Part shown: one piece after another, positions 1 to 64,000 of the stretch
How positions within the stretch are numbered: the stretch's first letter is position 1
Layout of the letters: every line of letters starts with the position of its first letter
From: a virus
Reading direction: 5' to 3' (one strand)
DNA: 64,000 nt
IMG/VR virus record: IMGVR_UViG_3300046170_000502
Coordinates: 1 to 64,000 of that record
The notes under the pieces: model-generated
What the model was told of the DNA's origin: nothing
Database searches by the model: none
What the model saw: only the letters and a program-made list of their open reading frames with translations
Program-made: the position numbers and the translations under genes

Positions 1-58
1 GGCCAGAATACCTTAAAGAGATAGAAAAAAGAAAGCTTAATAGTGTAATTCAAAAACA

Positions 59-1618
59 ATGAATTTTAAAATATTTTTTATTTGTCACGAAGAATCTAAT
101 TCGTATAAAGATGCGTTTAATTTATTTGATTTGCTACCAGATGAGATTAAAAATTCTTTAGAAGAAGTAGAACTAATTGACACTCTTAATGTAGTTGATT
201 TAACTCATAATTCATTGCAGAATATTACCCCAATAAGCAAAGAACAATCTATTTCTTTTTCAACAAATCCTCAACTTATTGGATTATGTCAAACCCACAT
301 AAATATATGGCGCAAAGTCGCAGAGCAAGAGCTTGATTTTTGCTTTGTTATTGAAGATAATGTCAATTTTTCCGACTTCTTAACGCTTTTACTTTCCAAT
401 CCAGATATTCCAGAAAAATTAGATTTTGTAAATTTCACTTCAACAGATTTCTTATCCTCCGCTTGCTATTACATTTCAAATCGAGGTGCAAAAAAACTCA
501 TATCAATTCATGAAGACCCAAAATTACTTAATTTGGACATTTTTTACGAAAATAATTTTACTAAAAATTCAATTAAATGTGAGCATCTTAAATTTATAGA
601 ATATTGTACTCTTGAAAAAGTAGGCTTCCATTATAGAATAAATTTCATCAACAAAGATCTGATAAGATATCACCCAAAAAATTATAAAAAAATAGAAGAT
701 AATTTTGAATTTTGGAAAAAAGACTTAAGCATTACCTCTTGCATCTGTACTTATGGCAATTATGAATCCTGCAGAGAAACTCTTTTATCATTAATACAAC
801 AAACTATATCAGATGATAAAAATAAAATTTTTATTATAGATAATTTTCCCATAAATCAAATCGATGGTGAGAGATTAGAGCATTTTAAAAAGTTAAAGTC
901 TCTTTGCGATTTATATGATCACTGCGAGTATATTCACACCCCAACATCTGGGTTGTCCGAGTCTCGTAATATAGCTATAGATAAATGCACAACTGACTTA
1001 ATTTTTTACATAGACGATGATGCGATAGCAAATTTTGACTTACTTGAGAATTTTAAATCTAAATTTTTAAAATTCCAGAATCTTGCGGTTTGCGGTGGAA
1101 AAGTTGTCCCCAAGTGGATCAGCGAAAGACCTGACTGGCTAAACGATAATTTACTTAAGTTTTTATCAATACAAAATTCCGATTCAAAAAATGTCATTCT
1201 TACGGAAGAATCTGAGGAATATATAGTCGGAACAAATATGTGCTTTCGCACCCCTATTCTCAAAAAATCTGGAGGGTTTAATGTCGCATTAGGAAGGCGA
1301 GGTCAAATTTTAATGAGCGGAGAAGAAGATGAATTATTTTCTAGACTAAAACAAAATTATACATGTGTTTACAGCTCAGATTGCTTGGTTTACCATAAAA
1401 TATTTCCAGCAAGACTTGAAGAACATTGGTTTATAAAACGATGTGCTTGGCAATTAATTTCTAACAAATTTATCTTAGGACAAAAACACTCCTACCCAGA
1501 AGAGTTAGAGATTTTTCTCAACCAAAACAAAGATAAACTATTTGCAAAAAATCTAGATTCTAAAAGTTTTTCAGATAAATTAAGCTATATTCAATTACTG
1601 TTAGAATATCTTTTATAA
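59..1618 (+). CDS. Two-domain glycosyltransferase (N-terminal GT25-like + C-terminal GT2)
   Basis: N-term GLCQTHINIWRKV..FVIEDNV (GT25-like); C-term CTYGNY, YIDDDA (DxD), GTNMCFR..GGFNVALGR..SGEEDE (GT2). Confidence 0.8.
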   Translation: MNFKIFFICHEESNSYKDAFNLFDLLPDEIKNSLEEVELIDTLNVVDLTHNSLQNITPISKEQSISFSTNPQLIGLCQTHINIWRKVAEQELDFCFVIEDNVNFSDFLTLLLSNPDIPEKLDFVNFTSTDFLSSACYYISNRGAKKLISIHEDPKLLNLDIFYENNFTKNSIKCEHLKFIEYCTLEKVGFHYRINFINKDLIRYHPKNYKKIEDNFEFWKKDLSITSCICTYGNYESCRETLLSLIQQTISDDKNKIFIIDNFPINQIDGERLEHFKKLKSLCDLYDHCEYIHTPTSGLSESRNIAIDKCTTDLIFYIDDDAIANFDLLENFKSKFLKFQNLAVCGGKVVPKWISERPDWLNDNLLKFLSIQNSDSKNVILTEESEEYIVGTNMCFRTPILKKSGGFNVALGRRGQILMSGEEDELFSRLKQNYTCVYSSDCLVYHKIFPARLEEHWFIKRCAWQLISNKFILGQKHSYPEELEIFLNQNKDKLFAKNLDSKSFSDKLSYIQLLLEYLL

Positions 1619-2614
1619 ATGAAAAAAATTTTAAGTTTTTCCAGCAGTATAAAAAAAGACTCGATCATTTGTCTTTGTCCAATGCGCAATGAAGAGCATA
1701 TTTTACATAGCTTCCTAGACCACTATTATTCGCACGGAGTCTCTCATTTTGTTTTTTTTGACAATTTATCTGATGATAATACAATTAATATACTAAAAGA
1801 CTTAAGCTCAAAATATAATATTGAAGCTTATATATGCGAAGAATCTTTTATTGGTTCCAAATGGGGTAGCAATTGGGCTAATGATTTTATGCAAAAATAT
1901 TGCATTGATAATTGGTGCATCACTATTGATGCTGATGAATTTTTTATGCCAAAAAATAACCAAAAGATAATAGATTTAATCAGCAATCTTGAAGCACGTA
2001 AATTAAATTCTGCGAGATCAATACTCGTAGATATGTATCCAAAAAACTTAAATTCTGTACATAACCAAACTATAGAAAGTTCTTGTTTTTTTGATCGGTT
2101 TAATGAAATATATTACAAAGATGGCTACAGCGATTTTGGTCAAAAATATGTCATGGGAGGACTTAGAAAAAGAGTTTATGATTCGTTTAATATGATCAGT
2201 AAATGCAGTTTATTCAAAAACGAATTTTATTTATCTCACCATGTTAGCGGGGGATGGCACTGGATCAAACCTTTATCTGAATTTTACAACTTCTATCTCA
2301 ATAATATAGCCATAGCACCAGTTTCATCAACATCATATTTTGATAAAAAATCTTACCTTGAAGCCGTTAAAAAAAGCTTAGAGACCGTTAGAGATACAGA
2401 AGCATTTTGCGCTCTTTTGCATTATAAATTTTTAAGAAAAGATATCTACGCATTTTTCCAAGAAAGAGTTGAAAGAAATCAAGATTGGAATGATAGCGAA
2501 GAATATAAAAATTATATTTCTCAAAAAGAAACATCATTTTTTCATGAGAGATACAGCGTAGATTCTTCTGATAATATCAATTTAGTATATAGCGAATTAA
2601 TTGATAAATTATGA
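1619..2614 (+). CDS. GT2-like glycosyltransferase (Glyco_tranf_2_4 type)
   Basis: CPMRNEEHILHSFLDHYY..FVFFDNLSDDNT; WCITIDADEF; ALLHYKF. Confidence 0.8.
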   Translation: MKKILSFSSSIKKDSIICLCPMRNEEHILHSFLDHYYSHGVSHFVFFDNLSDDNTINILKDLSSKYNIEAYICEESFIGSKWGSNWANDFMQKYCIDNWCITIDADEFFMPKNNQKIIDLISNLEARKLNSARSILVDMYPKNLNSVHNQTIESSCFFDRFNEIYYKDGYSDFGQKYVMGGLRKRVYDSFNMISKCSLFKNEFYLSHHVSGGWHWIKPLSEFYNFYLNNIAIAPVSSTSYFDKKSYLEAVKKSLETVRDTEAFCALLHYKFLRKDIYAFFQERVERNQDWNDSEEYKNYISQKETSFFHERYSVDSSDNINLVYSELIDKL

Positions 2615-3333
2615 AAGCATACATGATAACATACATGAAATCCAAAGAGAGGGTTGAAAACTTTAAGCTGGCCAAGACTTTGTCTGATGGTAATTTAAAT
2701 TTATTTGAAGCGGTAGACGGACTTGAAAACTATGAATCTTTATGTGAATTTGATCGCAAGCATCATTTTCACACAGATTTTTACAAAGATAAATGGAAAA
2801 ACATGCCTGGAAAATTAGGTTGCAATTTATCTTATTCAGTTTTATTTAGCAAAATACTCAAAGAAGATCTCAAAGAAAATTGGTTTTTAATATTAGAAGA
2901 CGATGCTGGAGTAAAAAAAGGCTTTATCGAAGAAGCTGAATTAATTGCCGAAAAAGCCGATTCAATAGGCACTCATTTTGTACGGCTTCATGTGGGAGAA
3001 GGAAAAGGGTTTTGGCCAGAAGACACAGGTTATTGGAATTTTTCGAAATCGCAACAGTTTAATGAAGCTTTTTTAGTAGGTCACAATTTTTATAAAATGA
3101 TTCCGCAGTGGTACACTACCGCCCAATTAATTAACAAGGAGGGGATTAGAAGATTGCTTGAAGTTCGCCCTTGGAATGAAAACATTGATTTGCTATTAAA
3201 TAGCTTTTCGCATCTTATTTTCGCAACGGCATACCCCTCTGAAAGTTTTTTCTCAAAAGGAAGTTGTGGAGTCGAAGATGATCAAAGCGAAATGGGAAGT
3301 GTAATCTATGAAAACCAAACTTTTTTATCATGA
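2611..3333 (+). CDS. GT25-family glycosyltransferase
   Basis: FEAVDG, GKLGCNLSY, LILEDDA motifs; ATGA overlap with upstream stop. Confidence 0.8.
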   Translation: MKAYMITYMKSKERVENFKLAKTLSDGNLNLFEAVDGLENYESLCEFDRKHHFHTDFYKDKWKNMPGKLGCNLSYSVLFSKILKEDLKENWFLILEDDAGVKKGFIEEAELIAEKADSIGTHFVRLHVGEGKGFWPEDTGYWNFSKSQQFNEAFLVGHNFYKMIPQWYTTAQLINKEGIRRLLEVRPWNENIDLLLNSFSHLIFATAYPSESFFSKGSCGVEDDQSEMGSVIYENQTFLS

Positions 3334-4046
3334 TAATATCACACTCAAAAAAATTTATTTTTATACATATTCCAAAATGCGCAGGCACATCAATTAGAAA
3401 AAAAATAGAAAACCATTTCCATAAAAACGGAATGCTCGAAATGGAAGATTTAATTTCTTTTAAAGTGGGATATGACGAGCTACCTATATCAGGCACTTCG
3501 GCAAACTGGGAAATAATACATGATTATACAGAAGATCAGTTAAGGCTGTATGAAGAATTTCATCAACATAGCACCTTTTCTTTAGTAGAGTCTGTTTTTA
3601 ATAGGGAAAAAATTAACTTAGACGAGTATTTTAAGTTTGCATTTTGCAGAAACCCTTGGGACAGAAAAGTATCTCAATATTTTTTTGGTAGACAGCAAGC
3701 GGAAAAAGGACACGAATGGGCAGTGTCGAACAAAAATCTTCAAAAACCATTTAAACATTTTGCTTCGAGAGCTGAAAACTGGGGAAAATTTAGAGATGGG
3801 CAGCATCAGTGGGTTTTAAATAAAGAAGGTAAATTAGGCTTAGACTTTATCGGCAAATCAGAAAATCTTCAGCAAGATTTTAATTATGTTTGCGAAAAAA
3901 TAGGCTTGCCTCAGATGGAGTTGCCGCATTCTAATAAATCTAAACACAAACATTACACAGAGTACTATGACGAGGAAGCTAAAAATTCGTTCGCCAAAAA
4001 CTACTCAAAAGACATTGAATTTTTTAATTACAAATTTGGAGAATGA
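3330..4046 (+). CDS. Sulfotransferase family 2 protein
   Basis: FIFIHIPKCAGTSI (5'-PSB loop), FAFCRNPWDRKVSQY (3'-PB), DFIGKSENLQQDF, YTEYYD..DIEFFNYKF. Confidence 0.88.
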   Translation: MIISHSKKFIFIHIPKCAGTSIRKKIENHFHKNGMLEMEDLISFKVGYDELPISGTSANWEIIHDYTEDQLRLYEEFHQHSTFSLVESVFNREKINLDEYFKFAFCRNPWDRKVSQYFFGRQQAEKGHEWAVSNKNLQKPFKHFASRAENWGKFRDGQHQWVLNKEGKLGLDFIGKSENLQQDFNYVCEKIGLPQMELPHSNKSKHKHYTEYYDEEAKNSFAKNYSKDIEFFNYKFGE

Positions 4047-4047
4047 A

Positions 4048-5032
4048 ATGTCATACATCGATCAAGCTGTTAAATTTCGGATGGGAAAGTGGCATTTTCA
4101 AAAATATCCATCTAATTTAGAGCTTGACTGGGAAGATTATTCTTTATTTAGCCCCGACGACCAAAGATTTTTGTATTGGATAGAGAAATGTAAATTTTTT
4201 GAAATCAAAAAAAACCCCGGTTTAATTTTAGATTCGAGAGATCACTTGAATGAAAAAAATCTAGAGTTAAGGATTAATCGATTACAGAAAAATCATCATC
4301 TCAACCTTAAAAAAATATCCATACGTATCTCACAATCGCCCTGCTGACAAAGATTATTCTATACTATGGTCTCTGAGCCAAACGCACGAAAGAATAGTAT
4401 CGAAATGGCAAGATCACTATAATTTTGAAGATAAAAAAGACGAAATCGTATGGAGGGGAGTCGCATCAGGGTTAGACCGCCAACTTAATCGCGTTGGTAA
4501 ATTTTCTGATTTTAATAAAAGCATTAAAGAAGTTCAAAGGTTCATTTTTGTCAACAAATTTTCAAAAAAATATAATATAAAATTCGTTGACTTCCCCTTG
4601 AAATTTAAAAATAAATTTACTAAAGATAGATTGCAGGATTTTGATTTATTTCTTAAAAATAATCCTCACGCATTGGGCGAACAATTATCGTGGGCTCAAG
4701 ATATTTGCTCTTATAAATACATACTAAACCTAGAAGGCTATGATTGGCCCTCTAGCTTATGCAAATCCTTACGGTCTAACAGTGTAACTATTGCAACGAC
4801 CCCTAAGTGGCATAATATTTTACATTTTAAGCTTGAACCATGGGAGCACTATATTCCAATCAAAGATGATGGGTCGGACCTAGAGAATAAACTCGCATGG
4901 TGTAAATCCAATAACAAAGAATGTAAGAAAATCTCTGACAGGGCAAGTCTTTATATGTCTCAGTTTACCGAGGTCTCTGAAACTGAAATACAAAAAAAAA
5001 TATTCAAAAAACTTCATGAAAACAGAATATAG
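4048..5032 (+). CDS. GT90/CAP10-like glycosyltransferase with apparent +1 frameshift at A7 run 4309-4315
   Basis: Removing one A joins track ORF 3967..4347 (ATG at 4048) to 4598..5032 through KYPYVSHNRP..KKDEIVWRGVASG; C-term YKYILNLEG, LEPWEHYIPIK.DGSDL..KLAWCKSN are GT90 motifs. Confidence 0.75.
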
Positions 5033-5650
5033 TCCTAATAAATTTCTTTTTATACATCTTCCAAAATGCGGAGGAATGTCGATGGAGCAGATCTGCAGAG
5101 ATAATGGAATACTAATTGACCCAAGAAACGCAGACACTAAATATTTAAATGAAAAGTTTAATACTGATGTATATTGTAGCTTTGAGGACCAAAAAAAATT
5201 AAGTTTTTCTTTTTCTTTCGCAAGAAATCCATACGACAGGGTGGTTTCAGCCTGGAAATGCCCATGGGTTAGCGGAAAAAAAAATATCTCAAAATAATTT
5301 TAAAAATGAATTTCATGATTTTCGTGATTTCGTTTTTAATTTTTTACCTAATGAACACGACTTTTCTTTTTTTAGATGGTCTCATGTTATGCCTTTCACA
5401 GACCCAAGGTTCGCAATTTTTGACGATAAACAAGAACTTCAATTAAGTTTCTTGGGAAAACTGGAGACATATCAAGAAGATTTTGATTTCGTGTGTGATT
5501 CTATTAATATAAAAAAACAAAACTTACCTCATAAAAATAAAACTAATCATAAAAAATATACTGAATATTATGATGACGAAACTCGTCAAAATCGTTGCGG
5601 AAAAATACGCAAAAGACATTGAGTATTTTGGGTACAAATTTGCGGAATAA
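5016..5650 (+). CDS. Second sulfotransferase family 2 protein with two apparent +1 frameshifts (A9 5276-5284; A4 5588-5591)
   Basis: FLFIHLPKCGGMS, FARNPYDRVVSAW, FLGKLETYQEDF; the corrected frame ends IVAEKYAKDIEYFGYKFAE*, matching the C-terminus of 3330..4046. Confidence 0.78.
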
Positions 5651-5659
5651 TTATTGAGC

Positions 5660-6463
5660 TTATTCTGGTCTTTTGCCTAAAGGTTTTCCATCTTGACCAA
5701 TTTGACCATCCCTGATCTTGGTGGCAGACACTTCTTGTAATTCTTTACTTAGCTCTAGTTGTTCGATATTATAACCAACACCTCTTCCATAAAATACATC
5801 CATAATATTAGGCAGTTCAACAACCTTAATTTTGTTTCCGAATTCGATACAAGCAGAATGTATTTCTTTTTTGACTTTTTCAAAATCATAGGGATTACTA
5901 TCATCAATTCCTCCAACATCTCTTAATGCAATACAGCATTGCCCTGTTCTTTTAATTGCTTCCGCAACAAGGCTTTTGTGCCCAATATGAAATGGCTGAT
6001 ATCTACCTATGAGCAATGCAGTTGGAGCTTGGTTATCCCACGCTTCAGTTTCATTTAATTTACCAACAACTTTACTAACCCACTCTTCTGGAGTTCCATC
6101 TATTAATCTCAGGTCATAGTTCAAAGGCTTTTCAAACATCTTGTTTGTATCTTCATATCTACCTTCTTGAATTCTATCTACCCATATTGTAAAATCTGCA
6201 TTAAATGCCTTCCTAGTTTCTTGGGTTGGACACACAAAATCCGCAATCACATAATTACCTCCCATTTTTGCCCAGTCACACAACTTGCTCATTCTTTTTG
6301 CATGAGAAAGCCGATCCTCTTCCGAGAAACCCAGTTCCGAATAGATGTCCTGCCTTACAGCATCTGCATTAAACCAAGCGGCGTTTAACTTGGCAACGAG
6401 CTTTTCAGCTAGTGTCGTCTTTCCTGATCCAGGAAGTCCCATTATAAGAATTTTTCTTTTCAT
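5660..6463 (-). CDS. cysC: Adenylylsulfate(APS)-kinase-like P-loop domain fused to a HIGH-motif nucleotidyltransferase
   Basis: Minus strand (CAT at 6461-6463; the track label '+' is wrong). GLPGSGKTTLA, NADAVR, GFSEEDR, VIADFVCPT; C-term GRYQPFHIGH. Confidence 0.8.
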   Translation of the reverse strand: MKRKILIMGLPGSGKTTLAEKLVAKLNAAWFNADAVRQDIYSELGFSEEDRLSHAKRMSKLCDWAKMGGNYVIADFVCPTQETRKAFNADFTIWVDRIQEGRYEDTNKMFEKPLNYDLRLIDGTPEEWVSKVVGKLNETEAWDNQAPTALLIGRYQPFHIGHKSLVAEAIKRTGQCCIALRDVGGIDDSNPYDFEKVKKEIHSACIEFGNKIKVVELPNIMDVFYGRGVGYNIEQLELSKELQEVSATKIRDGQIGQDGKPLGKRPE

Positions 6464-6485
6464 ATTTTTTTAGTACACTCTCTTT

Positions 6486-6848
6486 TTAATTACTTAAATA
6501 TTTAAAACCTAATATCTCACAAATGGCTACTTTTTCTGACTTTGGCATGTTATTGCATTTATTTTCTGCCCATTCTTTTATTCTAAAGTCTCTTTTGTCA
6601 GGACTTCCGTTCACAAAATCAATGGCAAGTGAATGAGTAATATTATCTATTAAATAATTTATTATTTTTTTGTTTATAATTTTGTTGTAAATTTCTATTC
6701 TTTCCTTACTAGATATATGTTCATATCTAAGTTGGGATTCTATTTTGCAGGTCATTTTTCTTCTTATTGCGAATGAATCTATAGAATTCAACACGCATTC
6801 TTGATACAAGTAATCAAGCACTATTTGTCTTTCTTTTCCTTTCAGCAT
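6486..6848 (-). CDS. Hypothetical protein
   Basis: Start moved to MLKGKERQ (6848), 9 nt after a GTGTA motif. Confidence 0.55.
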   Translation of the reverse strand: MLKGKERQIVLDYLYQECVLNSIDSFAIRRKMTCKIESQLRYEHISSKERIEIYNKIINKKIINYLIDNITHSLAIDFVNGSPDKRDFRIKEWAENKCNNMPKSEKVAICEILGFKYLSN

Positions 6849-6895
6849 AAACGTATATACACCCGAATCCCAGTGTTGGTGCGGATTTTTTAATC

Positions 6896-6924
6896 TTGAC
6901 ACAGTAATTTTTATGTGATATAAT
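6896..6924 (+). promoter_or_regulatory. Consensus sigma70-type promoter (TTGACA-N17-TATAAT)
   Basis: TTGACA 6896-6901, TATAAT 6919-6924. Confidence 0.85.
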
Positions 6925-6934
6925 GATAAGAAAT

Positions 6935-7192
6935 ATGGGAAAAATAACAAAACAACTAAAGAATGCAACCTTTGAATATAACGAAGAAAGCAAGGTTTTT
7001 ACTTTATACGACCATGACGGATTTAACGGAACTATAGAGCTAAATAAAATTTACGCCTTTGCCTTTATGAGATTTGTTGTTAGAATGGCTCAAAGAAATT
7101 GGCTGCGACCAACAAAATCGAAAATCAAACAAATTCAAGAAAATAACGAAGAGATAGAAACAGAAGATCCAAATCAATTAAACTTATTTTAA
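6935..7192 (+). CDS. Hypothetical protein
   Basis: ORF downstream of promoter; ATG at 6923 lies inside the -10 box. Confidence 0.6.
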   Translation: MGKITKQLKNATFEYNEESKVFTLYDHDGFNGTIELNKIYAFAFMRFVVRMAQRNWLRPTKSKIKQIQENNEEIETEDPNQLNLF

Positions 7193-7194
7193 AA

Positions 7195-7359
7195 ATGAAT
7201 GAAATAGCAGGAAACAAATACACATTAGATATAGAAAAACAAGATTTAGTTGATTCTTATGTTAATCAATGGGTGCTAGAGTGGTGCAAAAAATACCACC
7301 CCGAAGTATTCGAAAAAGCAGGTCAATTTGTGGAGGAATATTTAAATGAAAATGCGTAG
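7195..7359 (+). CDS. Small hypothetical protein (54 aa)
   Basis: MNEIAGNKYTLDIEKQDLVDSYVNQWVLEWCKKYHPEVFEKA..; fills the gap in the ORF chain. Confidence 0.5.
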   Translation: MNEIAGNKYTLDIEKQDLVDSYVNQWVLEWCKKYHPEVFEKAGQFVEEYLNENA

Positions 7360-7729
7360 TTTATATTTTATATTTTTATTGTTCTTTATTGGTTGTGAAT
7401 CCTCGAATATTAAAACTTCGGTTCTAGATATTGAAACATTTGAGAGCCCACCCCCACCTCCATTGATATCTCCAACAAGCCCCGTGCCCAATTTTACGCC
7501 GAATATGAATGGATTATCGGAAGTTCAAATTAATGAAATACCTCATCCTTTTAACCTTAATGGGCATATTCCCTGTGTGATTTGGGTAAACGGGAAAAGA
7601 TTAAATATCTCACCTCAAGAAGCTCAAAAATTAGCTCAAGCGGTTGATTTGAGCTCCAAGCAAAAAATTCACGCATCAAAGCTTCACTCAGGAAAAGGTT
7701 GGGTAACACCCCTATCGGTAACTAGATGA
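7346..7729 (+). CDS. Putative lipoprotein, Pro-rich
   Basis: Hydrophobic signal ending FIGC; PPPPP tract. Confidence 0.6.
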   Translation: MKMRSLYFIFLLFFIGCESSNIKTSVLDIETFESPPPPPLISPTSPVPNFTPNMNGLSEVQINEIPHPFNLNGHIPCVIWVNGKRLNISPQEAQKLAQAVDLSSKQKIHASKLHSGKGWVTPLSVTR

Positions 7730-7992
7730 TGTTTGACGATGGAATACATAATGACTTCGAAAAGGCTCACCAGAAAGGCTTGGGTAGAGGTTTTGATCTT
7801 GGATGGACTTATAAAGGGGAGTTTGATCGTTCAATAATCATTGATCAGTTAGATATTTTAGAAAAACAATACAATAAAGTATCCGACCCAGAAACAAAGT
7901 TGAGAATATTATCTCAAAAACAAATATTGCGAGAAGTACATTCAAAAATGAAAAATCATGTTAATAACAGAGAAGGGATAACTAAAAAATGA
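7726..7992 (+). CDS. Hypothetical protein
   Basis: Coupled ORF chain. Confidence 0.55.
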   Translation: MMFDDGIHNDFEKAHQKGLGRGFDLGWTYKGEFDRSIIIDQLDILEKQYNKVSDPETKLRILSQKQILREVHSKMKNHVNNREGITKK

Positions 7993-8222
7993 ATATAAAT
8001 TCAGATCAAATAATTTATTCAGAACATGATCTAGATGAGTGTTTTGAATATACAGATGGATCAGGTAGAGTTCCAGATGGAAATGCAGTAGGATATCAAA
8101 TCGAATCAAATGCTCCAAATTCAGTAATAATTTTATTCAATGATATAAAATATAGTGAATGCGATCATAAATATTGGGATAATCTAGAGCTTGAAAATGA
8201 TATAAATCGTGTAATAATTTAA
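7989..8222 (+). CDS. Hypothetical acidic protein
   Basis: Coupled ORF chain. Confidence 0.5.
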   Translation: MNINSDQIIYSEHDLDECFEYTDGSGRVPDGNAVGYQIESNAPNSVIILFNDIKYSECDHKYWDNLELENDINRVII

Positions 8223-8224
8223 AA

Positions 8225-8300
8225 GCCACCTTAGCTCAGTTGGTAGAGCATTCGCCTTGTAAGCGAACGGTCGTCAGTTCGAATCTGACAGGTGGCTCCA
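8225..8300 (+). tRNA. trnT: tRNA-Thr(TGT)
   Basis: GCCACCT/AGGTGGC acceptor stem, anticodon arm TTCGC-CTTGTAA-GCGAA, T-loop TTCGAAT, encoded CCA. Confidence 0.97.
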
Positions 8301-8305
8301 CTTTA

Positions 8306-8399
8306 GGAGAGATGGCTGAGTTGGTTTAAGGCGGCGGTTTGCTAAACCGTTGAAGGGCTTATTGCCCTTCCGCAGGTTCGAATCCTGTTCTCTCCGCCA
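8306..8399 (+). tRNA. trnS: tRNA-Ser(GCT)
   Basis: GGAGAGA/TCTCTCC stem, loop TTGCTAA, long variable arm GAAGGGC-TTATT-GCCCTTC, TTCGAAT, CCA. Confidence 0.96.
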
Positions 8400-8440
8400 T
8401 TTTCCTTGACATTTTTTAAAAAATATGCTAAACTTAAATT

Positions 8441-8752
8441 ATGAGCAAAAAAACAGATCCATTTTATGATGACGATTTAAATATCACTTGCCCGATAACG
8501 AATAAAGATGTCTTAGATGATTGCCACATTATTTTAGAATTTGGATATGGCAGTGATTTAGATATGACAACATACGCTTTTTCTCCTGTGCATGAAGAAG
8601 TCGGTAAAAAAGTTCTAGCTTATATACAATCCCTAATGCCTAAAAACCATTCCGTTGAAGAGTTCGGAACATGCGTCATAGACGATCTTTTCGGCTCGGA
8701 TGCGCCAAAATGGACAGATGAAGACAAAAAAGATCATGGTCTAGAAGAATGA
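8441..8752 (+). CDS. Hypothetical protein
   Basis: Behind TTGACA(8406)-N17-TAAACT-N6-ATG. Confidence 0.6.
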   Translation: MSKKTDPFYDDDLNITCPITNKDVLDDCHIILEFGYGSDLDMTTYAFSPVHEEVGKKVLAYIQSLMPKNHSVEEFGTCVIDDLFGSDAPKWTDEDKKDHGLEE

Positions 8753-8931
8753 GACCTTGGAGACATTGCAACTTGTTAGGTAAATTATGTATTGCGTGCG
8801 TGATCATAAATATCATTGTGTGCATACAATTTTTGAAAGTAAATCACACCTTATCTTTCTTGTATTTATTTTGGGCATTCTTTTGTGCAATGGGTACATA
8901 TTCTAAAAAATGTAAAAAACAAAATGGTTAA
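8749..8931 (+). CDS. Small membrane protein
   Basis: Two hydrophobic segments, coupled to neighbours. Confidence 0.45.
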   Translation: MRPWRHCNLLGKLCIACVIINIIVCIQFLKVNHTLSFLYLFWAFFCAMGTYSKKCKKQNG

Positions 8932-9451
8932 AAGGTACAACGCAAACACTCTTTTTCGCGGACACAGCATTTTAAATGGCTTGATAAAAGATTTATTAGC
9001 TTATTTTCAATCTGCAATATGGACAGAAGAAGACGAAATTAAAAAACAAAAAATATTTAAAGATATAATAGTCGAAGGAAAATGTTGGTATTGTGGGGTT
9101 GAAGTCATGAGGGATATGGATCACTTTATGCCAACGAATGGAAGATTATTTGATCCGCCAATGTTTGGGCTAGAGCATGAAGGAAATATAATACCATCAT
9201 GTAAAACTTGCAATGCGAACAAAAGCAACAAGCACCCCTTGCTTTGGCTAAAAAAGGGCAGAGTAACAAAAGGCAAAGAATTTAAATTTCCACAAAACAG
9301 AATTGACGCATTCGAATTATTTTTTGATACATTTAAAGATAAATTGATTGCAGATCAAGATTTAACAGATATCATTGTAAAACAGGCCATACCAAAATGC
9401 GAACAATCCACACAGGAATTAGCTGATTTTGAAGAATGGATTGAACTTTAG
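8924..9451 (+). CDS. HNH endonuclease
   Basis: CWYCG..MDHFMP..HEGNIIPSCKTCNANKSNK. Confidence 0.85.
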   Translation: MVKRYNANTLFRGHSILNGLIKDLLAYFQSAIWTEEDEIKKQKIFKDIIVEGKCWYCGVEVMRDMDHFMPTNGRLFDPPMFGLEHEGNIIPSCKTCNANKSNKHPLLWLKKGRVTKGKEFKFPQNRIDAFELFFDTFKDKLIADQDLTDIIVKQAIPKCEQSTQELADFEEWIEL

Positions 9452-9458
9452 TGTATTT

Positions 9459-10160
9459 ATGAATTTGGAGCATAGAACAGAAAAAAACAATATGAATAAA
9501 ATGCAAGAACTTGGCACCAAGTACCGAACCGACAAAATCACACATCATAAATACCACGAAATCTTCCCGGTTTATATTGAGAAGTTTTATGAAGATGCTG
9601 GAGGTATAATAGAGATTGGACTTGAACCAAACTGGGGCAAAGCGTCCTTAAATATGTGGCTAGAGCTTTTCCCCAACATGCATATCTATGGACTTGACAA
9701 GGGAACTCCCGATGAATTTCGTGAAAGATACACAATATTTAAATGCGACCAAAGCAATGAGAGCCAAATAAATAATTGCGTCGATCAGATTAAACATAAA
9801 ATATACTTTATTAATGACGATGGGTCACATATTCCCGAGCATCAGCTTTTAACATTTAATATTTTATTTCCCTTGCTAGAGGTTGATGGTGTTTATATTA
9901 TAGAAGATATAGAAACATCTTATTGGACAAAAGGCGGTTTATATGGCTATCGCACTAAATATGGAAAAGGTCACAAAAAATCAATAGTAGAAATTTTCAA
10001 ACAAGCAATTGACGGAGTAAACTACGAATTTTCTCAATCTTCAGACGGCGAAGTGAAACATCAAAAAGAAATTGAATCTATTTGCTTTCATAAAAACTGT
10101 ATTATCATCACAAAACGAGAGCCCGAATCTCGAGGATATCGATTCAAGAATAAACTTTAA
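9459..10160 (+). CDS. Class I SAM-dependent methyltransferase (sugar O-methyltransferase-like); start 9459 or 9492
   Basis: TDK..H.YH, IEIG..G.ASL.MW..LFP, CDQS, DDGSH, GVYIIEDIETSYW. Confidence 0.8.
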   Translation: MNLEHRTEKNNMNKMQELGTKYRTDKITHHKYHEIFPVYIEKFYEDAGGIIEIGLEPNWGKASLNMWLELFPNMHIYGLDKGTPDEFRERYTIFKCDQSNESQINNCVDQIKHKIYFINDDGSHIPEHQLLTFNILFPLLEVDGVYIIEDIETSYWTKGGLYGYRTKYGKGHKKSIVEIFKQAIDGVNYEFSQSSDGEVKHQKEIESICFHKNCIIITKREPESRGYRFKNKL

Positions 10161-10167
10161 TAAAATT

Positions 10168-11016
10168 ATGTACATTATACTAGGTAAAAACGGATACATA
10201 GCAGAAGCTATTGTAAAAGAATTAACGTCACGCGATTTACCTCATGTCGCTTGGAGTAGATCTGATGTTGATTATACAGATCTTAAAGAATTAAAGTATA
10301 ATCTTTATATTTTAGGTGATGACTTGCATATTATAAATTGTGCAGGGTATATCGGCAAGCCAAATGTTGACGCTTGCGAATTAGCAAAAGCTGATTGCAT
10401 AGAAGGTAATGTTTTATTGCCTCTAATGCTTGCTCAACTATGTTGCGAAAAGAAATACGAATTCACTCAAATATCTTCGGGTTGTATTTATGGAGGGTGC
10501 GAAAAACATTTTACTGAAAAAGATGCCCCCAATTTTGATTTCCAAAATGGTAGTTTTTATAGTGGAACAAAAGCTCTTGCAGAGAAAGTCGTATTACAAA
10601 ATAATCCAAATAGTTATGTGTTCAGATTGCGTATTCCATTTGATGAATATGAATCTCCAAGAAATTACTTAACTAAATTATTATCTTATGACACTTTGTT
10701 AGATGCAGAAAATTCTTTATCGCATCGTGCAGATTTTGCTAAATATGTAATGGAGTTAATTGAGCAAAAAGCGCCGCATGGAATTTATAATGTTACAAAT
10801 AAAGGGAGCGTCACGACTAGAGATGTCGTACAGTTAATTAAAAAATATAATTTATCAAATAAAGATTTTAAGTTCTTTGATAATTTAGAATCTTTCGGCA
10901 AAGAAACAGTAGCCCCAAGATCAAATTGTGTTCTCGATACAACAAAAATCGAACAATATATTAAAATAAGAACTGCGCAAGAAGCGCTAGAAGATGCATT
11001 ATCCAAATATAAATAA
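10168..11016 (+). CDS. RmlD-like NAD(P)-dependent NDP-sugar epimerase/reductase
   Basis: ILGKNGYIA, GKPNVDACE, SSGCIY, FYSGTK (YxxxK), LRIPF. Confidence 0.85.
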   Translation: MYIILGKNGYIAEAIVKELTSRDLPHVAWSRSDVDYTDLKELKYNLYILGDDLHIINCAGYIGKPNVDACELAKADCIEGNVLLPLMLAQLCCEKKYEFTQISSGCIYGGCEKHFTEKDAPNFDFQNGSFYSGTKALAEKVVLQNNPNSYVFRLRIPFDEYESPRNYLTKLLSYDTLLDAENSLSHRADFAKYVMELIEQKAPHGIYNVTNKGSVTTRDVVQLIKKYNLSNKDFKFFDNLESFGKETVAPRSNCVLDTTKIEQYIKIRTAQEALEDALSKYK

Positions 11017-11440
11017 AATAAAAACAGGGATAACATTCTCAACCTTTGACCTTCTTCACTCTGGCCATATTGCCATGCTTCGTGAAGCAAAAGAGCAATG
11101 CGATTATTTAATTTGTGGATTACATGTTGACCCGCAGGTTGAGCGCCCACAGAAGAATGCGCCTATCCAGAGTATTGTAGAAAGATACATTCAATTATCG
11201 GCGGTTAAATATGTCGATGAGGTTGTTCCATATAATCTCGAAAAAGATTTGGCGGATATTTTATTAACTTACCCAATTAATGTTAGAATAATTGGCGCCG
11301 ATTATAAAGACGTTGATTTTTCAGCAAAACAGCTTTGTATTGACAACGATATAGAAATATACTATAATAGTCGAAGTCACGATTTCTCAAGCAGTGGTTT
11401 ACGAAAAAGAATCGCAGAAAAAGAAAATGCAAATAACTAA
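10994..11440 (+). CDS. Cytidylyltransferase (TagD/RfaE-like)
   Basis: STFDLLHSGHI (HxGH), LICGLHVDP, ERYIQLSAVKYVDEV, HDFSSS. Confidence 0.88.
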   Translation: MHYPNINKIKTGITFSTFDLLHSGHIAMLREAKEQCDYLICGLHVDPQVERPQKNAPIQSIVERYIQLSAVKYVDEVVPYNLEKDLADILLTYPINVRIIGADYKDVDFSAKQLCIDNDIEIYYNSRSHDFSSSGLRKRIAEKENANN

Positions 11441-12206
11441 AGAATTTATTGATAAACTATTAATTTTTGGCGCCGAGCTTTCGCAAGAAGTTTGTGAAAT
11501 ACAAAAGCGCGGTTTTGAAACTTTACAAAAAGACGACAAAAGCCCATTAACAGAAGCTGATCTTCATTCAAATAAAAGAATCTGCGAGTTTTTATCAGCA
11601 AACACAAGCGTTGCAAATATAATATCCGAAGAAAATAAAGAGATTAAATACGAAGAGCGCGTAGGATGGGAGTATTATTGGCTTATAGACCCCATAGACG
11701 GCACAAAAGAGTTCGTGAAGGGTGGAGATGACTTTTGTATTAATATCGCTTTATGTAAGCATAATGAGCCTATATTTGGCTATGTAGCTTGCCCCAAAAA
11801 GAAAGATCAATATTACGCTATACAAGACCGAGGTGCATTTAAAAACGGCGAACCGATTTACGCCAAATATTGTTATAATCCACAGGGTGAATCAATCAAA
11901 GTGGTTGCAAGTAAATCCCATTTAAATAAAGAAACAGAAGATTTCATTGAAAATCTAAAAAAAGACCATAAAGTGGAGACTTTAAATATTGGAAGCTCCT
12001 TAAAATTCTGCCTCGTTGCGGAAGGCAAAGCTCATTTATATCCCCGATTTGGTCTTACAATGGAATGGGATACCTGCGCTCCACAAATAATCGCCGAAGA
12101 AAGTGGGGCTACAGTATTAATTTCAGATACAAAAGAGCGATTGTCCTACAATAAAGAGAATCTTCTTAATCCCTTTTTTATAGTTTCTTCAAAAAGTTTT
12201 AAATAG
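11427..12206 (+). CDS. cysQ: 3'(2'),5'-bisphosphate nucleotidase (inositol monophosphatase family)
   Basis: SPLTEAD, ISEE, WLIDPIDGTKEF, GSSLKFCLVAEG, YPR.G.TMEWDTCA. Confidence 0.9.
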   Translation: MQITKEFIDKLLIFGAELSQEVCEIQKRGFETLQKDDKSPLTEADLHSNKRICEFLSANTSVANIISEENKEIKYEERVGWEYYWLIDPIDGTKEFVKGGDDFCINIALCKHNEPIFGYVACPKKKDQYYAIQDRGAFKNGEPIYAKYCYNPQGESIKVVASKSHLNKETEDFIENLKKDHKVETLNIGSSLKFCLVAEGKAHLYPRFGLTMEWDTCAPQIIAEESGATVLISDTKERLSYNKENLLNPFFIVSSKSFK

Positions 12207-12283
12207 TTCTTGACTTTTGTTTTAACATGAAAATAAGAACTACTCAACAAGCATTATCCAAATATAAACAATAGTGTAAATAT

Positions 12284-12392
12284 ATGAGTGAAAAAAATTT
12301 TAAGAAAATTGTTTGATTTTACTTTGATGTTTTTCGCTTTTTGGTATTACCTTTTAATTGAACCTATTGTAAAATATTTTAGAGGGTATTAA
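12284..12392 (+). CDS. Small membrane protein with apparent +1 frameshift (A7 12291-12297)
   Basis: Corrected: MSEKILRKLFDFTLMFFAFWYYLLIEPIVKYFRGY*; GTGTA motif upstream. Confidence 0.35.
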
Positions 12393-12554
12393 CTATTTTC
12401 GGGGTAAAAATATAATACCCAAGGCAAATATCACATAAGCGATAAGAAATAAGTTCCACAGATCAACGAGCATTTGCATAATAATTTTATTGTGTTATAC
12501 ATTATTACACCCAAACATCTTGACAAGATCGTAAATATGTGGTACAATTAGAGC

Positions 12555-13571
12555 ATGACAACAATACTAGGATTAACTTGCATCAGCGAAGAATTAAAAG
12601 ATAAAGATAAAAAGAAATACTCATTTCGAACAATGACTCGCAAAAGATTCAATGATTTGTGTACCTCTGAAGGTAAAAATGAAGCACTTAATCAACTCTC
12701 TGAAAGAATTTTGCACAATGTTATTGTTACTCAATATATTATCAATCATTGTAGTGCCACAAATATTAGGCATTATCGTCTTAGTTCTTCTCTTTTTCCT
12801 CTCCTTACCGATCAAACTTTGGAAATATCTCTTGAAGATCTTCCGAATTACGCCACGATCACACAGGAACTAAGGCAAGCGGGATTAATTGCTCAAACAT
12901 TGAGAATCTCTATCGGCTCTCACCCTGATCAATTTAATGTTCTTGCGTCAAATAATAAAGATGCAGTAAGACGAACGATAAATGAATTAAATTTTCAAGC
13001 AAGCGTTCTTGATCAATTAGGTTTACCCCAAGATCATTCTGCCCCAATGAATATTCATATTAATTATACTCCACAAGCAGATGAAACATTAGAGATCGTT
13101 GCTACCAGATTTTTCCGCAATCTATCTATGTGTGATAAAGGAGTTTATAAGCGTTTGACTATAGAAAACGAAGACAAAGGTTTTTTTAATGTAGATAACT
13201 GCATAAAATTTAGCGACCACTTATATAATACATTCGGAGCTCAAATACCTGTCTGCTATGACAATTTGCATGATTTTTGCAATCCATCAGAGGAACGCAA
13301 TATTACATTTCAAGCAGAGAGATGTGCTTACACATGGGTAAATACAGACAAACCGCATGACGATGAATGCGAGGCGGTGGCAGATTATTTTGCTCCTGTA
13401 TTTCATTGGTCTGAAGGTAAGCCCGAAAAGCCAAGGGCACACGCAGATTATTTCGCTCTTGGAAATACTCCCCCTCATATTGCGATAGATGTAGATAGAC
13501 CCGCAAAGTGGGAATGTGAAGTTAAAGGCAAAGATAAAGCTATTCGCTTACTGCAAAAAGCTTTAGCTTAA
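12555..13571 (+). CDS. uvsE: UV-damage endonuclease (UVDE/UvsE)
   Basis: YRLSSSLFP, HPDQFNVLAS, NIH, RLTIENEDK, YDNLH, FHWSE, AHADY. Confidence 0.92.
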   Translation: MTTILGLTCISEELKDKDKKKYSFRTMTRKRFNDLCTSEGKNEALNQLSERILHNVIVTQYIINHCSATNIRHYRLSSSLFPLLTDQTLEISLEDLPNYATITQELRQAGLIAQTLRISIGSHPDQFNVLASNNKDAVRRTINELNFQASVLDQLGLPQDHSAPMNIHINYTPQADETLEIVATRFFRNLSMCDKGVYKRLTIENEDKGFFNVDNCIKFSDHLYNTFGAQIPVCYDNLHDFCNPSEERNITFQAERCAYTWVNTDKPHDDECEAVADYFAPVFHWSEGKPEKPRAHADYFALGNTPPHIAIDVDRPAKWECEVKGKDKAIRLLQKALA

Positions 13572-14399
13572 ATCATGCAATGCAATATCAAAATCAGCAT
13601 TAACTGCACCATTGTTGCCATCTGAATCTACAATATTAAATATTATATCTGTTTTGGGTTGTAGTTTTGTTGGGAAGTCAAGACTTCTTTGTGTGTCGTG
13701 ATCTGTTCCAAAAGATACAATTTCGCGAACTCGAAATACTTTGCCAAATTCGCGTGACCTTATTTGTGCGGTAAAATTAATACTTGCTGAACTTGATTTC
13801 TGGGCAGATAAACTATATTTAGTAAAATAACCAATTTTATCGGCGGGTATTGTATATACGCACATTAATGTTTGATTGTTACCATCAAGAATTTTAGCGT
13901 AATCAATAGAGCCTCCAACTTCATTGATTGTTATGTTTCCCACGAAATCGACATTCCCATTGTTATATGCTCTAAATATGCGTGTCCAAGTTCCTATATT
14001 CACAGGAGTCGAGCCTGTGAGCGTGCCTGTCCAAGTTTTTTGCAGAAAGTTTTCGTCCAACCCTTGAACAACTACATCTTGAGCGTCTGACCCATCGGAT
14101 GATACAATTTCCATATCTTCTCCGACATCATTTGGAAAAATATATTCATTTGATCCATCCCAAATGGTTTCGGGGCTACTGACAGATAACCCACTATTCT
14201 TGATGCTTGGGTTGCTTCCAAATTTATGAATAAACGCACTAGCATTGAATGTTATGTTATCCAAATATGAACCGCCAAATCCCTCTTCCATAGGAATCCA
14301 TCTTGCACTTTCGCGTTCCCACACATAATTAAAAGGTATTGTAAAATTGCGGTGCGGCACAAGCTCGCTAGAGTCATCAAATCTTGGTTGTTTAGTCAT
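13563..14399 (-). CDS. Conserved phage protein, possibly virion-associated
   Basis: KFG.N..ETIWDG..Y.FP, SSDGSD..VQGLDEN, NQTLMCVYTIPA; GTGTA motif 10 nt upstream. Confidence 0.55.
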   Translation of the reverse strand: MTKQPRFDDSSELVPHRNFTIPFNYVWERESARWIPMEEGFGGSYLDNITFNASAFIHKFGSNPSIKNSGLSVSSPETIWDGSNEYIFPNDVGEDMEIVSSDGSDAQDVVVQGLDENFLQKTWTGTLTGSTPVNIGTWTRIFRAYNNGNVDFVGNITINEVGGSIDYAKILDGNNQTLMCVYTIPADKIGYFTKYSLSAQKSSSASINFTAQIRSREFGKVFRVREIVSFGTDHDTQRSLDFPTKLQPKTDIIFNIVDSDGNNGAVNADFDIALHDLS

Positions 14400-14542
14400 C
14401 TATTATATATACACAAAAATAAAACTCTTGACAATAGACTCGCTTTTTAATATAATATCATTTATGTTTTATAATTGGAATTTTATTTTTGAGTTGCTCA
14501 TTATCGTGGGTATCATACTTATGTTTGTGTTTTTTATGTAAA

Positions 14543-15163
14543 ATGACTGATATAATTAAAGAAAAAAAATGTAAGAAATGCGATCAAGACAAAGATTTAA
14601 ATTGTTTTTACAATCATAAGGGCGGAAAACACGGAAAGAGTTCTATATGTATAGATTGCGAAAAAACGAGAAAAGCTTCTCATTATAAGAACGGGGGGAA
14701 AACTACCATTCAAGCGTACTACAAAAAAAATAAAGACAATCTACTCAAAAAACAAAAGGCGTGGGCGAAAAAAAATAGAGAGTATTTAAATAACAGGGAA
14801 AAGAGACTCTATAAAACAGACCCTCTGCTTAAATGCAAAAAAAAATGCAGGACTATAGTCAGACAAGGTTTCAAAAAACATTTACTTGGTAAAAAACCTA
14901 AAGTTCCAAGTTTTCTTGGTTGCACATGGATCGAGTTAGAAAAACATTTCTCCTCTAAATTCTATAAACACCCCAAAACCAATCAAGAAATGAATTTTGC
15001 TAATCACGGCTCTTTGGGTTGGCACATAGATCACATTAAACCATTAGATTCAGCTCTGACTGAAAAAGAAATAATCGAATTATGCAATTTTAGCAATCTT
15101 CAACCAATGTGGGCGGAAGAAAATATTAAAAAGTCAAATTATGAGAAAGAAAATATCAAATAA
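14543..15163 (+). CDS. HNH homing-endonuclease-like protein with N-terminal Zn finger
   Basis: CKKC..CIDC; FLGC.W.EL..H; WHIDHIKPL; NFSNLQPMWAEENIKK. Confidence 0.8.
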   Translation: MTDIIKEKKCKKCDQDKDLNCFYNHKGGKHGKSSICIDCEKTRKASHYKNGGKTTIQAYYKKNKDNLLKKQKAWAKKNREYLNNREKRLYKTDPLLKCKKKCRTIVRQGFKKHLLGKKPKVPSFLGCTWIELEKHFSSKFYKHPKTNQEMNFANHGSLGWHIDHIKPLDSALTEKEIIELCNFSNLQPMWAEENIKKSNYEKENIK

Positions 15164-15168
15164 TCAAA

Positions 15169-15281
15169 ATGGCAAAGGCGACTCGCCACGAAATAATACA
15201 TCAAAACAATTTCAAGACAACTACTCCAAAATAAAATGGAAGAGTGTCAAAAAAAAGCTTGACAAAATAAAAGATAAATGA
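15169..15281 (+). CDS. Small phage protein with apparent 1-nt deletion near 15174
   Basis: Adding one A gives MAKGDSPRNNTSKQFQDNYSKIKWK.., a pattern I recognise in small phage proteins. Confidence 0.35.
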
Positions 15282-15406
15282 TAGAATAGTTTCATGGATC
15301 AAATAATAGAGTTGTGGAATTTATCTTGGGGAGATGGCTTGATGCTGACTTTTATGTTAATGGCTCTTTATACCTACAAGGTTTGGATAGATAATAAGTT
15401 TAAAAA

Positions 15407-15724
15407 ATGAAAAACATTGGTTTATTTTTTATTTTAGTATTGACAGGGTGCAATCATTCTGCTATACTTAAACCCGAAGACACTAAAGTTTCTCGTTCAG
15501 TAGAAATGCAACAAGAAATAGATGATCTTCTAGCACTAGATGCATCCTACAAATATGAAGAAAAAATATACTTAGAAGAAATAAGAAAAGCTCAAATAAA
15601 TGATGACGAACAAGCATTTATGTTTTTCATTAGAGAGTATGCAAGAGTAAAAAGATTAGATTTACCACATTGGATGAAGCAAGAACCAAATTATGTCGAA
15701 GGTGGACTAAATATTAAATATTAA
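15407..15724 (+). CDS. Putative lipoprotein
   Basis: MKNIGLFFILVLTGC lipobox. Confidence 0.6.
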   Translation: MKNIGLFFILVLTGCNHSAILKPEDTKVSRSVEMQQEIDDLLALDASYKYEEKIYLEEIRKAQINDDEQAFMFFIREYARVKRLDLPHWMKQEPNYVEGGLNIKY

Positions 15725-15906
15725 AAATGATAGAAAATAATCCAACATTATATAAATATATATTAATTGACACAACTGCACGAGCATCCTACGCAAGATT
15801 AAGTAGTGCAATGTTATCAAAATACGAATCGCAAGAAAAAAATAAAGCATTTAAAATGAACAGAGTTGCAAAGAAATACATACTAGAGAAAGATTGGAAA
15901 TAAATA

Positions 15907-16095
15907 ATGAAAATATTAATTGAAATAAATAAAGAGATTCATAGCGTTGAAAGCGATAGAGAAAATAGCAAAGACTTGTACCACATGATTTTGCATTTCA
16001 AAGGTTTACTTATGGGCATAGGGCACTCCGAAGAAAAAATAGATGGTTGCTTCAAAAGTGCATTGGAAACTCACTTAATACCCAGCTCTGAGTAA
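15907..16095 (+). CDS. Hypothetical protein
   Basis: ORF chain; resembles N-term of next ORF (F/LKGLL..GH/YH). Confidence 0.5.
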   Translation: MKILIEINKEIHSVESDRENSKDLYHMILHFKGLLMGIGHSEEKIDGCFKSALETHLIPSSE

Positions 16096-16112
16096 ATCAA
16101 ACTTCATAAATA

Positions 16113-16484
16113 ATGAAAATAACAATTACAAATTACGATAAGATTTATAGCGTTGAATACGATAACGATACAGATATAGAAAGTGTTGGAGATATGCTTA
16201 AAGGCTTACTTGTCAGTATGGGGTATCACCCATGCAATGTGGATGAATTATTTAATACTGAATATAAATGGTTCACTCAAGAAGAAAGAGATGAAAATAT
16301 GCAAGGTCATAAAAAATATAATTATACCGACCCCGATCACCCAATGTATCTTGCACAAGAAGAAAATTATATGAAAAAATACAATGAAGGTTACGCAAAA
16401 GGTTGGGACGAAGCAAAACACCAAGATAAAGTGCAAAAATTTCAAGATGATCTTTATAAACAAGCGGACGATATGTTCAATTAA
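16113..16484 (+). CDS. Hypothetical protein
   Basis: ORF chain. Confidence 0.55.
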   Translation: MKITITNYDKIYSVEYDNDTDIESVGDMLKGLLVSMGYHPCNVDELFNTEYKWFTQEERDENMQGHKKYNYTDPDHPMYLAQEENYMKKYNEGYAKGWDEAKHQDKVQKFQDDLYKQADDMFN

Positions 16485-16486
16485 AA

Positions 16487-16663
16487 ATGATAACAATAGA
16501 AGACGCAAATAATGAAAGTTATTACATAAATCCCGCGAATGTGGTATATGTAAAACAAAGAGAAAAGTTTTGGAAAATATTGCTCATCACAGGTGAAGCA
16601 ATAATGACCAAAAATAAAGATGGAGCAATGGCAATCGTAAATTCAATTAAAAGATATTCGTGA
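16487..16663 (+). CDS. Small hypothetical protein
   Basis: MITIEDANNESYYINPANVVYV..; GTGA overlap with next gene. Confidence 0.5.
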   Translation: MITIEDANNESYYINPANVVYVKQREKFWKILLITGEAIMTKNKDGAMAIVNSIKRYS

Positions 16664-16950
16664 AAGTTTCAGAACTAGAAGTTAAAGAAAGTTTTGATGG
16701 CGAATTATATTTTCGTCTACCCGATGATGTTTTAAATAGGTTAGGATGGAAAGAGGGGGATGAATTAAAGTTTATTCCTCAAGATGAAGCATTTATTATT
16801 AAAAAAGTAAAATATGAAAATGTAGAACTAGAATTCGATAAAGAAAAATTGCTCAAATACATGACATTCGCACACGAAAAAAATATGACATTTAACGAAC
16901 TCTGCGAAGAAGCAGTAAAAGCTAAAATAGATGAAGTTAATTGCAAGTAA
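16660..16950 (+). CDS. AbrB/MazE/SpoVT-type DNA-binding protein
   Basis: GELYFRLPDDVLNRLGWKEGDELKF. Confidence 0.75.
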   Translation: MKVSELEVKESFDGELYFRLPDDVLNRLGWKEGDELKFIPQDEAFIIKKVKYENVELEFDKEKLLKYMTFAHEKNMTFNELCEEAVKAKIDEVNCK

Positions 16951-17149
16951 TTTTTTATATTATTGCGGTCACGCATTAAGTTTTTTATTGTATTGTGATT
17001 TATTCGCCTTTTTATACCCTCTTTATAGCAAAATAATGTATTGGAGCATGGAACTTGACACAGACCATAAAGTCTGGAAAATGACAATAAATAAAAGAAA
17101 GTTGCACGAAGATTAAAGTCTTGACAAACCTGAAAAAATATGAGATAAT

Positions 17150-17380
17150 ATGAACAACGAAATGATTGAACAAATGACAGAAGATATATATTTCCAAAAA
17201 GGATATGATAAAGGCTTCGCAGATGCACAAGAAATATTATCTAAAAAGTTTGAAAAAATATTAAGTAAAAACGCAAACCAATCATACGAAAAAGGCTTCC
17301 AAGAAGGAGCTAATCAAAAAAATAATAAGCCATGTGTTTGTGGCTTTTGGGGAGATAAAAAAACAAATAAACAAAAATAA
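17150..17380 (+). CDS. Hypothetical protein
   Basis: Promoter TTGACA 17121; internal repeat Y.KG(Y/F). Confidence 0.5.
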   Translation: MNNEMIEQMTEDIYFQKGYDKGFADAQEILSKKFEKILSKNANQSYEKGFQEGANQKNNKPCVCGFWGDKKTNKQK

Positions 17381-17439
17381 TATGCTTACAACATCGACAC
17401 ATCTTAAATATATGTCGATAAAAAGCTAAAATATATACT

Positions 17440-18087
17440 ATGAAAACATTGCACAATACAAAAAATTGCAACTACAGAAGGTTCTTACATAAAAAATTAA
17501 AGCACGGCAAAATAAGTGGTAAGTTTTATAAATTCATTTGCAGAAATTATCCTTACAGAGTTACAACAAGTATAGTGCAAATTTGCGTTAGAGAGGTGCT
17601 TGACGGAAGAATGACCGAAAACAAAGCCATAGCTAAAATGCAAGACAATGATCTTGAATTAAAACGGCAAGCAGAAATGTATAAATCAAATATAGAATGC
17701 CGAAATAAAATAAGCGAAAAAAAAACTGCTAAAAAATTCACAACAGAACAAGATGTTGGGAGAGACATCGCAGGAAGAGAACCTACATACGAAGAATACC
17801 AAAAAGAACAAGCATTTAAAGAAGCAAAAGAATATTTAGTTTTTATTAAAAACAAATTTAAAGCAAATAAAATATCCCGAAAGGTATTAGATCATGCAGT
17901 TATATTTATCAAGAAATGTATAAAAGAAAATTTTTATCTACCTATGAGATTTAAAACATCATTATACAGAATATTCGATAACGATGGTTACAATATTCAC
18001 GCTAGAGAAGCAGAGTTTTTTACATACTTTAAAAACGCATTTTCAAAAACGCACAAATATAGCATTTATAAACAATCAAATAAATAA
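17440..18087 (+). CDS. Hypothetical basic protein
   Basis: 215-aa ORF. Confidence 0.55.
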   Translation: MKTLHNTKNCNYRRFLHKKLKHGKISGKFYKFICRNYPYRVTTSIVQICVREVLDGRMTENKAIAKMQDNDLELKRQAEMYKSNIECRNKISEKKTAKKFTTEQDVGRDIAGREPTYEEYQKEQAFKEAKEYLVFIKNKFKANKISRKVLDHAVIFIKKCIKENFYLPMRFKTSLYRIFDNDGYNIHAREAEFFTYFKNAFSKTHKYSIYKQSNK

Positions 18088-18125
18088 CGCTTGACATTTT
18101 TAAATAGATCAAATATAATATCGCC

Positions 18126-18401
18126 ATGCCATATATACCAACATCAGAAAAAGAAAAAGTAGATCGAGGCTTAATCGCTCTAAATTTATCAGAACTTAAA
18201 GATTCGGGAGCTTTGAATTACGCAATTCATCAAATAATTGCACAATATATTTCGCAAAATAAAGAATCATATCAAACATTTAATGATGTCATTGGGGCTT
18301 TAGAATGTGCTAAAATGGAATTGTATAGAAGATTAATTTCTGAATACGAAGATAAAAAAATTCTCTTAAATAAAGATGTAAAGCCATACTCAAATGAATA
18401 A
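18126..18401 (+). CDS. Conserved phage protein (DUF6899-like)
   Basis: MPYI, GALNYAI, GALECAKMELYRR..YEDKKI..N.DV. Confidence 0.7.
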   Translation: MPYIPTSEKEKVDRGLIALNLSELKDSGALNYAIHQIIAQYISQNKESYQTFNDVIGALECAKMELYRRLISEYEDKKILLNKDVKPYSNE

Positions 18402-18487
18402 ATTTTTAGATTGGGTTAAAGGAACTTTTTTAGCGATTGGCGTACTTTGTTATTGCATTTGGGCGAGTTTTATGCTATTATTTACGA

Positions 18488-18715
18488 ATGAAGATGAATA
18501 ATAATTTATATCAAATGTTAAAAACATCCGCAAAAGCAGATGTAGCGAAAGCTAAGTTAAGCCTTGACTTACTAGGAAACGATGCGGTTGGAATTGGAGA
18601 TCATTCCACCGAAGATTTTTATAAAAATGCAGAAGAAGCATTATCTTTACTTGCGGATGCAGAGGATAGGTTAGAGACTCTGCACAGATTAACCAAAGAT
18701 CAACTTGATATATAA
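18488..18715 (+). CDS. Conserved small phage helical protein
   Basis: AVGIGDHS motif, ..LADAEDRLETL. Confidence 0.65.
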   Translation: MKMNNNLYQMLKTSAKADVAKAKLSLDLLGNDAVGIGDHSTEDFYKNAEEALSLLADAEDRLETLHRLTKDQLDI

Positions 18716-18721
18716 AAGTTT

Positions 18722-18910
18722 ATGTCGGTCAACAATCAAAAGTATGTTGTTGCATGGTCTTTAACTATCAAGCAAAGCCCTTTGCACATCAACGAGTGGC
18801 AAATATTCAACTCTTTAGATAAAGCCAAGAAAAAATACAAACAGCTACTTGGCAGAAAAAGATTATATACTGCATCAATTTCAAAAATAATAAAGTCAAC
18901 AGAAGATTAG
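18722..18910 (+). CDS. Hypothetical protein
   Basis: ORF chain. Confidence 0.45.
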   Translation: MSVNNQKYVVAWSLTIKQSPLHINEWQIFNSLDKAKKKYKQLLGRKRLYTASISKIIKSTED

Positions 18911-18947
18911 GCTTGACAAAGTTTTAAAAATATCGTATTGTATTTGC

Positions 18948-19175
18948 ATGAACAGATTTGAATTAGAAGACGCAATGAGTAATCTTCACCAAATAGGCGA
19001 AGACATAGAAACAATTATATATGCGATTGGAGATTCCCCAATCAAACATACTGAAGATCAACTATTAAATATGTTGATTGGCATGAAACAATTACATGAT
19101 ACTCGCTATCAAAAAATGTGGAATGTGTTTGAGCAGTTAATTAAAAATGGAACAATAGCAAATAAGGATAAATAA
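18948..19175 (+). CDS. Conserved small phage protein
   Basis: RFELE..N.LIGMKQL..KMW.VFE pattern; promoter at 18913. Confidence 0.6.
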   Translation: MNRFELEDAMSNLHQIGEDIETIIYAIGDSPIKHTEDQLLNMLIGMKQLHDTRYQKMWNVFEQLIKNGTIANKDK

Positions 19176-19179
19176 GATA

Positions 19180-19515
19180 ATGTTATTAGAAATAGATAAA
19201 GAAGTTGAATTGTTGATAATTGATAAAGCGTTATCGCACATAAAAAAAGTTGAAGTAAACCCTGACATCGAAACTGATGGAGATAATTTTGACTATTGGA
19301 ATAGCGTTCCATTAAATAATGGAAATTTTATTGACTACAATATTCACGAGGCGAACTTTGGGCAAAAGTATGATGATTTTGATGGGTACGAATGGGGTTG
19401 CTCGGCATATCATGTTGATCCACCCAATGAAGAAAATGAACATCATCAAATAAATACAGAAATAACAAAAGTTTTATTTAATTATAAAAATGGAAATGTA
19501 GCATTTTATGGGTGA
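19180..19515 (+). CDS. Hypothetical acidic protein
   Basis: ORF chain. Confidence 0.5.
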   Translation: MLLEIDKEVELLIIDKALSHIKKVEVNPDIETDGDNFDYWNSVPLNNGNFIDYNIHEANFGQKYDDFDGYEWGCSAYHVDPPNEENEHHQINTEITKVLFNYKNGNVAFYG

Positions 19516-19587
19516 TAAAATTGCTATTTTAGTTATTGTAACAAATGTAATATTAATTATTAGCATGGGAGTTTGGCTATTTACTCA

Positions 19588-19902
19588 ATGAGAGAAGTAT
19601 TATTAAATAATAAAGTTTTTCTTTTTAAATATTTAGATTTTGAAGATTTAATTGAAGCAAATAACATAAAATTGTTCCACCAAGAAAAACAAATAAGAAG
19701 CAGAAAATCATATTCTTTTTGGAAAACTATTGTAGATAAAATGAAAGAGCTTAACTTAATTGAAAAAATTTCTTTGTGCAGACAAATATGGAATCAAATG
19801 GATAATAGAAATCTCTTTGCTACTTGCACTCAATCTCGATTCGATTTAGAATCTTTAGCTTTATGTTTGAAAGAGTCAAATGGATGTAGGGGAGAGAAGT
19901 AA
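19588..19902 (+). CDS. Hypothetical protein
   Basis: ORF chain; ATG start. Confidence 0.45.
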   Translation: MREVLLNNKVFLFKYLDFEDLIEANNIKLFHQEKQIRSRKSYSFWKTIVDKMKELNLIEKISLCRQIWNQMDNRNLFATCTQSRFDLESLALCLKESNGCRGEK

Positions 19903-20104
19903 AAGATATGTCAGATTCCACATGGATCATACATTTTCCTCTGTCTTTAAAAGCGGAATTATGGTAGATGGACTATGGCACGAAGCGAGAGGAGAAATAA
20001 GATACGAGGCTTTAATGCAAGAAGAAAAAGATGGAACGCAAATAAGTTATCTCTTCCCGATCTTTGACCCCGAATCAAATGAATTTGATGATTACGAAGG
20101 TTAA
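19880..20104 (+). CDS. Hypothetical protein
   Basis: ORF chain. Confidence 0.45.
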   Translation: MDVGERSKRYVRFHMDHTFSSVFKSGIMVDGLWHEARGEIRYEALMQEEKDGTQISYLFPIFDPESNEFDDYEG

Positions 20105-20143
20105 AAATATTCTTGACAAATAAGAGCTAATGTGTTATTATAG

Positions 20144-20305
20144 ATGAATATGAAAGAAATAATCCTAAAAGTTTTAGAGGAGTTGCAAGACTCGCAAATA
20201 AATATAAAAAGCGAAAGTGCAAGAGAAATTCTAGCGAACAAAATAGATTTTGAGCTACAAGCACATATCTCACAAATAATAGAATTATCTACTATCGGAG
20301 AGTAA
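20144..20305 (+). CDS. Small phage protein
   Basis: QINIKSESAREILA; promoter at 20113. Confidence 0.5.
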   Translation: MNMKEIILKVLEELQDSQINIKSESAREILANKIDFELQAHISQIIELSTIGE

Positions 20306-20307
20306 AT

Positions 20308-20568
20308 ATGCAAGAAGATTATGACGAAGAAATTGCTAGAAAAATGGAAGCTATAAATTTAATGTATGAAACTTGCACAGAAGATTTACCAATTTCAAAA
20401 TTAGAAGAAATATCAGAAAGGCATGGAATGTTATTGCAACAACAAATGTTTTGGGTAGCAAATAATAACACAAAAAGATTCTTGTATGACTTGCAAGAAT
20501 TTTCTACTTGGCTTTACAAATTCCTAGAATTAGATCATCTCGATGAAGATGACCTTAAAGATTTTTAA
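20308..20568 (+). CDS. Hypothetical acidic protein
   Basis: ORF chain. Confidence 0.5.
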   Translation: MQEDYDEEIARKMEAINLMYETCTEDLPISKLEEISERHGMLLQQQMFWVANNNTKRFLYDLQEFSTWLYKFLELDHLDEDDLKDF

Positions 20569-20570
20569 AT

Positions 20571-20783
20571 ATGAATAATACAAATAATTGGAACAAAAAA
20601 AATGTGAGTAATGTAAATAATTGGCAAGTAACTTGTGCATCTGATGTAGAAGAATTTTTTTATGAAAGTTCAGACAAGGTTGTAACCGAAGGGGATGCAG
20701 TCGGAATAGAAATAGAAAATGAAAAAAGCGTTGACCTTGTATTATTCTCAAATATATATTGGACTGACGAAAATCTATATTAA
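20571..20783 (+). CDS. Hypothetical protein
   Basis: ORF chain. Confidence 0.45.
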   Translation: MNNTNNWNKKNVSNVNNWQVTCASDVEEFFYESSDKVVTEGDAVGIEIENEKSVDLVLFSNIYWTDENLY

Positions 20784-20802
20784 ATAGGGTGTATATACAT
20801 AT

Positions 20803-21288
20803 ATGACATTAAGAGAGTTATTGTACAGAAAATCATATAAAAATATATTCAATATAATATATAAAACTTTTTTAAAAGATCGTACCCAAGATCAAATTGT
20901 AGAACTATCAATAAAATTTGAAAAAGCATTCAGAGAACTAAAGTCTATCGAACAACAGAATAAAACAAAAAACTTAGTTGTTTTAAATGAAGTTGAAAGT
21001 AAAGAAGAACAAATAATAGATGTATGTTTTTACGATGACAAACAAGACGAACACTATGCTTTAGATTTTATGGATTGGGGTGAGATAATCGACTGCGAAG
21101 TTGTTGCTCCTAAAAAATTCAATCAAACTACCATCGTTGCTCATGTATTATGGGAAATAACATTTTGGGGATATAGTAGAGAAAAAATAACTGAAGAAAG
21201 AAAAGGTTTAAATAAAGCAGTTAAAGAAGTAAAAGAATTGGACTTGGAAGATTTAGAAAATTTTAATATAGAAGACTTGGATGGATGA
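20803..21288 (+). CDS. DUF6557-like protein
   Basis: YALDFMDWGEII..AHVLWEITFWGYS; GTGTA motif 9 nt upstream. Confidence 0.6.
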   Translation: MTLRELLYRKSYKNIFNIIYKTFLKDRTQDQIVELSIKFEKAFRELKSIEQQNKTKNLVVLNEVESKEEQIIDVCFYDDKQDEHYALDFMDWGEIIDCEVVAPKKFNQTTIVAHVLWEITFWGYSREKITEERKGLNKAVKEVKELDLEDLENFNIEDLDG

Positions 21289-21514
21289 AGATAGGTTATA
21301 TGAGTTTCGCATAGAATATATTAGTGGTAATTCAGTAGGGCATAATTACCATTATTATCTTGCAAGAAATGCAGAAGAAGCATTATTTTATCAACTAGAA
21401 ATGATGGATCATAAGCATTGGGATATTACGCTTTTAAAAATGGAAAGAAAATGCCCATTCGCAAATAAGTGGATTAATGAGAGTGAAGTTTTAGAGCTTT
21501 GCGATCACTCTTAA
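21281..21514 (+). CDS. Hypothetical protein
   Basis: Coupled ORF. Confidence 0.5.
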   Translation: MDEDRLYEFRIEYISGNSVGHNYHYYLARNAEEALFYQLEMMDHKHWDITLLKMERKCPFANKWINESEVLELCDHS

Positions 21515-21568
21515 TTTTTTTTTAAAAAAAGTCTTGACACAATTTCGTTTTTGTGCCATACTTTAGGA

Positions 21569-21793
21569 ATGATAGATTTTATTGCAGACATGAACGCTTC
21601 AATCAAGAAGCACGAAAAAGAGTTAGCCTCACAACCTCGCAAGGGCATGATGGTATATTTAGATAAAAGCACTCCAATTTTAGTGCAGTACGCTAGTGCA
21701 GATAGCTTCAACCAAGCTAAATCAATTTCCTCTAGGAAAGGGCAATCAAGTTGCTTGCGTAATGTTTTAGATGGCAATGGAAGACGGCAATAA
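21569..21793 (+). CDS. Hypothetical protein
   Basis: TTGACA(21534)-N17-CATACT-N6-ATG. Confidence 0.5.
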   Translation: MIDFIADMNASIKKHEKELASQPRKGMMVYLDKSTPILVQYASADSFNQAKSISSRKGQSSCLRNVLDGNGRRQ

Positions 21794-21865
21794 CTTTTTT
21801 CTTGACAAACTTTAAAACCTATATTATAATAGAGTCTTACTTAAAACAAAACTAATTGAATAAAA

Positions 21866-24154
21866 ATGATAATTGAAAAAGATAAAAAAACCATTGTGCA
21901 GTCGCACGATTTTGAATCAGTAAATTGCACGATTGATGCTGAAGATATGCGTTATGTTGCTTCGCTCTTGCGAAACAATTACTCTAACACTCGACTTGCA
22001 GTCGTTCGTGAGATTAGTGCCAATGCACTAGATGCGAATATCGAAGCAAACGAAACTCGACCGATTGAAATCTCAATTCCTAGCAAGCTAAGTCCTACTT
22101 TCAGAGTTCGTGATTTTGGCGGTGGACTAAGTAAAGAAGATGTATTCGGCTTATACTCCAAGTATGGTAAGAGTACCAAAAGACAATCGAACAATTATAT
22201 TGGTGCATTTGGCATTGGTAAATTTGCTCCTCTTTCTTATGGAGATAATTTCACTTGCGTTTCTTACAATGGTGGACTCAAAAGTTCATATAATGTTTTC
22301 GTTAATGACGATGATGACACAAAAATTGTAGAGTTACAAGAACCCGAACCAAGTAATGAACCAAGTGGTCTTTGCATCGAGGTTGCAGTTGCAGAATCAG
22401 ATGTAGATGATTTTCGCAAGATAATTAAAAACTTTTTCGAGTTCTTTTCTGACAAAGAAATGCCAAAGTTTATTGGTGACGATGGAACTTTTATTAGAAA
22501 TAGGAACAAGGTTATTGAATCAAAGAATGGTTCTTGGTTCTTTTTAGAAGATGAACGCAATGATTCTTATTATAGTCAAAGAAGTTATAATGCCCACATT
22601 ATCATGGGAAGAGTTGCCTATCCACTAGATAAAAACTCTGTTCAAGTTGATAATTTTGTAGAGAGTTCAAGAAAGAAAGATATTATCTACAACCTACTTG
22701 GTCAAACAAATTTTTATTTGCGACTACCATTAGGTGCAGTCAAATTGCATCATAGCAGAGAGTCATTGGAGTACAACAAAGCTACCCAACAAAAGATTAT
22801 TGGTGCAATGTTAAAGGCTTGCGATGAAGTGCAAGAAATCGCCAAAGAAAAACTCGCAGATTCAAATGATCTTTTTGAGGCAAAAAGTAACTATGCAAGA
22901 ATAGTTAACTCTATGCCATATAACATGAGGCAAATTTTTGAAAACGCTTTCGAGTGGAATGGTATCAAGATTCAATCGGCAACATTTCATCGAGATCATA
23001 AAATGTATGATGATTTAATTCTTACTCAAACAACTAGGGATAACGACTCTTCTGCAAGAAATGGATTTAAAGTTCGCTCGAACAAAGTTACTCGAATACA
23101 TTGCGATGATGAGACAATTTTTCTTATGCAAGATATAGAATCTTCACACGGCAATAATCTTCGTGCAAGAACTATATTTAATGAAAATGATAAATTGAAT
23201 ACAATATTCTTTATTAATCCATTGACTAAATTAGCTAAAAGTTATATTAAAAATGAATGGAATTTTGATCTTGTAGACAAGAAACATATTCGACTTACAT
23301 CAAATGTAGTTAAAGAAAAAATTCAATACAATGGAGTACGCAAATCTAATGGTAGTCGTGCAAACATTCCATTATTTGAAATGGTTCAAGAAAGACCTAG
23401 CTACCGCAATATAGATTATTGGAAAAATGTCAAAGAAGATATTGACAAAATCCAAGATGATACTGATGGTGCTATTGATGGCAAACTTGTATATGTAAAA
23501 ATCAAGAATTACAAGATTGATAGTGATGACTATGATCTCGGCAAGGTATATAGTTTATGCGGTAGAGTGCGTAGAAGATCAGATGACAAATCAGATGCGA
23601 AAAAGTTTCGCTTGTTTGGAATTCGTAGTGGAGATGTATCTAAGTTAGATTCAGATTCTTGGATTTCTTTTGAAGATTTTCTTCTTCAAAACTCTAAAGA
23701 TTATTTACTCTCAAACTTAACTGAAGCAAAAAAATCGTACATTAAGTTTAGCGTAGACTCTCTTCATCACGATGATACGGACATTCAGAAGTCTGTTGCT
23801 GATTGCAGATACAATCTTGCGTACATTATGAATGCAACTAGAATTAAGTTCGACAAATTACCAAAAGATAATTTAGTACGCAAGATCAGAGATAACTTTC
23901 AGATCGTTATCAATGAAGGTGCTTGTCCTCAATGCTCTTCTGCAATCGCATTCATTTCTAAGTTCGATAAAGATTGGCTTAAATTTAATCTCGACAATGG
24001 ATTCTCTGCGAAGCAATTCGCAAAAGATATAGATGCAATTAGAGAAAAGTATTCTTTCCTCGATTATGTATCAAATAGTGTAAATTCATATAGAGCAGAT
24101 GAAAAACTTTTTAAAGATATTATAGATTATATTTTACTCTGTGATAAAAATTAA
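21866..24154 (+). CDS. rIIA: rIIA-like protein (N-terminal GHKL/HATPase_c domain)
   Basis: YSN.RLAVVREISANALDA, RDFGGGLS, YGKSTK..IGAFGIGK; adjacent to rIIB as in T4-like phages. Confidence 0.85.
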   Translation: MIIEKDKKTIVQSHDFESVNCTIDAEDMRYVASLLRNNYSNTRLAVVREISANALDANIEANETRPIEISIPSKLSPTFRVRDFGGGLSKEDVFGLYSKYGKSTKRQSNNYIGAFGIGKFAPLSYGDNFTCVSYNGGLKSSYNVFVNDDDDTKIVELQEPEPSNEPSGLCIEVAVAESDVDDFRKIIKNFFEFFSDKEMPKFIGDDGTFIRNRNKVIESKNGSWFFLEDERNDSYYSQRSYNAHIIMGRVAYPLDKNSVQVDNFVESSRKKDIIYNLLGQTNFYLRLPLGAVKLHHSRESLEYNKATQQKIIGAMLKACDEVQEIAKEKLADSNDLFEAKSNYARIVNSMPYNMRQIFENAFEWNGIKIQSATFHRDHKMYDDLILTQTTRDNDSSARNGFKVRSNKVTRIHCDDETIFLMQDIESSHGNNLRARTIFNENDKLNTIFFINPLTKLAKSYIKNEWNFDLVDKKHIRLTSNVVKEKIQYNGVRKSNGSRANIPLFEMVQERPSYRNIDYWKNVKEDIDKIQDDTDGAIDGKLVYVKIKNYKIDSDDYDLGKVYSLCGRVRRRSDDKSDAKKFRLFGIRSGDVSKLDSDSWISFEDFLLQNSKDYLLSNLTEAKKSYIKFSVDSLHHDDTDIQKSVADCRYNLAYIMNATRIKFDKLPKDNLVRKIRDNFQIVINEGACPQCSSAIAFISKFDKDWLKFNLDNGFSAKQFAKDIDAIREKYSFLDYVSNSVNSYRADEKLFKDIIDYILLCDKN

Positions 24155-24190
24155 CTTGACAAACAAACAAATATATATTATATTAGAATA

Positions 24191-25345
24191 ATGAAAAAAG
24201 TACCATATACATTAAGCGAAAATTCAGTAACGATCTTTTGGGATGGCAAGCCATACACTCTTCGTAGTGACCATCCAAATTTTCAACTTGTACGCAAGGC
24301 ATTATTTGATGCAAGATATGATGATCTTGGCGATCTCATTGACATCAAAAAGTCAGTCGAAAACTTTGTCGAAGGAGACATCGAAGTGCGTGACGAAGTT
24401 GTTTATTACAAGGGTCATCGTCTGCATGGAGTTGTGGTTGACAAGTTGTTAGAAATGCTTCGTAGTGGAATGAAAGATTCTGCTCCTCTTGTAAACTTTA
24501 TTACTCGCTTGCAATCCAATCCAAGTGCAAATTCTGTAAATGAATTGTATTCTTTCTTGAGTTATAAATCTCTGCCAAATACTCCCGAAGGAAAAGTATT
24601 GGGGTATAAGGGAGTTCAAGGAGATTATTGGTCACAAACAGGTAATGCAGATACAATCGTATTACAAGGCGAGACTAATGGTAGACATCAAATTCTCAAC
24701 GAAGTTGGTGCAACGATTGAAGTTGCTCGCAGATGTGTAGATGACAACAAGGATCATCATTGTTCCTTTGGTCTTCATGTGGGTAGTTACGATTACGCTA
24801 ACGATTGGGCGGGATCAGACGGCAAATTACTTGTCGTTGAATTTGATCCATCAGATGCAGTTAGCGTTCCTACTGATTGCAACTTTCAGAAACTTAGGGT
24901 TTCAAAGTACAAGGTAGTGTCTGACATTACTGATACTCGCAAAGAGATTGATAAGCCCATCTATGAGGCTAATAAGCCTATCTATGGATCAGATTCAGAC
25001 GATTGTTGCGAAGATGATAATTGCGACTACGATTGTGATTTGTCTGATGACGATAATTATGATCTTGACGAATACGGAGAACCAAAAGTTACTCTTCCCG
25101 AAAATTATGATGATGATTACAATGAGCCATTAGAAGATATGCCCAACGATTATCTTTCAATCAGAAATTACATTGAAAACAAGCATGAAGATGGAGAATG
25201 TCCAATGCTCAAACAAATTCAAAACAGAATGAAAAGTTCAGAGTTGACTTGTGGAGAAATACAAGATATAGTAATTGATCTTGGATATGACATTTTTGAA
25301 GATGAAGACTTGCCTCGATCCATGTGGAGAGTTGAGTTTAATTAA
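24191..25345 (+). CDS. rIIB: rIIB-like protein with acidic C-terminal extension
   Basis: TPEGKVLGYKGV, VDDNKDHHCSFGLHVGSYDYA, FDPSDAVSVPTDCNFQKLRVSKYKVV. Confidence 0.85.
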   Translation: MKKVPYTLSENSVTIFWDGKPYTLRSDHPNFQLVRKALFDARYDDLGDLIDIKKSVENFVEGDIEVRDEVVYYKGHRLHGVVVDKLLEMLRSGMKDSAPLVNFITRLQSNPSANSVNELYSFLSYKSLPNTPEGKVLGYKGVQGDYWSQTGNADTIVLQGETNGRHQILNEVGATIEVARRCVDDNKDHHCSFGLHVGSYDYANDWAGSDGKLLVVEFDPSDAVSVPTDCNFQKLRVSKYKVVSDITDTRKEIDKPIYEANKPIYGSDSDDCCEDDNCDYDCDLSDDDNYDLDEYGEPKVTLPENYDDDYNEPLEDMPNDYLSIRNYIENKHEDGECPMLKQIQNRMKSSELTCGEIQDIVIDLGYDIFEDEDLPRSMWRVEFN

Positions 25346-25365
25346 ACAATTAATTTAATACAATT

Positions 25366-25617
25366 ATGAATACAGAAACAGAACAAATAGAGTTGCTTGA
25401 AAAAATTTCTCAAGCGAACGAGGCTCAAGTAGACTCGATGTGGGCAATACTTAAATATAAAGAAATCGGAATCTATCGCAAGGTTGCTTGTATGTGTGAA
25501 GTCTTGAATCAAGATTTTGAAAATATGCTTGGTAGTCTTCCTCAAGATGAAGAAGGGCGAATATTAGACTATAAGACTCGACATCTAATACATGATGCTT
25601 TAATTGGAGTCTCATAA
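25366..25617 (+). CDS. Hypothetical protein
   Basis: ORF chain. Confidence 0.5.
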   Translation: MNTETEQIELLEKISQANEAQVDSMWAILKYKEIGIYRKVACMCEVLNQDFENMLGSLPQDEEGRILDYKTRHLIHDALIGVS

Positions 25618-25619
25618 CA

Positions 25620-26027
25620 ATGAGGCAAACCAAGTCTAAGATTGTTGATCTTTACTTGGAACTAGAAAAGAATACAGAAAAATTCATTCAGCAAATTATC
25701 GTTAGAGGGTTTGAGCGAATTGGCATTGGAAGTTACAAGTCAGTTTACTCTAAAAAAAAGTTAGGTTATGTTATAAAAGTAGCCAACTCCCTCAACGATG
25801 AATTTGCGAATGTTCCAAGCGAAATAAAAAACTATTATATTAAACCATATTATATTGACGAAAAAATTGTAATACAAAAAAAAGCAAATACCAAAAGCTC
25901 AAAAGATAATTACAAAAAAATATTAAACAAATTAGGTATAAACATCTGCGAGAGACTTGACATTAATCCTCAAAATTGTGGAGCAATAGATAATTCTCCT
26001 ATTATATTTGATTTTTGCGAAGTTTAA
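25620..26027 (+). CDS. Minimal protein-kinase-like protein
   Basis: IGIGSYKSVY (Gly loop), YVIK (VAIK-like), LDINPQNC (catalytic-loop-like), IIFDF (DFG-like). Confidence 0.5.
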   Translation: MRQTKSKIVDLYLELEKNTEKFIQQIIVRGFERIGIGSYKSVYSKKKLGYVIKVANSLNDEFANVPSEIKNYYIKPYYIDEKIVIQKKANTKSSKDNYKKILNKLGINICERLDINPQNCGAIDNSPIIFDFCEV

Positions 26028-26115
26028 ATTACTGAATACCACATACTTAAAACAAAAAAAACAAAAAACAAAAAAAACTCTTGACATTTCTTACGATTAT
26101 GTCATACTTATAAAC

Positions 26116-26877
26116 ATGAACATTGCAAAAGACACATTGAATAAACAAATTCTGTTATTAGAAAACGCTATCGCTCCTATCAACCAACTTGTTGAGGAGT
26201 CAAAACCTACAATACAAGTTGACCCCTTTAGGAATGTTGATAAGTTTTTCGACAACCTTAAATTTGGTGCAGTCAAAAGCGAGACTGATTATTGGACAAA
26301 CTTAATTCCCAAAGACGATGCAGAAATGTTTGCTCGTTGGGTCTTCGCCATTATGAGCGTTCACACAACTTGGGAAAGTAATGTACGAGGCTACGAGATT
26401 GCCATGAGCGATCTTTCTTGGACTTTATCCAAGGATAAGCTCAAGCAGATGATCGTCAAGGCTAAAGTCGGCTTATATGAGCGTAGAGAGCGTGGATTGT
26501 GGGATTTAGTTACTAAGTTTCGTGAAAACCCCGATCAGTTCAAGAAGCAAGATGACGAGACATGGCAAGAATGTCGCAATCGTTTAATCGGAACAATTTA
26601 TGGATTAGGTAACGCAAAGACAACTTATGCTCTTTCACTTAGTTATCCAACAGAATCGCAACTTTGTTGCTTGGATGTTCACTTGTTGCGTTTCATGGGT
26701 CACGACCTCAAGAAAGGTCACGCAAGCAGTCTCAAGGTTTATGAGGAGATGGAGAATGAGTGGCTTGCTCGTTGCAACAAGTATGGCATTTCGCCAAATG
26801 TCGCAAGAGAAATGTATTGGAATAAAGTTCAAGGCAGAAGAAATTCTCGTTATTGGAGTTACTGCTTAGAAGCATGA
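26116..26877 (+). CDS. HhH-GPD DNA glycosylase-like protein
   Basis: IYGLGNAKT (HhH) followed by CCLDVHLLR (catalytic Asp); leaderless promoter at 26081. Confidence 0.65.
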   Translation: MNIAKDTLNKQILLLENAIAPINQLVEESKPTIQVDPFRNVDKFFDNLKFGAVKSETDYWTNLIPKDDAEMFARWVFAIMSVHTTWESNVRGYEIAMSDLSWTLSKDKLKQMIVKAKVGLYERRERGLWDLVTKFRENPDQFKKQDDETWQECRNRLIGTIYGLGNAKTTYALSLSYPTESQLCCLDVHLLRFMGHDLKKGHASSLKVYEEMENEWLARCNKYGISPNVAREMYWNKVQGRRNSRYWSYCLEA

Positions 26878-27035
26878 ACAACAAAGAAAAACTAGCTTTG
26901 CAAGACCTCATTGATTGCACAGAACATTATTTACTACAAGGTCACATACAAGAGCAATACGATCAATCGGAGTTAGTGTTAATGCACTATCATGTAAAAT
27001 TAATGAAAAGTTTTTTAGATAGAATTAAATCATAA
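26874..27035 (+). CDS. Small hypothetical protein
   Basis: ATGA-coupled. Confidence 0.45.
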   Translation: MNNKEKLALQDLIDCTEHYLLQGHIQEQYDQSELVLMHYHVKLMKSFLDRIKS

Positions 27036-27037
27036 AA

Positions 27038-27244
27038 ATGAAAAAAGAATATAATATAACATTAGGCTTAACTGCACAAGAAATTTCTTCCATTAAAAAT
27101 GGAGAGCATATAAAGTTTAATTTCTTGCCGACAGAACTTGAAGATTTTGATGATAGAATTTCTATATCAATAAAAGAAATGGGAGAAGATTCGACTTTAT
27201 CAGAATGTATGAATTTAAGTGTTGACAATCTCGCAGAAGTTTAA
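27038..27244 (+). CDS. Hypothetical protein
   Basis: ORF chain. Confidence 0.45.
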   Translation: MKKEYNITLGLTAQEISSIKNGEHIKFNFLPTELEDFDDRISISIKEMGEDSTLSECMNLSVDNLAEV

Positions 27245-27256
27245 TAGGATATTATC

Positions 27257-27547
27257 ATGCAAAACGAAATTACAGAAGGAGATCAAATCCTAGAAGAGTT
27301 GTCAGAAATTAACGAAGAGGCGATTGTGCTTGAGCCTCAATCTACTTTTAATCGTGCAATTGTCGGTAGTGATACCTCCAACCGACTTGTTTATTCAGTA
27401 ACCAAGATCATTCGTGCATTGATGGATGAAGATGATATGGACGAACAAGAAGCACTTGAATGGTTTGAGTTTAATACTCTTGGAACATTTAATGGCATGG
27501 AAGACAAAAACAAACCTATTTTCATGTATGATGAGTTTATTTTCTAA
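27257..27547 (+). CDS. Conserved acidic phage protein
   Basis: AIVG..LVYSVTKII..L..D.MDEQEALEWFEFNTLG. Confidence 0.6.
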   Translation: MQNEITEGDQILEELSEINEEAIVLEPQSTFNRAIVGSDTSNRLVYSVTKIIRALMDEDDMDEQEALEWFEFNTLGTFNGMEDKNKPIFMYDEFIF

Positions 27548-27740
27548 AATTTTTAATGTGTTTAAACCAACTCCAAAGTTGAGTAAAAAACAAATGAACG
27601 AATTAATTGGTGAAGTTATCAATAAAAACGAATCTCTTCTTGAACGATTGGGTGATGATAAGTCTCCTCCGATTATAGGAGACGATTACCCAACCTACGA
27701 ACAACTAATCGAAGAATATGAATCACAAAATTCTAAGTAA
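27528..27740 (+). CDS. Hypothetical protein
   Basis: ORF chain. Confidence 0.4.
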   Translation: MMSLFSKIFNVFKPTPKLSKKQMNELIGEVINKNESLLERLGDDKSPPIIGDDYPTYEQLIEEYESQNSK

Positions 27741-27918
27741 AGTGCAAGAACAACAAGAAGAAAAAATTGATTTAATTAAATCAATCAAAGATTTAGAAAT
27801 GGAACTTGAGTTTATGTACTCAAGAGAACCCGATGAAATAAAATATATTTCTAGCCTAGAAAAACAAATTGACGAATTATACGAAAAATTAGATAAAATT
27901 AGCGATGAAAACAACTGA
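27718..27918 (+). CDS. Hypothetical coiled-coil protein
   Basis: ORF chain. Confidence 0.45.
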   Translation: MNHKILSKVQEQQEEKIDLIKSIKDLEMELEFMYSREPDEIKYISSLEKQIDELYEKLDKISDENN

Positions 27919-28108
27919 ACAACAAAAAAGAGACGAAGAACCAACCATTGATGATATGCGTTATGATCTTGCTGAAAGAGAAGCAATGAACATGGGTGTA
28001 AGTGAAATTATAGAAATTCTTATCAATGGAATTCAAGGATTAGATGAAATGCCCGACATTGAAGTGAAAGATGAGTGGGATTATTATTTTAAGGTTGACA
28101 AAGATTAA
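27905..28108 (+). CDS. Small acidic protein
   Basis: Coupled ORF, D/E-rich. Confidence 0.5.
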   Translation: MKTTEQQKRDEEPTIDDMRYDLAEREAMNMGVSEIIEILINGIQGLDEMPDIEVKDEWDYYFKVDKD

Positions 28109-28130
28109 AACATAGTACATACTTATACTC

Positions 28131-28319
28131 ATGCAAACATATAGACAAGCACTAACAGAAGAGTTACAAAGATTGGTTAAACAAGAATCATTTAATGTTA
28201 ATCATGCAAAAGACATAATTGAATTGTATGATGACGAGATAAACGACACAAGCGAATTGACTGCTTACGACAAAGCAATGCAAGATATTGACAATGTAAA
28301 AAATGGAGAATGGGATTGA
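28131..28319 (+). CDS. Small acidic protein
   Basis: Promoter TTGACA 28095 / CATACT. Confidence 0.5.
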   Translation: MQTYRQALTEELQRLVKQESFNVNHAKDIIELYDDEINDTSELTAYDKAMQDIDNVKNGEWD

Positions 28320-28534
28320 TGAAAATTAAAAACAAATGGGACGAAGAATTTGAAGTCAATATTGGTGATTGGGTTGGATTCAAATCCGACATTGAGCAAT
28401 GTGGAAAAGTAAAGCAGATTCAATCAAGAGGAGCGTTGATAGTTGAAAATAAAAATGGATTCGATGGAGACTATATCGGTGGAGATACCGAAGCATTAGT
28501 TGGATTTGATGAAGTGTGGAAAGAGTATAATTAA
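28319..28534 (+). CDS. Hypothetical protein
   Basis: TGATG-coupled. Confidence 0.5.
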   Translation: MKIKNKWDEEFEVNIGDWVGFKSDIEQCGKVKQIQSRGALIVENKNGFDGDYIGGDTEALVGFDEVWKEYN

Positions 28535-28546
28535 ATAAAATTTAAT

Positions 28547-28765
28547 ATGAGATTAACAAAATATCAAAAAGCAAGAATGTTGGAATTCGGTTGGGATGTA
28601 GTTGAAAGCGAGACTGATGGAGAAATTCAGAATTGCTCTTGGATCAGTATTGATCCCGAAGATGGAATTATATATAACGATGCAGTAAAACTTTTCGGAT
28701 TGAGTGGAGACGGCAAAGACATTAAACTTTTAGTTGTTGGCACAAGAGAAGAAGACGAAGAGTGA
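28547..28765 (+). CDS. Small acidic protein
   Basis: ORF chain. Confidence 0.5.
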   Translation: MRLTKYQKARMLEFGWDVVESETDGEIQNCSWISIDPEDGIIYNDAVKLFGLSGDGKDIKLLVVGTREEDEE

Positions 28766-29097
28766 TGAAGTTATCAGAAGCAATAGAATTAGTGCTAAAT
28801 GAAGCAGAAACATCTGCCCTTGGAGATTGTGAAGAAAACCCAAATAGCAAGAAAGTTATGGAAGCATCAGATGTTGTGCGAGATTTCTACGACAATCACG
28901 GAAAGCATTTCAGAAATTTCTCAATAAATGAATTCGACTGCCATCATCACAATCATGCAGACTTTATAGACGATGAAGAAAAGATGAAAGACTTTAATGA
29001 GTTAAGTAAAGAAGAATTTTTATCAAGTTATGGTTATATCACAGAAGAAGAATATAATTTAACAAGATTAGAGCAAAAAAAGATTGACACATTATAA
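28762..29097 (+). CDS. Hypothetical acidic protein
   Basis: C-term DF.ELSKEEFL.SY.Y.TEEEY. Confidence 0.55.
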   Translation: MMKLSEAIELVLNEAETSALGDCEENPNSKKVMEASDVVRDFYDNHGKHFRNFSINEFDCHHHNHADFIDDEEKMKDFNELSKEEFLSSYGYITEEEYNLTRLEQKKIDTL

Positions 29098-29147
29098 TTT
29101 ATAGTCTAATATATAAAGAATAAACAATAAAAACCAAATTGAAAAAA

Positions 29148-29738
29148 ATGAATTATTTTAAAAATGCGAAAGTAAATTGGAACACATGGAGTCCCGAAGA
29201 CATTATATTCAAAAGTAATAATGTTATTAAAAAGTTAATGCCACAAGAAAATGTGTTAAGCTATAAAAGCAAGAGTGATCGTGATGCACAGATGTGCAAA
29301 AAGACGAACGGCAAATTGCATACGAGTTCATGGAACAATGGCTCATATCATGGAAGTGAGAATTATCGTGCAGTTCATGTGCAACTTAAAGATGTTAAGT
29401 CAGAATTTCCTAGTGCGAATGTTGACTTTGTTGATTGCACTCACAGAAAAGATAGCGTTGGTAATAATCTTGGGCGAGTTAATATATTGATTTACATAAA
29501 TTCATTTCATTGCGAATGGGAGTGGAAGAGAGATCAGCATGGAAACTATACCAAGCATCGAGGTCAGAATATTTGCCCTCTTGAAGAAGGTTACAGAATT
29601 TGTTATGGCGGGCAAGGAGATAGCAACTCACTTAGTTACAACGAATTTTCTGAGTTATTAGATATAACAGAATCAGTTCGCAGATTTCTTTTTGAGGTTT
29701 TAATTCCTCACCAACAAGGCATAGAGTTAGTTGCATGA
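29148..29738 (+). CDS. Hypothetical protein
   Basis: Promoter at 29084; 196-aa ORF. Confidence 0.6.
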   Translation: MNYFKNAKVNWNTWSPEDIIFKSNNVIKKLMPQENVLSYKSKSDRDAQMCKKTNGKLHTSSWNNGSYHGSENYRAVHVQLKDVKSEFPSANVDFVDCTHRKDSVGNNLGRVNILIYINSFHCEWEWKRDQHGNYTKHRGQNICPLEEGYRICYGGQGDSNSLSYNEFSELLDITESVRRFLFEVLIPHQQGIELVA

Positions 29739-29838
29739 GAATTTTCATTAATTCAGATATGATATTAATGTCGAATCAAAAATCAGATATTGAATTCGCA
29801 AAACGATATAAACTTAAAGAAATTAAACAAATTAAAAA

Positions 29839-30075
29839 ATGAAGTGGAAAACAGAAACTCGCAAAGGTGGAGCAGAAATTTATGTTGAATGCAATAATCG
29901 TTCTATTTTCGTTGGAGAAGGATATAGTATGCTAGAATATGGCGAAAGCATGGTTCTTGCTAGTGTTATTGAAAAAGCATTAAACGAATACGAAGAAGGT
30001 TATGATTGTCACGATAAAGGATCGAACCAACACTTAAATACAATATGTGATGACGAGCATGGAAATTCTTTATGA
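29839..30075 (+). CDS. Hypothetical protein
   Basis: ORF chain. Confidence 0.45.
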   Translation: MKWKTETRKGGAEIYVECNNRSIFVGEGYSMLEYGESMVLASVIEKALNEYEEGYDCHDKGSNQHLNTICDDEHGNSL

Positions 30076-30185
30076 ACAATTTAATTTATAATTTACCCGA
30101 TGTTTTTTATGCAATTAATGTAATTACGGCTTGCATATTAGTTTTATTGTTTGCGTTAATCATAACAAATTCTTTTGGAGATTAA

Positions 30186-30352
30186 AAATAGGTTCACCTC
30201 TTAATGTGAGTGATTTCAGTAATTCGTGATAGTTTACTAGTAACTTGATCTTATTGAATGAGCAAGATCTACCATGTCCGATCAGCAGAAAAAGACTAGC
30301 AAGTAATTCGATTACTACTATATTGGAGTTAGTCACGGATACTCTCCGTGCA
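30186..30352. ncRNA. Possible structured non-coding element
   Basis: ORF-free gap with several hairpins (TCAC/GTGA, GATCTT/AAGATC, GTAAT-TCG-ATTAC, CACGGA/TCCGTG). Confidence 0.3.
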
Positions 30353-30364
30353 AATATTTAAAAT

Positions 30365-30628
30365 ATGAAAATAAAATTAGGAATACGAGGAAGCACAGAT
30401 GCAATCAATCATATTATCGTCAAAATAGATGATCTTATGCTTATAAATGCAAATAACTTATTTTTAGTTGGAGATGAAGACAGAATTAAAATAGGAAAAA
30501 ATTTAGTAGAATTATTAGATTCCCTTTCAAAAGATCACGAAATATCTGTTGGTGAAAATGTTTCCAAGGAAATAGAAAGAGAATTAAACTTAAAAAATAA
30601 CGAAATTAAAAAATATTCAAATGAATGA
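30365..30628 (+). CDS. Hypothetical protein
   Basis: ORF chain. Confidence 0.45.
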   Translation: MKIKLGIRGSTDAINHIIVKIDDLMLINANNLFLVGDEDRIKIGKNLVELLDSLSKDHEISVGENVSKEIERELNLKNNEIKKYSNE

Positions 30629-30741
30629 TTCAACTTTATCGGCAATATTTATTTGTGTGATTGCATTGGCATTTATAATTGATTTCTATATTAGAAAATA
30701 AAAGGCTTGACAAGAACTAGAATTTGCTTTATTCTTTAATT

Positions 30742-30969
30742 ATGAACAAAACATTTGAAGTAGAAATTGCAAGTACGACATATCGCACATACGAAGTAAA
30801 AGCTAAATCACCAAAAAAGGCTCAAGAATTGGCTTTATCACAAATGGATGGAGATTGGGAGATTAGTAAAGCATGGAAGCAAAATGCAGAAGTTTCATAT
30901 TGCGAACCTCTTGGTGGAACATCTAGTATGGATAATGATGAGTTTGGAAAGTATATCAGAGGAGAATAA
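30742..30969 (+). CDS. Hypothetical protein
   Basis: Promoter at 30706. Confidence 0.55.
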   Translation: MNKTFEVEIASTTYRTYEVKAKSPKKAQELALSQMDGDWEISKAWKQNAEVSYCEPLGGTSSMDNDEFGKYIRGE

Positions 30970-30972
30970 AAG

Positions 30973-31548
30973 ATGAGTGGCGAAGGATTATCAGTAAGTT
31001 TTAGAAGAACAAGTCAGACCAAAGAATCGAATGATGAACTTCTTTGGAAGTTTCAAAATTTAGTTTATTCCAACAAGAAGATCATGTCTCACATGAAATG
31101 GTATGGCAAACTATATAGTGTTCAATTAATTGAGCATGGTGATGAAGAGTTACAAAAATGGCAACAAGAATTAGTTGCAATTAAAGATAGTTTTCAATTC
31201 AGCATTAGCGTTTACGAGTCTTGGGGCGATGATTCAAACTATTATGAATGCCATAAAACAGAGGGAAGTTTTGTTTCAGTTGCACAAAAATTTGCGTTAG
31301 ATTATAATTTAATGTATTTTCCTTTTGGTTTCCCTTCTGAATGGATTGAACAAGAAATAATTGATGGAGAAAAAAATTGGAATCATTTTAAAGTAAAAGC
31401 TGATGATAAAAACATTGACAGAATATGTGATGTATGGTATAATTATAGCATAATCAGAATAAGTAAAGATACAGATAAACATTGGAACGAAACTAAAGAA
31501 CAAATTAAAAATTTAATGAATAAAGAAAAATGTGCGATTACTCAATAA
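30973..31548 (+). CDS. Hypothetical protein
   Basis: 191-aa ORF. Confidence 0.55.
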   Translation: MSGEGLSVSFRRTSQTKESNDELLWKFQNLVYSNKKIMSHMKWYGKLYSVQLIEHGDEELQKWQQELVAIKDSFQFSISVYESWGDDSNYYECHKTEGSFVSVAQKFALDYNLMYFPFGFPSEWIEQEIIDGEKNWNHFKVKADDKNIDRICDVWYNYSIIRISKDTDKHWNETKEQIKNLMNKEKCAITQ

Positions 31549-31790
31549 TAGAAGGTTGTATTAGGCAAAGTTCAGATTTGCCGATTCAAAAAGAAGATCA
31601 CGATAAGACAATGGAAAGATTCTACAACTGCACAGAAGAAATTGCAAATGTAATAGAAAAGCATTACGAAGAAATTTATATTGAAGACATGGACAGAATC
31701 AATACTTTATTGCAAGAAGAAATTAATGAAGCTAAAAGAAATCAAGCTAGAGAAAATTACCTTAAAGATATAAATGGTGGATCAAAATGA
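31530..31790 (+). CDS. Hypothetical protein
   Basis: ORF chain. Confidence 0.45.
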   Translation: MCDYSIIEGCIRQSSDLPIQKEDHDKTMERFYNCTEEIANVIEKHYEEIYIEDMDRINTLLQEEINEAKRNQARENYLKDINGGSK

Positions 31791-32083
31791 AAGACGAAAT
31801 CTTAGTTGAACATAAAATTATAAGCAATAGAAGCGAGCCTCTTTATGTAGTTACTTCTGTTCACGCACAAGCAATTAACAATATGACTCGCAAGAAAAGC
31901 CTTGATGAAGTTGATCTTGAGTCACTCAAGTCTTTAGGTTTTGCGATTGCGTATAATAAACTTGACGAGAATGGCGATAAGTGTTATATTAAACATAACA
32001 CAAGGACATTTGCACAGAAGATGAAGAAAAAGAAAGATATTAGAAGTTTCAAACAAGACCCAAGAGACGAGATTCCATTTTGA
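31787..32083 (+). CDS. Hypothetical protein
   Basis: Coupled ORF ending DEIPF. Confidence 0.5.
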   Translation: MKDEILVEHKIISNRSEPLYVVTSVHAQAINNMTRKKSLDEVDLESLKSLGFAIAYNKLDENGDKCYIKHNTRTFAQKMKKKKDIRSFKQDPRDEIPF

Positions 32084-32262
32084 AGTACAACATTTCATAC
32101 AAGGATAACGAAGAAGACAAACAAATAAACTTTCATACAGAGAAGAACATGATTACCTACTTAAATAAAAACATAAATTATTTAAATACATTAAATCATG
32201 TTTACTTGAATTTCAAAACAATCAAACTTTCATTAAAACAAACTATATGGAGAAAAAAATAA
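32080..32262 (+). CDS. Small hypothetical protein
   Basis: TTGA-coupled. Confidence 0.4.
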   Translation: MKYNISYKDNEEDKQINFHTEKNMITYLNKNINYLNTLNHVYLNFKTIKLSLKQTIWRKK

Positions 32263-32458
32263 ATGCAAGAAATAATAAATAAAATATACGAGCGTATGGA
32301 ATTTTGTGCAAACGCACACACAAATTGCCAAGCAGAAGAACAAGCATACATTTCAGAATTAAGTTGTCTGAACGAAATTTTAGATCAAATTGAAGGTTTT
32401 CCTTGGGATCACTTACAAACAACAGAAGCTAATTAAACAAAAAAAACTATAAAATAAC

Positions 32459-32641
32459 ATGAGCAAAAAAGCAACAACAAGAAGAAATACTCCAAAAGAA
32501 CAAAGTGCGAAACTCCATCAAGTTTCCAAGAAAGTATCTCATGGAGGTGCAAAGCCTCTTGTGCCACACATTGATATGCCAAATGTAATGGTTACTCAAA
32601 AAGTTCGCAATGCACAAGATCGCAGAAGACAATCAAACTAA
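32459..32641 (+). CDS. Small basic protein
   Basis: K/R-rich ORF. Confidence 0.45.
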   Translation: MSKKATTRRNTPKEQSAKLHQVSKKVSHGGAKPLVPHIDMPNVMVTQKVRNAQDRRRQSN

Positions 32642-32813
32642 TTTATTTCTACAATTAACCGAGCGTTGGCAAGATGGACAATATGCTCAAGTTGCAGATT
32701 ATATCAGACATGACATTGTATTTTCAAATCGGGCTAATTTAATAGATTTTTGCTTGTATTTATCTAAACACTTAGGAATCAAAGAATTAAAAATTTTACA
32801 AAAACTAATTTAA
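32610..32813 (+). CDS. Small hypothetical protein
   Basis: ORF chain. Confidence 0.4.
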   Translation: MHKIAEDNQTNLFLQLTERWQDGQYAQVADYIRHDIVFSNRANLIDFCLYLSKHLGIKELKILQKLI

Positions 32814-32853
32814 ATGCTTGACATCAAGCTAAAAATTTCGTATTATTATAACC

Positions 32854-34044
32854 ATGACGAAAACATTGCAGACATTATATAAAGTAGATACTAAAGGAAA
32901 ATTGCGAGAATGGACAATGCACATTGATGGTGCATCCTTTTATGCAGTTAAAGGCTTGGTTGAGGGCAAGAAGACCCAAGATAAAGCTACAACCACAATC
33001 GCCAAGAATGTTGGGCGAAGCAATGAAACAACTCCCGAAGGTCAAGCAGAATTGCAAGCTCAAGCTAAATTCCAAAAGAAATTGGATAGTGGATATGCTC
33101 TCAACGAGATAGATGCACAGAAAAAAAAGTTTTATGAGCCAATGCTTGCACACAATTTTAAAGATCGTCAAGACGAATTGGTTGGGAATTATCCTCATTT
33201 TTCGCAACCAAAGCTAGATGGCATTCGTTGCGTTGTTCGCAAAGAAGGTGATACGCTCATTGGAAGGACTCGCAATGGTAAGGAGATAGAGTGCATACCT
33301 CATATCCTTAAAAGCCTAAATGGGTTCTTTCTCGCTCATCCAAACGCTATTCTCGATGGTGAACTATATAACCATGATTTGCGTGAAAACTTCAACAAGA
33401 TTACATCACTTGTTCGCAAGCAAAAACCAATCAAGTCAGCAAAAATGACTGATAAAGCATTTGCCAAAAAGCAAACTGAATATCAAGAACGACTCGCAGA
33501 AGCAGAAGATACTATTCAATATCATGTATATGATGCACCAAAGATCAATAATGTTGTAAATGAAAACCAACCTTTTGATTTTAGAATGGATGAACTAAAA
33601 GCTAAACTAATGACAAACAAACATATTATATTAGTTGAAACAAATGAAGTTTATTCTCTCGGCAATCTAAATAGTTTGTATGAACAATATCTTGAACAAG
33701 GATACGAAGGACAAATGGTTCGCAAATCACTATCTAAATATGATAACAAAAGAAGTACATCATTATTAAAAAGAAAAGAATTTATTGATGCAGAATATAA
33801 AGTTGTAGATATTGATGTTGGAAATGGTAATCGTAGTGGAACTGCAAAACATTTAGTGTGTTATTGTCCGACAACAAAAACTACATTCAATAGCAATATC
33901 AAAGGTTCATTTGACTACCTTAAAGAGATATATGATAATCGCAAAGATTATATTGGTAAATTAGCAACCATTAAGTATTTTCAACTTACTCCCGATGGAA
34001 TTCCAAGATTTCCATATGCAATAGCATTTAGAAACTACGAATAA
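32854..34044 (+). CDS. lig: ATP-dependent DNA ligase
   Basis: QPKLDGIRC (motif I), ILDGELY, YHVYD, GYEGQMVR, LLKRKEF.DAEY, TIKYFQLTPDGIPRFP. Confidence 0.93.
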   Translation: MTKTLQTLYKVDTKGKLREWTMHIDGASFYAVKGLVEGKKTQDKATTTIAKNVGRSNETTPEGQAELQAQAKFQKKLDSGYALNEIDAQKKKFYEPMLAHNFKDRQDELVGNYPHFSQPKLDGIRCVVRKEGDTLIGRTRNGKEIECIPHILKSLNGFFLAHPNAILDGELYNHDLRENFNKITSLVRKQKPIKSAKMTDKAFAKKQTEYQERLAEAEDTIQYHVYDAPKINNVVNENQPFDFRMDELKAKLMTNKHIILVETNEVYSLGNLNSLYEQYLEQGYEGQMVRKSLSKYDNKRSTSLLKRKEFIDAEYKVVDIDVGNGNRSGTAKHLVCYCPTTKTTFNSNIKGSFDYLKEIYDNRKDYIGKLATIKYFQLTPDGIPRFPYAIAFRNYE

Positions 34045-34352
34045 ACATATAAAAAACATATATGTTACATATAAGTCAACATATCAAACAACTAAAAACA
34101 AGCATACCAAGGAATGCCCCATAGAAACCTCGTAAGATACCCTATTAATCATCTTTATATACTATAACACAATATACCATTCTATATAAGTAAAACAATA
34201 CAATATAATAAGAATATTAGTATAGTAAATAATAGATTAAAAATTAAAATAAAAAATATTAAAATGTGGGGTAAAATGGGTGATAGTGGGTTGCACGACT
34301 TAAATATATAAAATAAAACATTCGATTATAACTTAATAACAAAAGAAAAATA

Positions 34353-34769
34353 ATGCAAATACAAATAAATAATTATAGAATTAGAAGATATGATAGTTTA
34401 AACTTGTGTGTTGAAGTAAAAAAAGAAAAACAACAAGCAAAAAATCCATATGGAAGGAACGGCAAGAGTGGTAGCGAGCCAATCGCACAAAATAATTCAT
34501 CAAATAATGTACAATATAAGTGGCATTTAATTGGATATTATTCTACATTAGATTATTGTTTAAAAAAATTAGTAGAAGATTGCTTGACAAATGATGAAGA
34601 TATTAATACAATACAAGAAATAATAAATAAAATAACGCAATTACATGAAAAAATTAATAAAATTAGTGCTGATAATGAGAGGTTTATTGAACAAAATATT
34701 TTATCAAGTTCTGCGGATCAAGAGGATCGAGTTAGCCAACTTGCCGAAGAAGCAATCAATCAAGCGTAA
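34353..34769 (+). CDS. Hypothetical phage protein
   Basis: YRIRRYDSLN; W.LIGYYSTL..CL. Confidence 0.55.
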   Translation: MQIQINNYRIRRYDSLNLCVEVKKEKQQAKNPYGRNGKSGSEPIAQNNSSNNVQYKWHLIGYYSTLDYCLKKLVEDCLTNDEDINTIQEIINKITQLHEKINKISADNERFIEQNILSSSADQEDRVSQLAEEAINQA

Positions 34770-35120
34770 TTCTCATGGATTTCCAACACTTTACAAAGAT
34801 TAATATAATAAGTCATTCATTCTTAATTATTTACAAAATTTTATAATTATTTACATTTATTCTTGACTTGTCTTTTATTATATTGTATAGTGTAATATAC
34901 ATATATGAAGAAGAGGAAGATAAAGTTAAGCATATAGATGTAGATCACAGATAACAATCTCCGAAATTGAATAGATGAAGATATGATCGAGCCTTCAACG
35001 AAAATATCTTAAAAAATCTTCCGAATGTTGACGGCAAGGATGAGATCGAGAAGAGCTTGAAAAATACAATACAAGAAATAAAAGATAAAAATAAAACATA
35101 ATACTTAATTGCATAAAAAA

Positions 35121-35327
35121 ATGGATGAATTACAAGAAATAAGTGCCGAAATAATAGAAATATTCAATACAAAGATAGGCGAACTATCTACAGAGCAAGC
35201 CGAAACCATAAATCTATGCAATAGTAGCATGAATTTTTACATGGAATTAGGCGAGCGAGAAAAAGCATTGTGGGAAGCCAAATATACATTACAATTATTA
35301 AATAATATAGTAAACAATGGCAAATAA
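35121..35327 (+). CDS. Small helical protein (tandem paralog 1)
   Basis: LQEISAEII..; similar to next ORF. Confidence 0.5.
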   Translation: MDELQEISAEIIEIFNTKIGELSTEQAETINLCNSSMNFYMELGEREKALWEAKYTLQLLNNIVNNGK

Positions 35328-35544
35328 ATATACTGATGAAGATGTATTACAATTATCATATGAAATAATACAATTAATTGAACAAAATATTTCTTGTTTT
35401 AATGATGATGAGACAGAGAATGTTATTACAAGTAATGAGAGTATCGCATTTCATGTAGAGAATGATAATATAGATAGAGCATATATAGAAGCACTCAATT
35501 TAAAAGAATATTTAATAAAATTAAAAAATAACAAATATAAATAA
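35317..35544 (+). CDS. Small helical protein (tandem paralog 2)
   Basis: LQLSYEII..RAYIEA..LKEYL. Confidence 0.5.
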   Translation: MANKYTDEDVLQLSYEIIQLIEQNISCFNDDETENVITSNESIAFHVENDNIDRAYIEALNLKEYLIKLKNNKYK

Positions 35545-35756
35545 TGCACGCACGAAGAGAAATAGATCATATATTAGATAATATTAATGAAATAATTGCA
35601 AAAAATAAAACATCAAATAAAGAAAGCGAAGATGATCGAGCAATGCTTGAACACTTGTACGCAACAATCAATCTCAAAACAAATGACGGCAAATATGCTA
35701 AAGGAATGTGGACTGACTCGCCCGAATTTAATTGTACAAATATTTTTATCAAATAA
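35544..35756 (+). CDS. Hypothetical protein
   Basis: TAATG-coupled. Confidence 0.45.
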   Translation: MHARREIDHILDNINEIIAKNKTSNKESEDDRAMLEHLYATINLKTNDGKYAKGMWTDSPEFNCTNIFIK

Positions 35757-35758
35757 TC

Positions 35759-35835
35759 GGGGTAGTAGCTCAGTTGGTTAGAGTGTCTGCCTGTCACGCA
35801 GAAGGTCGCGAGTTCGAGTCTCGTCTATCCCGCCA
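35759..35835 (+). tRNA. trnD: tRNA-Asp(GTC)
   Basis: GGGGTAG/CTATCCC stem, TCTGC-CTGTCAC-GCAGA, TTCGAGT T-loop, G discriminator + CCA. Confidence 0.96.
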
Positions 35836-35893
35836 TTTGATTTTTTTTAAAAAAGGCTTGACAATCGCCAAATATTCTGCCATACTATTAATC

Positions 35894-36034
35894 ATGGACG
35901 AAATAACAAAGGAATTGCAAAAGATAAAAGACCAAATATCTATCTCAAATGGATACACAGATGATGTAAGAAAAGAATTATCTGATTTAAATAAAACACT
36001 AATGTTGATTGCCCAAATATTAAGAAATAAATAA
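35894..36034 (+). CDS. Small coiled-coil protein
   Basis: TTGACA(35858)-N17-CATACT-N7-ATG. Confidence 0.5.
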   Translation: MDEITKELQKIKDQISISNGYTDDVRKELSDLNKTLMLIAQILRNK

Positions 36035-36472
36035 ACAAATTTTTGCATGATATAAAATGCTTTATTATAGTATTTACTCTTATACAATATAATATACTAA
36101 ATAAACAATACAATTGCATGATATAAAAAGCAAAACAATATAACTTAAATAAATACTTAATTATATAAAATAAATTATAGAATATGATATACGAAATAAT
36201 ACATTCAATAGTAAGTTGCGTAGGAGCAATAACAATTCTAACATTAATATCTTTTGCAGTAGATAAAGCATATAGATTAATCGCAAATAAAATTTAATAA
36301 AATTATGAATCAAATAAACTCAAATAAATACTTAGTTGGAAAAAAGAAAAGCGGACGAGGAATGGTTGGACACAAGGGTGGATTAGCTACTCCAACGGGA
36401 GCATTCGGAGGAAAAAGTAAGTTCAACAAAAAAAAGCTTGACAACAAATCCTAATCTGATATACTTAGGGTT

Positions 36473-36724
36473 ATGAATTATTGCGAAGAACAACTTGAAT
36501 ATCTTGAGTGGCAAGCTCAAGTAGAAAAAGAAAAGAATACAAACCCATGCGATCTCGCAGAAGGAGTATATATGTTAGTAGATGATGCGAGTCCGAGCGA
36601 ATCGCCTATTTATTTTCGTTCACTTAAAGGTGCAGTTGATTGGGCAGAGAATGACGATCAATACATTTCTTATCAAGGACAAGAACAATGGTCTGTTTAT
36701 AGAGTTGGAGGAAAAGTACTATGA
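36473..36724 (+). CDS. Hypothetical protein
   Basis: Leaderless promoter at 36438. Confidence 0.55.
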   Translation: MNYCEEQLEYLEWQAQVEKEKNTNPCDLAEGVYMLVDDASPSESPIYFRSLKGAVDWAENDDQYISYQGQEQWSVYRVGGKVL

Positions 36725-36909
36725 CATTTCAAGAAATCGACATTAAAAATATTGACGGCATGATACCAAATGGTAGCGAACTCGCAGTTATTGACAGAAA
36801 AGATTTAATGAAAGATGATCTCGATCAAGCATTGATTCTCTATGGATGGGATGAAGTAGGAATGTTCGATCATGAATTTGATCTTCCAACATACGGATTC
36901 GTTTCTTAA
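36721..36909 (+). CDS. Small acidic protein
   Basis: ATGA-coupled. Confidence 0.5.
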   Translation: MTFQEIDIKNIDGMIPNGSELAVIDRKDLMKDDLDQALILYGWDEVGMFDHEFDLPTYGFVS

Positions 36910-37000
36910 AAAAAAGACTTGACAATATATTACATTCTGATATACTAGAATACATAAAACAAATTGCCGAAACTAATTAACCTAAAAATTATATAAAATT

Positions 37001-37222
37001 ATGAGTATTGCGAAAAATGCGAGAGCGAGCCAAGTAATGGCAGATATTAAAAGTGGTAAACATACACCTGCGAATAAGCAAGGTAAGTTTGCAAATTATG
37101 GATCAGTTGCCGAGGATAGTATATATTATTCCACCAAACTATCTCAAAAAGCAGATGCAGTTCGCATCGCACGAGTCGAAGCAAGTCGAGCAAGATTAAG
37201 ATTGAAAGGAATTTTTATTTAA
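37001..37222 (+). CDS. Small basic protein
   Basis: Promoter at 36919. Confidence 0.55.
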   Translation: MSIAKNARASQVMADIKSGKHTPANKQGKFANYGSVAEDSIYYSTKLSQKADAVRIARVEASRARLRLKGIFI

Positions 37223-37476
37223 TGATCGAGTCGCTATCCCCAAAAGTTTCTATGTTCGCCACAGAACAAGAACTCCGAGAAGAGTTAACTGAAAAAGAAT
37301 ATGTTTATGTTAAACTCGCCAAGCTAAACGAACATATCGCTGATCTTTATCATTGCACACAATATCCAAACAATAAAATAATTGATGCAAATAACTCATA
37401 CAAATATATTAACCAAATACAACAAGACCTATTAAGAATAAATAGAAGAGCAAATAATAAAATTACAAATAAATAA
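37222..37476 (+). CDS. Hypothetical protein
   Basis: TAATG-coupled. Confidence 0.5.
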   Translation: MIESLSPKVSMFATEQELREELTEKEYVYVKLAKLNEHIADLYHCTQYPNNKIIDANNSYKYINQIQQDLLRINRRANNKITNK

Positions 37477-37485
37477 AAAAAGAAC

Positions 37486-37571
37486 TTGACTTTTAATCAA
37501 ATATAGAGTATAATACTCGTATAACAATTGAGAAATAAACTCAATCAAATAAAATAAATTGATCTTTAACA
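37486..37571 (+). promoter_or_regulatory. Sigma70 promoter plus boxA-like antitermination site
   Basis: TTGACT 37486, TATAAT 37509-37514; TGATCTTTAACA 37560-37571 (1 mismatch to E. coli rrn boxA TGCTCTTTAACA). Confidence 0.7.
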
Positions 37572-37584
37572 TTTTAAAAACTTT

Positions 37585-37794
37585 GGAGAGGTAGATATAC
37601 TTCTCCTGTGGGTGACCGAATAAGCCTGTCGTGAGCGGGCTAAAGTATGCAGATCCCTGTGGTAGGGTTGGTAGAGTTCAATCGAATGAGCCAAATGACA
37701 ATACCATGTCTAGTCTGTAGTTTGAAGTAGGTACACAATGAACTGATGTTCACGCCGAAAAATTGGAGGTATACAGTAGTCCTTCCCCACGCCA
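37585..37794 (+). ncRNA. Candidate structured non-coding RNA (~210 nt) ending in GCCA
   Basis: GC-richer, no sense ORF, at least 5 hairpins incl. a GUGA tetraloop, GTGGG/CCCAC closing helix, own promoter, boxA and terminator. Confidence 0.6.
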
Positions 37795-37816
37795 TTTTCT
37801 TAATCATGCATTCTAG

Positions 37817-37851
37817 CCTACTCAAGGTTTATTCCTTGGGTAGGTTTTTTT
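37817..37851 (+). terminator. Rho-independent terminator
   Basis: CCTACTCAAGG-TTTATT-CCTTGGGTAGG followed by T7. Confidence 0.85.
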
Positions 37852-37888
37852 GTTTGACAATGATTCGAAATCTGTCATACTAGTATAC

Positions 37889-38143
37889 ATGAATACATTA
37901 AAAAACATTCTTGCGAACTACGGATATATAACCAAACCACAACTCGCCGAACTCAACGAACACTTTCCACACATGAAAGTAGTAATCAAGTGGGGAGGCA
38001 TGCCCCGTGATCGAGTTCCTGTTCGCCAAGCAGTGAAACTCATTAAAAATATTGAATCAAAAAACATCGACTATTGCAGAGAAGTATTCTTCGCATCAGA
38101 TGAAATGAGTAAGCTTAGAGAAGTATTTCACATTGCACAATAA
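37889..38143 (+). CDS. Hypothetical protein
   Basis: Leaderless promoter at 37854. Confidence 0.55.
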   Translation: MNTLKNILANYGYITKPQLAELNEHFPHMKVVIKWGGMPRDRVPVRQAVKLIKNIESKNIDYCREVFFASDEMSKLREVFHIAQ

Positions 38144-38161
38144 CCATAAACAAAAAAACAT

Positions 38162-38737
38162 ATGATTAATCCAGCAGAAGTAACAAACTATAATAGAACA
38201 CAATACGAATTAGAAGAATTTATCTTGTTCTGTATTAATGTAGCAGGAAAGAAAAGTTCAATTGAAGCACCTAAATTAGAAGTGTTTATTGAAAGAGCAA
38301 AAGATATAACAAAAGAAACAAGTCCATTTAATTGTATAAGAAAATTGATTAAATTGGGCCGGCTCCAAGAGATCATGCATTGGGCAAAGCTTAGTCCATA
38401 TCAGCAAAGATACAACTCTTATGTTGCTGTATCAAAGATTCAAGACCTCCAAACCGTTACCCTGAACAGGTTATTGCAGGTTGCAGGCATCGGGCTCAAA
38501 ACAGCAAGATTCTTTCTTTCTCATAGCCGCGAAGACTTTGACGAACCAATGCTCGACACACATATCTTAAGGTTCCTTCGCGACCAAGGATACAGTGACG
38601 CCCCAAAGAGCACTCCTTCGAATGTCGGTATCTACAACTATTACGCTAATGTATTCAAAATGTTTGCAAGGACCTTAGGAAAGTCAGTTACTGATCTTGA
38701 TCTTGAAATTTGGAAAAAGTACTCGGGTACTGCTTAA
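38162..38737 (+). CDS. HhH-GPD DNA glycosylase (OGG/N-glycosylase-DNA lyase-like)
   Basis: LLQVAGIGLKTARFFL (HhH with Lys) ..LDTHILRFLR; C-term DLDLEIW. Confidence 0.75.
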   Translation: MINPAEVTNYNRTQYELEEFILFCINVAGKKSSIEAPKLEVFIERAKDITKETSPFNCIRKLIKLGRLQEIMHWAKLSPYQQRYNSYVAVSKIQDLQTVTLNRLLQVAGIGLKTARFFLSHSREDFDEPMLDTHILRFLRDQGYSDAPKSTPSNVGIYNYYANVFKMFARTLGKSVTDLDLEIWKKYSGTA

Positions 38738-38966
38738 TGGATACTGCTACAATTATTATTGTTGCATTCATCATAGGCCTTGTCCGCGCCGTTCTAGAAA
38801 CAAAAAACGAGGATTTTTAGAAGCCAAATATTCTTCAGCCAAATAACACAACCAAATACCAATTATATATATTACAAATAAGGGGGAAACAAATAACAAT
38901 CCAAATAAATAAAGGAAGTAAAATGTAGATAAAATTAGAAAAAAAAGAATAAAATTAAAAATTACA

Positions 38967-39047
38967 TAAGTCGTTGTATATCAACAAGTTGCGGAAAATC
39001 CGCCTAGGCTTTTTTACGTAAGTCTTTGAAGCTCAACAACTTACAAC
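38967..39047 (+). repeat. Palindromic cassette repeat R1
   Basis: TAAGTCGTTG-N-CAACAAGTTG..CGCCTAGG..CGTAAGTCTTTG-N-CAACAACTTACAAC; promoter at 39074. Confidence 0.85.
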
Positions 39048-39108
39048 TATATTCAATTAAATGAAAAAAAAGGTTGACTTGCGGTAAAAACCTGTCATAC
39101 TTGTATAC

Positions 39109-39507
39109 ATGATTAAGACAAAGCCTAACGAAAAAAGATATAAGATTGACTTTGGCAGTCCTGTTTTTGTTTACAAAAATCTTCACAAAAAATGTTGGAG
39201 CATCAAGCAAAACGGATTGGTCAAGGCTCATACTAAATTATTAGCAATGCATAGTTGCACCTTCAAGGTTAATAAAAATGGGCGACAAAGAGTTTTAAAA
39301 GAACAGCGTAAAAATGTTCATGCAGGAATCGAGGGCTATATAGAGAATTGGCAAATGGGTGATTGGAGAGAATCTCATCCCACCGCACGACCTGTTTCAT
39401 ACAACCCATATAAGTATGAGAATTTTGTTGACAAGGACACGGAACAAATGGTAGACTATGCTATTGCCGTAAGATTAGAACCCAAACAAGTATTAGCAGT
39501 ATTATGA
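39109..39507 (+). CDS. Conserved phage protein
   Basis: VFVYKNLHKKCWSIK..GRQRVLKEQRKNVHAGI..V.YNPYK; MIKT start. Confidence 0.7.
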   Translation: MIKTKPNEKRYKIDFGSPVFVYKNLHKKCWSIKQNGLVKAHTKLLAMHSCTFKVNKNGRQRVLKEQRKNVHAGIEGYIENWQMGDWRESHPTARPVSYNPYKYENFVDKDTEQMVDYAIAVRLEPKQVLAVL

Positions 39508-39653
39508 ATGAAACACAAATGACCAAAACAAGTATCCAAAAAGAGATCATTGACCAATTTGACTATTTAAGTCCGAGAGAGTTAATGGTGATTTTCGAGT
39601 TAATCTTCGGAATGGGAGAGGTTCAACTAGATGAAGTAGATTGGAGTAAGTAA
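39504..39653 (+). CDS. Small hypothetical protein
   Basis: ATGA-coupled 49-aa ORF. Confidence 0.4.
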   Translation: MNETQMTKTSIQKEIIDQFDYLSPRELMVIFELIFGMGEVQLDEVDWSK

Positions 39654-39655
39654 TT

Positions 39656-39889
39656 ATGACACAAGCAAAAATTAGAGAAAACATTTTAAGCATCGTTCGA
39701 GGAGAAATGGCATACGCAGATCCAATGTCCAAGGTTTGCTTGGAGCAGAACGAGCGTCACCCCGAAAAGTTTCCACTTGGAAGTACATTTCAATCAGCCG
39801 AAGAAGTTTTAGAAGACATCATTTTAAGTTTGACATCATTGCAAAATGAGCTTAGAATAGAGTCTTCATTTCAATCAGCACAACTATAA
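39656..39889 (+). CDS. Hypothetical protein
   Basis: ORF chain. Confidence 0.5.
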   Translation: MTQAKIRENILSIVRGEMAYADPMSKVCLEQNERHPEKFPLGSTFQSAEEVLEDIILSLTSLQNELRIESSFQSAQL

Positions 39890-39905
39890 ACACAAGGAAA
39901 AAATC

Positions 39906-40313
39906 ATGGGATTAGATCAATACGCATACGCACGACCACCACGCAAACGCAATTCAGACAACGATATTCAAGTTGCCGAGTGGAGAAAACACAATCGCTT
40001 ACAAGGTTGGATGGAACACCTTTGGCAAAGCAAAGGTTGTCCAAACGCAAATGAAGATGGTGATTTTAATTGTGCAGTATTACCACTCACATCTGAAGAT
40101 ATTGATTCTCTTGAAGATGCGATTCTTAACTTTGAGTTACCCCAAACGGACGGATTCTTTTTTGGTTCTGATTCTTATTTTTGGACTGACGAAAATGATG
40201 AACCTCATGCCGATAACGATTATTGGTACAAAGAATCTGACTTGACATTCATCAAAGAAGCAAGAAAAATGATTGAGAAAAAGCACAGAATTTTTTACTC
40301 TTCTTGGTATTAA
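39906..40313 (+). CDS. Conserved phage protein
   Basis: MGLDQY, WRKHN.LQGW, NC..LPLT, LP.TDGFFFGS. Confidence 0.7.
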   Translation: MGLDQYAYARPPRKRNSDNDIQVAEWRKHNRLQGWMEHLWQSKGCPNANEDGDFNCAVLPLTSEDIDSLEDAILNFELPQTDGFFFGSDSYFWTDENDEPHADNDYWYKESDLTFIKEARKMIEKKHRIFYSSWY

Positions 40314-40351
40314 GGCTTGACTTTCGCTGAAAATCTGACAAACTATACATT

Positions 40352-40549
40352 ATGAGCATGACACTAGAAACACCACAACAAATTAACGCATTCCGATTAA
40401 GGACTCTCGCAAGAGGAATAAAATTGGAAATGAATGGATTAAAGATGTCGAGAGGTAGAAGTTGCTACTCGATTGTAAAATCTGAATTCGGATTCAAGGG
40501 CAACAAGCAATCTGTTCTTGACCAATTACTCAACCACATGGAGGGATAA
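40352..40549 (+). CDS. Conserved small phage protein
   Basis: GIKLEMNGLKMSRGRSCY..KSEFG.KGNK..VL.QL. Confidence 0.65.
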   Translation: MSMTLETPQQINAFRLRTLARGIKLEMNGLKMSRGRSCYSIVKSEFGFKGNKQSVLDQLLNHMEG

Positions 40550-40551
40550 GG

Positions 40552-40761
40552 ATGAACGAATATATTGATGCAGTATGCGAGGGACAACCTCTTGACAAAC
40601 CAAGTTTCAACCAAGATTCAGAGCAATGGGAATTGTACTTTGAAGAGTCTGCCACGCCTTGGCATCCTTATGACTCAAGGGATTTAATCGCAGTAAGTTT
40701 TGACTCTGCCCAAGAAGCAGAACAATCTTACAACCACTATTCACAACCTAACCAAGGATAA
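40552..40761 (+). CDS. Small acidic protein
   Basis: ORF chain. Confidence 0.5.
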   Translation: MNEYIDAVCEGQPLDKPSFNQDSEQWELYFEESATPWHPYDSRDLIAVSFDSAQEAEQSYNHYSQPNQG

Positions 40762-40764
40762 GAT

Positions 40765-40929
40765 ATGCGAAATTCTCGAATTGAAAATCTTAGGAATAAA
40801 GTTCGCAATATGGGCTACGCTTTGGCTCAAGCTGAATTGCGAGGCTTGAGGGGAGAAGAATTGTTTGCTAAGAAATTGGCTCACAACCTACTTCTTGGCG
40901 AACTTTACTCTCTCGAAAAAAGGGTATAG
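40765..40929 (+). CDS. Small hypothetical protein
   Basis: 54-aa ORF before hairpin. Confidence 0.45.
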   Translation: MRNSRIENLRNKVRNMGYALAQAELRGLRGEELFAKKLAHNLLLGELYSLEKRV

Positions 40930-40936
40930 TTAAAGG

Positions 40937-40964
40937 GGCGGGCTTGGGAAAACCCAAGCTCGCC
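40937..40964 (+). terminator. Strong GC hairpin (probable terminator) abutting R2
   Basis: GGCGGGCTTGGG-AAAA-CCCAAGCTCGCC; weak U tail. Confidence 0.6.
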
Positions 40965-41045
40965 TTAGCCTTTGTTATTCAACGACTTACGAAAAATCGC
41001 CCTGGCCGGTTTGGCCTAACTCATTGATACTAAGTAACTTACAAC
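40965..41045 (+). repeat. Palindromic cassette repeat R2
   Basis: CAACGACTTACG..TCGCCCTGG..TAACTCATTG..ACTTACAAC; tandem promoters at 41073 and 41177. Confidence 0.85.
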
Positions 41046-41241
41046 AATCTTTATTTTTATGAAAAAAAAGGGTTGACATTACATCATTTTCTGTCATACT
41101 TGTATACATAAGCGAGATAACTGAACTTAAAAAAAATTAGTCGAAACAAAAAAAACTTAATCGAAGAAAAAAAAGCTTGACAAAAACCAAAAACTTTAGT
41201 ATAATTAACCCATCAAAGACGATAAACCAACACTAAAAATT

Positions 41242-41979
41242 ATGAATAAAAAAATTGATCTCTCCGTATGTGGCACAAAAAGAATTGACTTTAGCGAAGT
41301 AAAGTCCGTACAGACTCCCGAAAAGACTGAGTCTTGGCAACCAATCGGTCATGCGTTCCTTGTTGATCGTGTGCAAAACCAAATCCAAGACAATGGTTGG
41401 GAAATTGTTGACACTTACCATTCTCTTCACCGATTCGGTCAGCGTTACTTCGGTCTCTTTCACATCAAAAACACAGGTTCCGATTCTGATGATCGTGGCA
41501 CAATTCTTGGTCTTCGCAACTCGCACGACAAATGCTTTCCAGCAGGTTTGTGCATGGGCAATGCTCCATTTGTTTGCTCCAACCTTATCTTCACTAACGA
41601 AGTGACTCTTGCAAGACGGCACACAAAAAACATTTTGACTGACTTGTCTCAAGTTATCGCTCGCACTCTCGGCAAGATGACTGAGACATGGGCAAGCGAT
41701 GAGAAACGCATCGAAGCATACAAGGAGTATGAACTTGGCAACGAGCAAGCTCATGACCTTGTTATCCGTGCATACCAAAATGGTGCGATCAGCAAGGGTA
41801 AAATCGCTGATGTAGTTGAGCAATGGCACAAACCCGAACATGATGACTTTTCTGCTCGGAATATGCACTCATTGTATAACGGCTTTACTCATGTCCTTAA
41901 AGGTGGAGTTCATGCCTTACCAAATCGTTCTCTCGCATTGCATGGTGTTCTTGACTCCGAAGTCGCACTTGTAAAGTAA
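41242..41979 (+). CDS. DUF932 (TIGR03299-like) phage/plasmid protein
   Basis: RYFG, LGLRNSHDK, FVCSNL, LYNGFT. Confidence 0.75.
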   Translation: MNKKIDLSVCGTKRIDFSEVKSVQTPEKTESWQPIGHAFLVDRVQNQIQDNGWEIVDTYHSLHRFGQRYFGLFHIKNTGSDSDDRGTILGLRNSHDKCFPAGLCMGNAPFVCSNLIFTNEVTLARRHTKNILTDLSQVIARTLGKMTETWASDEKRIEAYKEYELGNEQAHDLVIRAYQNGAISKGKIADVVEQWHKPEHDDFSARNMHSLYNGFTHVLKGGVHALPNRSLALHGVLDSEVALVK

Positions 41980-42027
41980 TCATTCTTAATCAAAAACCAA
42001 AACACAAACCTAACAAAAATTAAAATT

Positions 42028-42258
42028 ATGAAAAATCAAGCAAAACTCAAAAATGTAGTTGATAGTCTCAAAGGTCGTTTCGTTTCTCTTCTTGTCAAGC
42101 AAGGTGAGCAACGCAAGGTCTTCTCTGCTAAAGTCAATAGCGTGACTTCTCGTCATGTTATGTTTTCGGACATGAATGGAGCAAATCGTCGAGTTAATCG
42201 TCGCCATGTTCTTCGTGCGACTTGTGCTAACAAATCTTTTAAGAGGTCAGTTGGTTAA
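42028..42258 (+). CDS. Small basic protein
   Basis: ORF followed by terminator. Confidence 0.55.
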   Translation: MKNQAKLKNVVDSLKGRFVSLLVKQGEQRKVFSAKVNSVTSRHVMFSDMNGANRRVNRRHVLRATCANKSFKRSVG

Positions 42259-42284
42259 TCGCAAGCTCGGAAACGAGTAGGCTC

Positions 42285-42310
42285 AAGCCTCCCTTCGGGG
42301 AGGCTTTTTT
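42285..42310 (+). terminator. Rho-independent terminator (UUCG loop)
   Basis: AAGCCTCCC-TTCG-GGGAGGCTT + T run. Confidence 0.9.
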
Positions 42311-42331
42311 GCATCTTGAATTATTGTTTCG

Positions 42332-42415
42332 TAAGTCGTTGCAGGCCAGGCAGTTACGAAAAACGGGCCTAGGCTTTTTGGCGTAAGTTGTTGGATATCA
42401 ATGATATCCGCAACA
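42332..42415 (+). repeat. Palindromic cassette repeat R3
   Basis: TAAGTCGTTG..CAGTTACG..GGCCTAGGC..CGTAAGTTGTTG..CAACAAAA; promoter at 42447. Confidence 0.85.
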
Positions 42416-42481
42416 AAACTTTTTTTACTTTTTTTGCATTTAGGGGTTGACTTTGCACCTTATTCTGTCATAATGGAATAC

Positions 42482-43225
42482 ATGATTAAGACAACACTTC
42501 TCACATCAGGTAATCAAAAAATTCTCAAAGGCGAGAAATTAGGTTACATAACGAAAGGCATTCACTTTGCCCCAGCAAGTCTTTCAGGCTTCGAAGTTTG
42601 CCGTTGGCGTTCTAAAGGTTGCACGGCATCTTGCCTCAATACGGCAGGTCGTGGACAAATGAATTCAATTCAAGAATCTCGTGTCGCCAAGACAAAGTTG
42701 TTCTTCAATCATCAGTTAGACTTTCTTGCGAAGCTATCGAAAGAAATTTCTAATTCAATTAAGAGTGCAACGAAGAAAGGAATGAAATCGGTTTTCCGAC
42801 TTAATCTCACAAGTGATGTAATGTGGGAATCTGTTTTCTTTAACGAAGATCAGCCAAAGTCAATCTTTGATAAATTTTCGGATGTTCAGTTTTATGATTA
42901 TACGAAATCATTTAAAAGAATGTGTTCTTTTCTCGACAAGCCTTTTATTAAGGGCGAGGCAAAGTTTCCCTCTAATTACCACTTGACTTTTAGTCGCTCG
43001 GAAACAAACGATACAAAATGCGAGATGGTTCTTTCAATGGGTGGCAATGTTGCCGTTGTATTTCGCAATCAATTACCTAAAACATGGAAAGGTTTTGAGG
43101 TTGTCAATGGTGATGATAATGACCTTCGCTTTCTTGATAAGAAAGGTGTTGTTGTTGGGCTTATCGAAAAAGGCATGGCAAAGAAGGATTCAACGGGATT
43201 TGTTCAAGAAGGGGTAAATTCATGA
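42482..43225 (+). CDS. gp88-like phage protein
   Basis: C..GCTASCLNTAGRG, FRLN.TSD, FYDYTK, NYHLTFSRSE, GGNVAVVF, GD..DLRFLD..GVVVGL..KG; MIKT start. Confidence 0.75.
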   Translation: MIKTTLLTSGNQKILKGEKLGYITKGIHFAPASLSGFEVCRWRSKGCTASCLNTAGRGQMNSIQESRVAKTKLFFNHQLDFLAKLSKEISNSIKSATKKGMKSVFRLNLTSDVMWESVFFNEDQPKSIFDKFSDVQFYDYTKSFKRMCSFLDKPFIKGEAKFPSNYHLTFSRSETNDTKCEMVLSMGGNVAVVFRNQLPKTWKGFEVVNGDDNDLRFLDKKGVVVGLIEKGMAKKDSTGFVQEGVNS

Positions 43226-43389
43226 GTGAAACATATTACGATTCAGCCGAAGATTTAATGATTAGTCAATCAAGAGCGTTTGATGAACTATCAAAGCATG
43301 GTTGCCAAGAGATACAGCAATTTCTTGAGGACATGGGAGATAAGGAGGAGTATGAAGCACAAAAAGTATTGGAATGGTTAGGTTACTAA
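43222..43389 (+). CDS. Conserved small phage protein
   Basis: YYDSAEDL.IS..RA..EL..HG..F..D.G..Y.AQ.VL.WLGY. Confidence 0.6.
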   Translation: MSETYYDSAEDLMISQSRAFDELSKHGCQEIQQFLEDMGDKEEYEAQKVLEWLGY

Positions 43390-43467
43390 ACGCTTGGTTA
43401 TGAACTAGTTAGGGCAAAAAGCCCTGGGCGATTTCGCGCAAGTCTTTGGCGATCAAGGCTTTACAAC
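43387..43467 (+). repeat. Palindromic cassette repeat R4
   Basis: TAAACGCTTG..GTTAGGGC..GCCCTGGGCG..CAAGTCTTTG..CAAGGCTTTACAAC; promoter at 43495. Confidence 0.75.
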
Positions 43468-43532
43468 TATTTTCATTTTTTCTGCATTTAAGGGTTGACT
43501 TAGTTTGAGATTCTGACATACTAATACTTACC

Positions 43533-43632
43533 AACACGATCAAACTAATCTGCAAATTAGTGGTGATTAAGAGAGGTGCGGATTGCAGTCCTAATTATAC
43601 TCTTGTGGGTTCGACTCCCTCCGTGTTTGGTA
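43533..43632 (+). ncRNA. tRNA-like / degenerate tRNA element
   Basis: AACACG/CGTGTT closing stem, T-arm GGG-TTCGACT-CCC, two TGCA-loop hairpins; no canonical D arm or CCA. Confidence 0.35.
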
Positions 43633-43694
43633 TCATTTTATTATTCACTAAAAAAACGCTTGACTTCACAAAAAATTCTGTCATACTATTAATT

Positions 43695-43820
43695 ATGAAA
43701 GCGAAAAAAATTAAGATAAGACAATCCATTCTCTTTACAAAAGCTCGCCCTTTCAAGATGAAAAACAAAATTCTTGATCGGAAACTAAAACACAAAACCA
43801 AATTGACTTATGTATCTTAA
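43695..43820 (+). CDS. Small very basic protein
   Basis: TTGACT(43660)-CATACT-N7-ATG. Confidence 0.45.
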   Translation: MKAKKIKIRQSILFTKARPFKMKNKILDRKLKHKTKLTYVS

Positions 43821-44052
43821 CGACCCAAACCACTTGCAAGTCCAAGATGTTGACTCGCTCGAAGCAAACGAATTAGTTATGGCATTCATCCATGACAATA
43901 TGATCGAGCCGATGACCGACAAGAATATGCTTGACAATGATCAACTTTCAATGTTAAATGTAGTTGGTAGTGCGTTAAAGTGCATTGCTCAAAAAGCTCA
44001 CGCTTACGAAACTCTCACAGAATCGCAAGACTCATCTCATTACAGAAACTAA
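43810..44052 (+). CDS. Hypothetical protein
   Basis: ORF chain. Confidence 0.5.
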   Translation: MYLNDPNHLQVQDVDSLEANELVMAFIHDNMIEPMTDKNMLDNDQLSMLNVVGSALKCIAQKAHAYETLTESQDSSHYRN

Positions 44053-44253
44053 ATGAACAAAGAAAAACATTTAATTACGAAAAGCAAAGACGGATGCGTT
44101 GTCCTTATTAAAGCAGAGAAGAAGACTGAACAGACCGATGTCTTTATCTCGCAAGCAACATTCGAGAAGAACATCTCAAGTAAAACATTCGTAAAACACG
44201 CAACACTCACACACAACAACAATCCAATATATATCTACCATGAAGACCTTTGA
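44053..44253 (+). CDS. Hypothetical protein
   Basis: ORF chain. Confidence 0.5.
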   Translation: MNKEKHLITKSKDGCVVLIKAEKKTEQTDVFISQATFEKNISSKTFVKHATLTHNNNPIYIYHEDL

Positions 44254-44572
44254 TGACTTAAATTTTAACTCTCACCCAAGTGCAAAAGATTTGGGAGTCC
44301 AAGCAAGTATAACTTTCGATAATGGTTACGCTATTAGCGTTGTATCCAATGTGGATGGAGGTCAATGCTTCTATGGCAATCACCCCAACACTTACGAAGT
44401 CGCAGTATTCAATCAGCGTGGAGATTTTGTTCCATTGCAACCTTTTGACGATGTTCTTGGTTGGCAGGATAGAATGCAAGTTTCCAAGCTAATGAGTCAA
44501 TTTCAACAAGACGGAGTTAAACACGAAAAGCTTTTGCATTCAATCAAACAAGATAAACAAAACAATGACTAG
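44240..44572 (+). CDS. Conserved phage protein
   Basis: MKTFDDL.F..H, FDNGY.ISVV, YG..TYEVAV, V.GW. Confidence 0.65.
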   Translation: MKTFDDLNFNSHPSAKDLGVQASITFDNGYAISVVSNVDGGQCFYGNHPNTYEVAVFNQRGDFVPLQPFDDVLGWQDRMQVSKLMSQFQQDGVKHEKLLHSIKQDKQNND

Positions 44573-44726
44573 TTATCAAATACTTAAAAACGGAGAGCCT
44601 GCCGGAATTGTTGGCACGCTCGATTATATTGTCAACGCCATTCGTAATCTCGAATCAGATCTTGATCGAGTAACTGAACATTCACCTTATACAATTGAAT
44701 TGGTCAAACGAACGGCAAAAATGTAA
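44565..44726 (+). CDS. Small hypothetical protein (last rightward early gene)
   Basis: 53-aa coupled ORF. Confidence 0.45.
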   Translation: MTSYQILKNGEPAGIVGTLDYIVNAIRNLESDLDRVTEHSPYTIELVKRTAKM

Positions 44727-44808
44727 ATATCAAATACAATTCTGTGGGCAGCAAATACTAAATACTCAAATACCAAATATTTAAATAACAAATACAAATA
44801 CATAAATA
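44725..44808. repeat. AAATA(C) micro-repeat cluster at the convergence point
   Basis: About 10 AAATA units in 85 bp. Confidence 0.6.
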
Positions 44809-44829
44809 AGGATTTGAGCTAAGAAATCC

Positions 44830-44906
44830 GAATGTGTTGAGTACCAACGACTTGCGAAAAAAAACCTAGGGCGGTTTTCCCTAGGTCATTGATAGTCAGC
44901 GACTTA
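44830..44906 (-). repeat. Palindromic cassette repeat R5
   Basis: CAACGACTTGCG..CCTAGGGCGG..CCCTAGGTCATTG..CAGCGACTTA; same orientation as R6, no promoter. Confidence 0.8.
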
Positions 44907-44908
44907 TG

Positions 44909-45100
44909 TTAAAAGTCGTATTGATCGTGGTAGCCCCAGTCTACATCTTCATTTTCAGAGAATTCTTCTAGAGCCTTGCGGTCTGACTCTTCCAGTTCTT
45001 CCCTGGCAAGCTGGTCAAGCAGTGCTTGACGCTCATCGAGATCGACATCGGTAATGCCGTGGGCGTGAGAGAGGCGGGTGAGTGAGTCATTGTTTTCCAT
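44909..45100 (-). CDS. Small very acidic protein
   Basis: Sole gene between R5 and R6; promoter at ~45135. Confidence 0.55.
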   Translation of the reverse strand: MENNDSLTRLSHAHGITDVDLDERQALLDQLAREELEESDRKALEEFSENEDVDWGYHDQYDF

Positions 45101-45151
45101 AATTCTAATCTAGCAAAATCGCAGATCTTTGTCAAACTTTTTTTTCATTTT

Positions 45152-45233
45152 GCTGTAAGTTGTTTACAACCAACGAGTTACGAAAAAACGACTTGGGCGG
45201 TTTTCCCTAAGTCATTGACTTGCAACAACTTAG
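45152..45233 (-). repeat. Palindromic cassette repeat R6
   Basis: Reverse complement aligns with R1. Confidence 0.85.
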
Positions 45234-45350
45234 GAAAAACTAAACTTTTCTCTTGCCTCACAAAGAGATTGTGCAATTAAAAAGCACAATCAGTTAAGCC
45301 CCTGAAGATTCCAATTAACGATGCGATTATCATAATTGTGACCAAATCCA

Positions 45351-45524
45351 CTAGGACATTGACCTTTCTAACTCTTGGATTTTGTTATCAATGTCGATTT
45401 GCACGGCTTGAATTTGGCTCGCTTCTTCTTGCTTGCCAAGTCTCAAGGCATTGACTCTTTGAATTGTCAACGCTTGAAGCGTGCTGATTAATGTATCAAT
45501 TTTTTCTGTTATTGCTTTGTTCAT
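45351..45524 (-). CDS. Small coiled-coil protein
   Basis: Start MNKAITEK after the -10 box. Confidence 0.5.
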   Translation of the reverse strand: MNKAITEKIDTLISTLQALTIQRVNALRLGKQEEASQIQAVQIDIDNKIQELERSMS

Positions 45525-45561
45525 GCTATTATTATACCATATTGAGGGCGACTTGTCGAGA

Positions 45562-45849
45562 TCAATCTTCAAAGATTGCTCGCATGGATGGGCTGACTGA
45601 CTCCATATCGTGGAGGTTCTCGTCATTGTCGAAGTCGTCATCCTCTTCGGCTTTATCTTCGGATGAAGCCAATTCGGAAACCTCGTCCTCAACATCTCTT
45701 TGAGTTGCTTCGAGCAAACCATGCTCAACGACCAATTCCTCAGCCATAATTTCGGCTTTCATGTCTTGAATGAAGTTAGACACACTTTTAGAAACAGGTG
45801 CATCTTTTGCGTTTTCGATTGCTTGGCGAATGAGATCAATGTTATTCAT
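45562..45849 (-). CDS. Very acidic small protein
   Basis: About 28 D/E in 95 aa; promoter at ~45885. Confidence 0.55.
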   Translation of the reverse strand: MNNIDLIRQAIENAKDAPVSKSVSNFIQDMKAEIMAEELVVEHGLLEATQRDVEDEVSELASSEDKAEEDDDFDNDENLHDMESVSPSMRAIFED

Positions 45850-45888
45850 ATTTTAGTATTATGGATTAATTATGTGAGTTTGTCAAAC

Positions 45889-46092
45889 TTATTTTGTAAA
45901 TTCTTTGAATATTTTTCTAAGCTCTTGAACCTTTTCAAGAAGTCCTTTGGTGGTCATTTCTTCGGTCAAGGTTCTGTCGGAATCCTTTTTTTCTGTTTGC
46001 ATATAATGAAGAAAGTCAATCGCTCCCTCCATTTGTGCAAGCTTAGTTCCGAAGTCGATTTCTTTTATTATTGTTTCTTTTGTCTTAATCAT
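45889..46092 (-). CDS. Small helical protein, paralog family A
   Basis: MIKT start; LAQMEGAI.FL..RTLTEE. Confidence 0.55.
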   Translation of the reverse strand: MIKTKETIIKEIDFGTKLAQMEGAIDFLHYMQTEKKDSDRTLTEEMTTKGLLEKVQELRKIFKEFTK

Positions 46093-46217
46093 ATACCTAC
46101 AAGGTAACACATAAAAAGGAGTTTGTCAAATTTTTTCTCACTTACCTTTCAACTATGTTTTTGCACAATTCGACTGCTATTTTCTTGCAAAGTTGGCACG
46201 GAATCTGTATCGATTTT

Positions 46218-46299
46218 GTTGTAAGTCGTTGCCGCTCAACGAGTTACGGAAAACTCCGGAGGGCGGTTTGCCCTAAGTCGTTGGTTACTAACACTTTAC
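46218..46299 (-). repeat. Palindromic cassette repeat R7
   Basis: GTTGTAAGTCGTTG..CAACGAGTTACG..GGGCGG..CCCTAAGTCGTTG. Confidence 0.85.
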
Positions 46300-46300
46300 G

Positions 46301-46495
46301 CTAGTCAACCAAGATTAACGGGTCAGGCAGTGGAGTGCTAGCAATGTACGCCTCTAACTCGCTAACCTCTGCTTGTGCGATTCTGTCGAGATCTGCTTGA
46401 GCCGCTATTATGCACATTCTAGCTGATGAAGAACCATTTTCTGCGGCTTCGAGATTTTCGTCAATTATTTTTTGTAGTCTTTGTTTTTCTGTCAT
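46301..46495 (-). CDS. Hypothetical protein
   Basis: MTEK start behind a leaderless promoter. Confidence 0.5.
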   Translation of the reverse strand: MTEKQRLQKIIDENLEAAENGSSSARMCIIAAQADLDRIAQAEVSELEAYIASTPLPDPLILVD

Positions 46496-46543
46496 AAGTA
46501 TAATCTAATCTATTTTTTTGTTTCTGTCAAGCGTGAATGTGAA

Positions 46544-47089
46544 TTATTTTAAGAAATGATTGAATGCACTTTCAAGTTTACCTTTGTTGAGATTTTCTTT
46601 TCTGTCGCGAGGTACGAAATTTGACCAATGATTTCCTCCACCACTTTGTCGCTCTTGTATGTGATCAATGTTCCAAGCGTTGTCTACATTTTTATTTGTC
46701 CAATTAGACCAAGACTTGCCGTTTTCAAGTTGGACATCTAGGAATATTCTAAACTGATCCAATGAGCATCCTAAAGTTTTTTTATTTCCTCCGAGCATAC
46801 CAACTTTATCGGAGAATAATTTTCTTTCTTGTGATTCTGTCAACATTTTCACTTTTGGATCGTGGGCGATTTTGTTTCTTATTCTTTTGTATTTTTCTTT
46901 GATGTTTGCAATTTCTTTCTTTTTTACTTCGATCATCTTTTGCAATTTTTCGATTCCCTCAAGCTCTGATTGGATTTGTGCTTGCTCTGAGATTTTAAGC
47001 ATATCTCCGAGATCGAGATCTGTTCTGTTACTCTTTACAGAGTTTCTTCCGTGATGTTTATTCCAAGCGTCAGATATTTTAATTTTCAT
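46544..47089 (-). CDS. HNH endonuclease-like protein (same family as 14543..15163)
   Basis: LGCS..F..L..Q..G.SW.N..WNIDHI..NHWSNFVP..EN..K. Confidence 0.7.
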   Translation of the reverse strand: MKIKISDAWNKHHGRNSVKSNRTDLDLGDMLKISEQAQIQSELEGIEKLQKMIEVKKKEIANIKEKYKRIRNKIAHDPKVKMLTESQERKLFSDKVGMLGGNKKTLGCSLDQFRIFLDVQLENGKSWSNWTNKNVDNAWNIDHIQERQSGGGNHWSNFVPRDRKENLNKGKLESAFNHFLK

Positions 47090-47368
47090 ATTTTTTATTT
47101 TTAGCAATTAACTTTATAGTATTTTATATTATAGTAATTTTATTTTGTGTCAAGCTTTTCTTTACTTACATCTGAAAAAAGATCGATTTTCTTTTCTGTC
47201 ATAGATTTATACATAAAGAAGAAAGCAGGAATAAAAGTTAAAAGAAGCAAGATGTCGTAATTCATAATTTATTTTTGTTATATTAATTTAATGTTATATA
47301 TACAATGTATCAGAAAATGAAGTAAAGTCAAGCGTTTTTTAAAAAAAAGATTAATTATTTTTACTTTT

Positions 47369-47450
47369 GTTGTAAGTCGCTGGCCATCAAGGAGTTGCGA
47401 AAAATCGCCTAGGAATTTTTTCCCTAAATCGTTGGCATTCAGCGACTTAG
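47369..47450 (-). repeat. Palindromic cassette repeat R8
   Basis: GTTGTAAGTCGCTG..CAAGGAGTTGCG..CGCCTAGG..CCCTAAATCGTTG..CAGCGACTTAG. Confidence 0.85.
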
Positions 47451-47468
47451 GAAAAACTGGAGTTTTGT

Positions 47469-47624
47469 TTACTTACTCGAGAGAATAGGAGACTTGTACT
47501 TTACGCTTAAACGATTGGCTATTTCAATAGCTTGTGCGTAAGTTCTTGCTCCGTCAATTAGCTCGCCATTAAAGACGACATTAAACCAATTTGAGAAATT
47601 CGGGTTTCTGAATACATTTATCAT
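47469..47624 (-). CDS. Small hypothetical protein
   Basis: Start MINVFRNP behind promoter. Confidence 0.5.
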   Translation of the reverse strand: MINVFRNPNFSNWFNVVFNGELIDGARTYAQAIEIANRLSVKYKSPILSSK

Positions 47625-47671
47625 TTTATTATTAAAGCAAATTTTTGTTATTGTGTCAAACTTATTTGAGA

Positions 47672-47944
47672 TTATTTTTCCCAAATTTGTTGAATGTAGT
47701 ATTGAGCATTGTCGCCATCTTTGCGTTGAATGCTTGTTTGGAATTGCAACTTTGGTTGAAGCGTCCGAATCATGCGAGCAACTTTTCGCCTTACTTCGTG
47801 CTTGTCTTCAGCTTGTATAGTAATTGTGTGATGTGTCTTGTCGATGTCAATGTACGACTTAGTGTTACTATTCCATAAGGAAATTGCTTCACCATCGAGG
47901 GAAGAGACATGAACGCTTGCAATGAATGTTTTATTCTTAATCAT
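47672..47944 (-). CDS. Hypothetical protein
   Basis: MIKN start behind a leaderless promoter. Confidence 0.55.
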   Translation of the reverse strand: MIKNKTFIASVHVSSLDGEAISLWNSNTKSYIDIDKTHHTITIQAEDKHEVRRKVARMIRTLQPKLQFQTSIQRKDGDNAQYYIQQIWEK

Positions 47945-48004
47945 ATATATAATCTAATCTAGTTTTGGTTGGAAGTCAAGTTTTATTTTACTTATTTTTA
48001 CTTA

Positions 48005-48202
48005 TTATTGAAAGACAACATTAAAACGAAACTGATTTAAACCTTCGTCTTTCATGATCTTATTAAGATGAGATTGACTTGATGCAGTCCGAACCCTTGG
48101 GCGATCATTGCCGTTTGAGTCGATGCCTTGATCGAAAATCTTTACTGACCAATGGGTTGACCATTCTTTAATGCGAACTTGTATTTTATTATTCTTAATC
48201 AT
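48005..48202 (-). CDS. Hypothetical protein
   Basis: MIKN start behind a leaderless promoter. Confidence 0.55.
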   Translation of the reverse strand: MIKNNKIQVRIKEWSTHWSVKIFDQGIDSNGNDRPRVRTASSQSHLNKIMKDEGLNQFRFNVVFQ

Positions 48203-48240
48203 ATGTATAATCTAATGGAATTATTTGCAAAAGTCAAACT

Positions 48241-48468
48241 TTATTTTTCATTATTTAGATCACGCATTGCTTGCAATGCTTTTCTTGCTATTTGAACAGC
48301 GTGTAATGCGTCCATGATTGTTTCAGCTTGCGTGAATGTACCTTGCCAATTGTCAGAATTTGATTCACGAACCAAGTGATTCAAGTTGCCTTCGGCTTTA
48401 GCTAAGCCCATTCCAAGGTCGATTTTTAAGTTTAATTCTTTTTTTATTTCTTCTTTTGTCTTAATCAT
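48241..48468 (-). CDS. Small helical protein, paralog family A
   Basis: MIKT start; LAKAEGNL.HL..TFTQAE..DAL.A.Q. Confidence 0.55.
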   Translation of the reverse strand: MIKTKEEIKKELNLKIDLGMGLAKAEGNLNHLVRESNSDNWQGTFTQAETIMDALHAVQIARKALQAMRDLNNEK

Positions 48469-48540
48469 ATATACAATGTATCAGACAAAACGGCAAAAGT
48501 CAAGTATTATTTTGATTTATTTTAACTTTTTTTTCATTTT

Positions 48541-48622
48541 GTTGTAAGCTGTTGGTATTCAACGAGTTACGCGAAAACGGCTAGGGCGATTTGCCCTAAG
48601 TCGTTGATCTTGTGCTACTTAG
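48541..48622 (-). repeat. Palindromic cassette repeat R9
   Basis: GTTGTAAGCTGTTG..CAACGAGTTACG..CTAGGGCG..CCCTAAGTCGTTG..CTACTTAG. Confidence 0.85.
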
Positions 48623-48927
48623 AACACAAGAGGATCGGGTAATGAATTAGGCGATGCGAACCAATCGGATGAGTCAATTACTTGCCCGTTTAGTATAGGC
48701 TCGAATTTGAATTGGCAAACATCTGCATTCGCTATGCCGTTGACGCGTTCGCGTGTGGTGGGTGTGTTCCATCCTGCAAGCGACCATCTGACCAAGCCGT
48801 CAGCGTCACGCTTGACAATCGCGTTGCCATGTAACCAAACGGTGTTGCCGTCTGTGGTGGTGTTGCCAACTGTCTTGGCTTCGCCGCGTTCAAATGCTTG
48901 TTTAATTTGTTGTGTTACTTTTCGCAT
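48619..48927 (-). CDS. Conserved phage protein
   Basis: MRK.T, V.LHGNAI, S.AGW.T.TT.ER.N. Confidence 0.65.
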   Translation of the reverse strand: MRKVTQQIKQAFERGEAKTVGNTTTDGNTVWLHGNAIVKRDADGLVRWSLAGWNTPTTRERVNGIANADVCQFKFEPILNGQVIDSSDWFASPNSLPDPLVF

Positions 48928-48985
48928 GATTCTTTTATTGCTGTTATGATTCCTATTATGAATGATATTATTATAATGTCAAGCA

Positions 48986-49207
48986 TTATTTCAAGCCGTC
49001 TCTTAATTCGCTTAACTCTTTTGTTACCTTGCTGAATTCTTTATGAGCTTGTTGCAATGCGTTTAATGCGTCGGCAACGGCTTCACCTTGCGTAAGGGTT
49101 GCCATGTCAGATTCAGCAAGAAACTTTAGGTTGCCTTTAGCTTTGGACATTGCAAGCGAGCATTCGAGAGTCGGATATCTTTTTATTTTTTTATTTGTTT
49201 CTGTCAT
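48986..49207 (-). CDS. Small helical protein, paralog family A
   Basis: MSKAKGNL.FL..TLTQGE..DAL.A.Q. Confidence 0.55.
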   Translation of the reverse strand: MTETNKKIKRYPTLECSLAMSKAKGNLKFLAESDMATLTQGEAVADALNALQQAHKEFSKVTKELSELRDGLK

Positions 49208-49505
49208 AGTATAGAGAGTAAAGAGTTTTTATTGATGCGTCAAGCTTTAAGCGAATAAAGGATGAATTCTAATGTTGCGAGGATGCCAAGCCATTGTTTT
49301 CTGTGATCTATACAGACGACAAAGCACTTGTTTACCTAGGCGATCATCTGTAAACTCTTTGATCACTTGGTAAGTATTATTATCTCTTGCGAGTACGACA
49401 TCATTTTTTTTATACATATTTTATATTGGTTATTTAATTAATCTTATATATACAATCTAACACATTCTGACCAAAAGTCAAGCCCATAGCAAAAAAACTT
49501 TGTGT

Positions 49506-49533
49506 CGTAAACTATTGATTATTATATACTTAT
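49506..49533 (-). repeat. Partial cassette repeat R10
   Basis: Single degenerate arm pair CGTAAACTATTG..ATACTTATG next to promoter at ~49480. Confidence 0.4.
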
Positions 49534-49585
49534 GAAAACATAGAAAAAAAAGTTAAAAAAAGTTTTAATTATTAGTTATTCTGTA

Positions 49586-49611
49586 CCCCCTACCCCCTTA
49601 TGACCCTACCC
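49586..49611 (-). other. G-quadruplex-type motif at the early/late divergence
   Basis: Minus strand GGG-TA-GGG-TCATAA-GGGGG-TA-GGGGG. Confidence 0.6.
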
Positions 49612-49773
49612 ATTAAATGAATTCATTTTTCGATCGCATTGTGCAATAGCCGCCGGGGGTGCCTTTTTTCAATATGAAATGCAACCTAATAAATTATAAT
49701 ATATTGCTCAAGCCAAAAAAAATCCAGCCACTATATAAAAACAACTTAAATAAGTGTATAATATATTAGTAAA

Positions 49774-50506
49774 ATGGCTCGAAAACGTAAAAAAACCGAG
49801 ATAACAGATGAAGATGAGATCAAAAAGATCGCATCTTCTCTGCACAAAAGAAATGTCAAGCTGAAAAAACTAAGCCTTAACTGACAAACAAATGGCTTTA
49901 TTAAAGATAATATTTGATAAAGAAACCAGTATTGTATTCATTAGTGGCCCTGCGGGCACAAGTAAAACTTATATAGCAATATATGGAGCATTACAATTAT
50001 ATAATATGAATAATGATCGCGGCATCACATATGTACGCACAATCGCAGAAAGTGGCGAAAAAAGCCTTGGCGCACTTCCTGGAGAAATGGCTGAGAAGAT
50101 CAATCCATATATGATGCCTATGAATGAAAAGCTTGATGAGCTTTTGGTTCCTGGCCAAGCCAGTATTTTAAAAGAAAAGGATATTGTAAAAGGTATGCCT
50201 GTAAATTACCTTCGCGGAGCCAGTTGGATGGACGAAATCGTAATCGCGGACGAATCTCAGAATTTCACATTCAAAGAGCTTACTACTTTAATGACCCGAC
50301 TTGGTCGCGGCAGTAAATTAATCATTTGTGGCGATCCAATGCAAAGCGACATCAATGGAAAAAGTGGATTTGCAGATATGTATTCTATTTTTGATGATCA
50401 AGAAAGCAAACAACGAGGTGTACATACATTTCATTTTGGAGCAGAAGATATAATGAGAAGTGAAATACTAAAATTTGTAATAACAAAAATACAAAATAAA
50501 AAATAA
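49774..50506 (+). CDS. phoH: PhoH-family ATPase with apparent +1 frameshift near 49877
   Basis: GPAGTSKT, YLRGASW, IADESQN, TRLGRGSKLIICGDPMQSD, DIMRS; deleting one C gives ..KLKKLSLTDKQMALL. Confidence 0.88.
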
Positions 50507-50521
50507 AAAAAAATATAAAAA

Positions 50522-50794
50522 ATGAGTAACAGTTTAAGCGAAACAGCGACAGAAGTATCGGAATTAAATTCGCAATTAGAGCTAATAGAATCGAGAGTAC
50601 CTAGAGTAATTATTAAAAATGGCGTTGGAGCCCCATCCCAACATAGCGATGGAACTGCTTTAAAGAAAGGAGATATATGGATATGGAGCGGCTTTTATAC
50701 TGACACATATTTATATATGTATATTGGCGGTTCTACTTCAAATCTTGCGCCGAATGGGTGGATACGAATTGGATATGCAGATGCCACTACCTAA
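50522..50794 (+). CDS. Hypothetical protein (possibly virion)
   Basis: GVGAPS..GDIWI motif typical of fibre/adaptor segments. Confidence 0.5.
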   Translation: MSNSLSETATEVSELNSQLELIESRVPRVIIKNGVGAPSQHSDGTALKKGDIWIWSGFYTDTYLYMYIGGSTSNLAPNGWIRIGYADATT

Positions 50795-50806
50795 AAATGG
50801 TTTATT

Positions 50807-51121
50807 GTGCAATTAATCATTGAATCTTTTTTGACTGAGCCACCTAGCGAAATCTCTTGTTTTCGCGATATTACATTATATGCAAAAACTTATATTTTTG
50901 ATGATATTTTACTTTTATGTCCGACTGGAACTCGCGGCGCATATTGGAATTGGATAAAACAACATGGTGTGCACGATTTTATTTCTCAATTAATAATAGA
51001 ACATGAAAAAGAGCCTGGATGTACGATTGGCGTATCTCCAGGCTCTAATATAGTTACAGATCGTATAACCTGCAACAATTTAAATCAAATTATTAATTCG
51101 CTGATTGAGTTTCGGGCTTAA
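50807..51121 (+). CDS. Hypothetical protein
   Basis: GTG start, 104 aa. Confidence 0.5.
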   Translation: MQLIIESFLTEPPSEISCFRDITLYAKTYIFDDILLLCPTGTRGAYWNWIKQHGVHDFISQLIIEHEKEPGCTIGVSPGSNIVTDRITCNNLNQIINSLIEFRA

Positions 51122-51410
51122 CTTGATCAACAGCCTCCTGAGCAAGCTCTTCAGCTTTCTTGTTCGCGGCTTCTATAATTTCACTAACTTGTTCATCTTT
51201 AAGTTTTTCAACTTCATTTTTAGCTTGTTCTAGGGCTTTATTTTGAGATAACTGAATTATAGCATTTAGAGATACTTGAGATAATGCTTCTCCGAGTGTA
51301 GCTCTTGATAGAAATTCATTTGCTATGATCATCGCAGCATTTTGGCGTTCAGGTGAAACTTCAGGGTCTTTCGATTCTGTATTTTGTGATTCTGTATTTT
51401 GATCTGTCAT
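51093..51410 (-). CDS. Hypothetical helical protein
   Basis: 105-aa ORF. Confidence 0.55.
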   Translation of the reverse strand: MTDQNTESQNTESKDPEVSPERQNAAMIIANEFLSRATLGEALSQVSLNAIIQLSQNKALEQAKNEVEKLKDEQVSEIIEAANKKAEELAQEAVDQVKPETQSAN

Positions 51411-51459
51411 ATTGTATATTATGTATATTTTTTTAGATTTAAAGTTTTTTAATAAAAAT

Positions 51460-51651
51460 TTAGTTTTTCTTTTTTATAGAGTTGAAAATTAAAAGATCAT
51501 AATACAATTGTTTTTGCAGTGTATTATTTTCTTGATTCAATTGTTTTATTTGTTGGTTTTGTTTTTTGATTGTTTCAAACTGTTCCCATATAAGCCAAGT
51601 TCCGTAAAAAAACAACAGTAAAATGCTTATTTTTGTTAATGGTTGATTCAT
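51460..51651 (-). CDS. Small membrane-anchored coiled-coil protein
   Basis: N-terminal TM + QNQQIKQL heptads. Confidence 0.5.
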   Translation of the reverse strand: MNQPLTKISILLLFFYGTWLIWEQFETIKKQNQQIKQLNQENNTLQKQLYYDLLIFNSIKKKN

Positions 51652-51792
51652 GTATATACAATAATATTAAAATATTTTATATATTCAAAATATGATATAG
51701 TTTTGTTTCAAAAGATACAATAAGTAAAAATAAAATAAATTATGCAGAAATTCTGCAATCATCTTTTAATAACTTTAGTGTATTCTATAGAA

Positions 51793-52362
51793 ATGGCAAA
51801 TATTAGTATATCAGACCTCGATCCTCTTCCGGGCGGTTATTTATCAACAGACCTCGTAGTGGTACAAAGGGATACCCAGGCATACAAACTCCCTATATCT
51901 GACCTTTCTAGCGCTGTAAATGCGGCAAGTAGATACGTTGATCAAGCTTCGATTAGCATATCCGCACATAATCTTAGCGAATTTAAAAGCGGAAAGAGGA
52001 TCTCGTTTAGAAAAAATGGACTACTTAACCAAGGTTCCTCGTTTGTAATTCAAATGAATTTTGACAATGGCGGAATGGCACTAGTTAAAAATGTAAATAC
52101 AAGCGAAATAAATGGAGTTGGAGGTTTGATTCCTTCCAATAGGCCTTATCAAATTTTATTTAAAACTTTAAGCGGAGACGTATATGCGGATATCATTATT
52201 GATAGCGCAAGCGATTCTGTAAGCTTCGAAAATATATATGTAAAGTCAGGGGTAACCACAAGTTATCAAGCTTCGTCTATCGCAGACTCATTAAATACAT
52301 CTTCATTAAGATCTAGCGATACTCAATTAAGCGCATCAATTATAGCGTCAATTGTATCCTAA
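51793..52362 (+). CDS. Putative virion protein
   Basis: N-term MANISISDL..DLVVV typical of tail/fibre proteins; GTGTA 10 nt upstream. Confidence 0.5.
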   Translation: MANISISDLDPLPGGYLSTDLVVVQRDTQAYKLPISDLSSAVNAASRYVDQASISISAHNLSEFKSGKRISFRKNGLLNQGSSFVIQMNFDNGGMALVKNVNTSEINGVGGLIPSNRPYQILFKTLSGDVYADIIIDSASDSVSFENIYVKSGVTTSYQASSIADSLNTSSLRSSDTQLSASIIASIVS

Positions 52363-52559
52363 TTGGATTTTCTCTTTTTACTTTTTATTCTTTTGATTTC
52401 TTCTGGGAGAATTTTTATAACCTCCTCAGTTTCATTTTCCATCATCATTTCAGCCGGAGTCAAACCGTTTAACTGCGCATTTTCAGTCTTTAACCAGCAG
52501 GTTGATTGATACGAATTTAAATTTTTACTCAAAAGTTCAAGAATAGATTTTTGCGACAT
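52359..52559 (-). CDS. Stand-alone Xre/MbcA/ParS C-terminal (DUF2384-like) antitoxin domain
   Basis: CWLKTENAQLNGLTPAEMM..V..L. Confidence 0.6.
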   Translation of the reverse strand: MSQKSILELLSKNLNSYQSTCWLKTENAQLNGLTPAEMMMENETEEVIKILPEEIKRIKSKKRKSN

Positions 52560-52613
52560 GTAATATATTACACTAAAAAATATTTTTTTAAATTTGGGAG
52601 TGTATATATAGCA

Positions 52614-53048
52614 ATGGGGCCGATATTGAATACAATTATTGGGGCAGGAATAAAATTAGCCTGCAATTTTATAAATGCATGGTTAGAGCAAAAAAGGCAA
52701 GATCAACTGGCATTGGCTGCGAGAGACGATAAAATGCTTCAAGCTTTAATTGATCAACAAACGAAAACCGCTAGTGATCCATTTGTTAAAGTTACTCGTA
52801 GGATACTTTTTATGAGCATTACTTTTACGATGTGTTTTTTGATGATTTATTACGCAATGAATCCGCATATAACTTACAATTTGATTGTCCCAAAGGGAGA
52901 TAATGCAAAATGGGGTTTCTTCTCTTGGATTCTAGGAGGCAAAGATTGGGAGATAGTGCAAATGACTGGAGGCTTAATGCTTGCATCGTTTATGGATTTA
53001 TGTTTTATGGTGGTAGGCTTCTACGCGATACCAAGTAAAAGAAGATGA
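52614..53048 (+). CDS. Multi-pass membrane protein, holin-like
   Basis: DPFVKVTRR followed by TM segments; GTGTA 9 nt upstream. Confidence 0.5.
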   Translation: MGPILNTIIGAGIKLACNFINAWLEQKRQDQLALAARDDKMLQALIDQQTKTASDPFVKVTRRILFMSITFTMCFLMIYYAMNPHITYNLIVPKGDNAKWGFFSWILGGKDWEIVQMTGGLMLASFMDLCFMVVGFYAIPSKRR

Positions 53049-53308
53049 GGGTTTTAGGTTGCTTTTTTATATTGTTCTTAAGTTCTTGCTCATCTAAGCT
53101 AAGGAATATAAAGCTAAATCCAGCGCCAGTTAAAAATGAATTTAATTCAATAGATTCAAATAGTGATTTGACTATTTCTCCAGACGAGTACAATTTTTAC
53201 AAGCAGGCTGAATACAATTCAATCGATCCTATTGGATGGTTTTTTATTATTTTTGGATTAGTATTTCTATTTTCTGTTGTTTTAGGGTATTTTGTAAAGA
53301 GTAAATGA
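53045..53308 (+). CDS. Lipoprotein with C-terminal TM (unimolecular-spanin-like) and EF-hand-like loop
   Basis: LFLSSC lipobox; DSNSDLTISPDE; C-term TM. Confidence 0.45.
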   Translation: MRVLGCFFILFLSSCSSKLRNIKLNPAPVKNEFNSIDSNSDLTISPDEYNFYKQAEYNSIDPIGWFFIIFGLVFLFSVVLGYFVKSK

Positions 53309-53895
53309 GTACAAGTTTAGATATTATTACCGTGCTAACAGGCGTTGTCTCTGCCGCAACTGCCGTATTAGGTGTTTGGTTGAAAGTGAAGTATGACGAG
53401 AGAAAACATAAGCAATTAAACTACGATCCGAGTTTACACAGCAATGTCGTTACCGCCTTGGAGTTCATCGTGAGGGAAACTAGTGCGGATAGAGCTTATA
53501 TACTAGAATTTCACAATGGAGAGCAATATTTTTCAGGCAGGGGGCAACAAAAATTAAGCTGCACATATGAATGTGTGAATGACGGAATAAGCGTTGAGTG
53601 TCAAAATCTCCAAAATATAAGGGTGTCAAATTTTCACGGATTAATGAATTCTATTTCCAGGCAAGAAACATTTTCGTGTCCAGATACAGAAGAGTATATA
53701 GGCGATTTTACGTTCAAGTCCTTGCTTCAGTCTAAAGGTGTAGAAAGTATGTTTGCCAGACCAATAAAAACTTTGAATGGAAAAATTATAGGAATACTTT
53801 GCTTGGAGTATGTAAAAGAAAAGCGTAAGTGGGGGCATGATTCCGAGGAATTTATAAAAAAGCAAGCGAATCTCGTTAGTGGGTATTTGATATAA
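53305..53895 (+). CDS. Single-TM + GAF-like protein (T4 holin T-like architecture)
   Basis: N-term TM; ADRAYILEFHNG..KLSCTYE; PIKTLNGKIIGILCLEY. Confidence 0.55.
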   Translation: MSTSLDIITVLTGVVSAATAVLGVWLKVKYDERKHKQLNYDPSLHSNVVTALEFIVRETSADRAYILEFHNGEQYFSGRGQQKLSCTYECVNDGISVECQNLQNIRVSNFHGLMNSISRQETFSCPDTEEYIGDFTFKSLLQSKGVESMFARPIKTLNGKIIGILCLEYVKEKRKWGHDSEEFIKKQANLVSGYLI

Positions 53896-53922
53896 TTACA
53901 TTTTTAGCTATAATATATTATT

Positions 53923-54294
53923 ATGGCTTTTTCTTATTGTCCTCATTGTGGTTTTAAAAATATGTACTCCTTGCAAGCGCCAAAATTTTGCGGCGGCTGC
54001 GGGGAAGGTTTGAGTTTATTAAGCGCTTCCAAGCAAATAAAAACAGCGACTTCTGTCCCAACAACTCAAAGTAAACAAAAACGAAAAGCGCTTAGTCGAG
54101 CTCCTATAGAGCTGGAAGACGATCCTGATGGATTAGATATTTACGAAATTCCAGATATAACTAAATTATCTTATTCTATCCAAATTGATAAAAATAAATT
54201 CAACTTAAAGGATATAATCCCCCTTGAGGATTTAGAAAATTTCAAAGAAGAGCCCAAAAAGAAAAAGAGCCGTGGCCGACCAAGAAAAAAGTAA
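53923..54294 (+). CDS. Zinc-ribbon protein
   Basis: YCPHCG..FCGGCG; basic C-tail. Confidence 0.6.
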   Translation: MAFSYCPHCGFKNMYSLQAPKFCGGCGEGLSLLSASKQIKTATSVPTTQSKQKRKALSRAPIELEDDPDGLDIYEIPDITKLSYSIQIDKNKFNLKDIIPLEDLENFKEEPKKKKSRGRPRKK

Positions 54295-55015
54295 TTATAC
54301 TTACGAGGATAAGGCGAAAGAAATTGACCAAGAAATAAAAAAGAGAAGAGGCAAATGGTTTCTAGATTCATTGGCCTGGTTTGACTTTGAAGATGTAGAG
54401 CAAATTATAAAAGCTCACATATATAAAAAATGGCATCAATGGGATCAAAGCCGATCCCTTAAGCCTTGGATGAATAAGATTATAACCAATCAAATGAAGA
54501 ATATTCTGCGCAATAATTACAGTAACTTTGTTAGACCCTGTCTTAACTGCCCGTTTAATCAGTCTTGCGCCACAAAAGACGGAGGGGAGGCTTCGTTATG
54601 CGGATTCACGAAGAGTGGCTTGCAGGATTCATCGTGCCCTCTTTACTTGAAGTGGGAAAAAACCAAAAAGTCCGCTTACGGCATAAAGATGGCGCTAGCT
54701 TTAGATAATCATAGTCACGAGGTTCAAGCTATGGAGGATAATAATTTTGACATTATGGAGTCTCAGGGGAAACTTAATAAATGCATGAAGCGAGAATTAT
54801 CCAAAAAGCAGTATCTTGTTTACGAGTTATTATTCATCAAGCATATCGACGAAGAAGAGGTCGCTCAAAAGATGGGGTACAAAACAAGCGAAAAGGGCAG
54901 GAAAGCTGGGTATAAGCAAATAAAAAACCTTAAAAAAATCTTCAAGCAAAAAGCTCAAGAAATTTTAAAAAATGAAGATATTATTTCTGTCAGGGGAGTT
55001 ATACCATGGAGCTAA
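54272..55015 (+). CDS. Phage sigma70-family (ECF-like) sigma factor with Cys-rich insertion
   Basis: Region-2-like DFEDVEQII..W.QWD.SRSLKPWMNKII.NQMKNILR; region-4 HTH LSKKQY.VYELLF..DEEEVAQKMG. Confidence 0.7.
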   Translation: MADQEKSNYTYEDKAKEIDQEIKKRRGKWFLDSLAWFDFEDVEQIIKAHIYKKWHQWDQSRSLKPWMNKIITNQMKNILRNNYSNFVRPCLNCPFNQSCATKDGGEASLCGFTKSGLQDSSCPLYLKWEKTKKSAYGIKMALALDNHSHEVQAMEDNNFDIMESQGKLNKCMKRELSKKQYLVYELLFIKHIDEEEVAQKMGYKTSEKGRKAGYKQIKNLKKIFKQKAQEILKNEDIISVRGVIPWS

Positions 55016-56058
55016 CCGACGAGCAAAAAACATTAATTCAGGAGAGCTCTAAGACTATATCGGATCTAACCGAGTTAACTAGATTAGCTTTTCCCGAGTC
55101 AGCAAAAATTGACGGCAGAAGTAAACAGGGTCGGTCGGTTCGAGCATTTTTAGCTCAAAATAAAATCGACTACGAAACTAAACATTTGGAGCCGAAAGAA
55201 ATTATCGCTCTAAATGAAGAACAAAAAGAATTCACCACCCAATCGATAAAAGACGGTATGAATTGCGCGCAGATTGCAACCATACTATTCCCAGAAGTGA
55301 GGGTAACTAAAGTAAGTAAAGAATATCTTGCTGTTTTTCAATTTGTAGATGCATCTCAAGAAATAAAGGTACCGTCCATCGAAGACGCTGTGCACAAAAA
55401 GTATTCACCGCCTAAAGCAGAAAGCAAAATAATTAAAAAAATTAATGATTGTTGCCAAAAAACGATAAATGAAAATAAATTATCAATGATGGAGAGAAAA
55501 AGCATTGAGGCTTTGGCGACTTTTCTAGCTTCACCGAGATTTATTCAAATTATTAATAATTACGATAGCTCAGAAGATAGAGATCTATTTGAAGCAGAAT
55601 TTGTTCGGGCAACATGGGATAAGCCTGATTTAAGTAATGATGAAATTAATTTATATATTAATGTCTGCATGGATTATATTCACTTAAAAAACATCCAAGG
55701 AGCGATCAATAAACTAAATAGAATGTTTGACGACGCCGAAGATCAACAGGATTTAACTGTTCGCCTGGCCGAACTTTTGAAAACAAAAAGCGAAGAATAC
55801 AATCAATGCGAAAAAAGAATGGAATCTTTAATTCAAAAATTACAGGGAGACCGTTCGAAAAGGGTGTCTTCTCAACACAAACAAAATGCAAGCATTCTTT
55901 CTCTCGTGCAGCTATTTCAAGAGGAGGAGGAGCGAAAGGTCATGATTAAAATCGCTCAGCTGCAGAAAAAAGCCGCAAAGGATGAAGCTGATAAACTTGA
56001 ATCTATGCCAGACTGGAAAGCTAGAGTTTTGGGAATATCTAAAGAAGATGCAATATAA
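55006..56058 (+). CDS. Hypothetical helical/coiled-coil protein (possible terminase small subunit)
   Basis: 350 aa, upstream of TerL; function by position only. Confidence 0.5.
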   Translation: MELTDEQKTLIQESSKTISDLTELTRLAFPESAKIDGRSKQGRSVRAFLAQNKIDYETKHLEPKEIIALNEEQKEFTTQSIKDGMNCAQIATILFPEVRVTKVSKEYLAVFQFVDASQEIKVPSIEDAVHKKYSPPKAESKIIKKINDCCQKTINENKLSMMERKSIEALATFLASPRFIQIINNYDSSEDRDLFEAEFVRATWDKPDLSNDEINLYINVCMDYIHLKNIQGAINKLNRMFDDAEDQQDLTVRLAELLKTKSEEYNQCEKRMESLIQKLQGDRSKRVSSQHKQNASILSLVQLFQEEEERKVMIKIAQLQKKAAKDEADKLESMPDWKARVLGISKEDAI

Positions 56059-56063
56059 ATTCT

Positions 56064-56738
56064 ATGAAAACAATAACCATAGAAAAACAATATTTCAAGC
56101 CCACATCTACAGAAAAACAAGAATCTAAATTCATAGATAAAAGCGCACTCGGGTTTGGGTGGAGGCCCGGTCAGGAAAGGTTTAAGTTGATCATTAGATC
56201 GTGCTTTATTGATGGCACAGGAGTTTCTGAAGCGCTAAAGCTTTCTTTTTGTCGAGATGTGGAGGTGCAAGATTGCGAATTCCTAGGTGGTTATGAAGAT
56301 TGCGTTGATATTGTGCGCGGAGAAAATATATCTTTCAAAAATTGCCATTTTATATCCCAAAATTCTCGACAACACATAACGTGCAAAGGGGGCGCAAGAA
56401 ATATAAGTTTTACGAATTGCAAATTTACTGGGGCGTTTAAAAATTGGTGGAATGGAGCTTGCATTGATTTAGGTAATTGGACAGATTATGATGACGTAGA
56501 TCGACCAAGGGTTAGGGGTGTGAGAATTAAAAATTGCATTATGAAGGATGTGTGCACTCAAGTTTTATATAGAAAACTTTATTCTGAAAAACCTGAAGTT
56601 GAGAATAGTTATGGTATTAAATTGAATATTCCAAATGTATTTGTGAAAGTGTTTTGGGCATTGCAAAGAATGAAGCTGCTTGGAGAAAGAAGAACATTCG
56701 ATGAGGATTGGTTAAAAGTTTATGATTTCGAATTATGA
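56064..56738 (+). CDS. Right-handed beta-helix (pectate-lyase-like) protein
   Basis: Repeats VEVQDCEF/ISFKNCHF/ISFTNCKF/VRIKNCIM; EDCVDI. Confidence 0.65.
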   Translation: MKTITIEKQYFKPTSTEKQESKFIDKSALGFGWRPGQERFKLIIRSCFIDGTGVSEALKLSFCRDVEVQDCEFLGGYEDCVDIVRGENISFKNCHFISQNSRQHITCKGGARNISFTNCKFTGAFKNWWNGACIDLGNWTDYDDVDRPRVRGVRIKNCIMKDVCTQVLYRKLYSEKPEVENSYGIKLNIPNVFVKVFWALQRMKLLGERRTFDEDWLKVYDFEL

Positions 56739-57652
56739 TCGCTTGCAAAATATGTTCAAAAAAATTCGAGACCGAAAAAGAATTACATTTTCATTTGAAG
56801 TCTCACAAGATTACTCTTGCGGAATATTATGTGAAATATTATCCTCGATATAATTTATTGACAGAAGAACCTCTACCGTTCAAGACAAAAGAACAATATT
56901 TTAGTAAAGATTTTAGCTACAGGAAACAATTACTTCAATGGTGCGAACAAGAAGATTGTAATACAGTGAGAGAATATATTCTTAATATGCTTAAAAAAAG
57001 AATTAAGCATAAAGAATTAAAATTTGCACCATTTCATTTGGAATTAGTTGTCAATGATTTTCCAGGAGTAGACATTTACCAAAAACATTTCGGATCGTAC
57101 ACTCAGGCATGCCAAGAAGCTGGGGTCGAACCTATGTTTGATTGCAGGTTGCCTGCTGAGTGGAAAAATGAAGTTAAATCAAATTTAGAAATATTTATTG
57201 ACACTCGAGAACAGCAACCTTTATATTTTAAAAATTCTAAATCATTAAAGTTAGATTTTGGGGATTATGCGGTTGGTGGAGATGATTATGATTATACATA
57301 TGTAGATCGAAAAGGAGAGCAAGATTTTAAGTCAACTTTAAGTAAAAATAATTATCAAAGATTTAAAGCCGAGTTGCAAAGAGCAAGAGATATGGACAGT
57401 TATTTATTTGTAGTTACAGAAAGTGATTTATTCCAAATAGATAAAAACAATAAATGGTCGCCGCACCGCTCAAATTTAAAATATATATATCACAATATGA
57501 GAGTTCTTGCGCACGAATTTGCAGGTCACTGTCAATTCATTTTTAGCGGAAGCAGGGGCCAATCAGAAGAATTAATTCCAAAAATTTTAACATTAGGTAA
57601 AAAATTATGGAAAGTTGATTTACAATATTACATCGACAATAAACTTATATAA
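56735..57652 (+). CDS. C2H2 Zn finger + ERCC4-type nuclease
   Basis: CKIC..HLKSH; IDTREQ, LDFGDY, VDRK..DF..TL..RF..EL.R. Confidence 0.75.
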   Translation: MIACKICSKKFETEKELHFHLKSHKITLAEYYVKYYPRYNLLTEEPLPFKTKEQYFSKDFSYRKQLLQWCEQEDCNTVREYILNMLKKRIKHKELKFAPFHLELVVNDFPGVDIYQKHFGSYTQACQEAGVEPMFDCRLPAEWKNEVKSNLEIFIDTREQQPLYFKNSKSLKLDFGDYAVGGDDYDYTYVDRKGEQDFKSTLSKNNYQRFKAELQRARDMDSYLFVVTESDLFQIDKNNKWSPHRSNLKYIYHNMRVLAHEFAGHCQFIFSGSRGQSEELIPKILTLGKKLWKVDLQYYIDNKLI

Positions 57653-59523
57653 TGAGCTGGGAACCAGGAAGACAAATATCTAGAAAATCTGAAAGCGATT
57701 TTAATGAAGAAATTTTAAAGAAAGAGGGGTTTATAGAAGAGAAGGAAGCTAAGCTTTTATTATACCAGTTTCTAAGAGAAAATATAACATTTTCTGCAGA
57801 TTTGATCAGCGGAGTAAAATTGTTCCCCTTTCAGCATATGGCTATCAAGGCCATGTTCGAGACGGATTATTTTATGGGGGTTTGGAGTCGTGGGATGAGT
57901 AAATCTTTTACTACCGCGATTTATGCTTATATGGATGCTATTTTAAATCAAGGTGTTGAAATTGGTATTCTCTCAAAGTCATTTAGGCAGGCAAAAATGA
58001 TATTTAAAAAGATCGAGGATATTGCTTCAAAGCCTGGTGCGTTATACTTATCTCAATGTATCACTCATAAATCGAAAAGCAACGACGAATGGTTGCTTGA
58101 AATAGGCTCTAGTAGAATTCGAGCTTTACCTCTTGGTGATGGTGAAAAACTTCGTGGATTTCGATTTCATAGAATCATTATTGATGAGTTTGCTTTGATG
58201 CCAGAAAGAATTTATAATGAGGTTATTATTCCGTTCTTGAGTGTTGTTGAGAACCCAACCCAAAGGGAAGAGCTTTATAATTTAGAAACAGAATTGATCA
58301 CAAAGGGCGAAATGCAAGAAAGTGAAAGGCATATTTGGCCTAATAATAAACTTATAGCTCTTTCTTCTGCAAGTTATAAATTTGAATACATGTACAAAGC
58401 TTACGAGCAATTCGAAAATTTGATTAAAGTAGGAGGAGACAAGGAGTCGGATGCTCATAGAATAATTATGCAATTTAGTTATGACTGCGCCCCAAAGCAA
58501 TTGTATGATAAGAATCTTTTAGAGCAAGCTAAATCGACCATGAGTCAGAGTCAATTTGACCGAGAGTTTAATTCGATATTTACCGATGATAGTAGCGGCT
58601 ATTTCAAAACATCGAAAATGGCAACCTGCACTTTGCCAGACGGAGAATCGCCAAGTATAGAGGTTGCTGGAGACCCTGGGGCTAAATACATTTTAGCTTT
58701 CGATCCAAGTTGGGCTGAAAGTGAAAGTAGTGATGATTTCGCGATGATGATCTTGAGATTAGATGATGAAAAAAAGATTGGAGTCGTTGTCCACAGTTAT
58801 GCATTAAGTGGAGCAAATTTAAAACAACATATTTATTATTTTTATTATTTGTTAAAACATTTTAATATTGTATCTATTATTGGCGATTATAATGGTGGAG
58901 TTCAATTTATAAATGCTGCAAATGAGAGTAGTTTATTCAAGGAAAATAAAATAAATATAAAATGCTTGAATACAAATTTTGACGATATAGAAAATTATCA
59001 AGACAAATTAAAGGAGGGAAAAAAAGAATACAACCTGGAGAATAATACGATTTGTTATTTACGTAAACCGACCAGTCAATGGATACGCCGAGCAAATGAA
59101 TTACTTCAAGCTAATTTTGATCATAAAAGAATATTCTTCGGGTCAAGAGCAATTAATGACTCTTATAACGAGCAAAGAAATAAAAAAATACCAATTCAGG
59201 ATATACATTTTTTAAGAACTTCTCAGAGCTTAGGCAAGCAAACCAATAGCGCCAAAATGATTGACTTCGTGGAGCATCAATTTGATATGTTAAATCTAAC
59301 AAAAACAGAGTGCTCTTTAATTCAAATCACAACCTCTTCTGGAGGTACGCAAAACTTCGATTTGCCACCAAGTTTAAAGCGGCAAACTGGCCCGGAGAAA
59401 GCGAGGAAAGATAGCTATTCCGCCCTAGTACTTGGAAATTGGATGATAAAACTTTATTATGATATAGTGAATGTCAAGATAGAAAACGCGAATTACTCCT
59501 TTACTCCCATGTTTATAAACTAA
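57652..59523 (+). CDS. terL: Terminase large subunit
   Basis: SRGMSKSF (Walker A), LRGFRFHRIIIDE (Walker B), LSSA motif III, RNase H-like AFDP..DDFA, KDSYSAL. Confidence 0.85.
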   Translation: MSWEPGRQISRKSESDFNEEILKKEGFIEEKEAKLLLYQFLRENITFSADLISGVKLFPFQHMAIKAMFETDYFMGVWSRGMSKSFTTAIYAYMDAILNQGVEIGILSKSFRQAKMIFKKIEDIASKPGALYLSQCITHKSKSNDEWLLEIGSSRIRALPLGDGEKLRGFRFHRIIIDEFALMPERIYNEVIIPFLSVVENPTQREELYNLETELITKGEMQESERHIWPNNKLIALSSASYKFEYMYKAYEQFENLIKVGGDKESDAHRIIMQFSYDCAPKQLYDKNLLEQAKSTMSQSQFDREFNSIFTDDSSGYFKTSKMATCTLPDGESPSIEVAGDPGAKYILAFDPSWAESESSDDFAMMILRLDDEKKIGVVVHSYALSGANLKQHIYYFYYLLKHFNIVSIIGDYNGGVQFINAANESSLFKENKINIKCLNTNFDDIENYQDKLKEGKKEYNLENNTICYLRKPTSQWIRRANELLQANFDHKRIFFGSRAINDSYNEQRNKKIPIQDIHFLRTSQSLGKQTNSAKMIDFVEHQFDMLNLTKTECSLIQITTSSGGTQNFDLPPSLKRQTGPEKARKDSYSALVLGNWMIKLYYDIVNVKIENANYSFTPMFIN

Positions 59524-59534
59524 GTGTAACATTT

Positions 59535-61163
59535 ATGGAAATGGATATACCATATAAATACAAGACTACTTTTGATAATATCATTGTCGCATCTAGTGAT
59601 TTTGAAAATTTAAATATCAGCAAGGCTTCACTCGAGCCCCTTAGACCTTTAATCCCGGAAGATATTAATCTTGACAGAAATATCGATCTACTCGGAATTG
59701 CATTTAATGCCGCCGTTGTGAATAAATTCAATAAAAACGGAGATGGCATTGATAGCGAAACTGCGGTAGCTGTAAAAGATTACTTTATTCACAAGCCAAC
59801 TAATATCGAGCATAATCGAGATAAAATTGTTGGACATATCGTTTCTGCGGGATTTTCAAAATATGGAGATTCCTCAGATTTATTATCGAATGAAGAGGCT
59901 CTTTTGGAGGAAAATGCATATAATATAGCTTTAGCAGCAGTAATTTACAAAACCGCCAGTAAGGAATTTGCAGATTTAGCGATCAATTCGACAGATGAAT
60001 CTAGTGATTACTATAATACAGTTTCTGCAAGTTGGGAAGTTGGTTTTAATGATTATGTAATCGCCGTTGGTGGCGACGATCTGTATAAATCTTCAATCGT
60101 CTCAGACCCTCAAGAAATAGAAGCTTATTCTCCATATTTAAAATCTCTTGGAGGCAAAGGTTGCTTGAGTGACGGCAGAAAAGTTAATAGGCTTATTGTC
60201 GGCGATATATACCCCCTAGGAATTGGGTTCACTTCAAATCCAGCTGCAGATGTGCAAGGTATTATAGCGGAAGATCAACAGAATTCGACCCCATCGCGAA
60301 GCCCGCGAGAATCTATCGAGAAGATTATCGTAAAAAGTAAAAAAATTTCCCATTCATCCAAAGAGGATGTATTAAACAAAGAACCTAATAATAATTTAAT
60401 TATGGATAAAGATCAACTCATTAACGAATTCCGAGCAGCTTTAGATGAAAAGCTTGGCAAGCAAGATTTTTCTGAAGAAAGCGTCGCTAGCATCTCCAAG
60501 GTGTTTATCGAGGCTATCAGAGAAAAAGGCGAACAGTATGTTGCCGACCTTGAAAAAGCTAAAGCTGAAAAAGAAGAAGCTGTTCAGGCTCAAAGCTCTT
60601 TACAAGACAAAGTAAATCAAGTAGAAGAGCAACTCTTATCAACCAAACAAAAACTTGAAGCCCTTGAGCAAGAGAACACCGCTCGTGAAGCTGAAGTTCG
60701 TTTCAATGCACGCATGGAAATGCTCAATGAGATTTATCAATTAGATGAAGATGATTCTAAAATCGTCGCCTCAGAGCTTTCCTCGCTTGATGCAACCGAA
60801 GAAGGTTTCTCAGAGTATCAAGAAAAACTTTCAAAAGTTTGGAAGCATAAAAACAAAGAATTTATCGCAGCTGAACAAAAAGCGTTTGAAGATCGCGTAA
60901 CTCAAGAAGTTGAAAAACGTCTCGAGACCGTTCAAGCTACAGAAGAGACTTTAGAAGAAGATTCTCAGGAAGATTCGGTTGAAGTCTCTGAAGCCTCACA
61001 AACTGAAAATGAAGAATCTTCGGACGAAGTTGAAGAAACTCTCGACAATCTTCAAGTTGAAGAAGCGGCAATCGTTAACAATAACGAAAGCTCTTCCGAA
61101 GGAGAATCTCTTCGTGATCGATTCGCGAAGACCTTCAAAGAATCAGTTAAAATTTCATACTAA
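59535..61163 (+). CDS. Prohead protease/scaffold fusion
   Basis: NKNGDG, HKPTNIEH..IVGH, SASWEV in the N-term; long acidic coiled-coil C-term; position before capsid genes. Confidence 0.7.
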   Translation: MEMDIPYKYKTTFDNIIVASSDFENLNISKASLEPLRPLIPEDINLDRNIDLLGIAFNAAVVNKFNKNGDGIDSETAVAVKDYFIHKPTNIEHNRDKIVGHIVSAGFSKYGDSSDLLSNEEALLEENAYNIALAAVIYKTASKEFADLAINSTDESSDYYNTVSASWEVGFNDYVIAVGGDDLYKSSIVSDPQEIEAYSPYLKSLGGKGCLSDGRKVNRLIVGDIYPLGIGFTSNPAADVQGIIAEDQQNSTPSRSPRESIEKIIVKSKKISHSSKEDVLNKEPNNNLIMDKDQLINEFRAALDEKLGKQDFSEESVASISKVFIEAIREKGEQYVADLEKAKAEKEEAVQAQSSLQDKVNQVEEQLLSTKQKLEALEQENTAREAEVRFNARMEMLNEIYQLDEDDSKIVASELSSLDATEEGFSEYQEKLSKVWKHKNKEFIAAEQKAFEDRVTQEVEKRLETVQATEETLEEDSQEDSVEVSEASQTENEESSDEVEETLDNLQVEEAAIVNNNESSSEGESLRDRFAKTFKESVKISY

Positions 61164-61182
61164 TATATAAAAGAAAAAAATT

Positions 61183-61800
61183 ATGGCAAAAAGAATACTA
61201 CCATACCGTGACTACAGTGAACATGACGTTTTGAATCTGTTCTCTCTCGACACCAGCGCTTATACTATCGCTAACGCGAAGTCTGACGCTGCTGCAGGAG
61301 AGGCATTTGATTCAGGTGTTGTGGTCAAAGTAAAAACAGGTGAACTGCCCGGTGATATGAACAACGCAGATAGCGGTCTCGCGACCTCAGGTGATCTTAG
61401 AGATTACTTGGGAGCAAGTCCAACAAGTGCGCACATCGGATACAATGCATACCCCTATAACGGTATGACAGTTGAACCTGCTGACGCTGGCGAAGTAGCC
61501 GTAGGAATCACATTACGTGAAACCTTGGCATACGACGAAAATGGAGAAAAACTTCTCTATTATAAACAAAAATTGGACGAAGCTCAAGCAGTTCTTCCCG
61601 GTCAAACAGTTCCTGTTTTGACAAGAGGGTTAGTTCTTCTTGATTCTAATGCAGTAACAGGCGATCCTGCTGTCGGCGCACAACTTGAAGTTGCTACTGA
61701 TGGAACTTTGGTTGCAGACACATCAGCAGGCAATGCAATGGTCGCTACTGTTTTAGCAAAAAGCGGTTCCGATAAATTCCTCTGCAAAATCAGCTTCTAA
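61183..61800 (+). CDS. Capsid decoration/auxiliary protein
   Basis: Small G/A-rich protein between scaffold and MCP; VPVLTRG. Confidence 0.6.
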   Translation: MAKRILPYRDYSEHDVLNLFSLDTSAYTIANAKSDAAAGEAFDSGVVVKVKTGELPGDMNNADSGLATSGDLRDYLGASPTSAHIGYNAYPYNGMTVEPADAGEVAVGITLRETLAYDENGEKLLYYKQKLDEAQAVLPGQTVPVLTRGLVLLDSNAVTGDPAVGAQLEVATDGTLVADTSAGNAMVATVLAKSGSDKFLCKISF

Positions 61801-61818
61801 GAAAGGAAATTTAATATA

Positions 61819-62940
61819 ATGAAAATTACTTTAGACAGAACACCCGAGCAAGTCGAGCTTATCAAAGCTATGGCTTCGAAAAACAGAGAAGTTGCTTACG
61901 AAGCTCAAACTGCATTGGCTGAATTTATTGGTCCAGTTTTAGCGGAAGTTGTTAACACAGCTCCTACAGTAAGTAACATGTTTACTAGCCTTCAGTTCAA
62001 CAGCGATGAGAGCCCAAGTATTCCTTTGGATCTTTATCACGACATTACTGACGAAGATTACATTCAAGTTTGGAGTCAATCCGTTCCAGGAGGTCTTCCT
62101 ACTAACCAAGTCGCTCCTTCACAAAGCGAGCTTAAGTTCACAACTTATACTCTCGACAGTGCATTAAGCTTCGATAAGCGCTACGCTTCTCGTTCAAGAC
62201 TTGACGTTGTAAGCAAGACTTTCACACGTATGGCTCAAGAAGTTCTTCTTAAACAAGAAAAAACTTCTGCCAGTATGATTATGACTGCTTTGGCTAACGC
62301 AACCACAAATAATGACAAGCACGTTATTCGTTCCGCTCAAGCTGGAAGGTTCTTACTTTCAGACTTGAATAAGCTGTTTACTAGAGCAAAAAGAATTAAT
62401 ACTTCTTGGACTGGTGGAACACCTGCTGATCGTCGTGGGCGCGGAATTACCGATATCTTGGTTTCTCCTGAAATCGTAGAAGAAATTCGCGGTCTAGCTT
62501 ATAACCCCATCAACACCCAAGGCTCTAACACCGATATCGCTGGTACAGACAGCATGCGCGACGCTATCTTTAATAGTGCTGGCATTCCTGAGTTCTATGG
62601 CGTATCCATTCAAGAGTATAATGAAATGGGTATTGATCAAGCGTGGAATAAAGTCTTCGACTCTTCCTCGAGTGGTTCTTATGACGACCATTATTCGGTT
62701 GCAACTAGCCCCGCAAAGACAACCTTTACGCAGGCAGAAGAGCAAATCCTTGTCGGTGTTGATCTTAGCCGTGAGTCTATGATTCGCGCAGTAGCTACCG
62801 ATTCCGAGTCCGGAGACGAGTTTAGTCTTGTATCCGATGACCAATTCGTAACACGTCAATCTAAGATTGGTTACTACGGTTCTCTTGAAGAGGGACGTAT
62901 GATCATCGACGACCGCGTATTACTTGGTCTGATCGTTTAA
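61819..62940 (+). CDS. Major capsid protein (HK97-like, probable)
   Basis: 373 aa, biased codons, ITDILVSPE, follows scaffold/decoration, strong terminator after. Confidence 0.8.
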   Translation: MKITLDRTPEQVELIKAMASKNREVAYEAQTALAEFIGPVLAEVVNTAPTVSNMFTSLQFNSDESPSIPLDLYHDITDEDYIQVWSQSVPGGLPTNQVAPSQSELKFTTYTLDSALSFDKRYASRSRLDVVSKTFTRMAQEVLLKQEKTSASMIMTALANATTNNDKHVIRSAQAGRFLLSDLNKLFTRAKRINTSWTGGTPADRRGRGITDILVSPEIVEEIRGLAYNPINTQGSNTDIAGTDSMRDAIFNSAGIPEFYGVSIQEYNEMGIDQAWNKVFDSSSSGSYDDHYSVATSPAKTTFTQAEEQILVGVDLSRESMIRAVATDSESGDEFSLVSDDQFVTRQSKIGYYGSLEEGRMIIDDRVLLGLIV

Positions 62941-62968
62941 TTTAAATAGAATTAACGTTTTATAAAAG

Positions 62969-62998
62969 TCCACCTCAGGCAACTGGGGTGGATTTTTT
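62969..62998 (+). terminator. Rho-independent terminator after MCP
   Basis: TCCACCTCAG-GCAA-CTGGGGTGGA + T6. Confidence 0.9.
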
Positions 62999-63052
62999 AT
63001 TTAAAATCATTATTATATAGTGTATTAAAATACAAAGGAACAAGGTACAATT

Positions 63053-63460
63053 ATGGCAAATAAAAAAACAACTAAAAAAACGAGCAAAGCTGCGGCCAAA
63101 AAGGCCCCAAAGCTTGAAGAACTCAACCAAACAAACGGAAAGAGCTATGAGGATCAAGTAGCCAAAGCTAAGGAGTTGGAAGAAATTTTGGGCATCGCTA
63201 AGATAAACCCTTTTAAAACAAATGACAAAAGAATCTTTAAAGATATGCTTGAGGATATGAATTTGACTGATCTCCAGGCTTTTGCGGTAAAAGTTGGGGT
63301 ATTTCCCTCCGGAAATAAAACTGTATTGAGAAATAAAATAAAAAAAGCTTTTGATTCTAGTTTACATGGGCAAGGAAGTGTTCAAATTATGGGGGAACCT
63401 ATTAATCTTGACCCTAGAAACCCAAAACACAAAGAGGTTATTGATTATTTGAAAGGTTAA
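63053..63460 (+). CDS. Hypothetical protein (head module)
   Basis: Basic N-term; GTGTA at 63020. Confidence 0.6.
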   Translation: MANKKTTKKTSKAAAKKAPKLEELNQTNGKSYEDQVAKAKELEEILGIAKINPFKTNDKRIFKDMLEDMNLTDLQAFAVKVGVFPSGNKTVLRNKIKKAFDSSLHGQGSVQIMGEPINLDPRNPKHKEVIDYLKG

Positions 63461-63462
63461 TT

Positions 63463-63981
63463 ATGGTCTCGGGTCAATATAGCGATACAATTGTTGGGGC
63501 ATTTGCTGAAAAGGTTTATGATGAAGAAATTGGTTTTCATTTATCGGGAGACGCAAGAGATGTCGAAATAGGTTTAATTGCAAACTGGGTTGAGGGTCAC
63601 TTCGGGGAATTAAATAATTTAATCTTCACGTCCTTGAGTGGTTATAGTCCAGTTGAATTTAATCTAGAAGAACAATCAATTATGCGAGAATTGTATTTAT
63701 CTGAATATAATAGGAAAGCAGAAAGGCAAGTGCTAAGAGGTATCGACGGAAGTAATGGGCAAAATGAGTTTCAAGTTATACGAGAAGGGGATTCTATGAT
63801 CCAGAAGTCAAACAAAAATATTACTGCAAAAAATTATCATGCAGCTTATAGAGCTTCACAGGAAAGGGTCAAAGAATTAGTTCACTCTTACAACCTGTAT
63901 GGCGCGATACCAAACCAAGTTGCCGGAAAAGACGCGCCGATTAGCGGCAGTAATGGAGAAATAGGTGGATATTATTCTTAA
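63463..63981 (+). CDS. Hypothetical protein (possible head-tail adaptor)
   Basis: Position downstream of MCP. Confidence 0.55.
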   Translation: MVSGQYSDTIVGAFAEKVYDEEIGFHLSGDARDVEIGLIANWVEGHFGELNNLIFTSLSGYSPVEFNLEEQSIMRELYLSEYNRKAERQVLRGIDGSNGQNEFQVIREGDSMIQKSNKNITAKNYHAAYRASQERVKELVHSYNLYGAIPNQVAGKDAPISGSNGEIGGYYS

Positions 63982-64000
63982 AGCGGTGTAATAAATATTA

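Follow-up and report, generated by a model that had tools for sequence, protein, structure and literature searches.

The manA RNA was described as a riboswitch candidate by Weinberg et al. in 2010 (PMC2864571), and Rfam types the family, RF01745, as Cis-reg. Five manA RNAs have since been resolved by cryo-EM as RNA-only closed assemblies of 8, 10, and 60 subunits, which are pentamer-based (10.64898/2026.07.01.735769). Kissing loops hold the pentamers together: L5-L7', reported in all solved manA assemblies, is combined either with L8-L9' or with L3-L8' plus a GNRA-receptor contact of L6. All of these assemblies were obtained in vitro, with RNA and Mg at high concentration (10.64898/2026.07.01.735769). 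The helix names of that preprint (P1, P2, P3a/b, P4 to P7, P8a/b, and P9) match the numbering used here. A second described system with likeness to our locus is the rRNA antitermination leader (boxB-boxA-boxC; NusB/NusE/NusA/NusG/SuhB), together with further transcripts under BoxA control. The gamma-proteobacterial BoxA consensus is GYTCTTTAANA, in which mutations of C4 or T6 abolish function in E. coli suhB (PMC5725501), and the order of a hairpin followed by boxA is that of rRNA leaders (PMC10250234).

Here, we analyzed a 64,000-nucleotide stretch of viral DNA (referred to as the window throughout) that carries an RNA of this family at positions 37585-37795 on the plus strand. A cmscan search against Rfam 15 matched this RNA to RF01745 with 83.5 bits, against a gathering score of 55.2, and an E value of 8.9e-20. 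The match covered the whole model (positions 1-192 of 192) and was not truncated, and cmscan returned no Rfam family besides RF01745 for the RNA at E ≤ 1. The closest record (G001) carried the same RNA at 89.4 bits, and all 16 of the newly collected relatives on viral contigs whose copy is complete matched RF01745 at 79 to 93 bits. The sequence-only reading that preceded this work could not assign the RNA to tRNA, tmRNA, RNase P, SRP, or 6S and had named an Rfam hit as the result that would remove its novelty. Such a hit was obtained, full length and above threshold. Since the RNA is already catalogued, the claim of a new class falls; the window RNA is a member of the known manA family. The 5' untranslated region (UTR) placement on which the Cis-reg type is based is not the arrangement found in the window, where the RNA has its own terminator (37815-37853) followed by a separate promoter (37854-37881). 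This placement is a contextual annotation rather than a structural criterion, so membership in manA stands. The features of the locus are as follows.

37486-37514, plus strand: sigma-70-type promoter TTGACT-N17-TATAAT, 11/12 to consensus
37527-37545, plus strand: leader hairpin ATTGAG-AAATAAA-CTCAAT, boxB-like in position
37560-37571, plus strand: boxA-like element TGATCTTTAACA, with core GATCTTTAACA
37585-37795, plus strand: manA RNA, helices P1 to P9, 211 nt
37585-37606: P1 hairpin
37608-37612 with 37786-37790: P2 closing helix, GUGGG with CCCAC
37624-37640: P3b hairpin
37630-37634, plus strand: L3 loop CGUGA, 5' partner of a long-range, putatively kissing, helix
37649-37654 with 37713-37718: P4
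37655-37667: P5 hairpin
37659-37664, plus strand: L5 loop GUGGUA, complementary to L7 UACCA (37702-37706)
37669-37694: P6
37697-37710: P7 hairpin
37750-37754, plus strand: UCACG in the P8 region, 3' partner of L3
37765-37769 with 37781-37785: P9
37815-37853, plus strand: intrinsic terminator with a 13-bp stem (6 G-C), a 6-nt loop, and a T-run (hairpin at 37815-37846)
37854-37881, plus strand: promoter of the next gene, TTGACA-N16-CATACT, TG-extended, directly after the T-run
37889-38143, plus strand: 84-amino-acid (84-aa) open reading frame (ORF), a neighbor outside the RNA gene, with a homologue downstream of manA in only 26 of 55 relatives

Motif scans separated two groups within manA, and 16 complete copies were confirmed with Rfam. 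The canonical cyanophage/marine manA (preprint constructs A0F1 and 67AA) and the window type have the same P1-to-P9 architecture, are both phage-borne and marine, and have in common the conserved blocks GUGAC-GAAUAA, L5 GUGGUR, L7 ACCA, and L9 GGUAUACAGUA. RNAs of the cyanophage-type group are 192 to 197 nt long, start 10 nt after the TATAAT box, and are followed ~35 nt downstream by GGAG and an ATG; in the 150 nt downstream of these copies, no T-run preceded by a hairpin of -10 kcal/mol or stronger was detected. Given the promoter-adjacent start, the lack of a terminator, and the ribosome-binding site and start codon ~35 nt on, cyanophage-type manA is a true 5' UTR. In contrast, the window type has a ~65-nt boxA-like leader and a terminator of its own. 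Its P6 is 13 nt longer and ends in a CAAUCG loop, whereas canonical P6 is short and GNRA-capped. Its P8 is rebuilt, with L3 complementary to the P8 region, whereas in canonical manA L8 and L9 are complementary (ACUGUA with UACAGU). We do not claim this cyanophage-type L8-L9 contact for the window RNA, in which the complementary segments have shrunk to 4 nt (ACUG with CAGU) that overlap with the stem of P8b.

At 34% G+C, the window is AT-rich phage DNA, with genes for a large terminase, for rIIA/rIIB and an ATP-dependent DNA ligase, and for three tRNAs. The large terminase is distant from those of cultured phages (~24% identity), and the TerL and rIIA matches, at 23 to 28%, were to diverse phages. 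The carrier is a large uncultured marine phage, not a T4-like cyanophage. Because blastn of window positions 37400-37950 against 50,697 phage records gave no match, we gathered manA relatives by motif scans. These came from IMG/VR contigs with lengths of up to 214 kb as well as from more than 120 contigs of metagenomes, for many of which the label was Tara or "marine metagenome"; every one of the listed manA-bearing metagenome contigs was at least 1 kb long. A strict two-block manA pattern returned nothing from 185,579 species genomes and, hence, no host or prophage copy of the window subgroup.

The three phage tRNA genes of the window (Thr-TGT, Ser-GCT, and Asp-GTC, at 8225-8399 and 35759-35835) encode their own CCA, with a TTT... 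tract and a promoter-like site (TTGACA) behind every one of them. From tRNA-Asp, it is 1.75 kb downstream to the manA unit, which is outside any tRNA array. On one IMG/VR contig (L104:7424-7507, minus strand), a tmRNA 3' fragment (RF00023, 62.7 bits) was located at the end opposite to a cut-off manA copy; this fragment may be a piece of a phage-encoded tmRNA or the remnant of an integration site.

We tested the fold on a MAFFT alignment of 55 distinct cores, which are the ~210-nt relatives in the window's group from marine phage and metagenome contigs. The structure was derived from Rfam, with P4 added. Across the alignment, 98.1% of cells were paired, and 25 of the 55 pairs had changes on both sides. 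None of 500 shuffles reached any of the observed measures, and sliding the 3' partners by 1 to 3 columns left 37 to 49% paired. P2 was invariant inside the window subgroup but differed in a compensatory manner from the cyanophage type (GUGGG/CCCAC versus GGGAG/CUCCC). Hairpins P1, P3b, P5, and P7 and the closing helix P2, all of which had been drawn beforehand by the sequence-only reading, agree with the Rfam alignment and with the covariation counts; P3a, P4, P6, and P9 were missing from its list of hairpins. The hairpin that it placed at 37624-37640 is present, but the GUGA tetraloop assigned to it gives way to a 5-nt loop, CGUGA, that takes part in a long-range helix. For a further proposed hairpin at 37739-37752, 3 bp are supported, and the outer pairs compete with the same long-range helix. 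A mutual-information scan also returned an isolated covarying pair, 37723-37762, which was 98% paired (C-G in 34 sequences, G-C in 9, U-A in 8, and U-G in 3) and has non-canonical juxtapositions as its neighbors. This pair may belong to a P8a helix of non-canonical type that is specific to the window subgroup.

Transcription is predicted to start near 37521, as judged from the position of the promoter, and to yield a primary transcript of ~330 nt that ends at the terminator. A promoter of at least 11/12 was present within 250 nt upstream in 35 of 49 distinct relatives. A terminator, defined as a hairpin of -10 kcal/mol or stronger with a T-run within 175 nt downstream, was found in 51 of 53 relatives (42 distinct sequences) at a median of 25 nt downstream of manA; the same criterion picked out 8 of 132 random windows of the same contigs. 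Terminators that retain function and position but not sequence are strong evidence for an intended end of transcription at this point. A promoter-like site followed the terminator in 42 of the 51 relatives, often in the form of a conserved TGTTTGACAAT, and this motif was conserved right behind terminators that are unrelated to one another in sequence.

The predicted transcript of 331 nt, which runs from the inferred start as far as the terminator, folded better than 100 of 100 shuffled sequences (z = -3.1). The G+C content was 46.4% in the core, 33 to 37% in the flanks, and 18.6% in the leader. There was no conserved ORF in the core, where 56% of homologues carried net indels not divisible by 3. 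Neither the 84-aa ORF nor the other small flanking ORFs had a PHROG or Pfam match. The positions of promoter and terminator, conserved among relatives, support the reading of the locus as an independently transcribed, untranslated, structured RNA gene. An independent untranslated transcript had already been proposed by the sequence-only reading from the TTGACT-N17-TATAAT promoter, the GC-richer core without an ORF, and the terminator. Each of these elements was recovered here (the terminator stem with 13 pairs), and the proposal gains from the conserved placement of terminators whose sequences are unrelated.

The core of the boxA-like element, GATCTTTAACA, matches GYTCTTTAANA at 10 of 11 positions, with A for Y at position 2. 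Within the 64 kb of the window, TGATCTTTAACA alone differs from TGCTCTTTAACA, the boxA word of E. coli rrn, by no more than 1 mismatch. At up to 2 mismatches, the boxA word was found 6 times against 11 expected in the window, which is no enrichment, so the significance of the element rests on its conservation in relatives and not on the window. The pattern TTG[AT]TCTTT[AT]A[CT]ATTTT was present in 95 of 116 distinct upstream regions of relatives, which bears out the earlier call of a boxA-like element at this site. Positions 3 to 9 of the box were invariant or nearly so in the 95 leaders, C4 and T6 included, and 16 relatives had a perfect GYTCTTTAANA. A GAGAA..CTC hairpin was located at most 75 nt upstream of the boxA-like element in 84 of the 95 relatives, and one lineage (L101) showed a compensatory change in this leader hairpin (ATCGAG/CTCGA). 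In the window, the boxA-like element lies ~40 nt past the inferred start, within a leader of ~65 nt. The distance from boxA to manA ranged from 10 to 280 nt among relatives, with extra modules inserted in other lineages; given this variable distance, the box is part of the promoter-proximal leader rather than of the manA fold.

Like the rRNA antitermination leader, the window leader has a promoter-proximal hairpin and then a boxA-like word. Both leaders are upstream of a long, untranslated, highly structured RNA, and the unit ends at an intrinsic terminator. Unlike in the rRNA leader, no boxC was identified in the window, position 2 of the box is A and not Y, and the element is phage-encoded. 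Antitermination of the rrn type acts mainly on Rho-dependent termination and is, thus, compatible with a unit that ends at an intrinsic terminator. From the conservation of the motif and of its setting, we consider it fairly probable that the boxA-like leader recruits Nus factors.

Several other leader arrangements were observed. An extra 65-nt module lies between the boxA-like element and manA in L001 (the same record as G001; ~1715-1790, minus strand) and also in L100, L103, and L114. In L101, L106, L110, and L115, inserts of 80 to 180 nt, some with GC-rich hairpins, precede manA. Given these lineage-specific inserts, the spacer between leader and manA is modular, and the window has its shortest form. 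In L073, L101, L106, L110, L111, L115, and L047, the leader hairpin has a loop that is complementary to nucleotides immediately 5' of the boxA-like element, with covarying pairs GAGGC/GCCTC, GGAT/ATCC, GGGT/ACCC, GGGGC/GCCCC, and AAGCT/AGCTT. This covariation, which is absent from the window leader, suggests a pseudoknot or a second helix in the leader of those lineages. Positions 37527-37535 and 37796-37804 of the window (AUUGAGAAA with UUUCUUAAU) have a 9-bp leader-trailer complementarity that is part of the minimum-free-energy fold and recalls rRNA leader-trailer helices, and similar GAGAA/UUCUC pairing recurs in many lineages. We do not claim a leader-trailer helix, which was no better than with shuffled trailers (45 combinations; mean z of -0.11, with 5 below -2). 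Nor do we claim the leader hairpin as a general phage signal, as the sole other TTGAGAA..CTCAA site in the window, at 7900 (~300 nt upstream of tRNA genes), is coding-looking and without boxA.

Covariation was also found between loops. The mutual-information scan pointed to a 5-bp helix between L3 and 37750-37754, which was Watson-Crick paired in 55 of 55 sequences and occurred in 8 combinations: CGUGA/UCACG, GAUGA/UCAUC, CGUUA/UAACG, UGUUA/UAACA, UGUGA/UCACA, CACAA/UUGUG, AAUGA/UCAUU, and CAUGA/UCAUG. All 4 of the counted pairs changed on both sides and were 100% paired. The complementarity of L5 with L7 was kept in all variants, with one compensatory change (GUGGCG/AUGCCA), and the pair 37664-37702 alternated among G-C, G-U, and A-U in the relatives. 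Among the manA RNAs with solved assemblies, those of Photobacterium (pho_A28C and pho34_A767, which form pentamers and decamers) have, by our own reading of Table S3, L3 UCAGC with GCUGA in L8, where the window has CGUGA with UCACG. The L3-P8 and L5-L7 complementarities are common to Photobacterium manA and the window RNA, and these are the contacts reported to hold the pentamers. The two RNAs differ in core sequence (GUGCAGAGAAUAA in Photobacterium versus GUGACCGAAUAA in the window), and Photobacterium manA uses the L6 GNRA-receptor contact, whereas L6 of the window is not GNRA. By this analogy, the L3-P8 helix of the window corresponds to the intermolecular L3-L8' kissing contact of Photobacterium manA. 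Covariation is blind to the difference between an intramolecular pseudoknot and an intermolecular kissing contact, so the intermolecular reading rests on homology. Judged by homology with the solved structures, both the L3-P8 and the L5-L7 contacts are more likely to be intermolecular than intramolecular.

In its genomic setting, a bacterial copy (L245:1150-1630, Photobacterium sp. SKA34) differs from the window: a promoter, promoter-like TTGCTT-N17-TATAGT, is directly upstream, there is no terminator, and ~250 nt separate the RNA from the next ORF. A boxA-like TGCTCTTTATAG is located just downstream of this RNA. The window RNA also bears a likeness to the large phage- or bacteria-associated RNAs of the GOLLD, ROOL, and OLE type, which are 500 to 800 nt long and form RNA-only multimers. 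These are phage-borne, abundant-looking, stand-alone structured RNAs with homo-oligomeric assemblies. They have no sequence or Rfam relationship to the window RNA (~210 nt), for which RF01745 was the sole match.

If manA acted in the window as a riboswitch-type cis-regulator, a ligand would modulate termination at 37815-37853 and, with it, read-through into the 84-aa gene at 37889-38143. The Cis-reg type in Rfam and the original description as a riboswitch candidate (PMC2864571) favor this explanation, as do the cyanophage-type copies located directly in 5' UTRs and a terminator within ~20 nt after the fold. The same downstream gene is kept in 26 of 55 relatives, and some read-through coupling is possible. 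However, no antiterminator pairing was found when the duplex energy of the terminator 5' arm with the upstream RNA was compared with that of shuffled arms for 42 distinct terminators (mean z of +0.33, with none below -2). In the window and in 42 of 51 relatives, a separate promoter for the downstream gene comes immediately behind the T-run, and this gene differs in about half of the relatives. In addition, no ligand has been reported in 16 years, and the cryo-EM preprint shows RNA-only multimers and not a ligand pocket (10.64898/2026.07.01.735769). We consider a riboswitch at this locus improbable. Since there is no antiterminator signal, the downstream ORF is present in only 26 of 55 relatives, and that ORF has its own promoter, we interpret the RNA as a gene product in its own right. 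What kind of product has a further candidate answer, since the sequence-only reading saw an acceptor stem and a CCA-like 3' end in the RNA. A tRNA-like RNA would use the closing helix as its acceptor stem, would be processed at GCCA, and would possibly be aminoacylated. The string CCCAC-G-CCA is indeed present at 37786-37794, and the tRNA genes of the window likewise encode CCA and then TTT. Yet the transcript is predicted to continue from GCCA (37791-37794) for ~55 nt until the terminator is reached, and P1 precedes the closing helix, whose 5' strand is internal. NCCA follows the closing helix in only 22 of 55 relatives (ACCA in 18, ACCT in 17, ATCT in 5, ACAT in 5, GCCA in 4, ACTA in 2, ACTT in 2, and others), and the cyanophage subgroup has CCCC or CCTT in its place. 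ARAGORN and the Rfam tRNA and tmRNA models were silent at the manA site. We therefore set the acceptor-stem interpretation aside, and regard a tRNA-like RNA as extremely improbable.

The alternatives to a Nus-binding leader concern the conserved TCTTTAACA. Instead of a Nus boxA, this might be a phage-specific signal that is processed by an RNase, is bound by a phage protein, or belongs to an alternative promoter, with the hairpin upstream possibly acting as a DNA operator. The departure of the window motif from GYTCTTTAANA at position 2 leaves room for this. Such words are also not rare in an AT-rich genome (the 6 found against 11 expected at up to 2 mismatches), and a TTGAGA-N16-TAAAAT that overlaps the hairpin scores as promoter-like (10/12). 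Against these points, the motif is unique in the window at up to 1 mismatch and is not reused at other promoters. It is always on the sense strand, between the promoter and the untranslated RNA, at a variable distance to manA. The 16 relatives with a perfect consensus and the invariance, or near invariance, of C4 and T6, which are the critical positions in PMC5725501, also argue for boxA, and the order of hairpin and box is that given for rRNA leaders (PMC10250234). An element other than boxA is, thus, the unlikelier case, though one with some weight.

The explanation that we favor, with moderate confidence, is that the window RNA is a stand-alone, Nus-assisted, self-assembling structural RNA that acts in trans and is not a riboswitch. 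Host sigma-70 RNA polymerase would start at the promoter at 37486-37514 and transcribe the ~65-nt leader with its hairpin and boxA-like element. As in rRNA operons, this element probably serves to bring in NusB/NusE (the Nus complex) of the host, which would shield the untranslated transcript from Rho and aid its co-transcriptional folding. The polymerase would then transcribe the 211-nt manA fold and stop at the intrinsic terminator at 37815-37853, with the next gene using its own promoter, so that the RNA would be the product and not a switch for the neighboring gene. By analogy with the Photobacterium cryo-EM structures, the L5-L7 and L3-P8 loops most likely join copies of the RNA into pentamer-based closed oligomers. 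Conceivably, these oligomers would then work in trans in the course of infection, either as scaffolds or as decoy or sequestering particles.

A more far-reaching proposal, which we advance tentatively and as a possibility short of probable, is that the window lineage represents a third manA class carried by ~200-kb non-cyanophage marine phages. The RNA of this class would be made like a stable rRNA, with a Nus/boxA leader, a terminator of its own, and possibly a helix between leader and trailer, and would assemble in infected cells via the covarying L3-L8' and L5-L7' contacts into trans-acting, RNA-only closed particles. If this is true, manA would be a self-assembling phage RNA and not a riboswitch.

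The comparative evidence weighs against the label of "riboswitch candidate" that manA has carried for 16 years: in this marine phage lineage, which is widespread, manA is a gene of its own, with a promoter and non-homologous terminators around it and an rRNA-style boxA leader ahead of it. The eight covarying loop-loop versions lend support from natural variation to a contact that has so far come from in vitro Photobacterium cryo-EM alone.

Follow-up and report, generated by a model that had tools for sequence, protein, structure and literature searches.

Phased palindromic elements at the boundaries of promoter-headed early gene cassettes in an uncultured marine phage lineage

Introduction

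The closest described counterparts of the repeats analyzed here are the promoter-early stem-loop (PeSL) cassettes of T4-type phages (Arbiol et al. 2010, PMC2839356; Comeau et al. 2014, PMC4122927), whose stem-loops in phage nt-1 follow the consensus A3-4G3-loop-C3T3-4 (PMC4122927). As in PeSLs, a composite intergenic motif of about 100 bp is found between one stop codon and the next start codon in an ORFan-rich early region, and both systems join a palindrome to an AT-rich tract and a strong sigma70-like promoter. The two also differ in several respects. Our phage belongs to an unrelated lineage; in the phage collection, its large terminase finds its best match, of about 24% identity, in Clostridium phages. 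In place of a simple stem-loop terminator rich in GC, there is a rigid triple dyad of 77 bp that is conserved as sequence. Some copies have a separate terminator in front of them, the element stands in helical phase with the -35 box, and many downstream genes are leaderless instead of carrying a Shine-Dalgarno site.

Parts of this design are shared with other systems. CRP class I sites are located at -61.5, -71.5, -82.5 and -92.5, rrnB P1 combines Fis sites with an UP element, and phage phi29 has four p4 sites. In these phased activator/operator arrays, as at our locus, palindromes adjoin an A-rich UP-like tract and are separated from the downstream -35 box by an integral number of turns, and multiple sites keep a fixed spacing. 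Here, however, the sites are further upstream, the cognate protein is only putative, and one module recurs at about ten promoters within a single phage. The BIME/RIP elements of Escherichia coli, paired REP palindromes around an IHF site, are likewise composite and extragenic, with palindromes that span about 80-100 bp at the ends of genes, and the conserved (T)CAA-N4-TTA of the arms described below coincides with conserved positions of the IHF consensus WATCAANNNNTTR. In contrast to BIMEs, our elements are limited to a 10-kb phage region, and the full IHF consensus is found in only 20 of the 54 copies (two of the nine full elements in the window). Integron attC sites are imperfect palindromes bounding small gene cassettes, but they are conserved in structure and not in sequence, and attC cassettes are promoterless with the IntI integrase adjacent; each of these features is reversed here.

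Results

Layout and distribution of the element

The window, a 64-kb stretch of DNA from an IMG/VR virus record, contains nine full copies (R1 to R9) and one half copy of the element, all inside 38.9-49.6 kb, and no further copies were found in the rest of the 64 kb. The repeat family of the original prediction is therefore real, although its loops of six or seven nucleotides are not: in all nine full copies the loops are N5 and the 77-bp layout is identical (arm 10, loop 5, arm 10, center 27, arm 10, loop 5, arm 10). The element thus consists of a central A-tract/GC/T-tract palindrome between two 25-bp palindromes, which have the form TAAGTCGTTG-N5-CAACGACTTA in this lineage and whose centers are 52 bp (five turns) apart. 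Allowing at most one mismatch, the arm motif CAACGACTTA matches the window 19 times, against 3.8 ± 1.8 in shuffled sequences, and all 19 matches fall within elements.

Four copies are on the plus strand (R1, 38967..39043; R2, 40965..41041; R3, 42332..42408; R4, 43387..43463) and five on the minus strand (R5, 44830..44906; R6, 45156..45232; R7, 46222..46298; R8, 47373..47449; R9, 48545..48621). Each scores about 20-30 bits higher with the HMM in the local direction of transcription than in reverse, so the plus and minus sets are inverted about the convergence point at 44.8 kb, where R5 is located; the orientation had been predicted correctly. The elements start at the upstream stop codon or within 0-15 nt of it, and the first TAA of R4 and of R9 is itself the stop codon of c2 and i3, respectively. 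The partial copy that had been noted is a genuine half element on the minus strand (49504..49532), with one degenerate hairpin and a CGAC tail, upstream of the first minus-arm promoter (49454-49481).

Conservation of sequence versus structure

Copies occupy the same gene junctions in five IMG/VR relatives (G001, G002, G003, G005 and G006). Selection acts on the element: between the window and G005, orthologous copies share 77% identity, as against 60% at third codon positions. The arms, however, are conserved as sequence and not as helices. Base pairing in the two helix models is 72.5% and 73.6%, below the shuffled means of 74-76%, and double changes in the helices are fewer than in the shuffles. 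Unpaired cells make up 26-28%, and up to 30% in a single helix, and no arm helix shows an excess of G·U over A·C. The symmetric columns 33 and 67 of the alignment are C/C or G/G in 49 of the 54 copies, so that these positions cannot pair. Across old paralogues, CAA..A.TTA in the arms and AAA..CC..TTT in the center are invariant. We considered whether the G/G copies are inverted C/C-type cores; the PWM scores with these columns masked were mixed, and a simple flip was rejected.

The central palindrome is common to more distant relatives, whereas the flanking arms differ by lineage and read TTGGCA...TGCCAA in one group (G004-type phages). A relic of a G004-type arm (CCGTGCCAACTTTG) is present in the flank of R7, at positions 46188-46201.

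Promoters and helical phasing

As had been proposed, the early region is split by the elements into units headed by promoters: promoters follow R1 (39074-39101), R2 (41073-41100), R3 (42447-42474), R4 (43495-43522), R6 (45107-45135), R7 (about 92 bp downstream), R8 (47304-47331) and R9 (48475-48503), and R5 has none. The -35 box is 21-41 bp past the last arm for R1-R4, R6, R8 and R9. The original prediction was right that R5 lacks a promoter and that the R7 promoter is further off, but it misplaced R8, which has the same distance range as R9. The promoters were recognized by sequence match only (TTGAC-N16/17-CATACT, TAGATT or TACATT, with an extended TG and an A8 tract), and by this measure they reproduce the strong sigma70-like promoter and AT-rich upstream tract of PeSLs. 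At no fewer than nine promoters the start ATG is 6-8 nt past the -10 hexamer, which implies leaderless mRNAs (e.g., a1, c1 and h1, starting at 39109, 42482 and 48468), and the Shine-Dalgarno site and ATG at the 3′ end of the PeSL motif are replaced by these leaderless starts.

The distance from element center to -35 box takes values of 36, 47, 59, 69 and 80 bp, and the 25 nonredundant element-promoter pairs, which are not fully independent because copies are related by descent, cluster at 36/37, 47/48, 59, 67-70, 76-80, 131 and 144-146 bp. Their resultant length is 0.68 at periods of 10.5-10.8 bp, with a maximum of 0.71 over 10.0-11.5 bp (0/5000 in Monte Carlo simulation, P < 0.0002). Between the R1 orthologues of the window and G005, the element-promoter spacing differs by exactly 10 bp. 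Helical register with the -35 box and sequence-conserved palindromes at fixed internal spacing are both features of phased operators or UAS arrays. Among the readings in the original prediction, a four-site operator fits best, given sequence conservation without covariation, fixed geometry and phasing to the -35 box. Many internal early promoters have no element, which, like the promoterless R5, counts against this explanation.

The phasing could also originate from the A-tract spacer, as intrinsically curved DNA changing by 10-11-bp units, instead of from a bound protein. More generally, the element might be structural DNA without a dedicated protein, made curved or cruciform-prone by phased A-tracts and palindromes, that boosts or insulates strong early promoters and buffers supercoiling between units. 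The A-tract-rich spacers and the spacing classes 10-11 bp apart agree with such a role, and the arms, 10 bp long with loops of 5 nt, could be extruded in negatively supercoiled DNA. We nevertheless regard it as quite unlikely, because curvature or cruciform potential alone does not require invariant positions in old paralogues and the L1 arm is often too degenerate for a hairpin.

Elements and transcription termination

Separate canonical terminators are located directly upstream of R2, R3 and several G004-type elements. The plus-strand intrinsic terminator before R2 (40935..40964) has a 14-bp GC-rich stem and abuts and overlaps the first R2 arm, and that before R3 (42285..42306, plus strand) ends 25 bp upstream of the element. 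A GC-rich hairpin followed by a U-tract, the mark of rho-independent termination, was found only in R5, whose center scores as a terminator (stem and T8); the elements thus do not appear to be the terminators. In PeSLs the stem-loop is an effective terminator, whereas by sequence-based prediction one of the nine copies scores here and covariation is absent.

The palindrome might still act at the RNA level, transcribed at the 3′ end of a unit and serving there in termination or attenuation, in RNase III-type processing or in 3′ stabilization, which would make it the direct equivalent of the PeSL stem-loop with its nt-1 consensus. The short distance to the upstream stop codon, the stable predicted RNA folds (-18 to -30 kcal/mol) and the resemblance of the center, with its A-tract/GC/T-tract order, to a bidirectional terminator all point in this direction, as does a weak G·U excess (22 vs. 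7) in a small hairpin, TAGGGC-AAAYC-GCCCTA. An RNA-level role is unlikely, however, in view of the unpaired cells and of pairing below the shuffled controls, the arms without G·U excess, and the eight copies that lack a hairpin with U-tract while canonical terminators stand before R2, R3 and several G004-type copies; it also gives no rationale for the helical phasing to the -35 box. If there is read-through, the elements would be transcribed and, according to the predicted folds, strongly folded, and they may then have an additional RNA-level role. Two further readings were rejected. The CAACAA tail, read as boxA- or nut-like, resembles the manA RNA gene's boxA-like leader only weakly, and its motif shows hardly any enrichment; the same small hairpin, as a boxB-like candidate, is present in many copies but is missing from the R2 and R3 families or replaced there, and its G·U excess is slight.

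Cassette exchange at the elements

Elements show a 2.9-fold enrichment of mosaic breakpoints between relatives, and promoter modules a 4.3-fold enrichment. The e1 cassette (44909..45135, minus strand), which lies between R6 and R5 and comprises a 63-aa gene and its promoter (45107-45135), is absent from three relatives (G001, L014 and L026), where a fused 1.5x element takes its place, and a chimeric element was also found (G001_18142). Close relatives thus differ by indels or replacements with junctions in the motif, as they do at PeSLs, where ORF192, with two flanking motifs versus a single motif (RB49 versus phi1), mirrors e1. Two outcomes that would have spoken against the original prediction, invariant gene content between repeats and no junctions inside them, are contradicted by e1, the fused element and the chimeric elements, and its PeSL analogy proved apt.

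The same prediction had suggested integron-like capture. Cassette gain and loss with junctions inside the elements, and an imperfect palindrome with one systematically mismatched position, are what a dedicated site-specific capture system (an integron-like attC array) or a REP/RAYT- or MITE-like selfish repeat could produce. Yet the contigs of five relatives contain no tyrosine recombinase (PF00589, Phage_integrase), and the window ORFs scanned contain no recombinase family (HUH/Y1 and serine recombinase families were outside this search), so the adjacent IntI of integrons has no counterpart in either set and integron-like capture lacks support. A promoter accompanies each cassette, the sites are conserved in sequence without covariation, and promoters hold more breakpoints than elements. 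Instead of the polymorphic insertions at collinear sites and genome dispersal of MITE- or REP-like repeats, the copies lie at orthologous junctions under purifying selection and are limited to the early region. Both forms of this idea are very improbable. The PeSL analogy, the promoter-headed units and the four-site operator are thus retained from the original interpretation, and integron-like capture is not.

Candidate binding proteins and relatives

No recognizable DNA-binding domain was found in the early ORFs examined, and no HU/IHF homologue in the relatives; the small conserved early proteins h2 and a3 gave nothing informative in the protein atlas. With WATCAANNNNTTR incomplete in most copies and no HU/IHF gene in the relatives, IHF as the binder was set aside as a lead only.

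A megablast search of the region for close cultured relatives gave no match, and the sole match in a more sensitive blastn search was 165 bp at 69% identity in a Pelagibacter phage. Scanning genome contigs for the motif gave 18 matches, about the chance level. Seven of them resemble one orthologous locus with a terminator-like hairpin, all in Planctomycetota MAGs, and in two of four loci the hairpin follows a tRNA-Leu(CAG) gene by ARAGORN, with a third called a dubious tRNA-Ala. The motif was not found after the phage's own tRNAs. We treated this tRNA-linked hairpin as a coincidence and not as a clue to the host.

Discussion

We put at about even chances that the element is a PeSL-like boundary module, the palindromes of which serve as a phased duplex-DNA platform for a putative regulator and are also used by general recombination. 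The element is a conserved cis-acting boundary module, located where one early unit ends and ahead of the next unit's sigma70-type promoter. On duplex DNA, it would present a platform of fixed geometry to a sequence-specific dimeric or tetrameric DNA-binding protein of host or phage. This platform shares the helical face of the promoter, the element center being near -94, -104 or -115 and the proximal palindrome near -67, -77 or -88. The bound protein would coordinately modulate the early promoters, either by activation or by switching them off; both protein binding and an effect of the elements on transcription are what we infer. With some ten near-identical copies inside 10 kb, the elements would also provide crossover points for ordinary homologous recombination, and the promoter modules would do so even more. 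Such crossovers would delete, insert and replace gene cassettes, which is the behavior known from the PeSLs of T4-type phages.

A more specific proposal, which we offer tentatively and hold to be somewhat doubtful, is that the 77-bp elements are operators of one putative regulator that switches the whole early ORFan regulon on or off from phased upstream sites. The lineage-specific flanking arms may co-evolve with a phage protein.

PeSL-type cassettes are known from T4-type phages as terminator-plus-promoter motifs, and the same logic is found here in an unrelated, uncultured marine lineage, with cassette gain, loss and replacement documented across metagenomic relatives and junctions inside the motif. 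The palindrome is far more elaborate, being sequence-conserved, geometrically rigid and in helical register with the promoter, which suggests that motifs at such boundaries, in early regions that are hyperplastic, can be genuine sites for regulatory proteins. The element is also a concrete DNA bait with which to look for a global regulator of early genes in an uncultured phage. If the operator reading is true, the elements would constitute a phage-wide enhancer- or operator-like regulon that doubles as a substrate for cassette shuffling.

Element family and early-region setting

The palindromic family described in the original prediction was recovered as the same set by repeat finding, by motif search and with an HMM trained on the window copies. 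These searches gave nine full elements, four in the plus arm (R1–R4) and five in the minus arm (R5–R9), and no further copies in the remainder of the 64 kb. All nine have an identical 77-bp layout, with lengths in bp, of arm L1 (10), loop (5), arm R1 (10), centre (27), arm L2 (10), loop (5) and arm R2 (10), followed by a CAAC(A)AA tail; arms R1 and R2 are distinct from the elements so numbered. The consensus is TAAGTCGTTG-N5-CAACGACTTA-GGGcAAAyCGCCCTAGgCgTTTTtgCG-TAAcTCGTTG-N5-CAACaACTTA-CAACAA. Orientation had been proposed to follow transcription, and the HMM indeed gains 17–32 bits per copy in the local direction of transcription over the reverse. The partial copy also proposed is borne out as one degenerate hairpin plus the tail (49504–49532), and in the relatives G003, G005 and G006 this same half element separates the promoter from a full element.

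The source phage is marine and uncultured, and carries rIIA/rIIB, DNA ligase, PhoH, three tRNAs and a manA RNA; its large terminase reaches a best identity of only ~24% against the phage collection. Between 38.9 and 49.6 kb, small ORFan genes form two arms that converge, and nearly all early genes of this region are without a family assignment. The order within a unit is tight: stop codon, element, A-rich spacer of ~20–40 bp, promoter. Early promoters follow TTGAC-N16/17-(CATACT/TAGATT/TACATT) and include an extended TG. The mRNAs from at least nine of them look leaderless, because the −10 hexamer is followed 6–8 nt on by ATG (window 39109, 40352, 42482, 45100(−), 45849(−), 46495(−), 47944(−), 48202(−) and 48468(−)). 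Several leaderless-type genes begin alike, with ATGATTAAGA(C)AA (MIKTK, MIKNK or MIKTT).

Other features of the window were also observed. AT-rich repeats of the AAATACCAAATA type are located upstream of R1 (38841–38878), at the convergence of the early arms (44755–44807) and at the 3' end of the PhoH-like gene (50450–50487). The manA RNA (37585–37795, plus strand; RF01745, 83.5 bits) is preceded by a sigma70-like promoter of its own and by a leader, GATCTTTAACA, of boxA-like type. Three stretches (2611–12206, 53305–53895 and 54272–55015) encode a sulfation/sugar gene cluster (GT25, sulfotransferase, APS kinase, RmlD-like reductase and CysQ-like inositol monophosphatase), along with a GAF-domain protein and a possible phage sigma factor, the latter carrying sigma-70 region 2.

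Conservation among relatives

Scanning IMG/VR for the element pattern gave 12 contigs with the motif, and six records (G001 to G006) were taken whole for comparison. In G001, G002, G003, G005 and G006, elements are found at gene junctions that also carry them in the window. The proteins beside them are only 43–90% identical between G005 and the window. Orthologous elements of these two genomes are 77% identical, against 60% at third codon positions and 79% for coding DNA overall in the neighboring genes. The excess over third positions, at shared junctions, shows that the elements are under purifying selection and are not recent selfish insertions.

G004, a more distant relative, and three other contigs have a shuffled gene order and lack the 25-bp arms. 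They keep the central palindrome, as (T)TGGCA-taa-AAATCGCCCGCCGATTT-cg-TGCCAA, flanked once more by GC-rich terminator hairpins on one side and A-tract/TTGAC promoters on the other. A G004-type arm relic adjoins R7 (46188–46201). In distant relatives (G004, i.e., L032, 1095–10475; also L039 and L044–L046) the element is a shorter one, TTGGCAtaaAAATCGCCCGCCGATTTcgTGCCAA, whose arms, on both strands, may resemble a sigma54 −24/−12 promoter (TGGCAT-N5-TCGC, TGGCACG-N4-CGGC).

Sequence versus helix conservation

Structure was evaluated on 54 distinct element copies (alignment A2). No covariation was found among them in either the local-hairpin or the long-range model; paired cells amount to 72.5% and 73.6% in the two helix models, less than the averages after shuffling (74.3% and 76.0%), and double changes are rarer than in shuffles in both. 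G·U wobble is not favored over A·C on the transcribed strand in any arm helix. The symmetric positions R1-7 and L2-4 (numbered within arms) are C/C or G/G in 49 of the 54 copies and so are unable to pair. The arm positions CAA..A.TTA and the central positions AAA..CC..TTT do not vary across old paralogues, and there are almost no indels among the copies. Judged from this alignment, the elements bear the signature of a recognized sequence whose geometry is fixed, rather than that of a helix in RNA or in a cruciform.

A consensus scan placed canonical terminators directly upstream of R2 (40935–40966) and R3 (42285–42306), and only the R5 centre scored as a terminator inside an element; on these grounds the element itself appears not to be the terminator. 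A role at the RNA level, in termination or processing, is unlikely given these separate terminators and the lack of covariation in the 54 copies. Set against the positions that stay invariant across old paralogues, a purely structural role in the DNA appears more doubtful still.

A terminator-like hairpin, GGACTTAGGGCAAATCGCCCTRAGTCC, followed by a T-run, is conserved in Planctomycetota MAGs (L047, L049–L052, L054 and L061). It holds a 19-nt pattern of the phage element (the end of arm R1 plus the first half of the centre), for which the number of matches is within chance expectation, and it lies 3' of a tRNA-Leu(CAG) gene in two of four loci, those with an ARAGORN call.

Helical phasing to promoters

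Spacings between the last arm and the −35 box group at 25, 35 and 46 bp, and two more groups lie at 97 and 110. Window-type and G004-type elements were then pooled and reduced to 25 pairs below 80% identity, in which the element centre precedes TTGAC by 36/37, 47/48, 59, 67–70, 76–80, 131 or 144–146 bp. At periods of 10.5–10.8 bp these pairs have a mean resultant length of 0.68 (the highest value over 10.0–11.5 bp is 0.71), and it rises to ~0.80 when only the 19 pairs within 100 bp are counted. No random set out of 5000 matched the observed values, which are to be read with the shared ancestry of the copies in mind and with an A-tract spacer that may itself grow in 10–11-bp units. R1 orthologues in the window and G005 differ in spacing by exactly 10 bp. 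The central palindrome is near −71/−82/−94 (G004-type) or −94/−104/−115 (window-type), and the proximal 25-bp palindrome near −67/−77/−88. Class I activators and Fis-type sites act from such upstream positions.

Cassette exchange

The cassette organization originally proposed proved right. Comparison of the window with its relatives by BLAST gave 15 breakpoints in elements, 30 in promoter modules and 22 elsewhere; these classes make up 7.8%, 10.5% and 81.7% of the region. The commonest mosaic junction is the promoter plus the ATGATTAAGA(C)AA gene start. The e1 cassette (44909–45135), a 63-aa gene with its own promoter, has R6 and R5 on either side in the window and in G006, and also in G002 as far as that contig extends. 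Its place is taken in G001, L014 and L026 by a fused 1.5× element, where a single hairpin is both the second of R6 and the first of R5. Another element, G001_18142, is a chimera of the R8 orthologue on the left and R7 plus flank on the right, with ~860 bp of different small ORFs downstream. The e1 case parallels the promoter-early stem-loop (PeSL) cassettes of T4-type phages, where ORF192 stands between two PeSLs in RB49 and a single PeSL is found instead in phi1, and where crossovers occur in or beside the stem-loop (PMC2839356; PMC4122927).

The ORF g2 (46544–47107, minus strand; 187 aa) has a weak C-terminal match to HNH endonuclease/endonuclease VII families (E 0.002–0.01). It probably represents a homing endonuclease gene of the free-standing type, and is missing from G001 as an indel without bounding elements.

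The contigs of five relatives yielded no integrase, and the scanned window ORFs no recombinase family. Together with the purifying selection on elements that are not recent insertions, this makes a dedicated site-specific or selfish system quite improbable. The mechanism that we rate as most probable, with middling confidence, is that a regulator would bind duplex DNA upstream of the early promoters, and that cassette shuffling would be a by-product arising via general recombination. The elements are best classed with the PeSL-like composite boundary modules, as a new variant carried by a phage lineage that is unrelated and set apart from PeSLs by its rigid, sequence-conserved and helically phased triple palindrome.

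Follow-up and report, generated by a model that had tools for sequence, protein, structure and literature searches.

Why should genes for unrelated proteins open with the same codons? This question is raised by a cassette region (~37.8-49.5 kb) of an uncultured ~190-kb marine phage, of which we analyzed a 64,000-nt stretch (the window). A sequence-only reading had singled out eight early start codons there, claiming that unrelated cassette genes have N-terminal codons in common, and all eight were found at the coordinates it named. ATGATTAAGA opens six of them, with ATGATTAAGACA at 39109(+), 42482(+), 46092(-) and 48468(-) and ATGATTAAGAAT at 47944(-) and 48202(-), while ATGACAGAA(A) opens the other two, 46495(-) and 49207(-), both of which carry ATGACAGAAA. 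The mechanical ORF list extends two of these genes upstream (42401 and 46110); we rejected these as true starts because relatives are conserved only from the ATGs named by that reading onward. One common 7-mer follows the ATG at 6/13 cassette starts. The chance of any post-ATG 7-mer occurring in at least 6/13 is p <= 3e-8 under position-specific base frequencies from other leaderless starts, which allow for A-rich 5' bias. The claim of common codons is thus borne out, and the identity goes beyond such a bias.

Bacterial genes tend to favour A-rich codons just behind the start codon, as in the +2 codon effects of the Looman/Stenstrom type in E. coli. The phage genes are similar in having A at +4 and A-rich, G-poor codons 2-7, and this gradient is found in leaderless and internal genes alike, as it would be if the common starts were due to chance plus generic 5' codon bias. 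However, the bias predicts ATTAAGA at 1e-4 to 2e-3, not at 6/13, and the word encoding MIK is restricted to promoter-abutting starts of one clade, with an at least 10-fold enrichment over internal genes. The A-rich gradient does not account for the MIK word, and chance, refuted by the above test and by the family-level enrichment given below, is essentially untenable.

The upstream letters that these genes have in common are a promoter consensus. The strings quoted earlier were correct, CTGTCATACTTGTATAC and CTGTCATAATGGAATAC being an extended -10 box plus discriminator and TAGATTATA.. a -10 box plus discriminator. A -10 hexamer lies 6-8 nt before each of the eight ATGs, with TTGAC 16-18 nt further upstream, and the window contains 21 such promoter-ATG arrangements versus 2.1 expected (start scans required ATG). 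A second, independent promoter scan recovers 6/8 sites; the -10 boxes of 46092 and 49207 are weaker and fall below its threshold. Within 37.8-49.5 kb, one promoter family is represented by at least 13 members of leaderless type and 3 that lack an ATG (see Table 1 for those described here). Since the ATGs are 6-8 nt past a sigma70-type -10 box, the mRNAs are predicted to be leaderless, and the geometry fits transcription starting on the A of the ATG. Among 146 starts from 57 families, there is a pyrimidine at -1 in 94% and A at +4 in 84%, and conservation past +4 fades gradually. Shine-Dalgarno-like motifs precede 15/307 leaderless starts (5%) versus 100/268 internal genes (37%). 5'-NAD capping, considered as the reason for the -1 pyrimidine, was dropped because NAD-capped leaderless mRNA is translated normally (PMC11514452). 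Separately, (T/C)ATGAT at -1..+5 looks like a -10 box and could be a sigma-dependent pause element. Palindromic elements of ~75 nt lie 35-45 nt upstream of the promoter in the four plus-strand cases checked; their RNA folds show a modest gain (z -1.4 to -2.5 versus shuffles), and most have no T-tract. ORF 46544-47107, which looks HNH-like by eye, had no match in Pfam and PDB sequence searches.

Table 1. Promoters, predicted leaderless genes and palindromic elements of the cassette region.
Feature	Position	Strand	Evidence
Promoter TTGACT-16-(TGT)CATACT, discriminator TGTATAC, last base adjoins ATG	39074..39108	+	Promoter scan
Predicted leaderless gene MIKTKP..., Phage_L5_gp82 family (PF25735); Pfam profile from residue 15	39109..39507	+	Profile, orthologues
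Promoter TTGACT-16-(TGT)CATAAT, discriminator GGAATAC	42447..42481	+	Promoter scan
Predicted leaderless gene MIKTTLLT..., GP88 family (PF17338); Pfam profile from residue 6	42482..43225	+	Profile, orthologues
Promoter TTGACA-17-TACCTT-8 nt; relative L024 has another core	46093..46129	-	Pattern scan, L024 comparison
Predicted leaderless gene MIKTKE..., 67 aa, paralogue family fam9	45889..46092	-	ORF, family comparison
Promoter TTGACT-17-TACATT-6 nt; -17..+2 identical to ATG-less promoter at 47304-47331	48469..48503	-	Scans
Predicted leaderless gene MIKTKEE..., 75 aa, fam9 paralogue; first 18 nt as in 46092	48241..48468	-	Block and orthologue comparison
Promoter TTGACT-17-TAGATT-6 nt	47945..47979	-	Scans
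Predicted leaderless gene MIKNKT..., 90 aa, fam6; -14..+14 matches 48202 at 27/28 positions	47672..47944	-	Block comparison
Promoter TTGACT-17-TAGATT-6 nt	48203..48237	-	Scans
Predicted leaderless gene MIKNNK..., 65 aa, fam22, unrelated to fam6	48005..48202	-	Profile-profile comparison
Promoter TTGACA-17-TAGATT-6 nt	46496..46530	-	Scans
Predicted leaderless gene MTEKQR..., 64 aa, fam7	46301..46495	-	ORF, family comparison
Promoter TTGAC-18-TACTCT-7 nt	49208..49243	-	Pattern scan
Predicted leaderless gene MTETNK..., 73 aa, third fam9 paralogue	48986..49207	-	ORF, family comparison
Same-family promoter, predicted leaderless ATG at 37889 (MNTL); -21..+4 as in 39109, then diverges	37854..37891	+	Block comparison
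Same-family promoter without ATG; -17..+2 identical to 39109; predicted transcript start ATAAGCG	41073..41110	+	Block comparison, scan
Same-family promoter without ATG; predicted transcript start ATAACATT	47295..47331	-	Block comparison, scan
Same-family promoter without ATG; predicted transcript start ATAAGATTAATT	49445..49481	-	Block comparison, scan
Palindromic element (~75 nt) preceding promoters, 1 of at least 7 copies	38962..39036	.	Repeat search, folds
Other palindromic copies (~75 nt)	40960, 42327, 43382, 45151, 46217, 47368		Repeat search

We compared these starts with those of 28 related marine viral contigs. MIK opens 20/88 promoter-abutting families (78/307 unique leaderless genes) versus 5/268 internal genes, and a family-level test gives 14/88 leaderless versus 3/95 internal (p=0.004). 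MIK is limited to one hyperplastic cassette region; in the complete relatives G002 and G003, promoter+ATGATHAAR is confined to one ~6-kb region. It is found in 0/39 starts of sister clades that use the same leaderless design and in 0/36 of the remaining leaderless genes in the window and G002, and even in the cassettes only about a quarter of the starts carry the word. Synonymous choice is skewed in codons 2-4 of leaderless genes: codon 2 is ATT 89 times, ATA 21 times and ATC 6 times, yet ATC makes up 38% of Ile codons in gene bodies, and start-proximal ACA outnumbers ACT by 39 to 6. The start-word bias thus acts at the nucleotide level.

The rest of these proteins had been described as mostly unrelated. 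This holds for six families, whose profile-profile probabilities are <1% with the first 8 residues removed, but not for 46092, 48468 and 49207, which are paralogues within one family (fam9). Homologues elsewhere were expected to lack the MIKT/MIKN start, which proved right for distant homologues of GP88 and gp82 but not within the clade. There, M(I/L)K(T/Q) opens 28/28 GP88 orthologues (MIKT in 26), MIK 17/21 gp82-like orthologues and MIKN 12/13 fam6 orthologues. Grafting is therefore not recent for these three of the six families. The start words are kept by orthologues whose remaining sequence differs by 15-30%, and they outlast promoter replacement; this persistence speaks against pure hitch-hiking, in which functionless words would be left by promoter duplications that happened to end within the coding sequence. 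Hitch-hiking would fit the clade-specificity of the words, the existence of ATG-less copies of the same promoter family and the near-identical blocks around starts in the window, whose ends are staggered (from -17..+2 to -3..+33). However, neutral remnants would be expected to decay as the promoter spacers did, and ATC and ACT/ACC are avoided at codon 2, so we consider this explanation quite improbable.

Where does homology end? The sequence-only reading proposed that new ORFs are acquired by recombination just inside the start of the coding sequence, and a search around the starts located breaks of this kind. Between orthologous cassettes of close relatives, identity drops exactly at the ATG in the GP88 family, fam4, fam6 and fam23, and instead at +12..+15 (codon 5) in fam3, fam8 and fam16. 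Identity collapses at -5..+4 in 25/54 orthologue pairs, although 3/19 distinct cases are 1-nt indel artefacts. Orthologues retain the MIK start although the promoter ahead of it is swapped, as for gene 46092, whose L024 copy matches it at 97% identity yet sits behind a different promoter core. The first 18 nt of gene 48468 are those of paralogue 46092, although the orthologues of 48468 itself begin MINLN, MTNTIE or MTMTQTKE, a pattern of patch exchange with the paralogue. In gp82-like genes, promoter type and codons 2-3 form a four-gamete pattern; cassettes inserted or deleted with respect to L024 have promoters at their borders; and the joints 46095->46501 and 47966->48495 are found in marine run contigs. 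Weighing against recombination, codons 2-5 are not generally hypervariable in close orthologue pairs with homologous promoters (0.02-0.07 versus 0.03-0.06 differences per site in gene bodies), although this makes exchange the better reading of the sharp local differences. Also on the negative side, BLAST segment ends at -60..+19, a genome-wide proxy for joints, are only ~2.7-fold enriched, and patches of 10-30 nt in common are short for homologous recombination. The proposal thus stands for the position of the joints but not, in three of six families, for recent acquisition.

The same reading offered selection for leaderless initiation as an alternative. In its pure form, ATGATTAAR and ATGACAGAA would be optimal leaderless 5' ends that arose independently, with no recombinational spread. 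The leaderless geometry, the near absence of Shine-Dalgarno motifs and the skewed codons 2-4 agree with such selection, as do the restriction of the words to promoter-abutting starts, their retention by orthologues while promoters change and their position behind several promoter types. However, convergence does not predict that MIK should be missing from the other leaderless genes and from sister clades. Moreover, identity runs of 14-33 nt (39109/46092 and 46092/48468) exceed the position-specific expectation (~1e-4 per pair), and 48468 departs from its own orthologues only in the patch common to its paralogue. Convergence alone is therefore unlikely.

Our preferred explanation, which is probable, is that these are leaderless regulatory cassettes resembling PeSLs, with their 3' edge within the coding sequence, in which a general constraint combines with start words spread by recombination. 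Each of the eight starts would be the +1 of a sigma70-type early promoter, all from a single family laid out as an A-tract, CTTGAC(A/T), 17-18 nt, TAnnnT, 6-7 nt and a pyrimidine directly before the ATG. The first 12-15 nt would then do triple duty, being transcribed first, binding the ribosome as the 5' end and encoding residues 1-5; for want of a leader, the cassette's conserved 3' edge would fall within the coding sequence. Two layers may be superimposed: one, which holds for all starts of the phage group, is A at +4 and an A-rich, G/C-poor stretch fading by about +20, and the other consists of the clade-specific words ATGATTAAR(ACA/AAT) and ATGACAGAA, which are nearly confined to starts that abut promoters in the region of accessory-gene cassettes and presumably confer a functional benefit. 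Words and promoter cores would be short patches traded among cassettes by recombination, the mechanism of spread that we infer; the joints range from the -10 box to roughly codon 5-11, and a word, once joined to a gene, would pass on with it. Unrelated genes would thus have their first three to five codons in common because the promoter-plus-start piece is both constrained and shuffled. Since the words occur behind at least four -10/discriminator types, there is no single fixed promoter-to-codon-4 module, contrary to what had been suggested.

The word might instead act in cis as a tag, either a DNA operator at +1..+12 or a mark at the RNA 5' end, through which a clade-specific regulator or nuclease of the phage co-regulates accessory early genes. 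Its clade- and region-specificity, the constraint at the nucleotide level and the presence of ATTAAGA in a handful of non-coding leaders belonging to this promoter family (e.g., ATAATTAAGAAAC) would suit a tag. This is nevertheless very improbable, as no candidate regulator was found, AAA/AAG and ATT/ATA/ATC variants are tolerated, and most cassette starts have no word. A related, speculative idea to which we give little credence is that ATGATTAAR..., besides arising from cassette shuffling, is a clade-specific 5' tag (DNA +1..+12 or RNA 5' end) placing unrelated accessory early genes under one phage-encoded control, which new ORFs join by recombining into the tag; if true, such control might shut off or stabilise these genes' transcripts or favour their leaderless translation.

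The preferred explanation, shuffled leaderless cassettes, has a parallel in the PeSLs (promoter-early stem-loops), mobile regulatory cassettes of T4-type phages (Arbiol et al. 2010, PMC2839356; Comeau et al. 2014, PMC4122927). In these, the start codon forms the cassette end, and the crossovers that were mapped fell between the -10 box and the ATG (PMC2839356). The two systems have in common repeated sigma70-like early promoters beside palindromic elements in a hyperplastic region of small ORFans, a cassette 3' end that extends to the start codon, ORF gain, loss and replacement between close relatives, and joints between the -10 box and the ATG. They differ in that here the start codon, the predicted +1, comes with no Shine-Dalgarno motif and no leader, and in that the conserved edge and some joints lie within the coding sequence, so that unrelated proteins have N-terminal residues in common. 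The palindrome is a ~75-nt double one without a clear terminator T-tract, and the phage is not a T4-type myovirus. In PeSLs, the stem-loop adjoins or overlaps the promoter and acts as a terminator or attenuator, and mini-circles are excised during infection. Leaderless phage mRNA has a precedent in lambda cI transcribed from PRM (10.1101/2023.09.02.556006), and a '-10 box adjacent to the ORF' pattern is found genome-wide in Deinococcus-Thermus (PMC12340547). The cassette starts are like these in their -10 hexamer 6-8 nt before an ATG without Shine-Dalgarno motif but unlike them in that dozens of early genes of one phage are involved and a 7-11-nt post-ATG word recurs in unrelated genes. By analogy, the cassettes appear to be a leaderless counterpart of PeSLs, in which the shuffled piece extends past the start codon.

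A near-identity search of the cassette region against 50,697 phage records found no match, and neither did the putative portal (unannotated ORF 59535-61163, adjoining the terminase gene). The best match of the large terminase was to Clostridium phages (24% identity), and these terminase and portal searches revealed no close cultured relative. Homologues of GP88 are present, at <=46% identity, in pelagiphages, Stenotrophomonas/Xanthomonas jumbo phages and mycobacteriophages. Marine RNA-seq runs contain relatives of the stretch, but only as contigs. If our explanation is true, promoter-mediated modular shuffling, known from T4-type coliphages, would also operate in an abundant uncultured marine lineage with leaderless early mRNAs, and it would extend into coding sequences, giving unrelated proteins one N-terminus. 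A -10 box plus 6-8 nt would then be an annotation rule for true starts in these genomes, and their >300 leaderless 5' ends would form a natural library for finding what, beyond a 5' AUG, makes leaderless mRNA efficient. For evolution, such cassettes would offer new ORFs a concrete one-step route to gain transcription and translation signals.

All eight start codons listed by the sequence-only reading were found at their coordinates (see table). Its claim that these starts also share upstream DNA was borne out, and this DNA is made up of promoter elements. At every start, a -10 hexamer lies 6-8 nt before the ATG with TTGAC 16-18 nt further upstream, and an independent promoter scan recovered six of the eight, with a TG extended -10 at several of them, which together identify the common DNA as promoter. 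The window contains 21 instances of the arrangement TTGAC-N15-19-TAnnnT-N4-9-ATG, versus 2.1 expected. We read CTGTCATAMT as an extended -10 box, TAGATT as a -10 box, and (G/A)TATAY as a discriminator. ATGATTAAGA is found at six of the eight starts, followed by CA (four) or AT (two), and ATGACAGAAA at the other two. Allowing for A-rich 5' bias with position-specific frequencies taken from a further 38 leaderless starts (mRNA predicted to begin at the A of ATG), the chance that 6 of 13 cassette starts share any one 7-mer after ATG is at most 3e-8. That the proteins are otherwise unrelated holds for six families, with hhalign probability below 1% after removal of the first eight residues, but not for 46092, 48468, and 49207, which are paralogues.

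Coordinates of the features (window positions; ranges such as -17..+2 are relative to the A of ATG = +1)
Feature	Position	Strand	Detail
Start, gp82-like	39109	+	MIKT
Start, GP88	42482	+	MIKT
Start, fam9	46092	-	MIKT
Start, fam9	48468	-	MIKT
Start, fam6	47944	-	MIKN
Start, fam22	48202	-	MIKN
Start, fam7	46495	-	MTE
Start, fam9	49207	-	MTE
Near-identical block	46092/48468		-3..+33
Near-identical block	47944/48202		-14..+14, 27/28 positions
Near-identical block	39109/42482		-17..+13
Near-identical block	39109/48468		-8..+14
Near-identical block	39109/41108		-17..+2, 19/19 positions, divergent beyond
Near-identical block	48468/47295		-17..+2, 19/19 positions, divergent beyond
ATG-less promoter copy	41073		
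ATG-less promoter copy	47331	-	
ATG-less promoter copy	49481	-	
Gene coupled to GP88	43222-43389	+	MSET; counterpart L024:6750-7118
187-aa ORF	46544-47139	-	joint in relatives 46543->47140
Tandem promoter pair	41073-41245		second promoter 41177-41205
TAGAAT promoter region	39830-39905		promoter within 3' end of gene 39656-39889

The window belongs to a large phage genome with a G+C of about 33%. Genes on it encode a T4-type terminase N-domain, PhoH, an ATP-dependent DNA ligase, and three tRNAs. It has no near relative among cultured phages: the best terminase match is 24% identical, and an unannotated ORF adjoining the terminase gene, the putative portal, has no match at all. Relatives of the GP88-like gene are present on hundreds of IMG/VR marine contigs, 28 of which, with 69-100% protein identity, belong to one clade with the window. 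Two members of this clade, G002 (194 kb) and G003 (203 kb), are complete genomes. Over the whole locus, the window has a mosaic near-twin in the contig L024 (IMGVR_UViG_3300032073_000045), with blocks of 97-100% identity broken by at least four extra cassettes (the BLAST families fam10 and fam13, an ORF before fam16, and one before fam9) and by rearranged minus-strand cassettes.

From the window and the 28 contigs of its clade, we collected 340 promoter-abutting starts (307 unique, 88 BLAST families). MIK opens 78 of the 307, in 20 of the 88 families, versus 5 of 268 downstream genes of the same operons, three of which themselves have a -10 box 6-7 nt upstream. At the family level, MIK characterizes 14/88 promoter-abutting versus 3/95 internal families (Fisher p=0.004). 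Synonymous usage is skewed at these starts: Ile at codon 2 is ATT 89, ATA 21, and ATC 6 times, although in gene bodies 38% of Ile codons are ATC; Thr at codon 2 is ACA 39 versus ACT 6 times; and Lys after Ile is AAG in 70%, versus 42% in gene bodies. We call the shared letters from ATG onward the start word; one word of the sister clades is ATGAAAACA.

The alternative offered by the sequence-only reading, that these codons are selected for leaderless initiation, fits the geometry and the bias, but leaderless genes do not require the word. Among the remaining leaderless genes on the window and in G002, 0/36 start with MIK, and in the two complete genomes a promoter followed by ATGATHAAR occurs only inside about 6 kb, the cassette region. 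In sister clades (L026-L036, related marine phages with GP88 53-59% identical), the leaderless design is the same, TTGAC-17-TAnnnT-6-ATG, yet MIK is absent from all 39 starts, and MKT, MTT, and MTK are preferred. Because these clades are leaderless without MIK and the word is limited to the cassette region, the general bias (ATGA, A-rich) is common to the clades and probably functional, while the particular word is lineage-specific.

Where does homology end around these starts? Family-wide there is no sharp end at codon 4. In 146 starts from 57 families, all in the commonest register, the conserved upstream positions are an A-tract, C-TTGAC-(A/T), a T at -17, and the T, A, and T of the -10 box; a pyrimidine at -1 (94%) precedes ATG, A follows at +4 (84%), and an A-rich, G-poor stretch then fades gradually to about +20. 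Shine-Dalgarno-like motifs are found at 5% of promoter-abutting starts versus 37% of internal genes. The same promoter family also precedes leadered transcripts (predicted start ATAA... or ATC...) with A-rich leaders of 17-40 nt.

In the tandem promoter pair, which has no ORF between its members, the first promoter has a 39109-type -10 box and discriminator and a predicted transcript start ATAAGCG; ~100 nt downstream, a perfect-consensus promoter, TTGACA-17-TATAAT, serves the DUF932 gene at 41242, with an A-rich leader of 30 nt and no Shine-Dalgarno between them. Another consensus promoter, TTGACA-17-TAGAAT, occurs in the window and in many relatives. Its conserved leader of ~38 nt, TTCATTTCAATCAGCACA in the window and ATCTTTTCAATCAGCA... 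in relatives, varies less than leaders here typically do; it leads into the MGLDQY gene in the window as well as in four relatives, and into different genes in other relatives. Operon-internal genes at 37500-49700 mostly lack a strong Shine-Dalgarno, and leaders of promoter-proximal genes there often end in AAAAATT before ATG, which suggests that the host relies little on Shine-Dalgarno pairing.

Recombination just inside the coding sequence had been put forward as the source of the common starts, and joints do exist. GP88 orthologues are 90-95% identical over their first 75 coding nt, but the preceding 60 nt cannot be aligned; the break is at -1, and seven promoter versions are seen. The break is equally sharp at ATG in fam4, fam6, and fam23, and lies at +15 in fam3 (contig L022 vs L024); fam8 is 98% identical from +15 on, preceded by ATGATATTAACAGAA vs ATGACATTATACACA. 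The gene at 43222 is translationally coupled to GP88 (ATGA overlap, GAAGGGG upstream), whereas its orthologues have their own predicted leaderless promoters in L024 (MTDT), where it comes after an extra inserted ORF, and in the related contig L029 (MNDT); identity between window and L024 is back from codon 5. Window and L024 differ by insertions of whole promoter+ORF cassettes, placed after a palindromic element and before the next -35 box, and the 46092 gene is 97% identical with its promoter core (-38..-1) swapped for one like the 46495 promoter of the window. The same junction (46095->46501) is carried by a marine run contig, and a promoter-to-promoter deletion (47966->48495) likewise occurs in a marine run contig.

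Within the window, the near-identical blocks around starts have staggered ends. The gene at 48468 and its own orthologues (starts MINLN, MTNTIE, and MTMTQTKE) have bodies that are 72-75% identical, and it departs from them exactly over the 18 nt that it has in common with its paralogue 46092; near-identical gp82-like genes display all four combinations of promoter type and codons 2-3. Since codons 2-5 are not generally richer in substitutions when close orthologues with homologous promoters are paired, these sharp local differences are better read as exchanges than as hypermutation. BLAST segment ends, a cruder genome-wide proxy for joints, are only about 2.7-fold enriched at -60..+19.

The 187-aa ORF is cleanly missing from relatives in two marine run contigs, with 7 nt common at the joint. 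Such a clean absence points to a free-standing, mobile ORF. By eye, an HNH-like motif can be made out close to its C terminus, but Pfam and PDB sequence searches gave no match.

By the refutation test that the sequence-only reading itself set, recent grafting is contradicted in three of the six families, whose orthologues carry the start throughout the clade: MIKT in 26/28 for GP88 (variants ATT/ATC, AAA/AAG, and ACA/ACG), MIK in 17/21 and MI in 21/21 for gp82-like, and MIKN in 12/13 for fam6. More distant homologues lack the start. Distant GP88 relatives start M(K/S/T)LL.. or MTKLL. Pfam profile matches set in at residue 6 of GP88 and residue 15 of gp82, and the first residue of a gp82 homologue that is 39% identical and has a Shine-Dalgarno sequence corresponds to residue 16. 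Since one distant GP88 relative starts MIKLL, an M-x-K start may be ancestral for GP88.

Taken together, these results best support a leaderless counterpart to the PeSL cassettes of T4-type phages, in which repeated early promoters and stem-loops ending at the start codon populate hyperplastic regions and recombination occurs between the -10 box and ATG (PMC2839356). Here, in contrast, there is predicted to be no leader, so the conserved 3' edge of the cassette would be coding. Some joints lie a short way into the gene, and proteins that are otherwise unrelated thus begin with identical residues. A general constraint on leaderless mRNA 5' ends probably keeps the words from decay, while short-patch exchange would have spread and reassorted a word that is clade-specific and itself looks historical.
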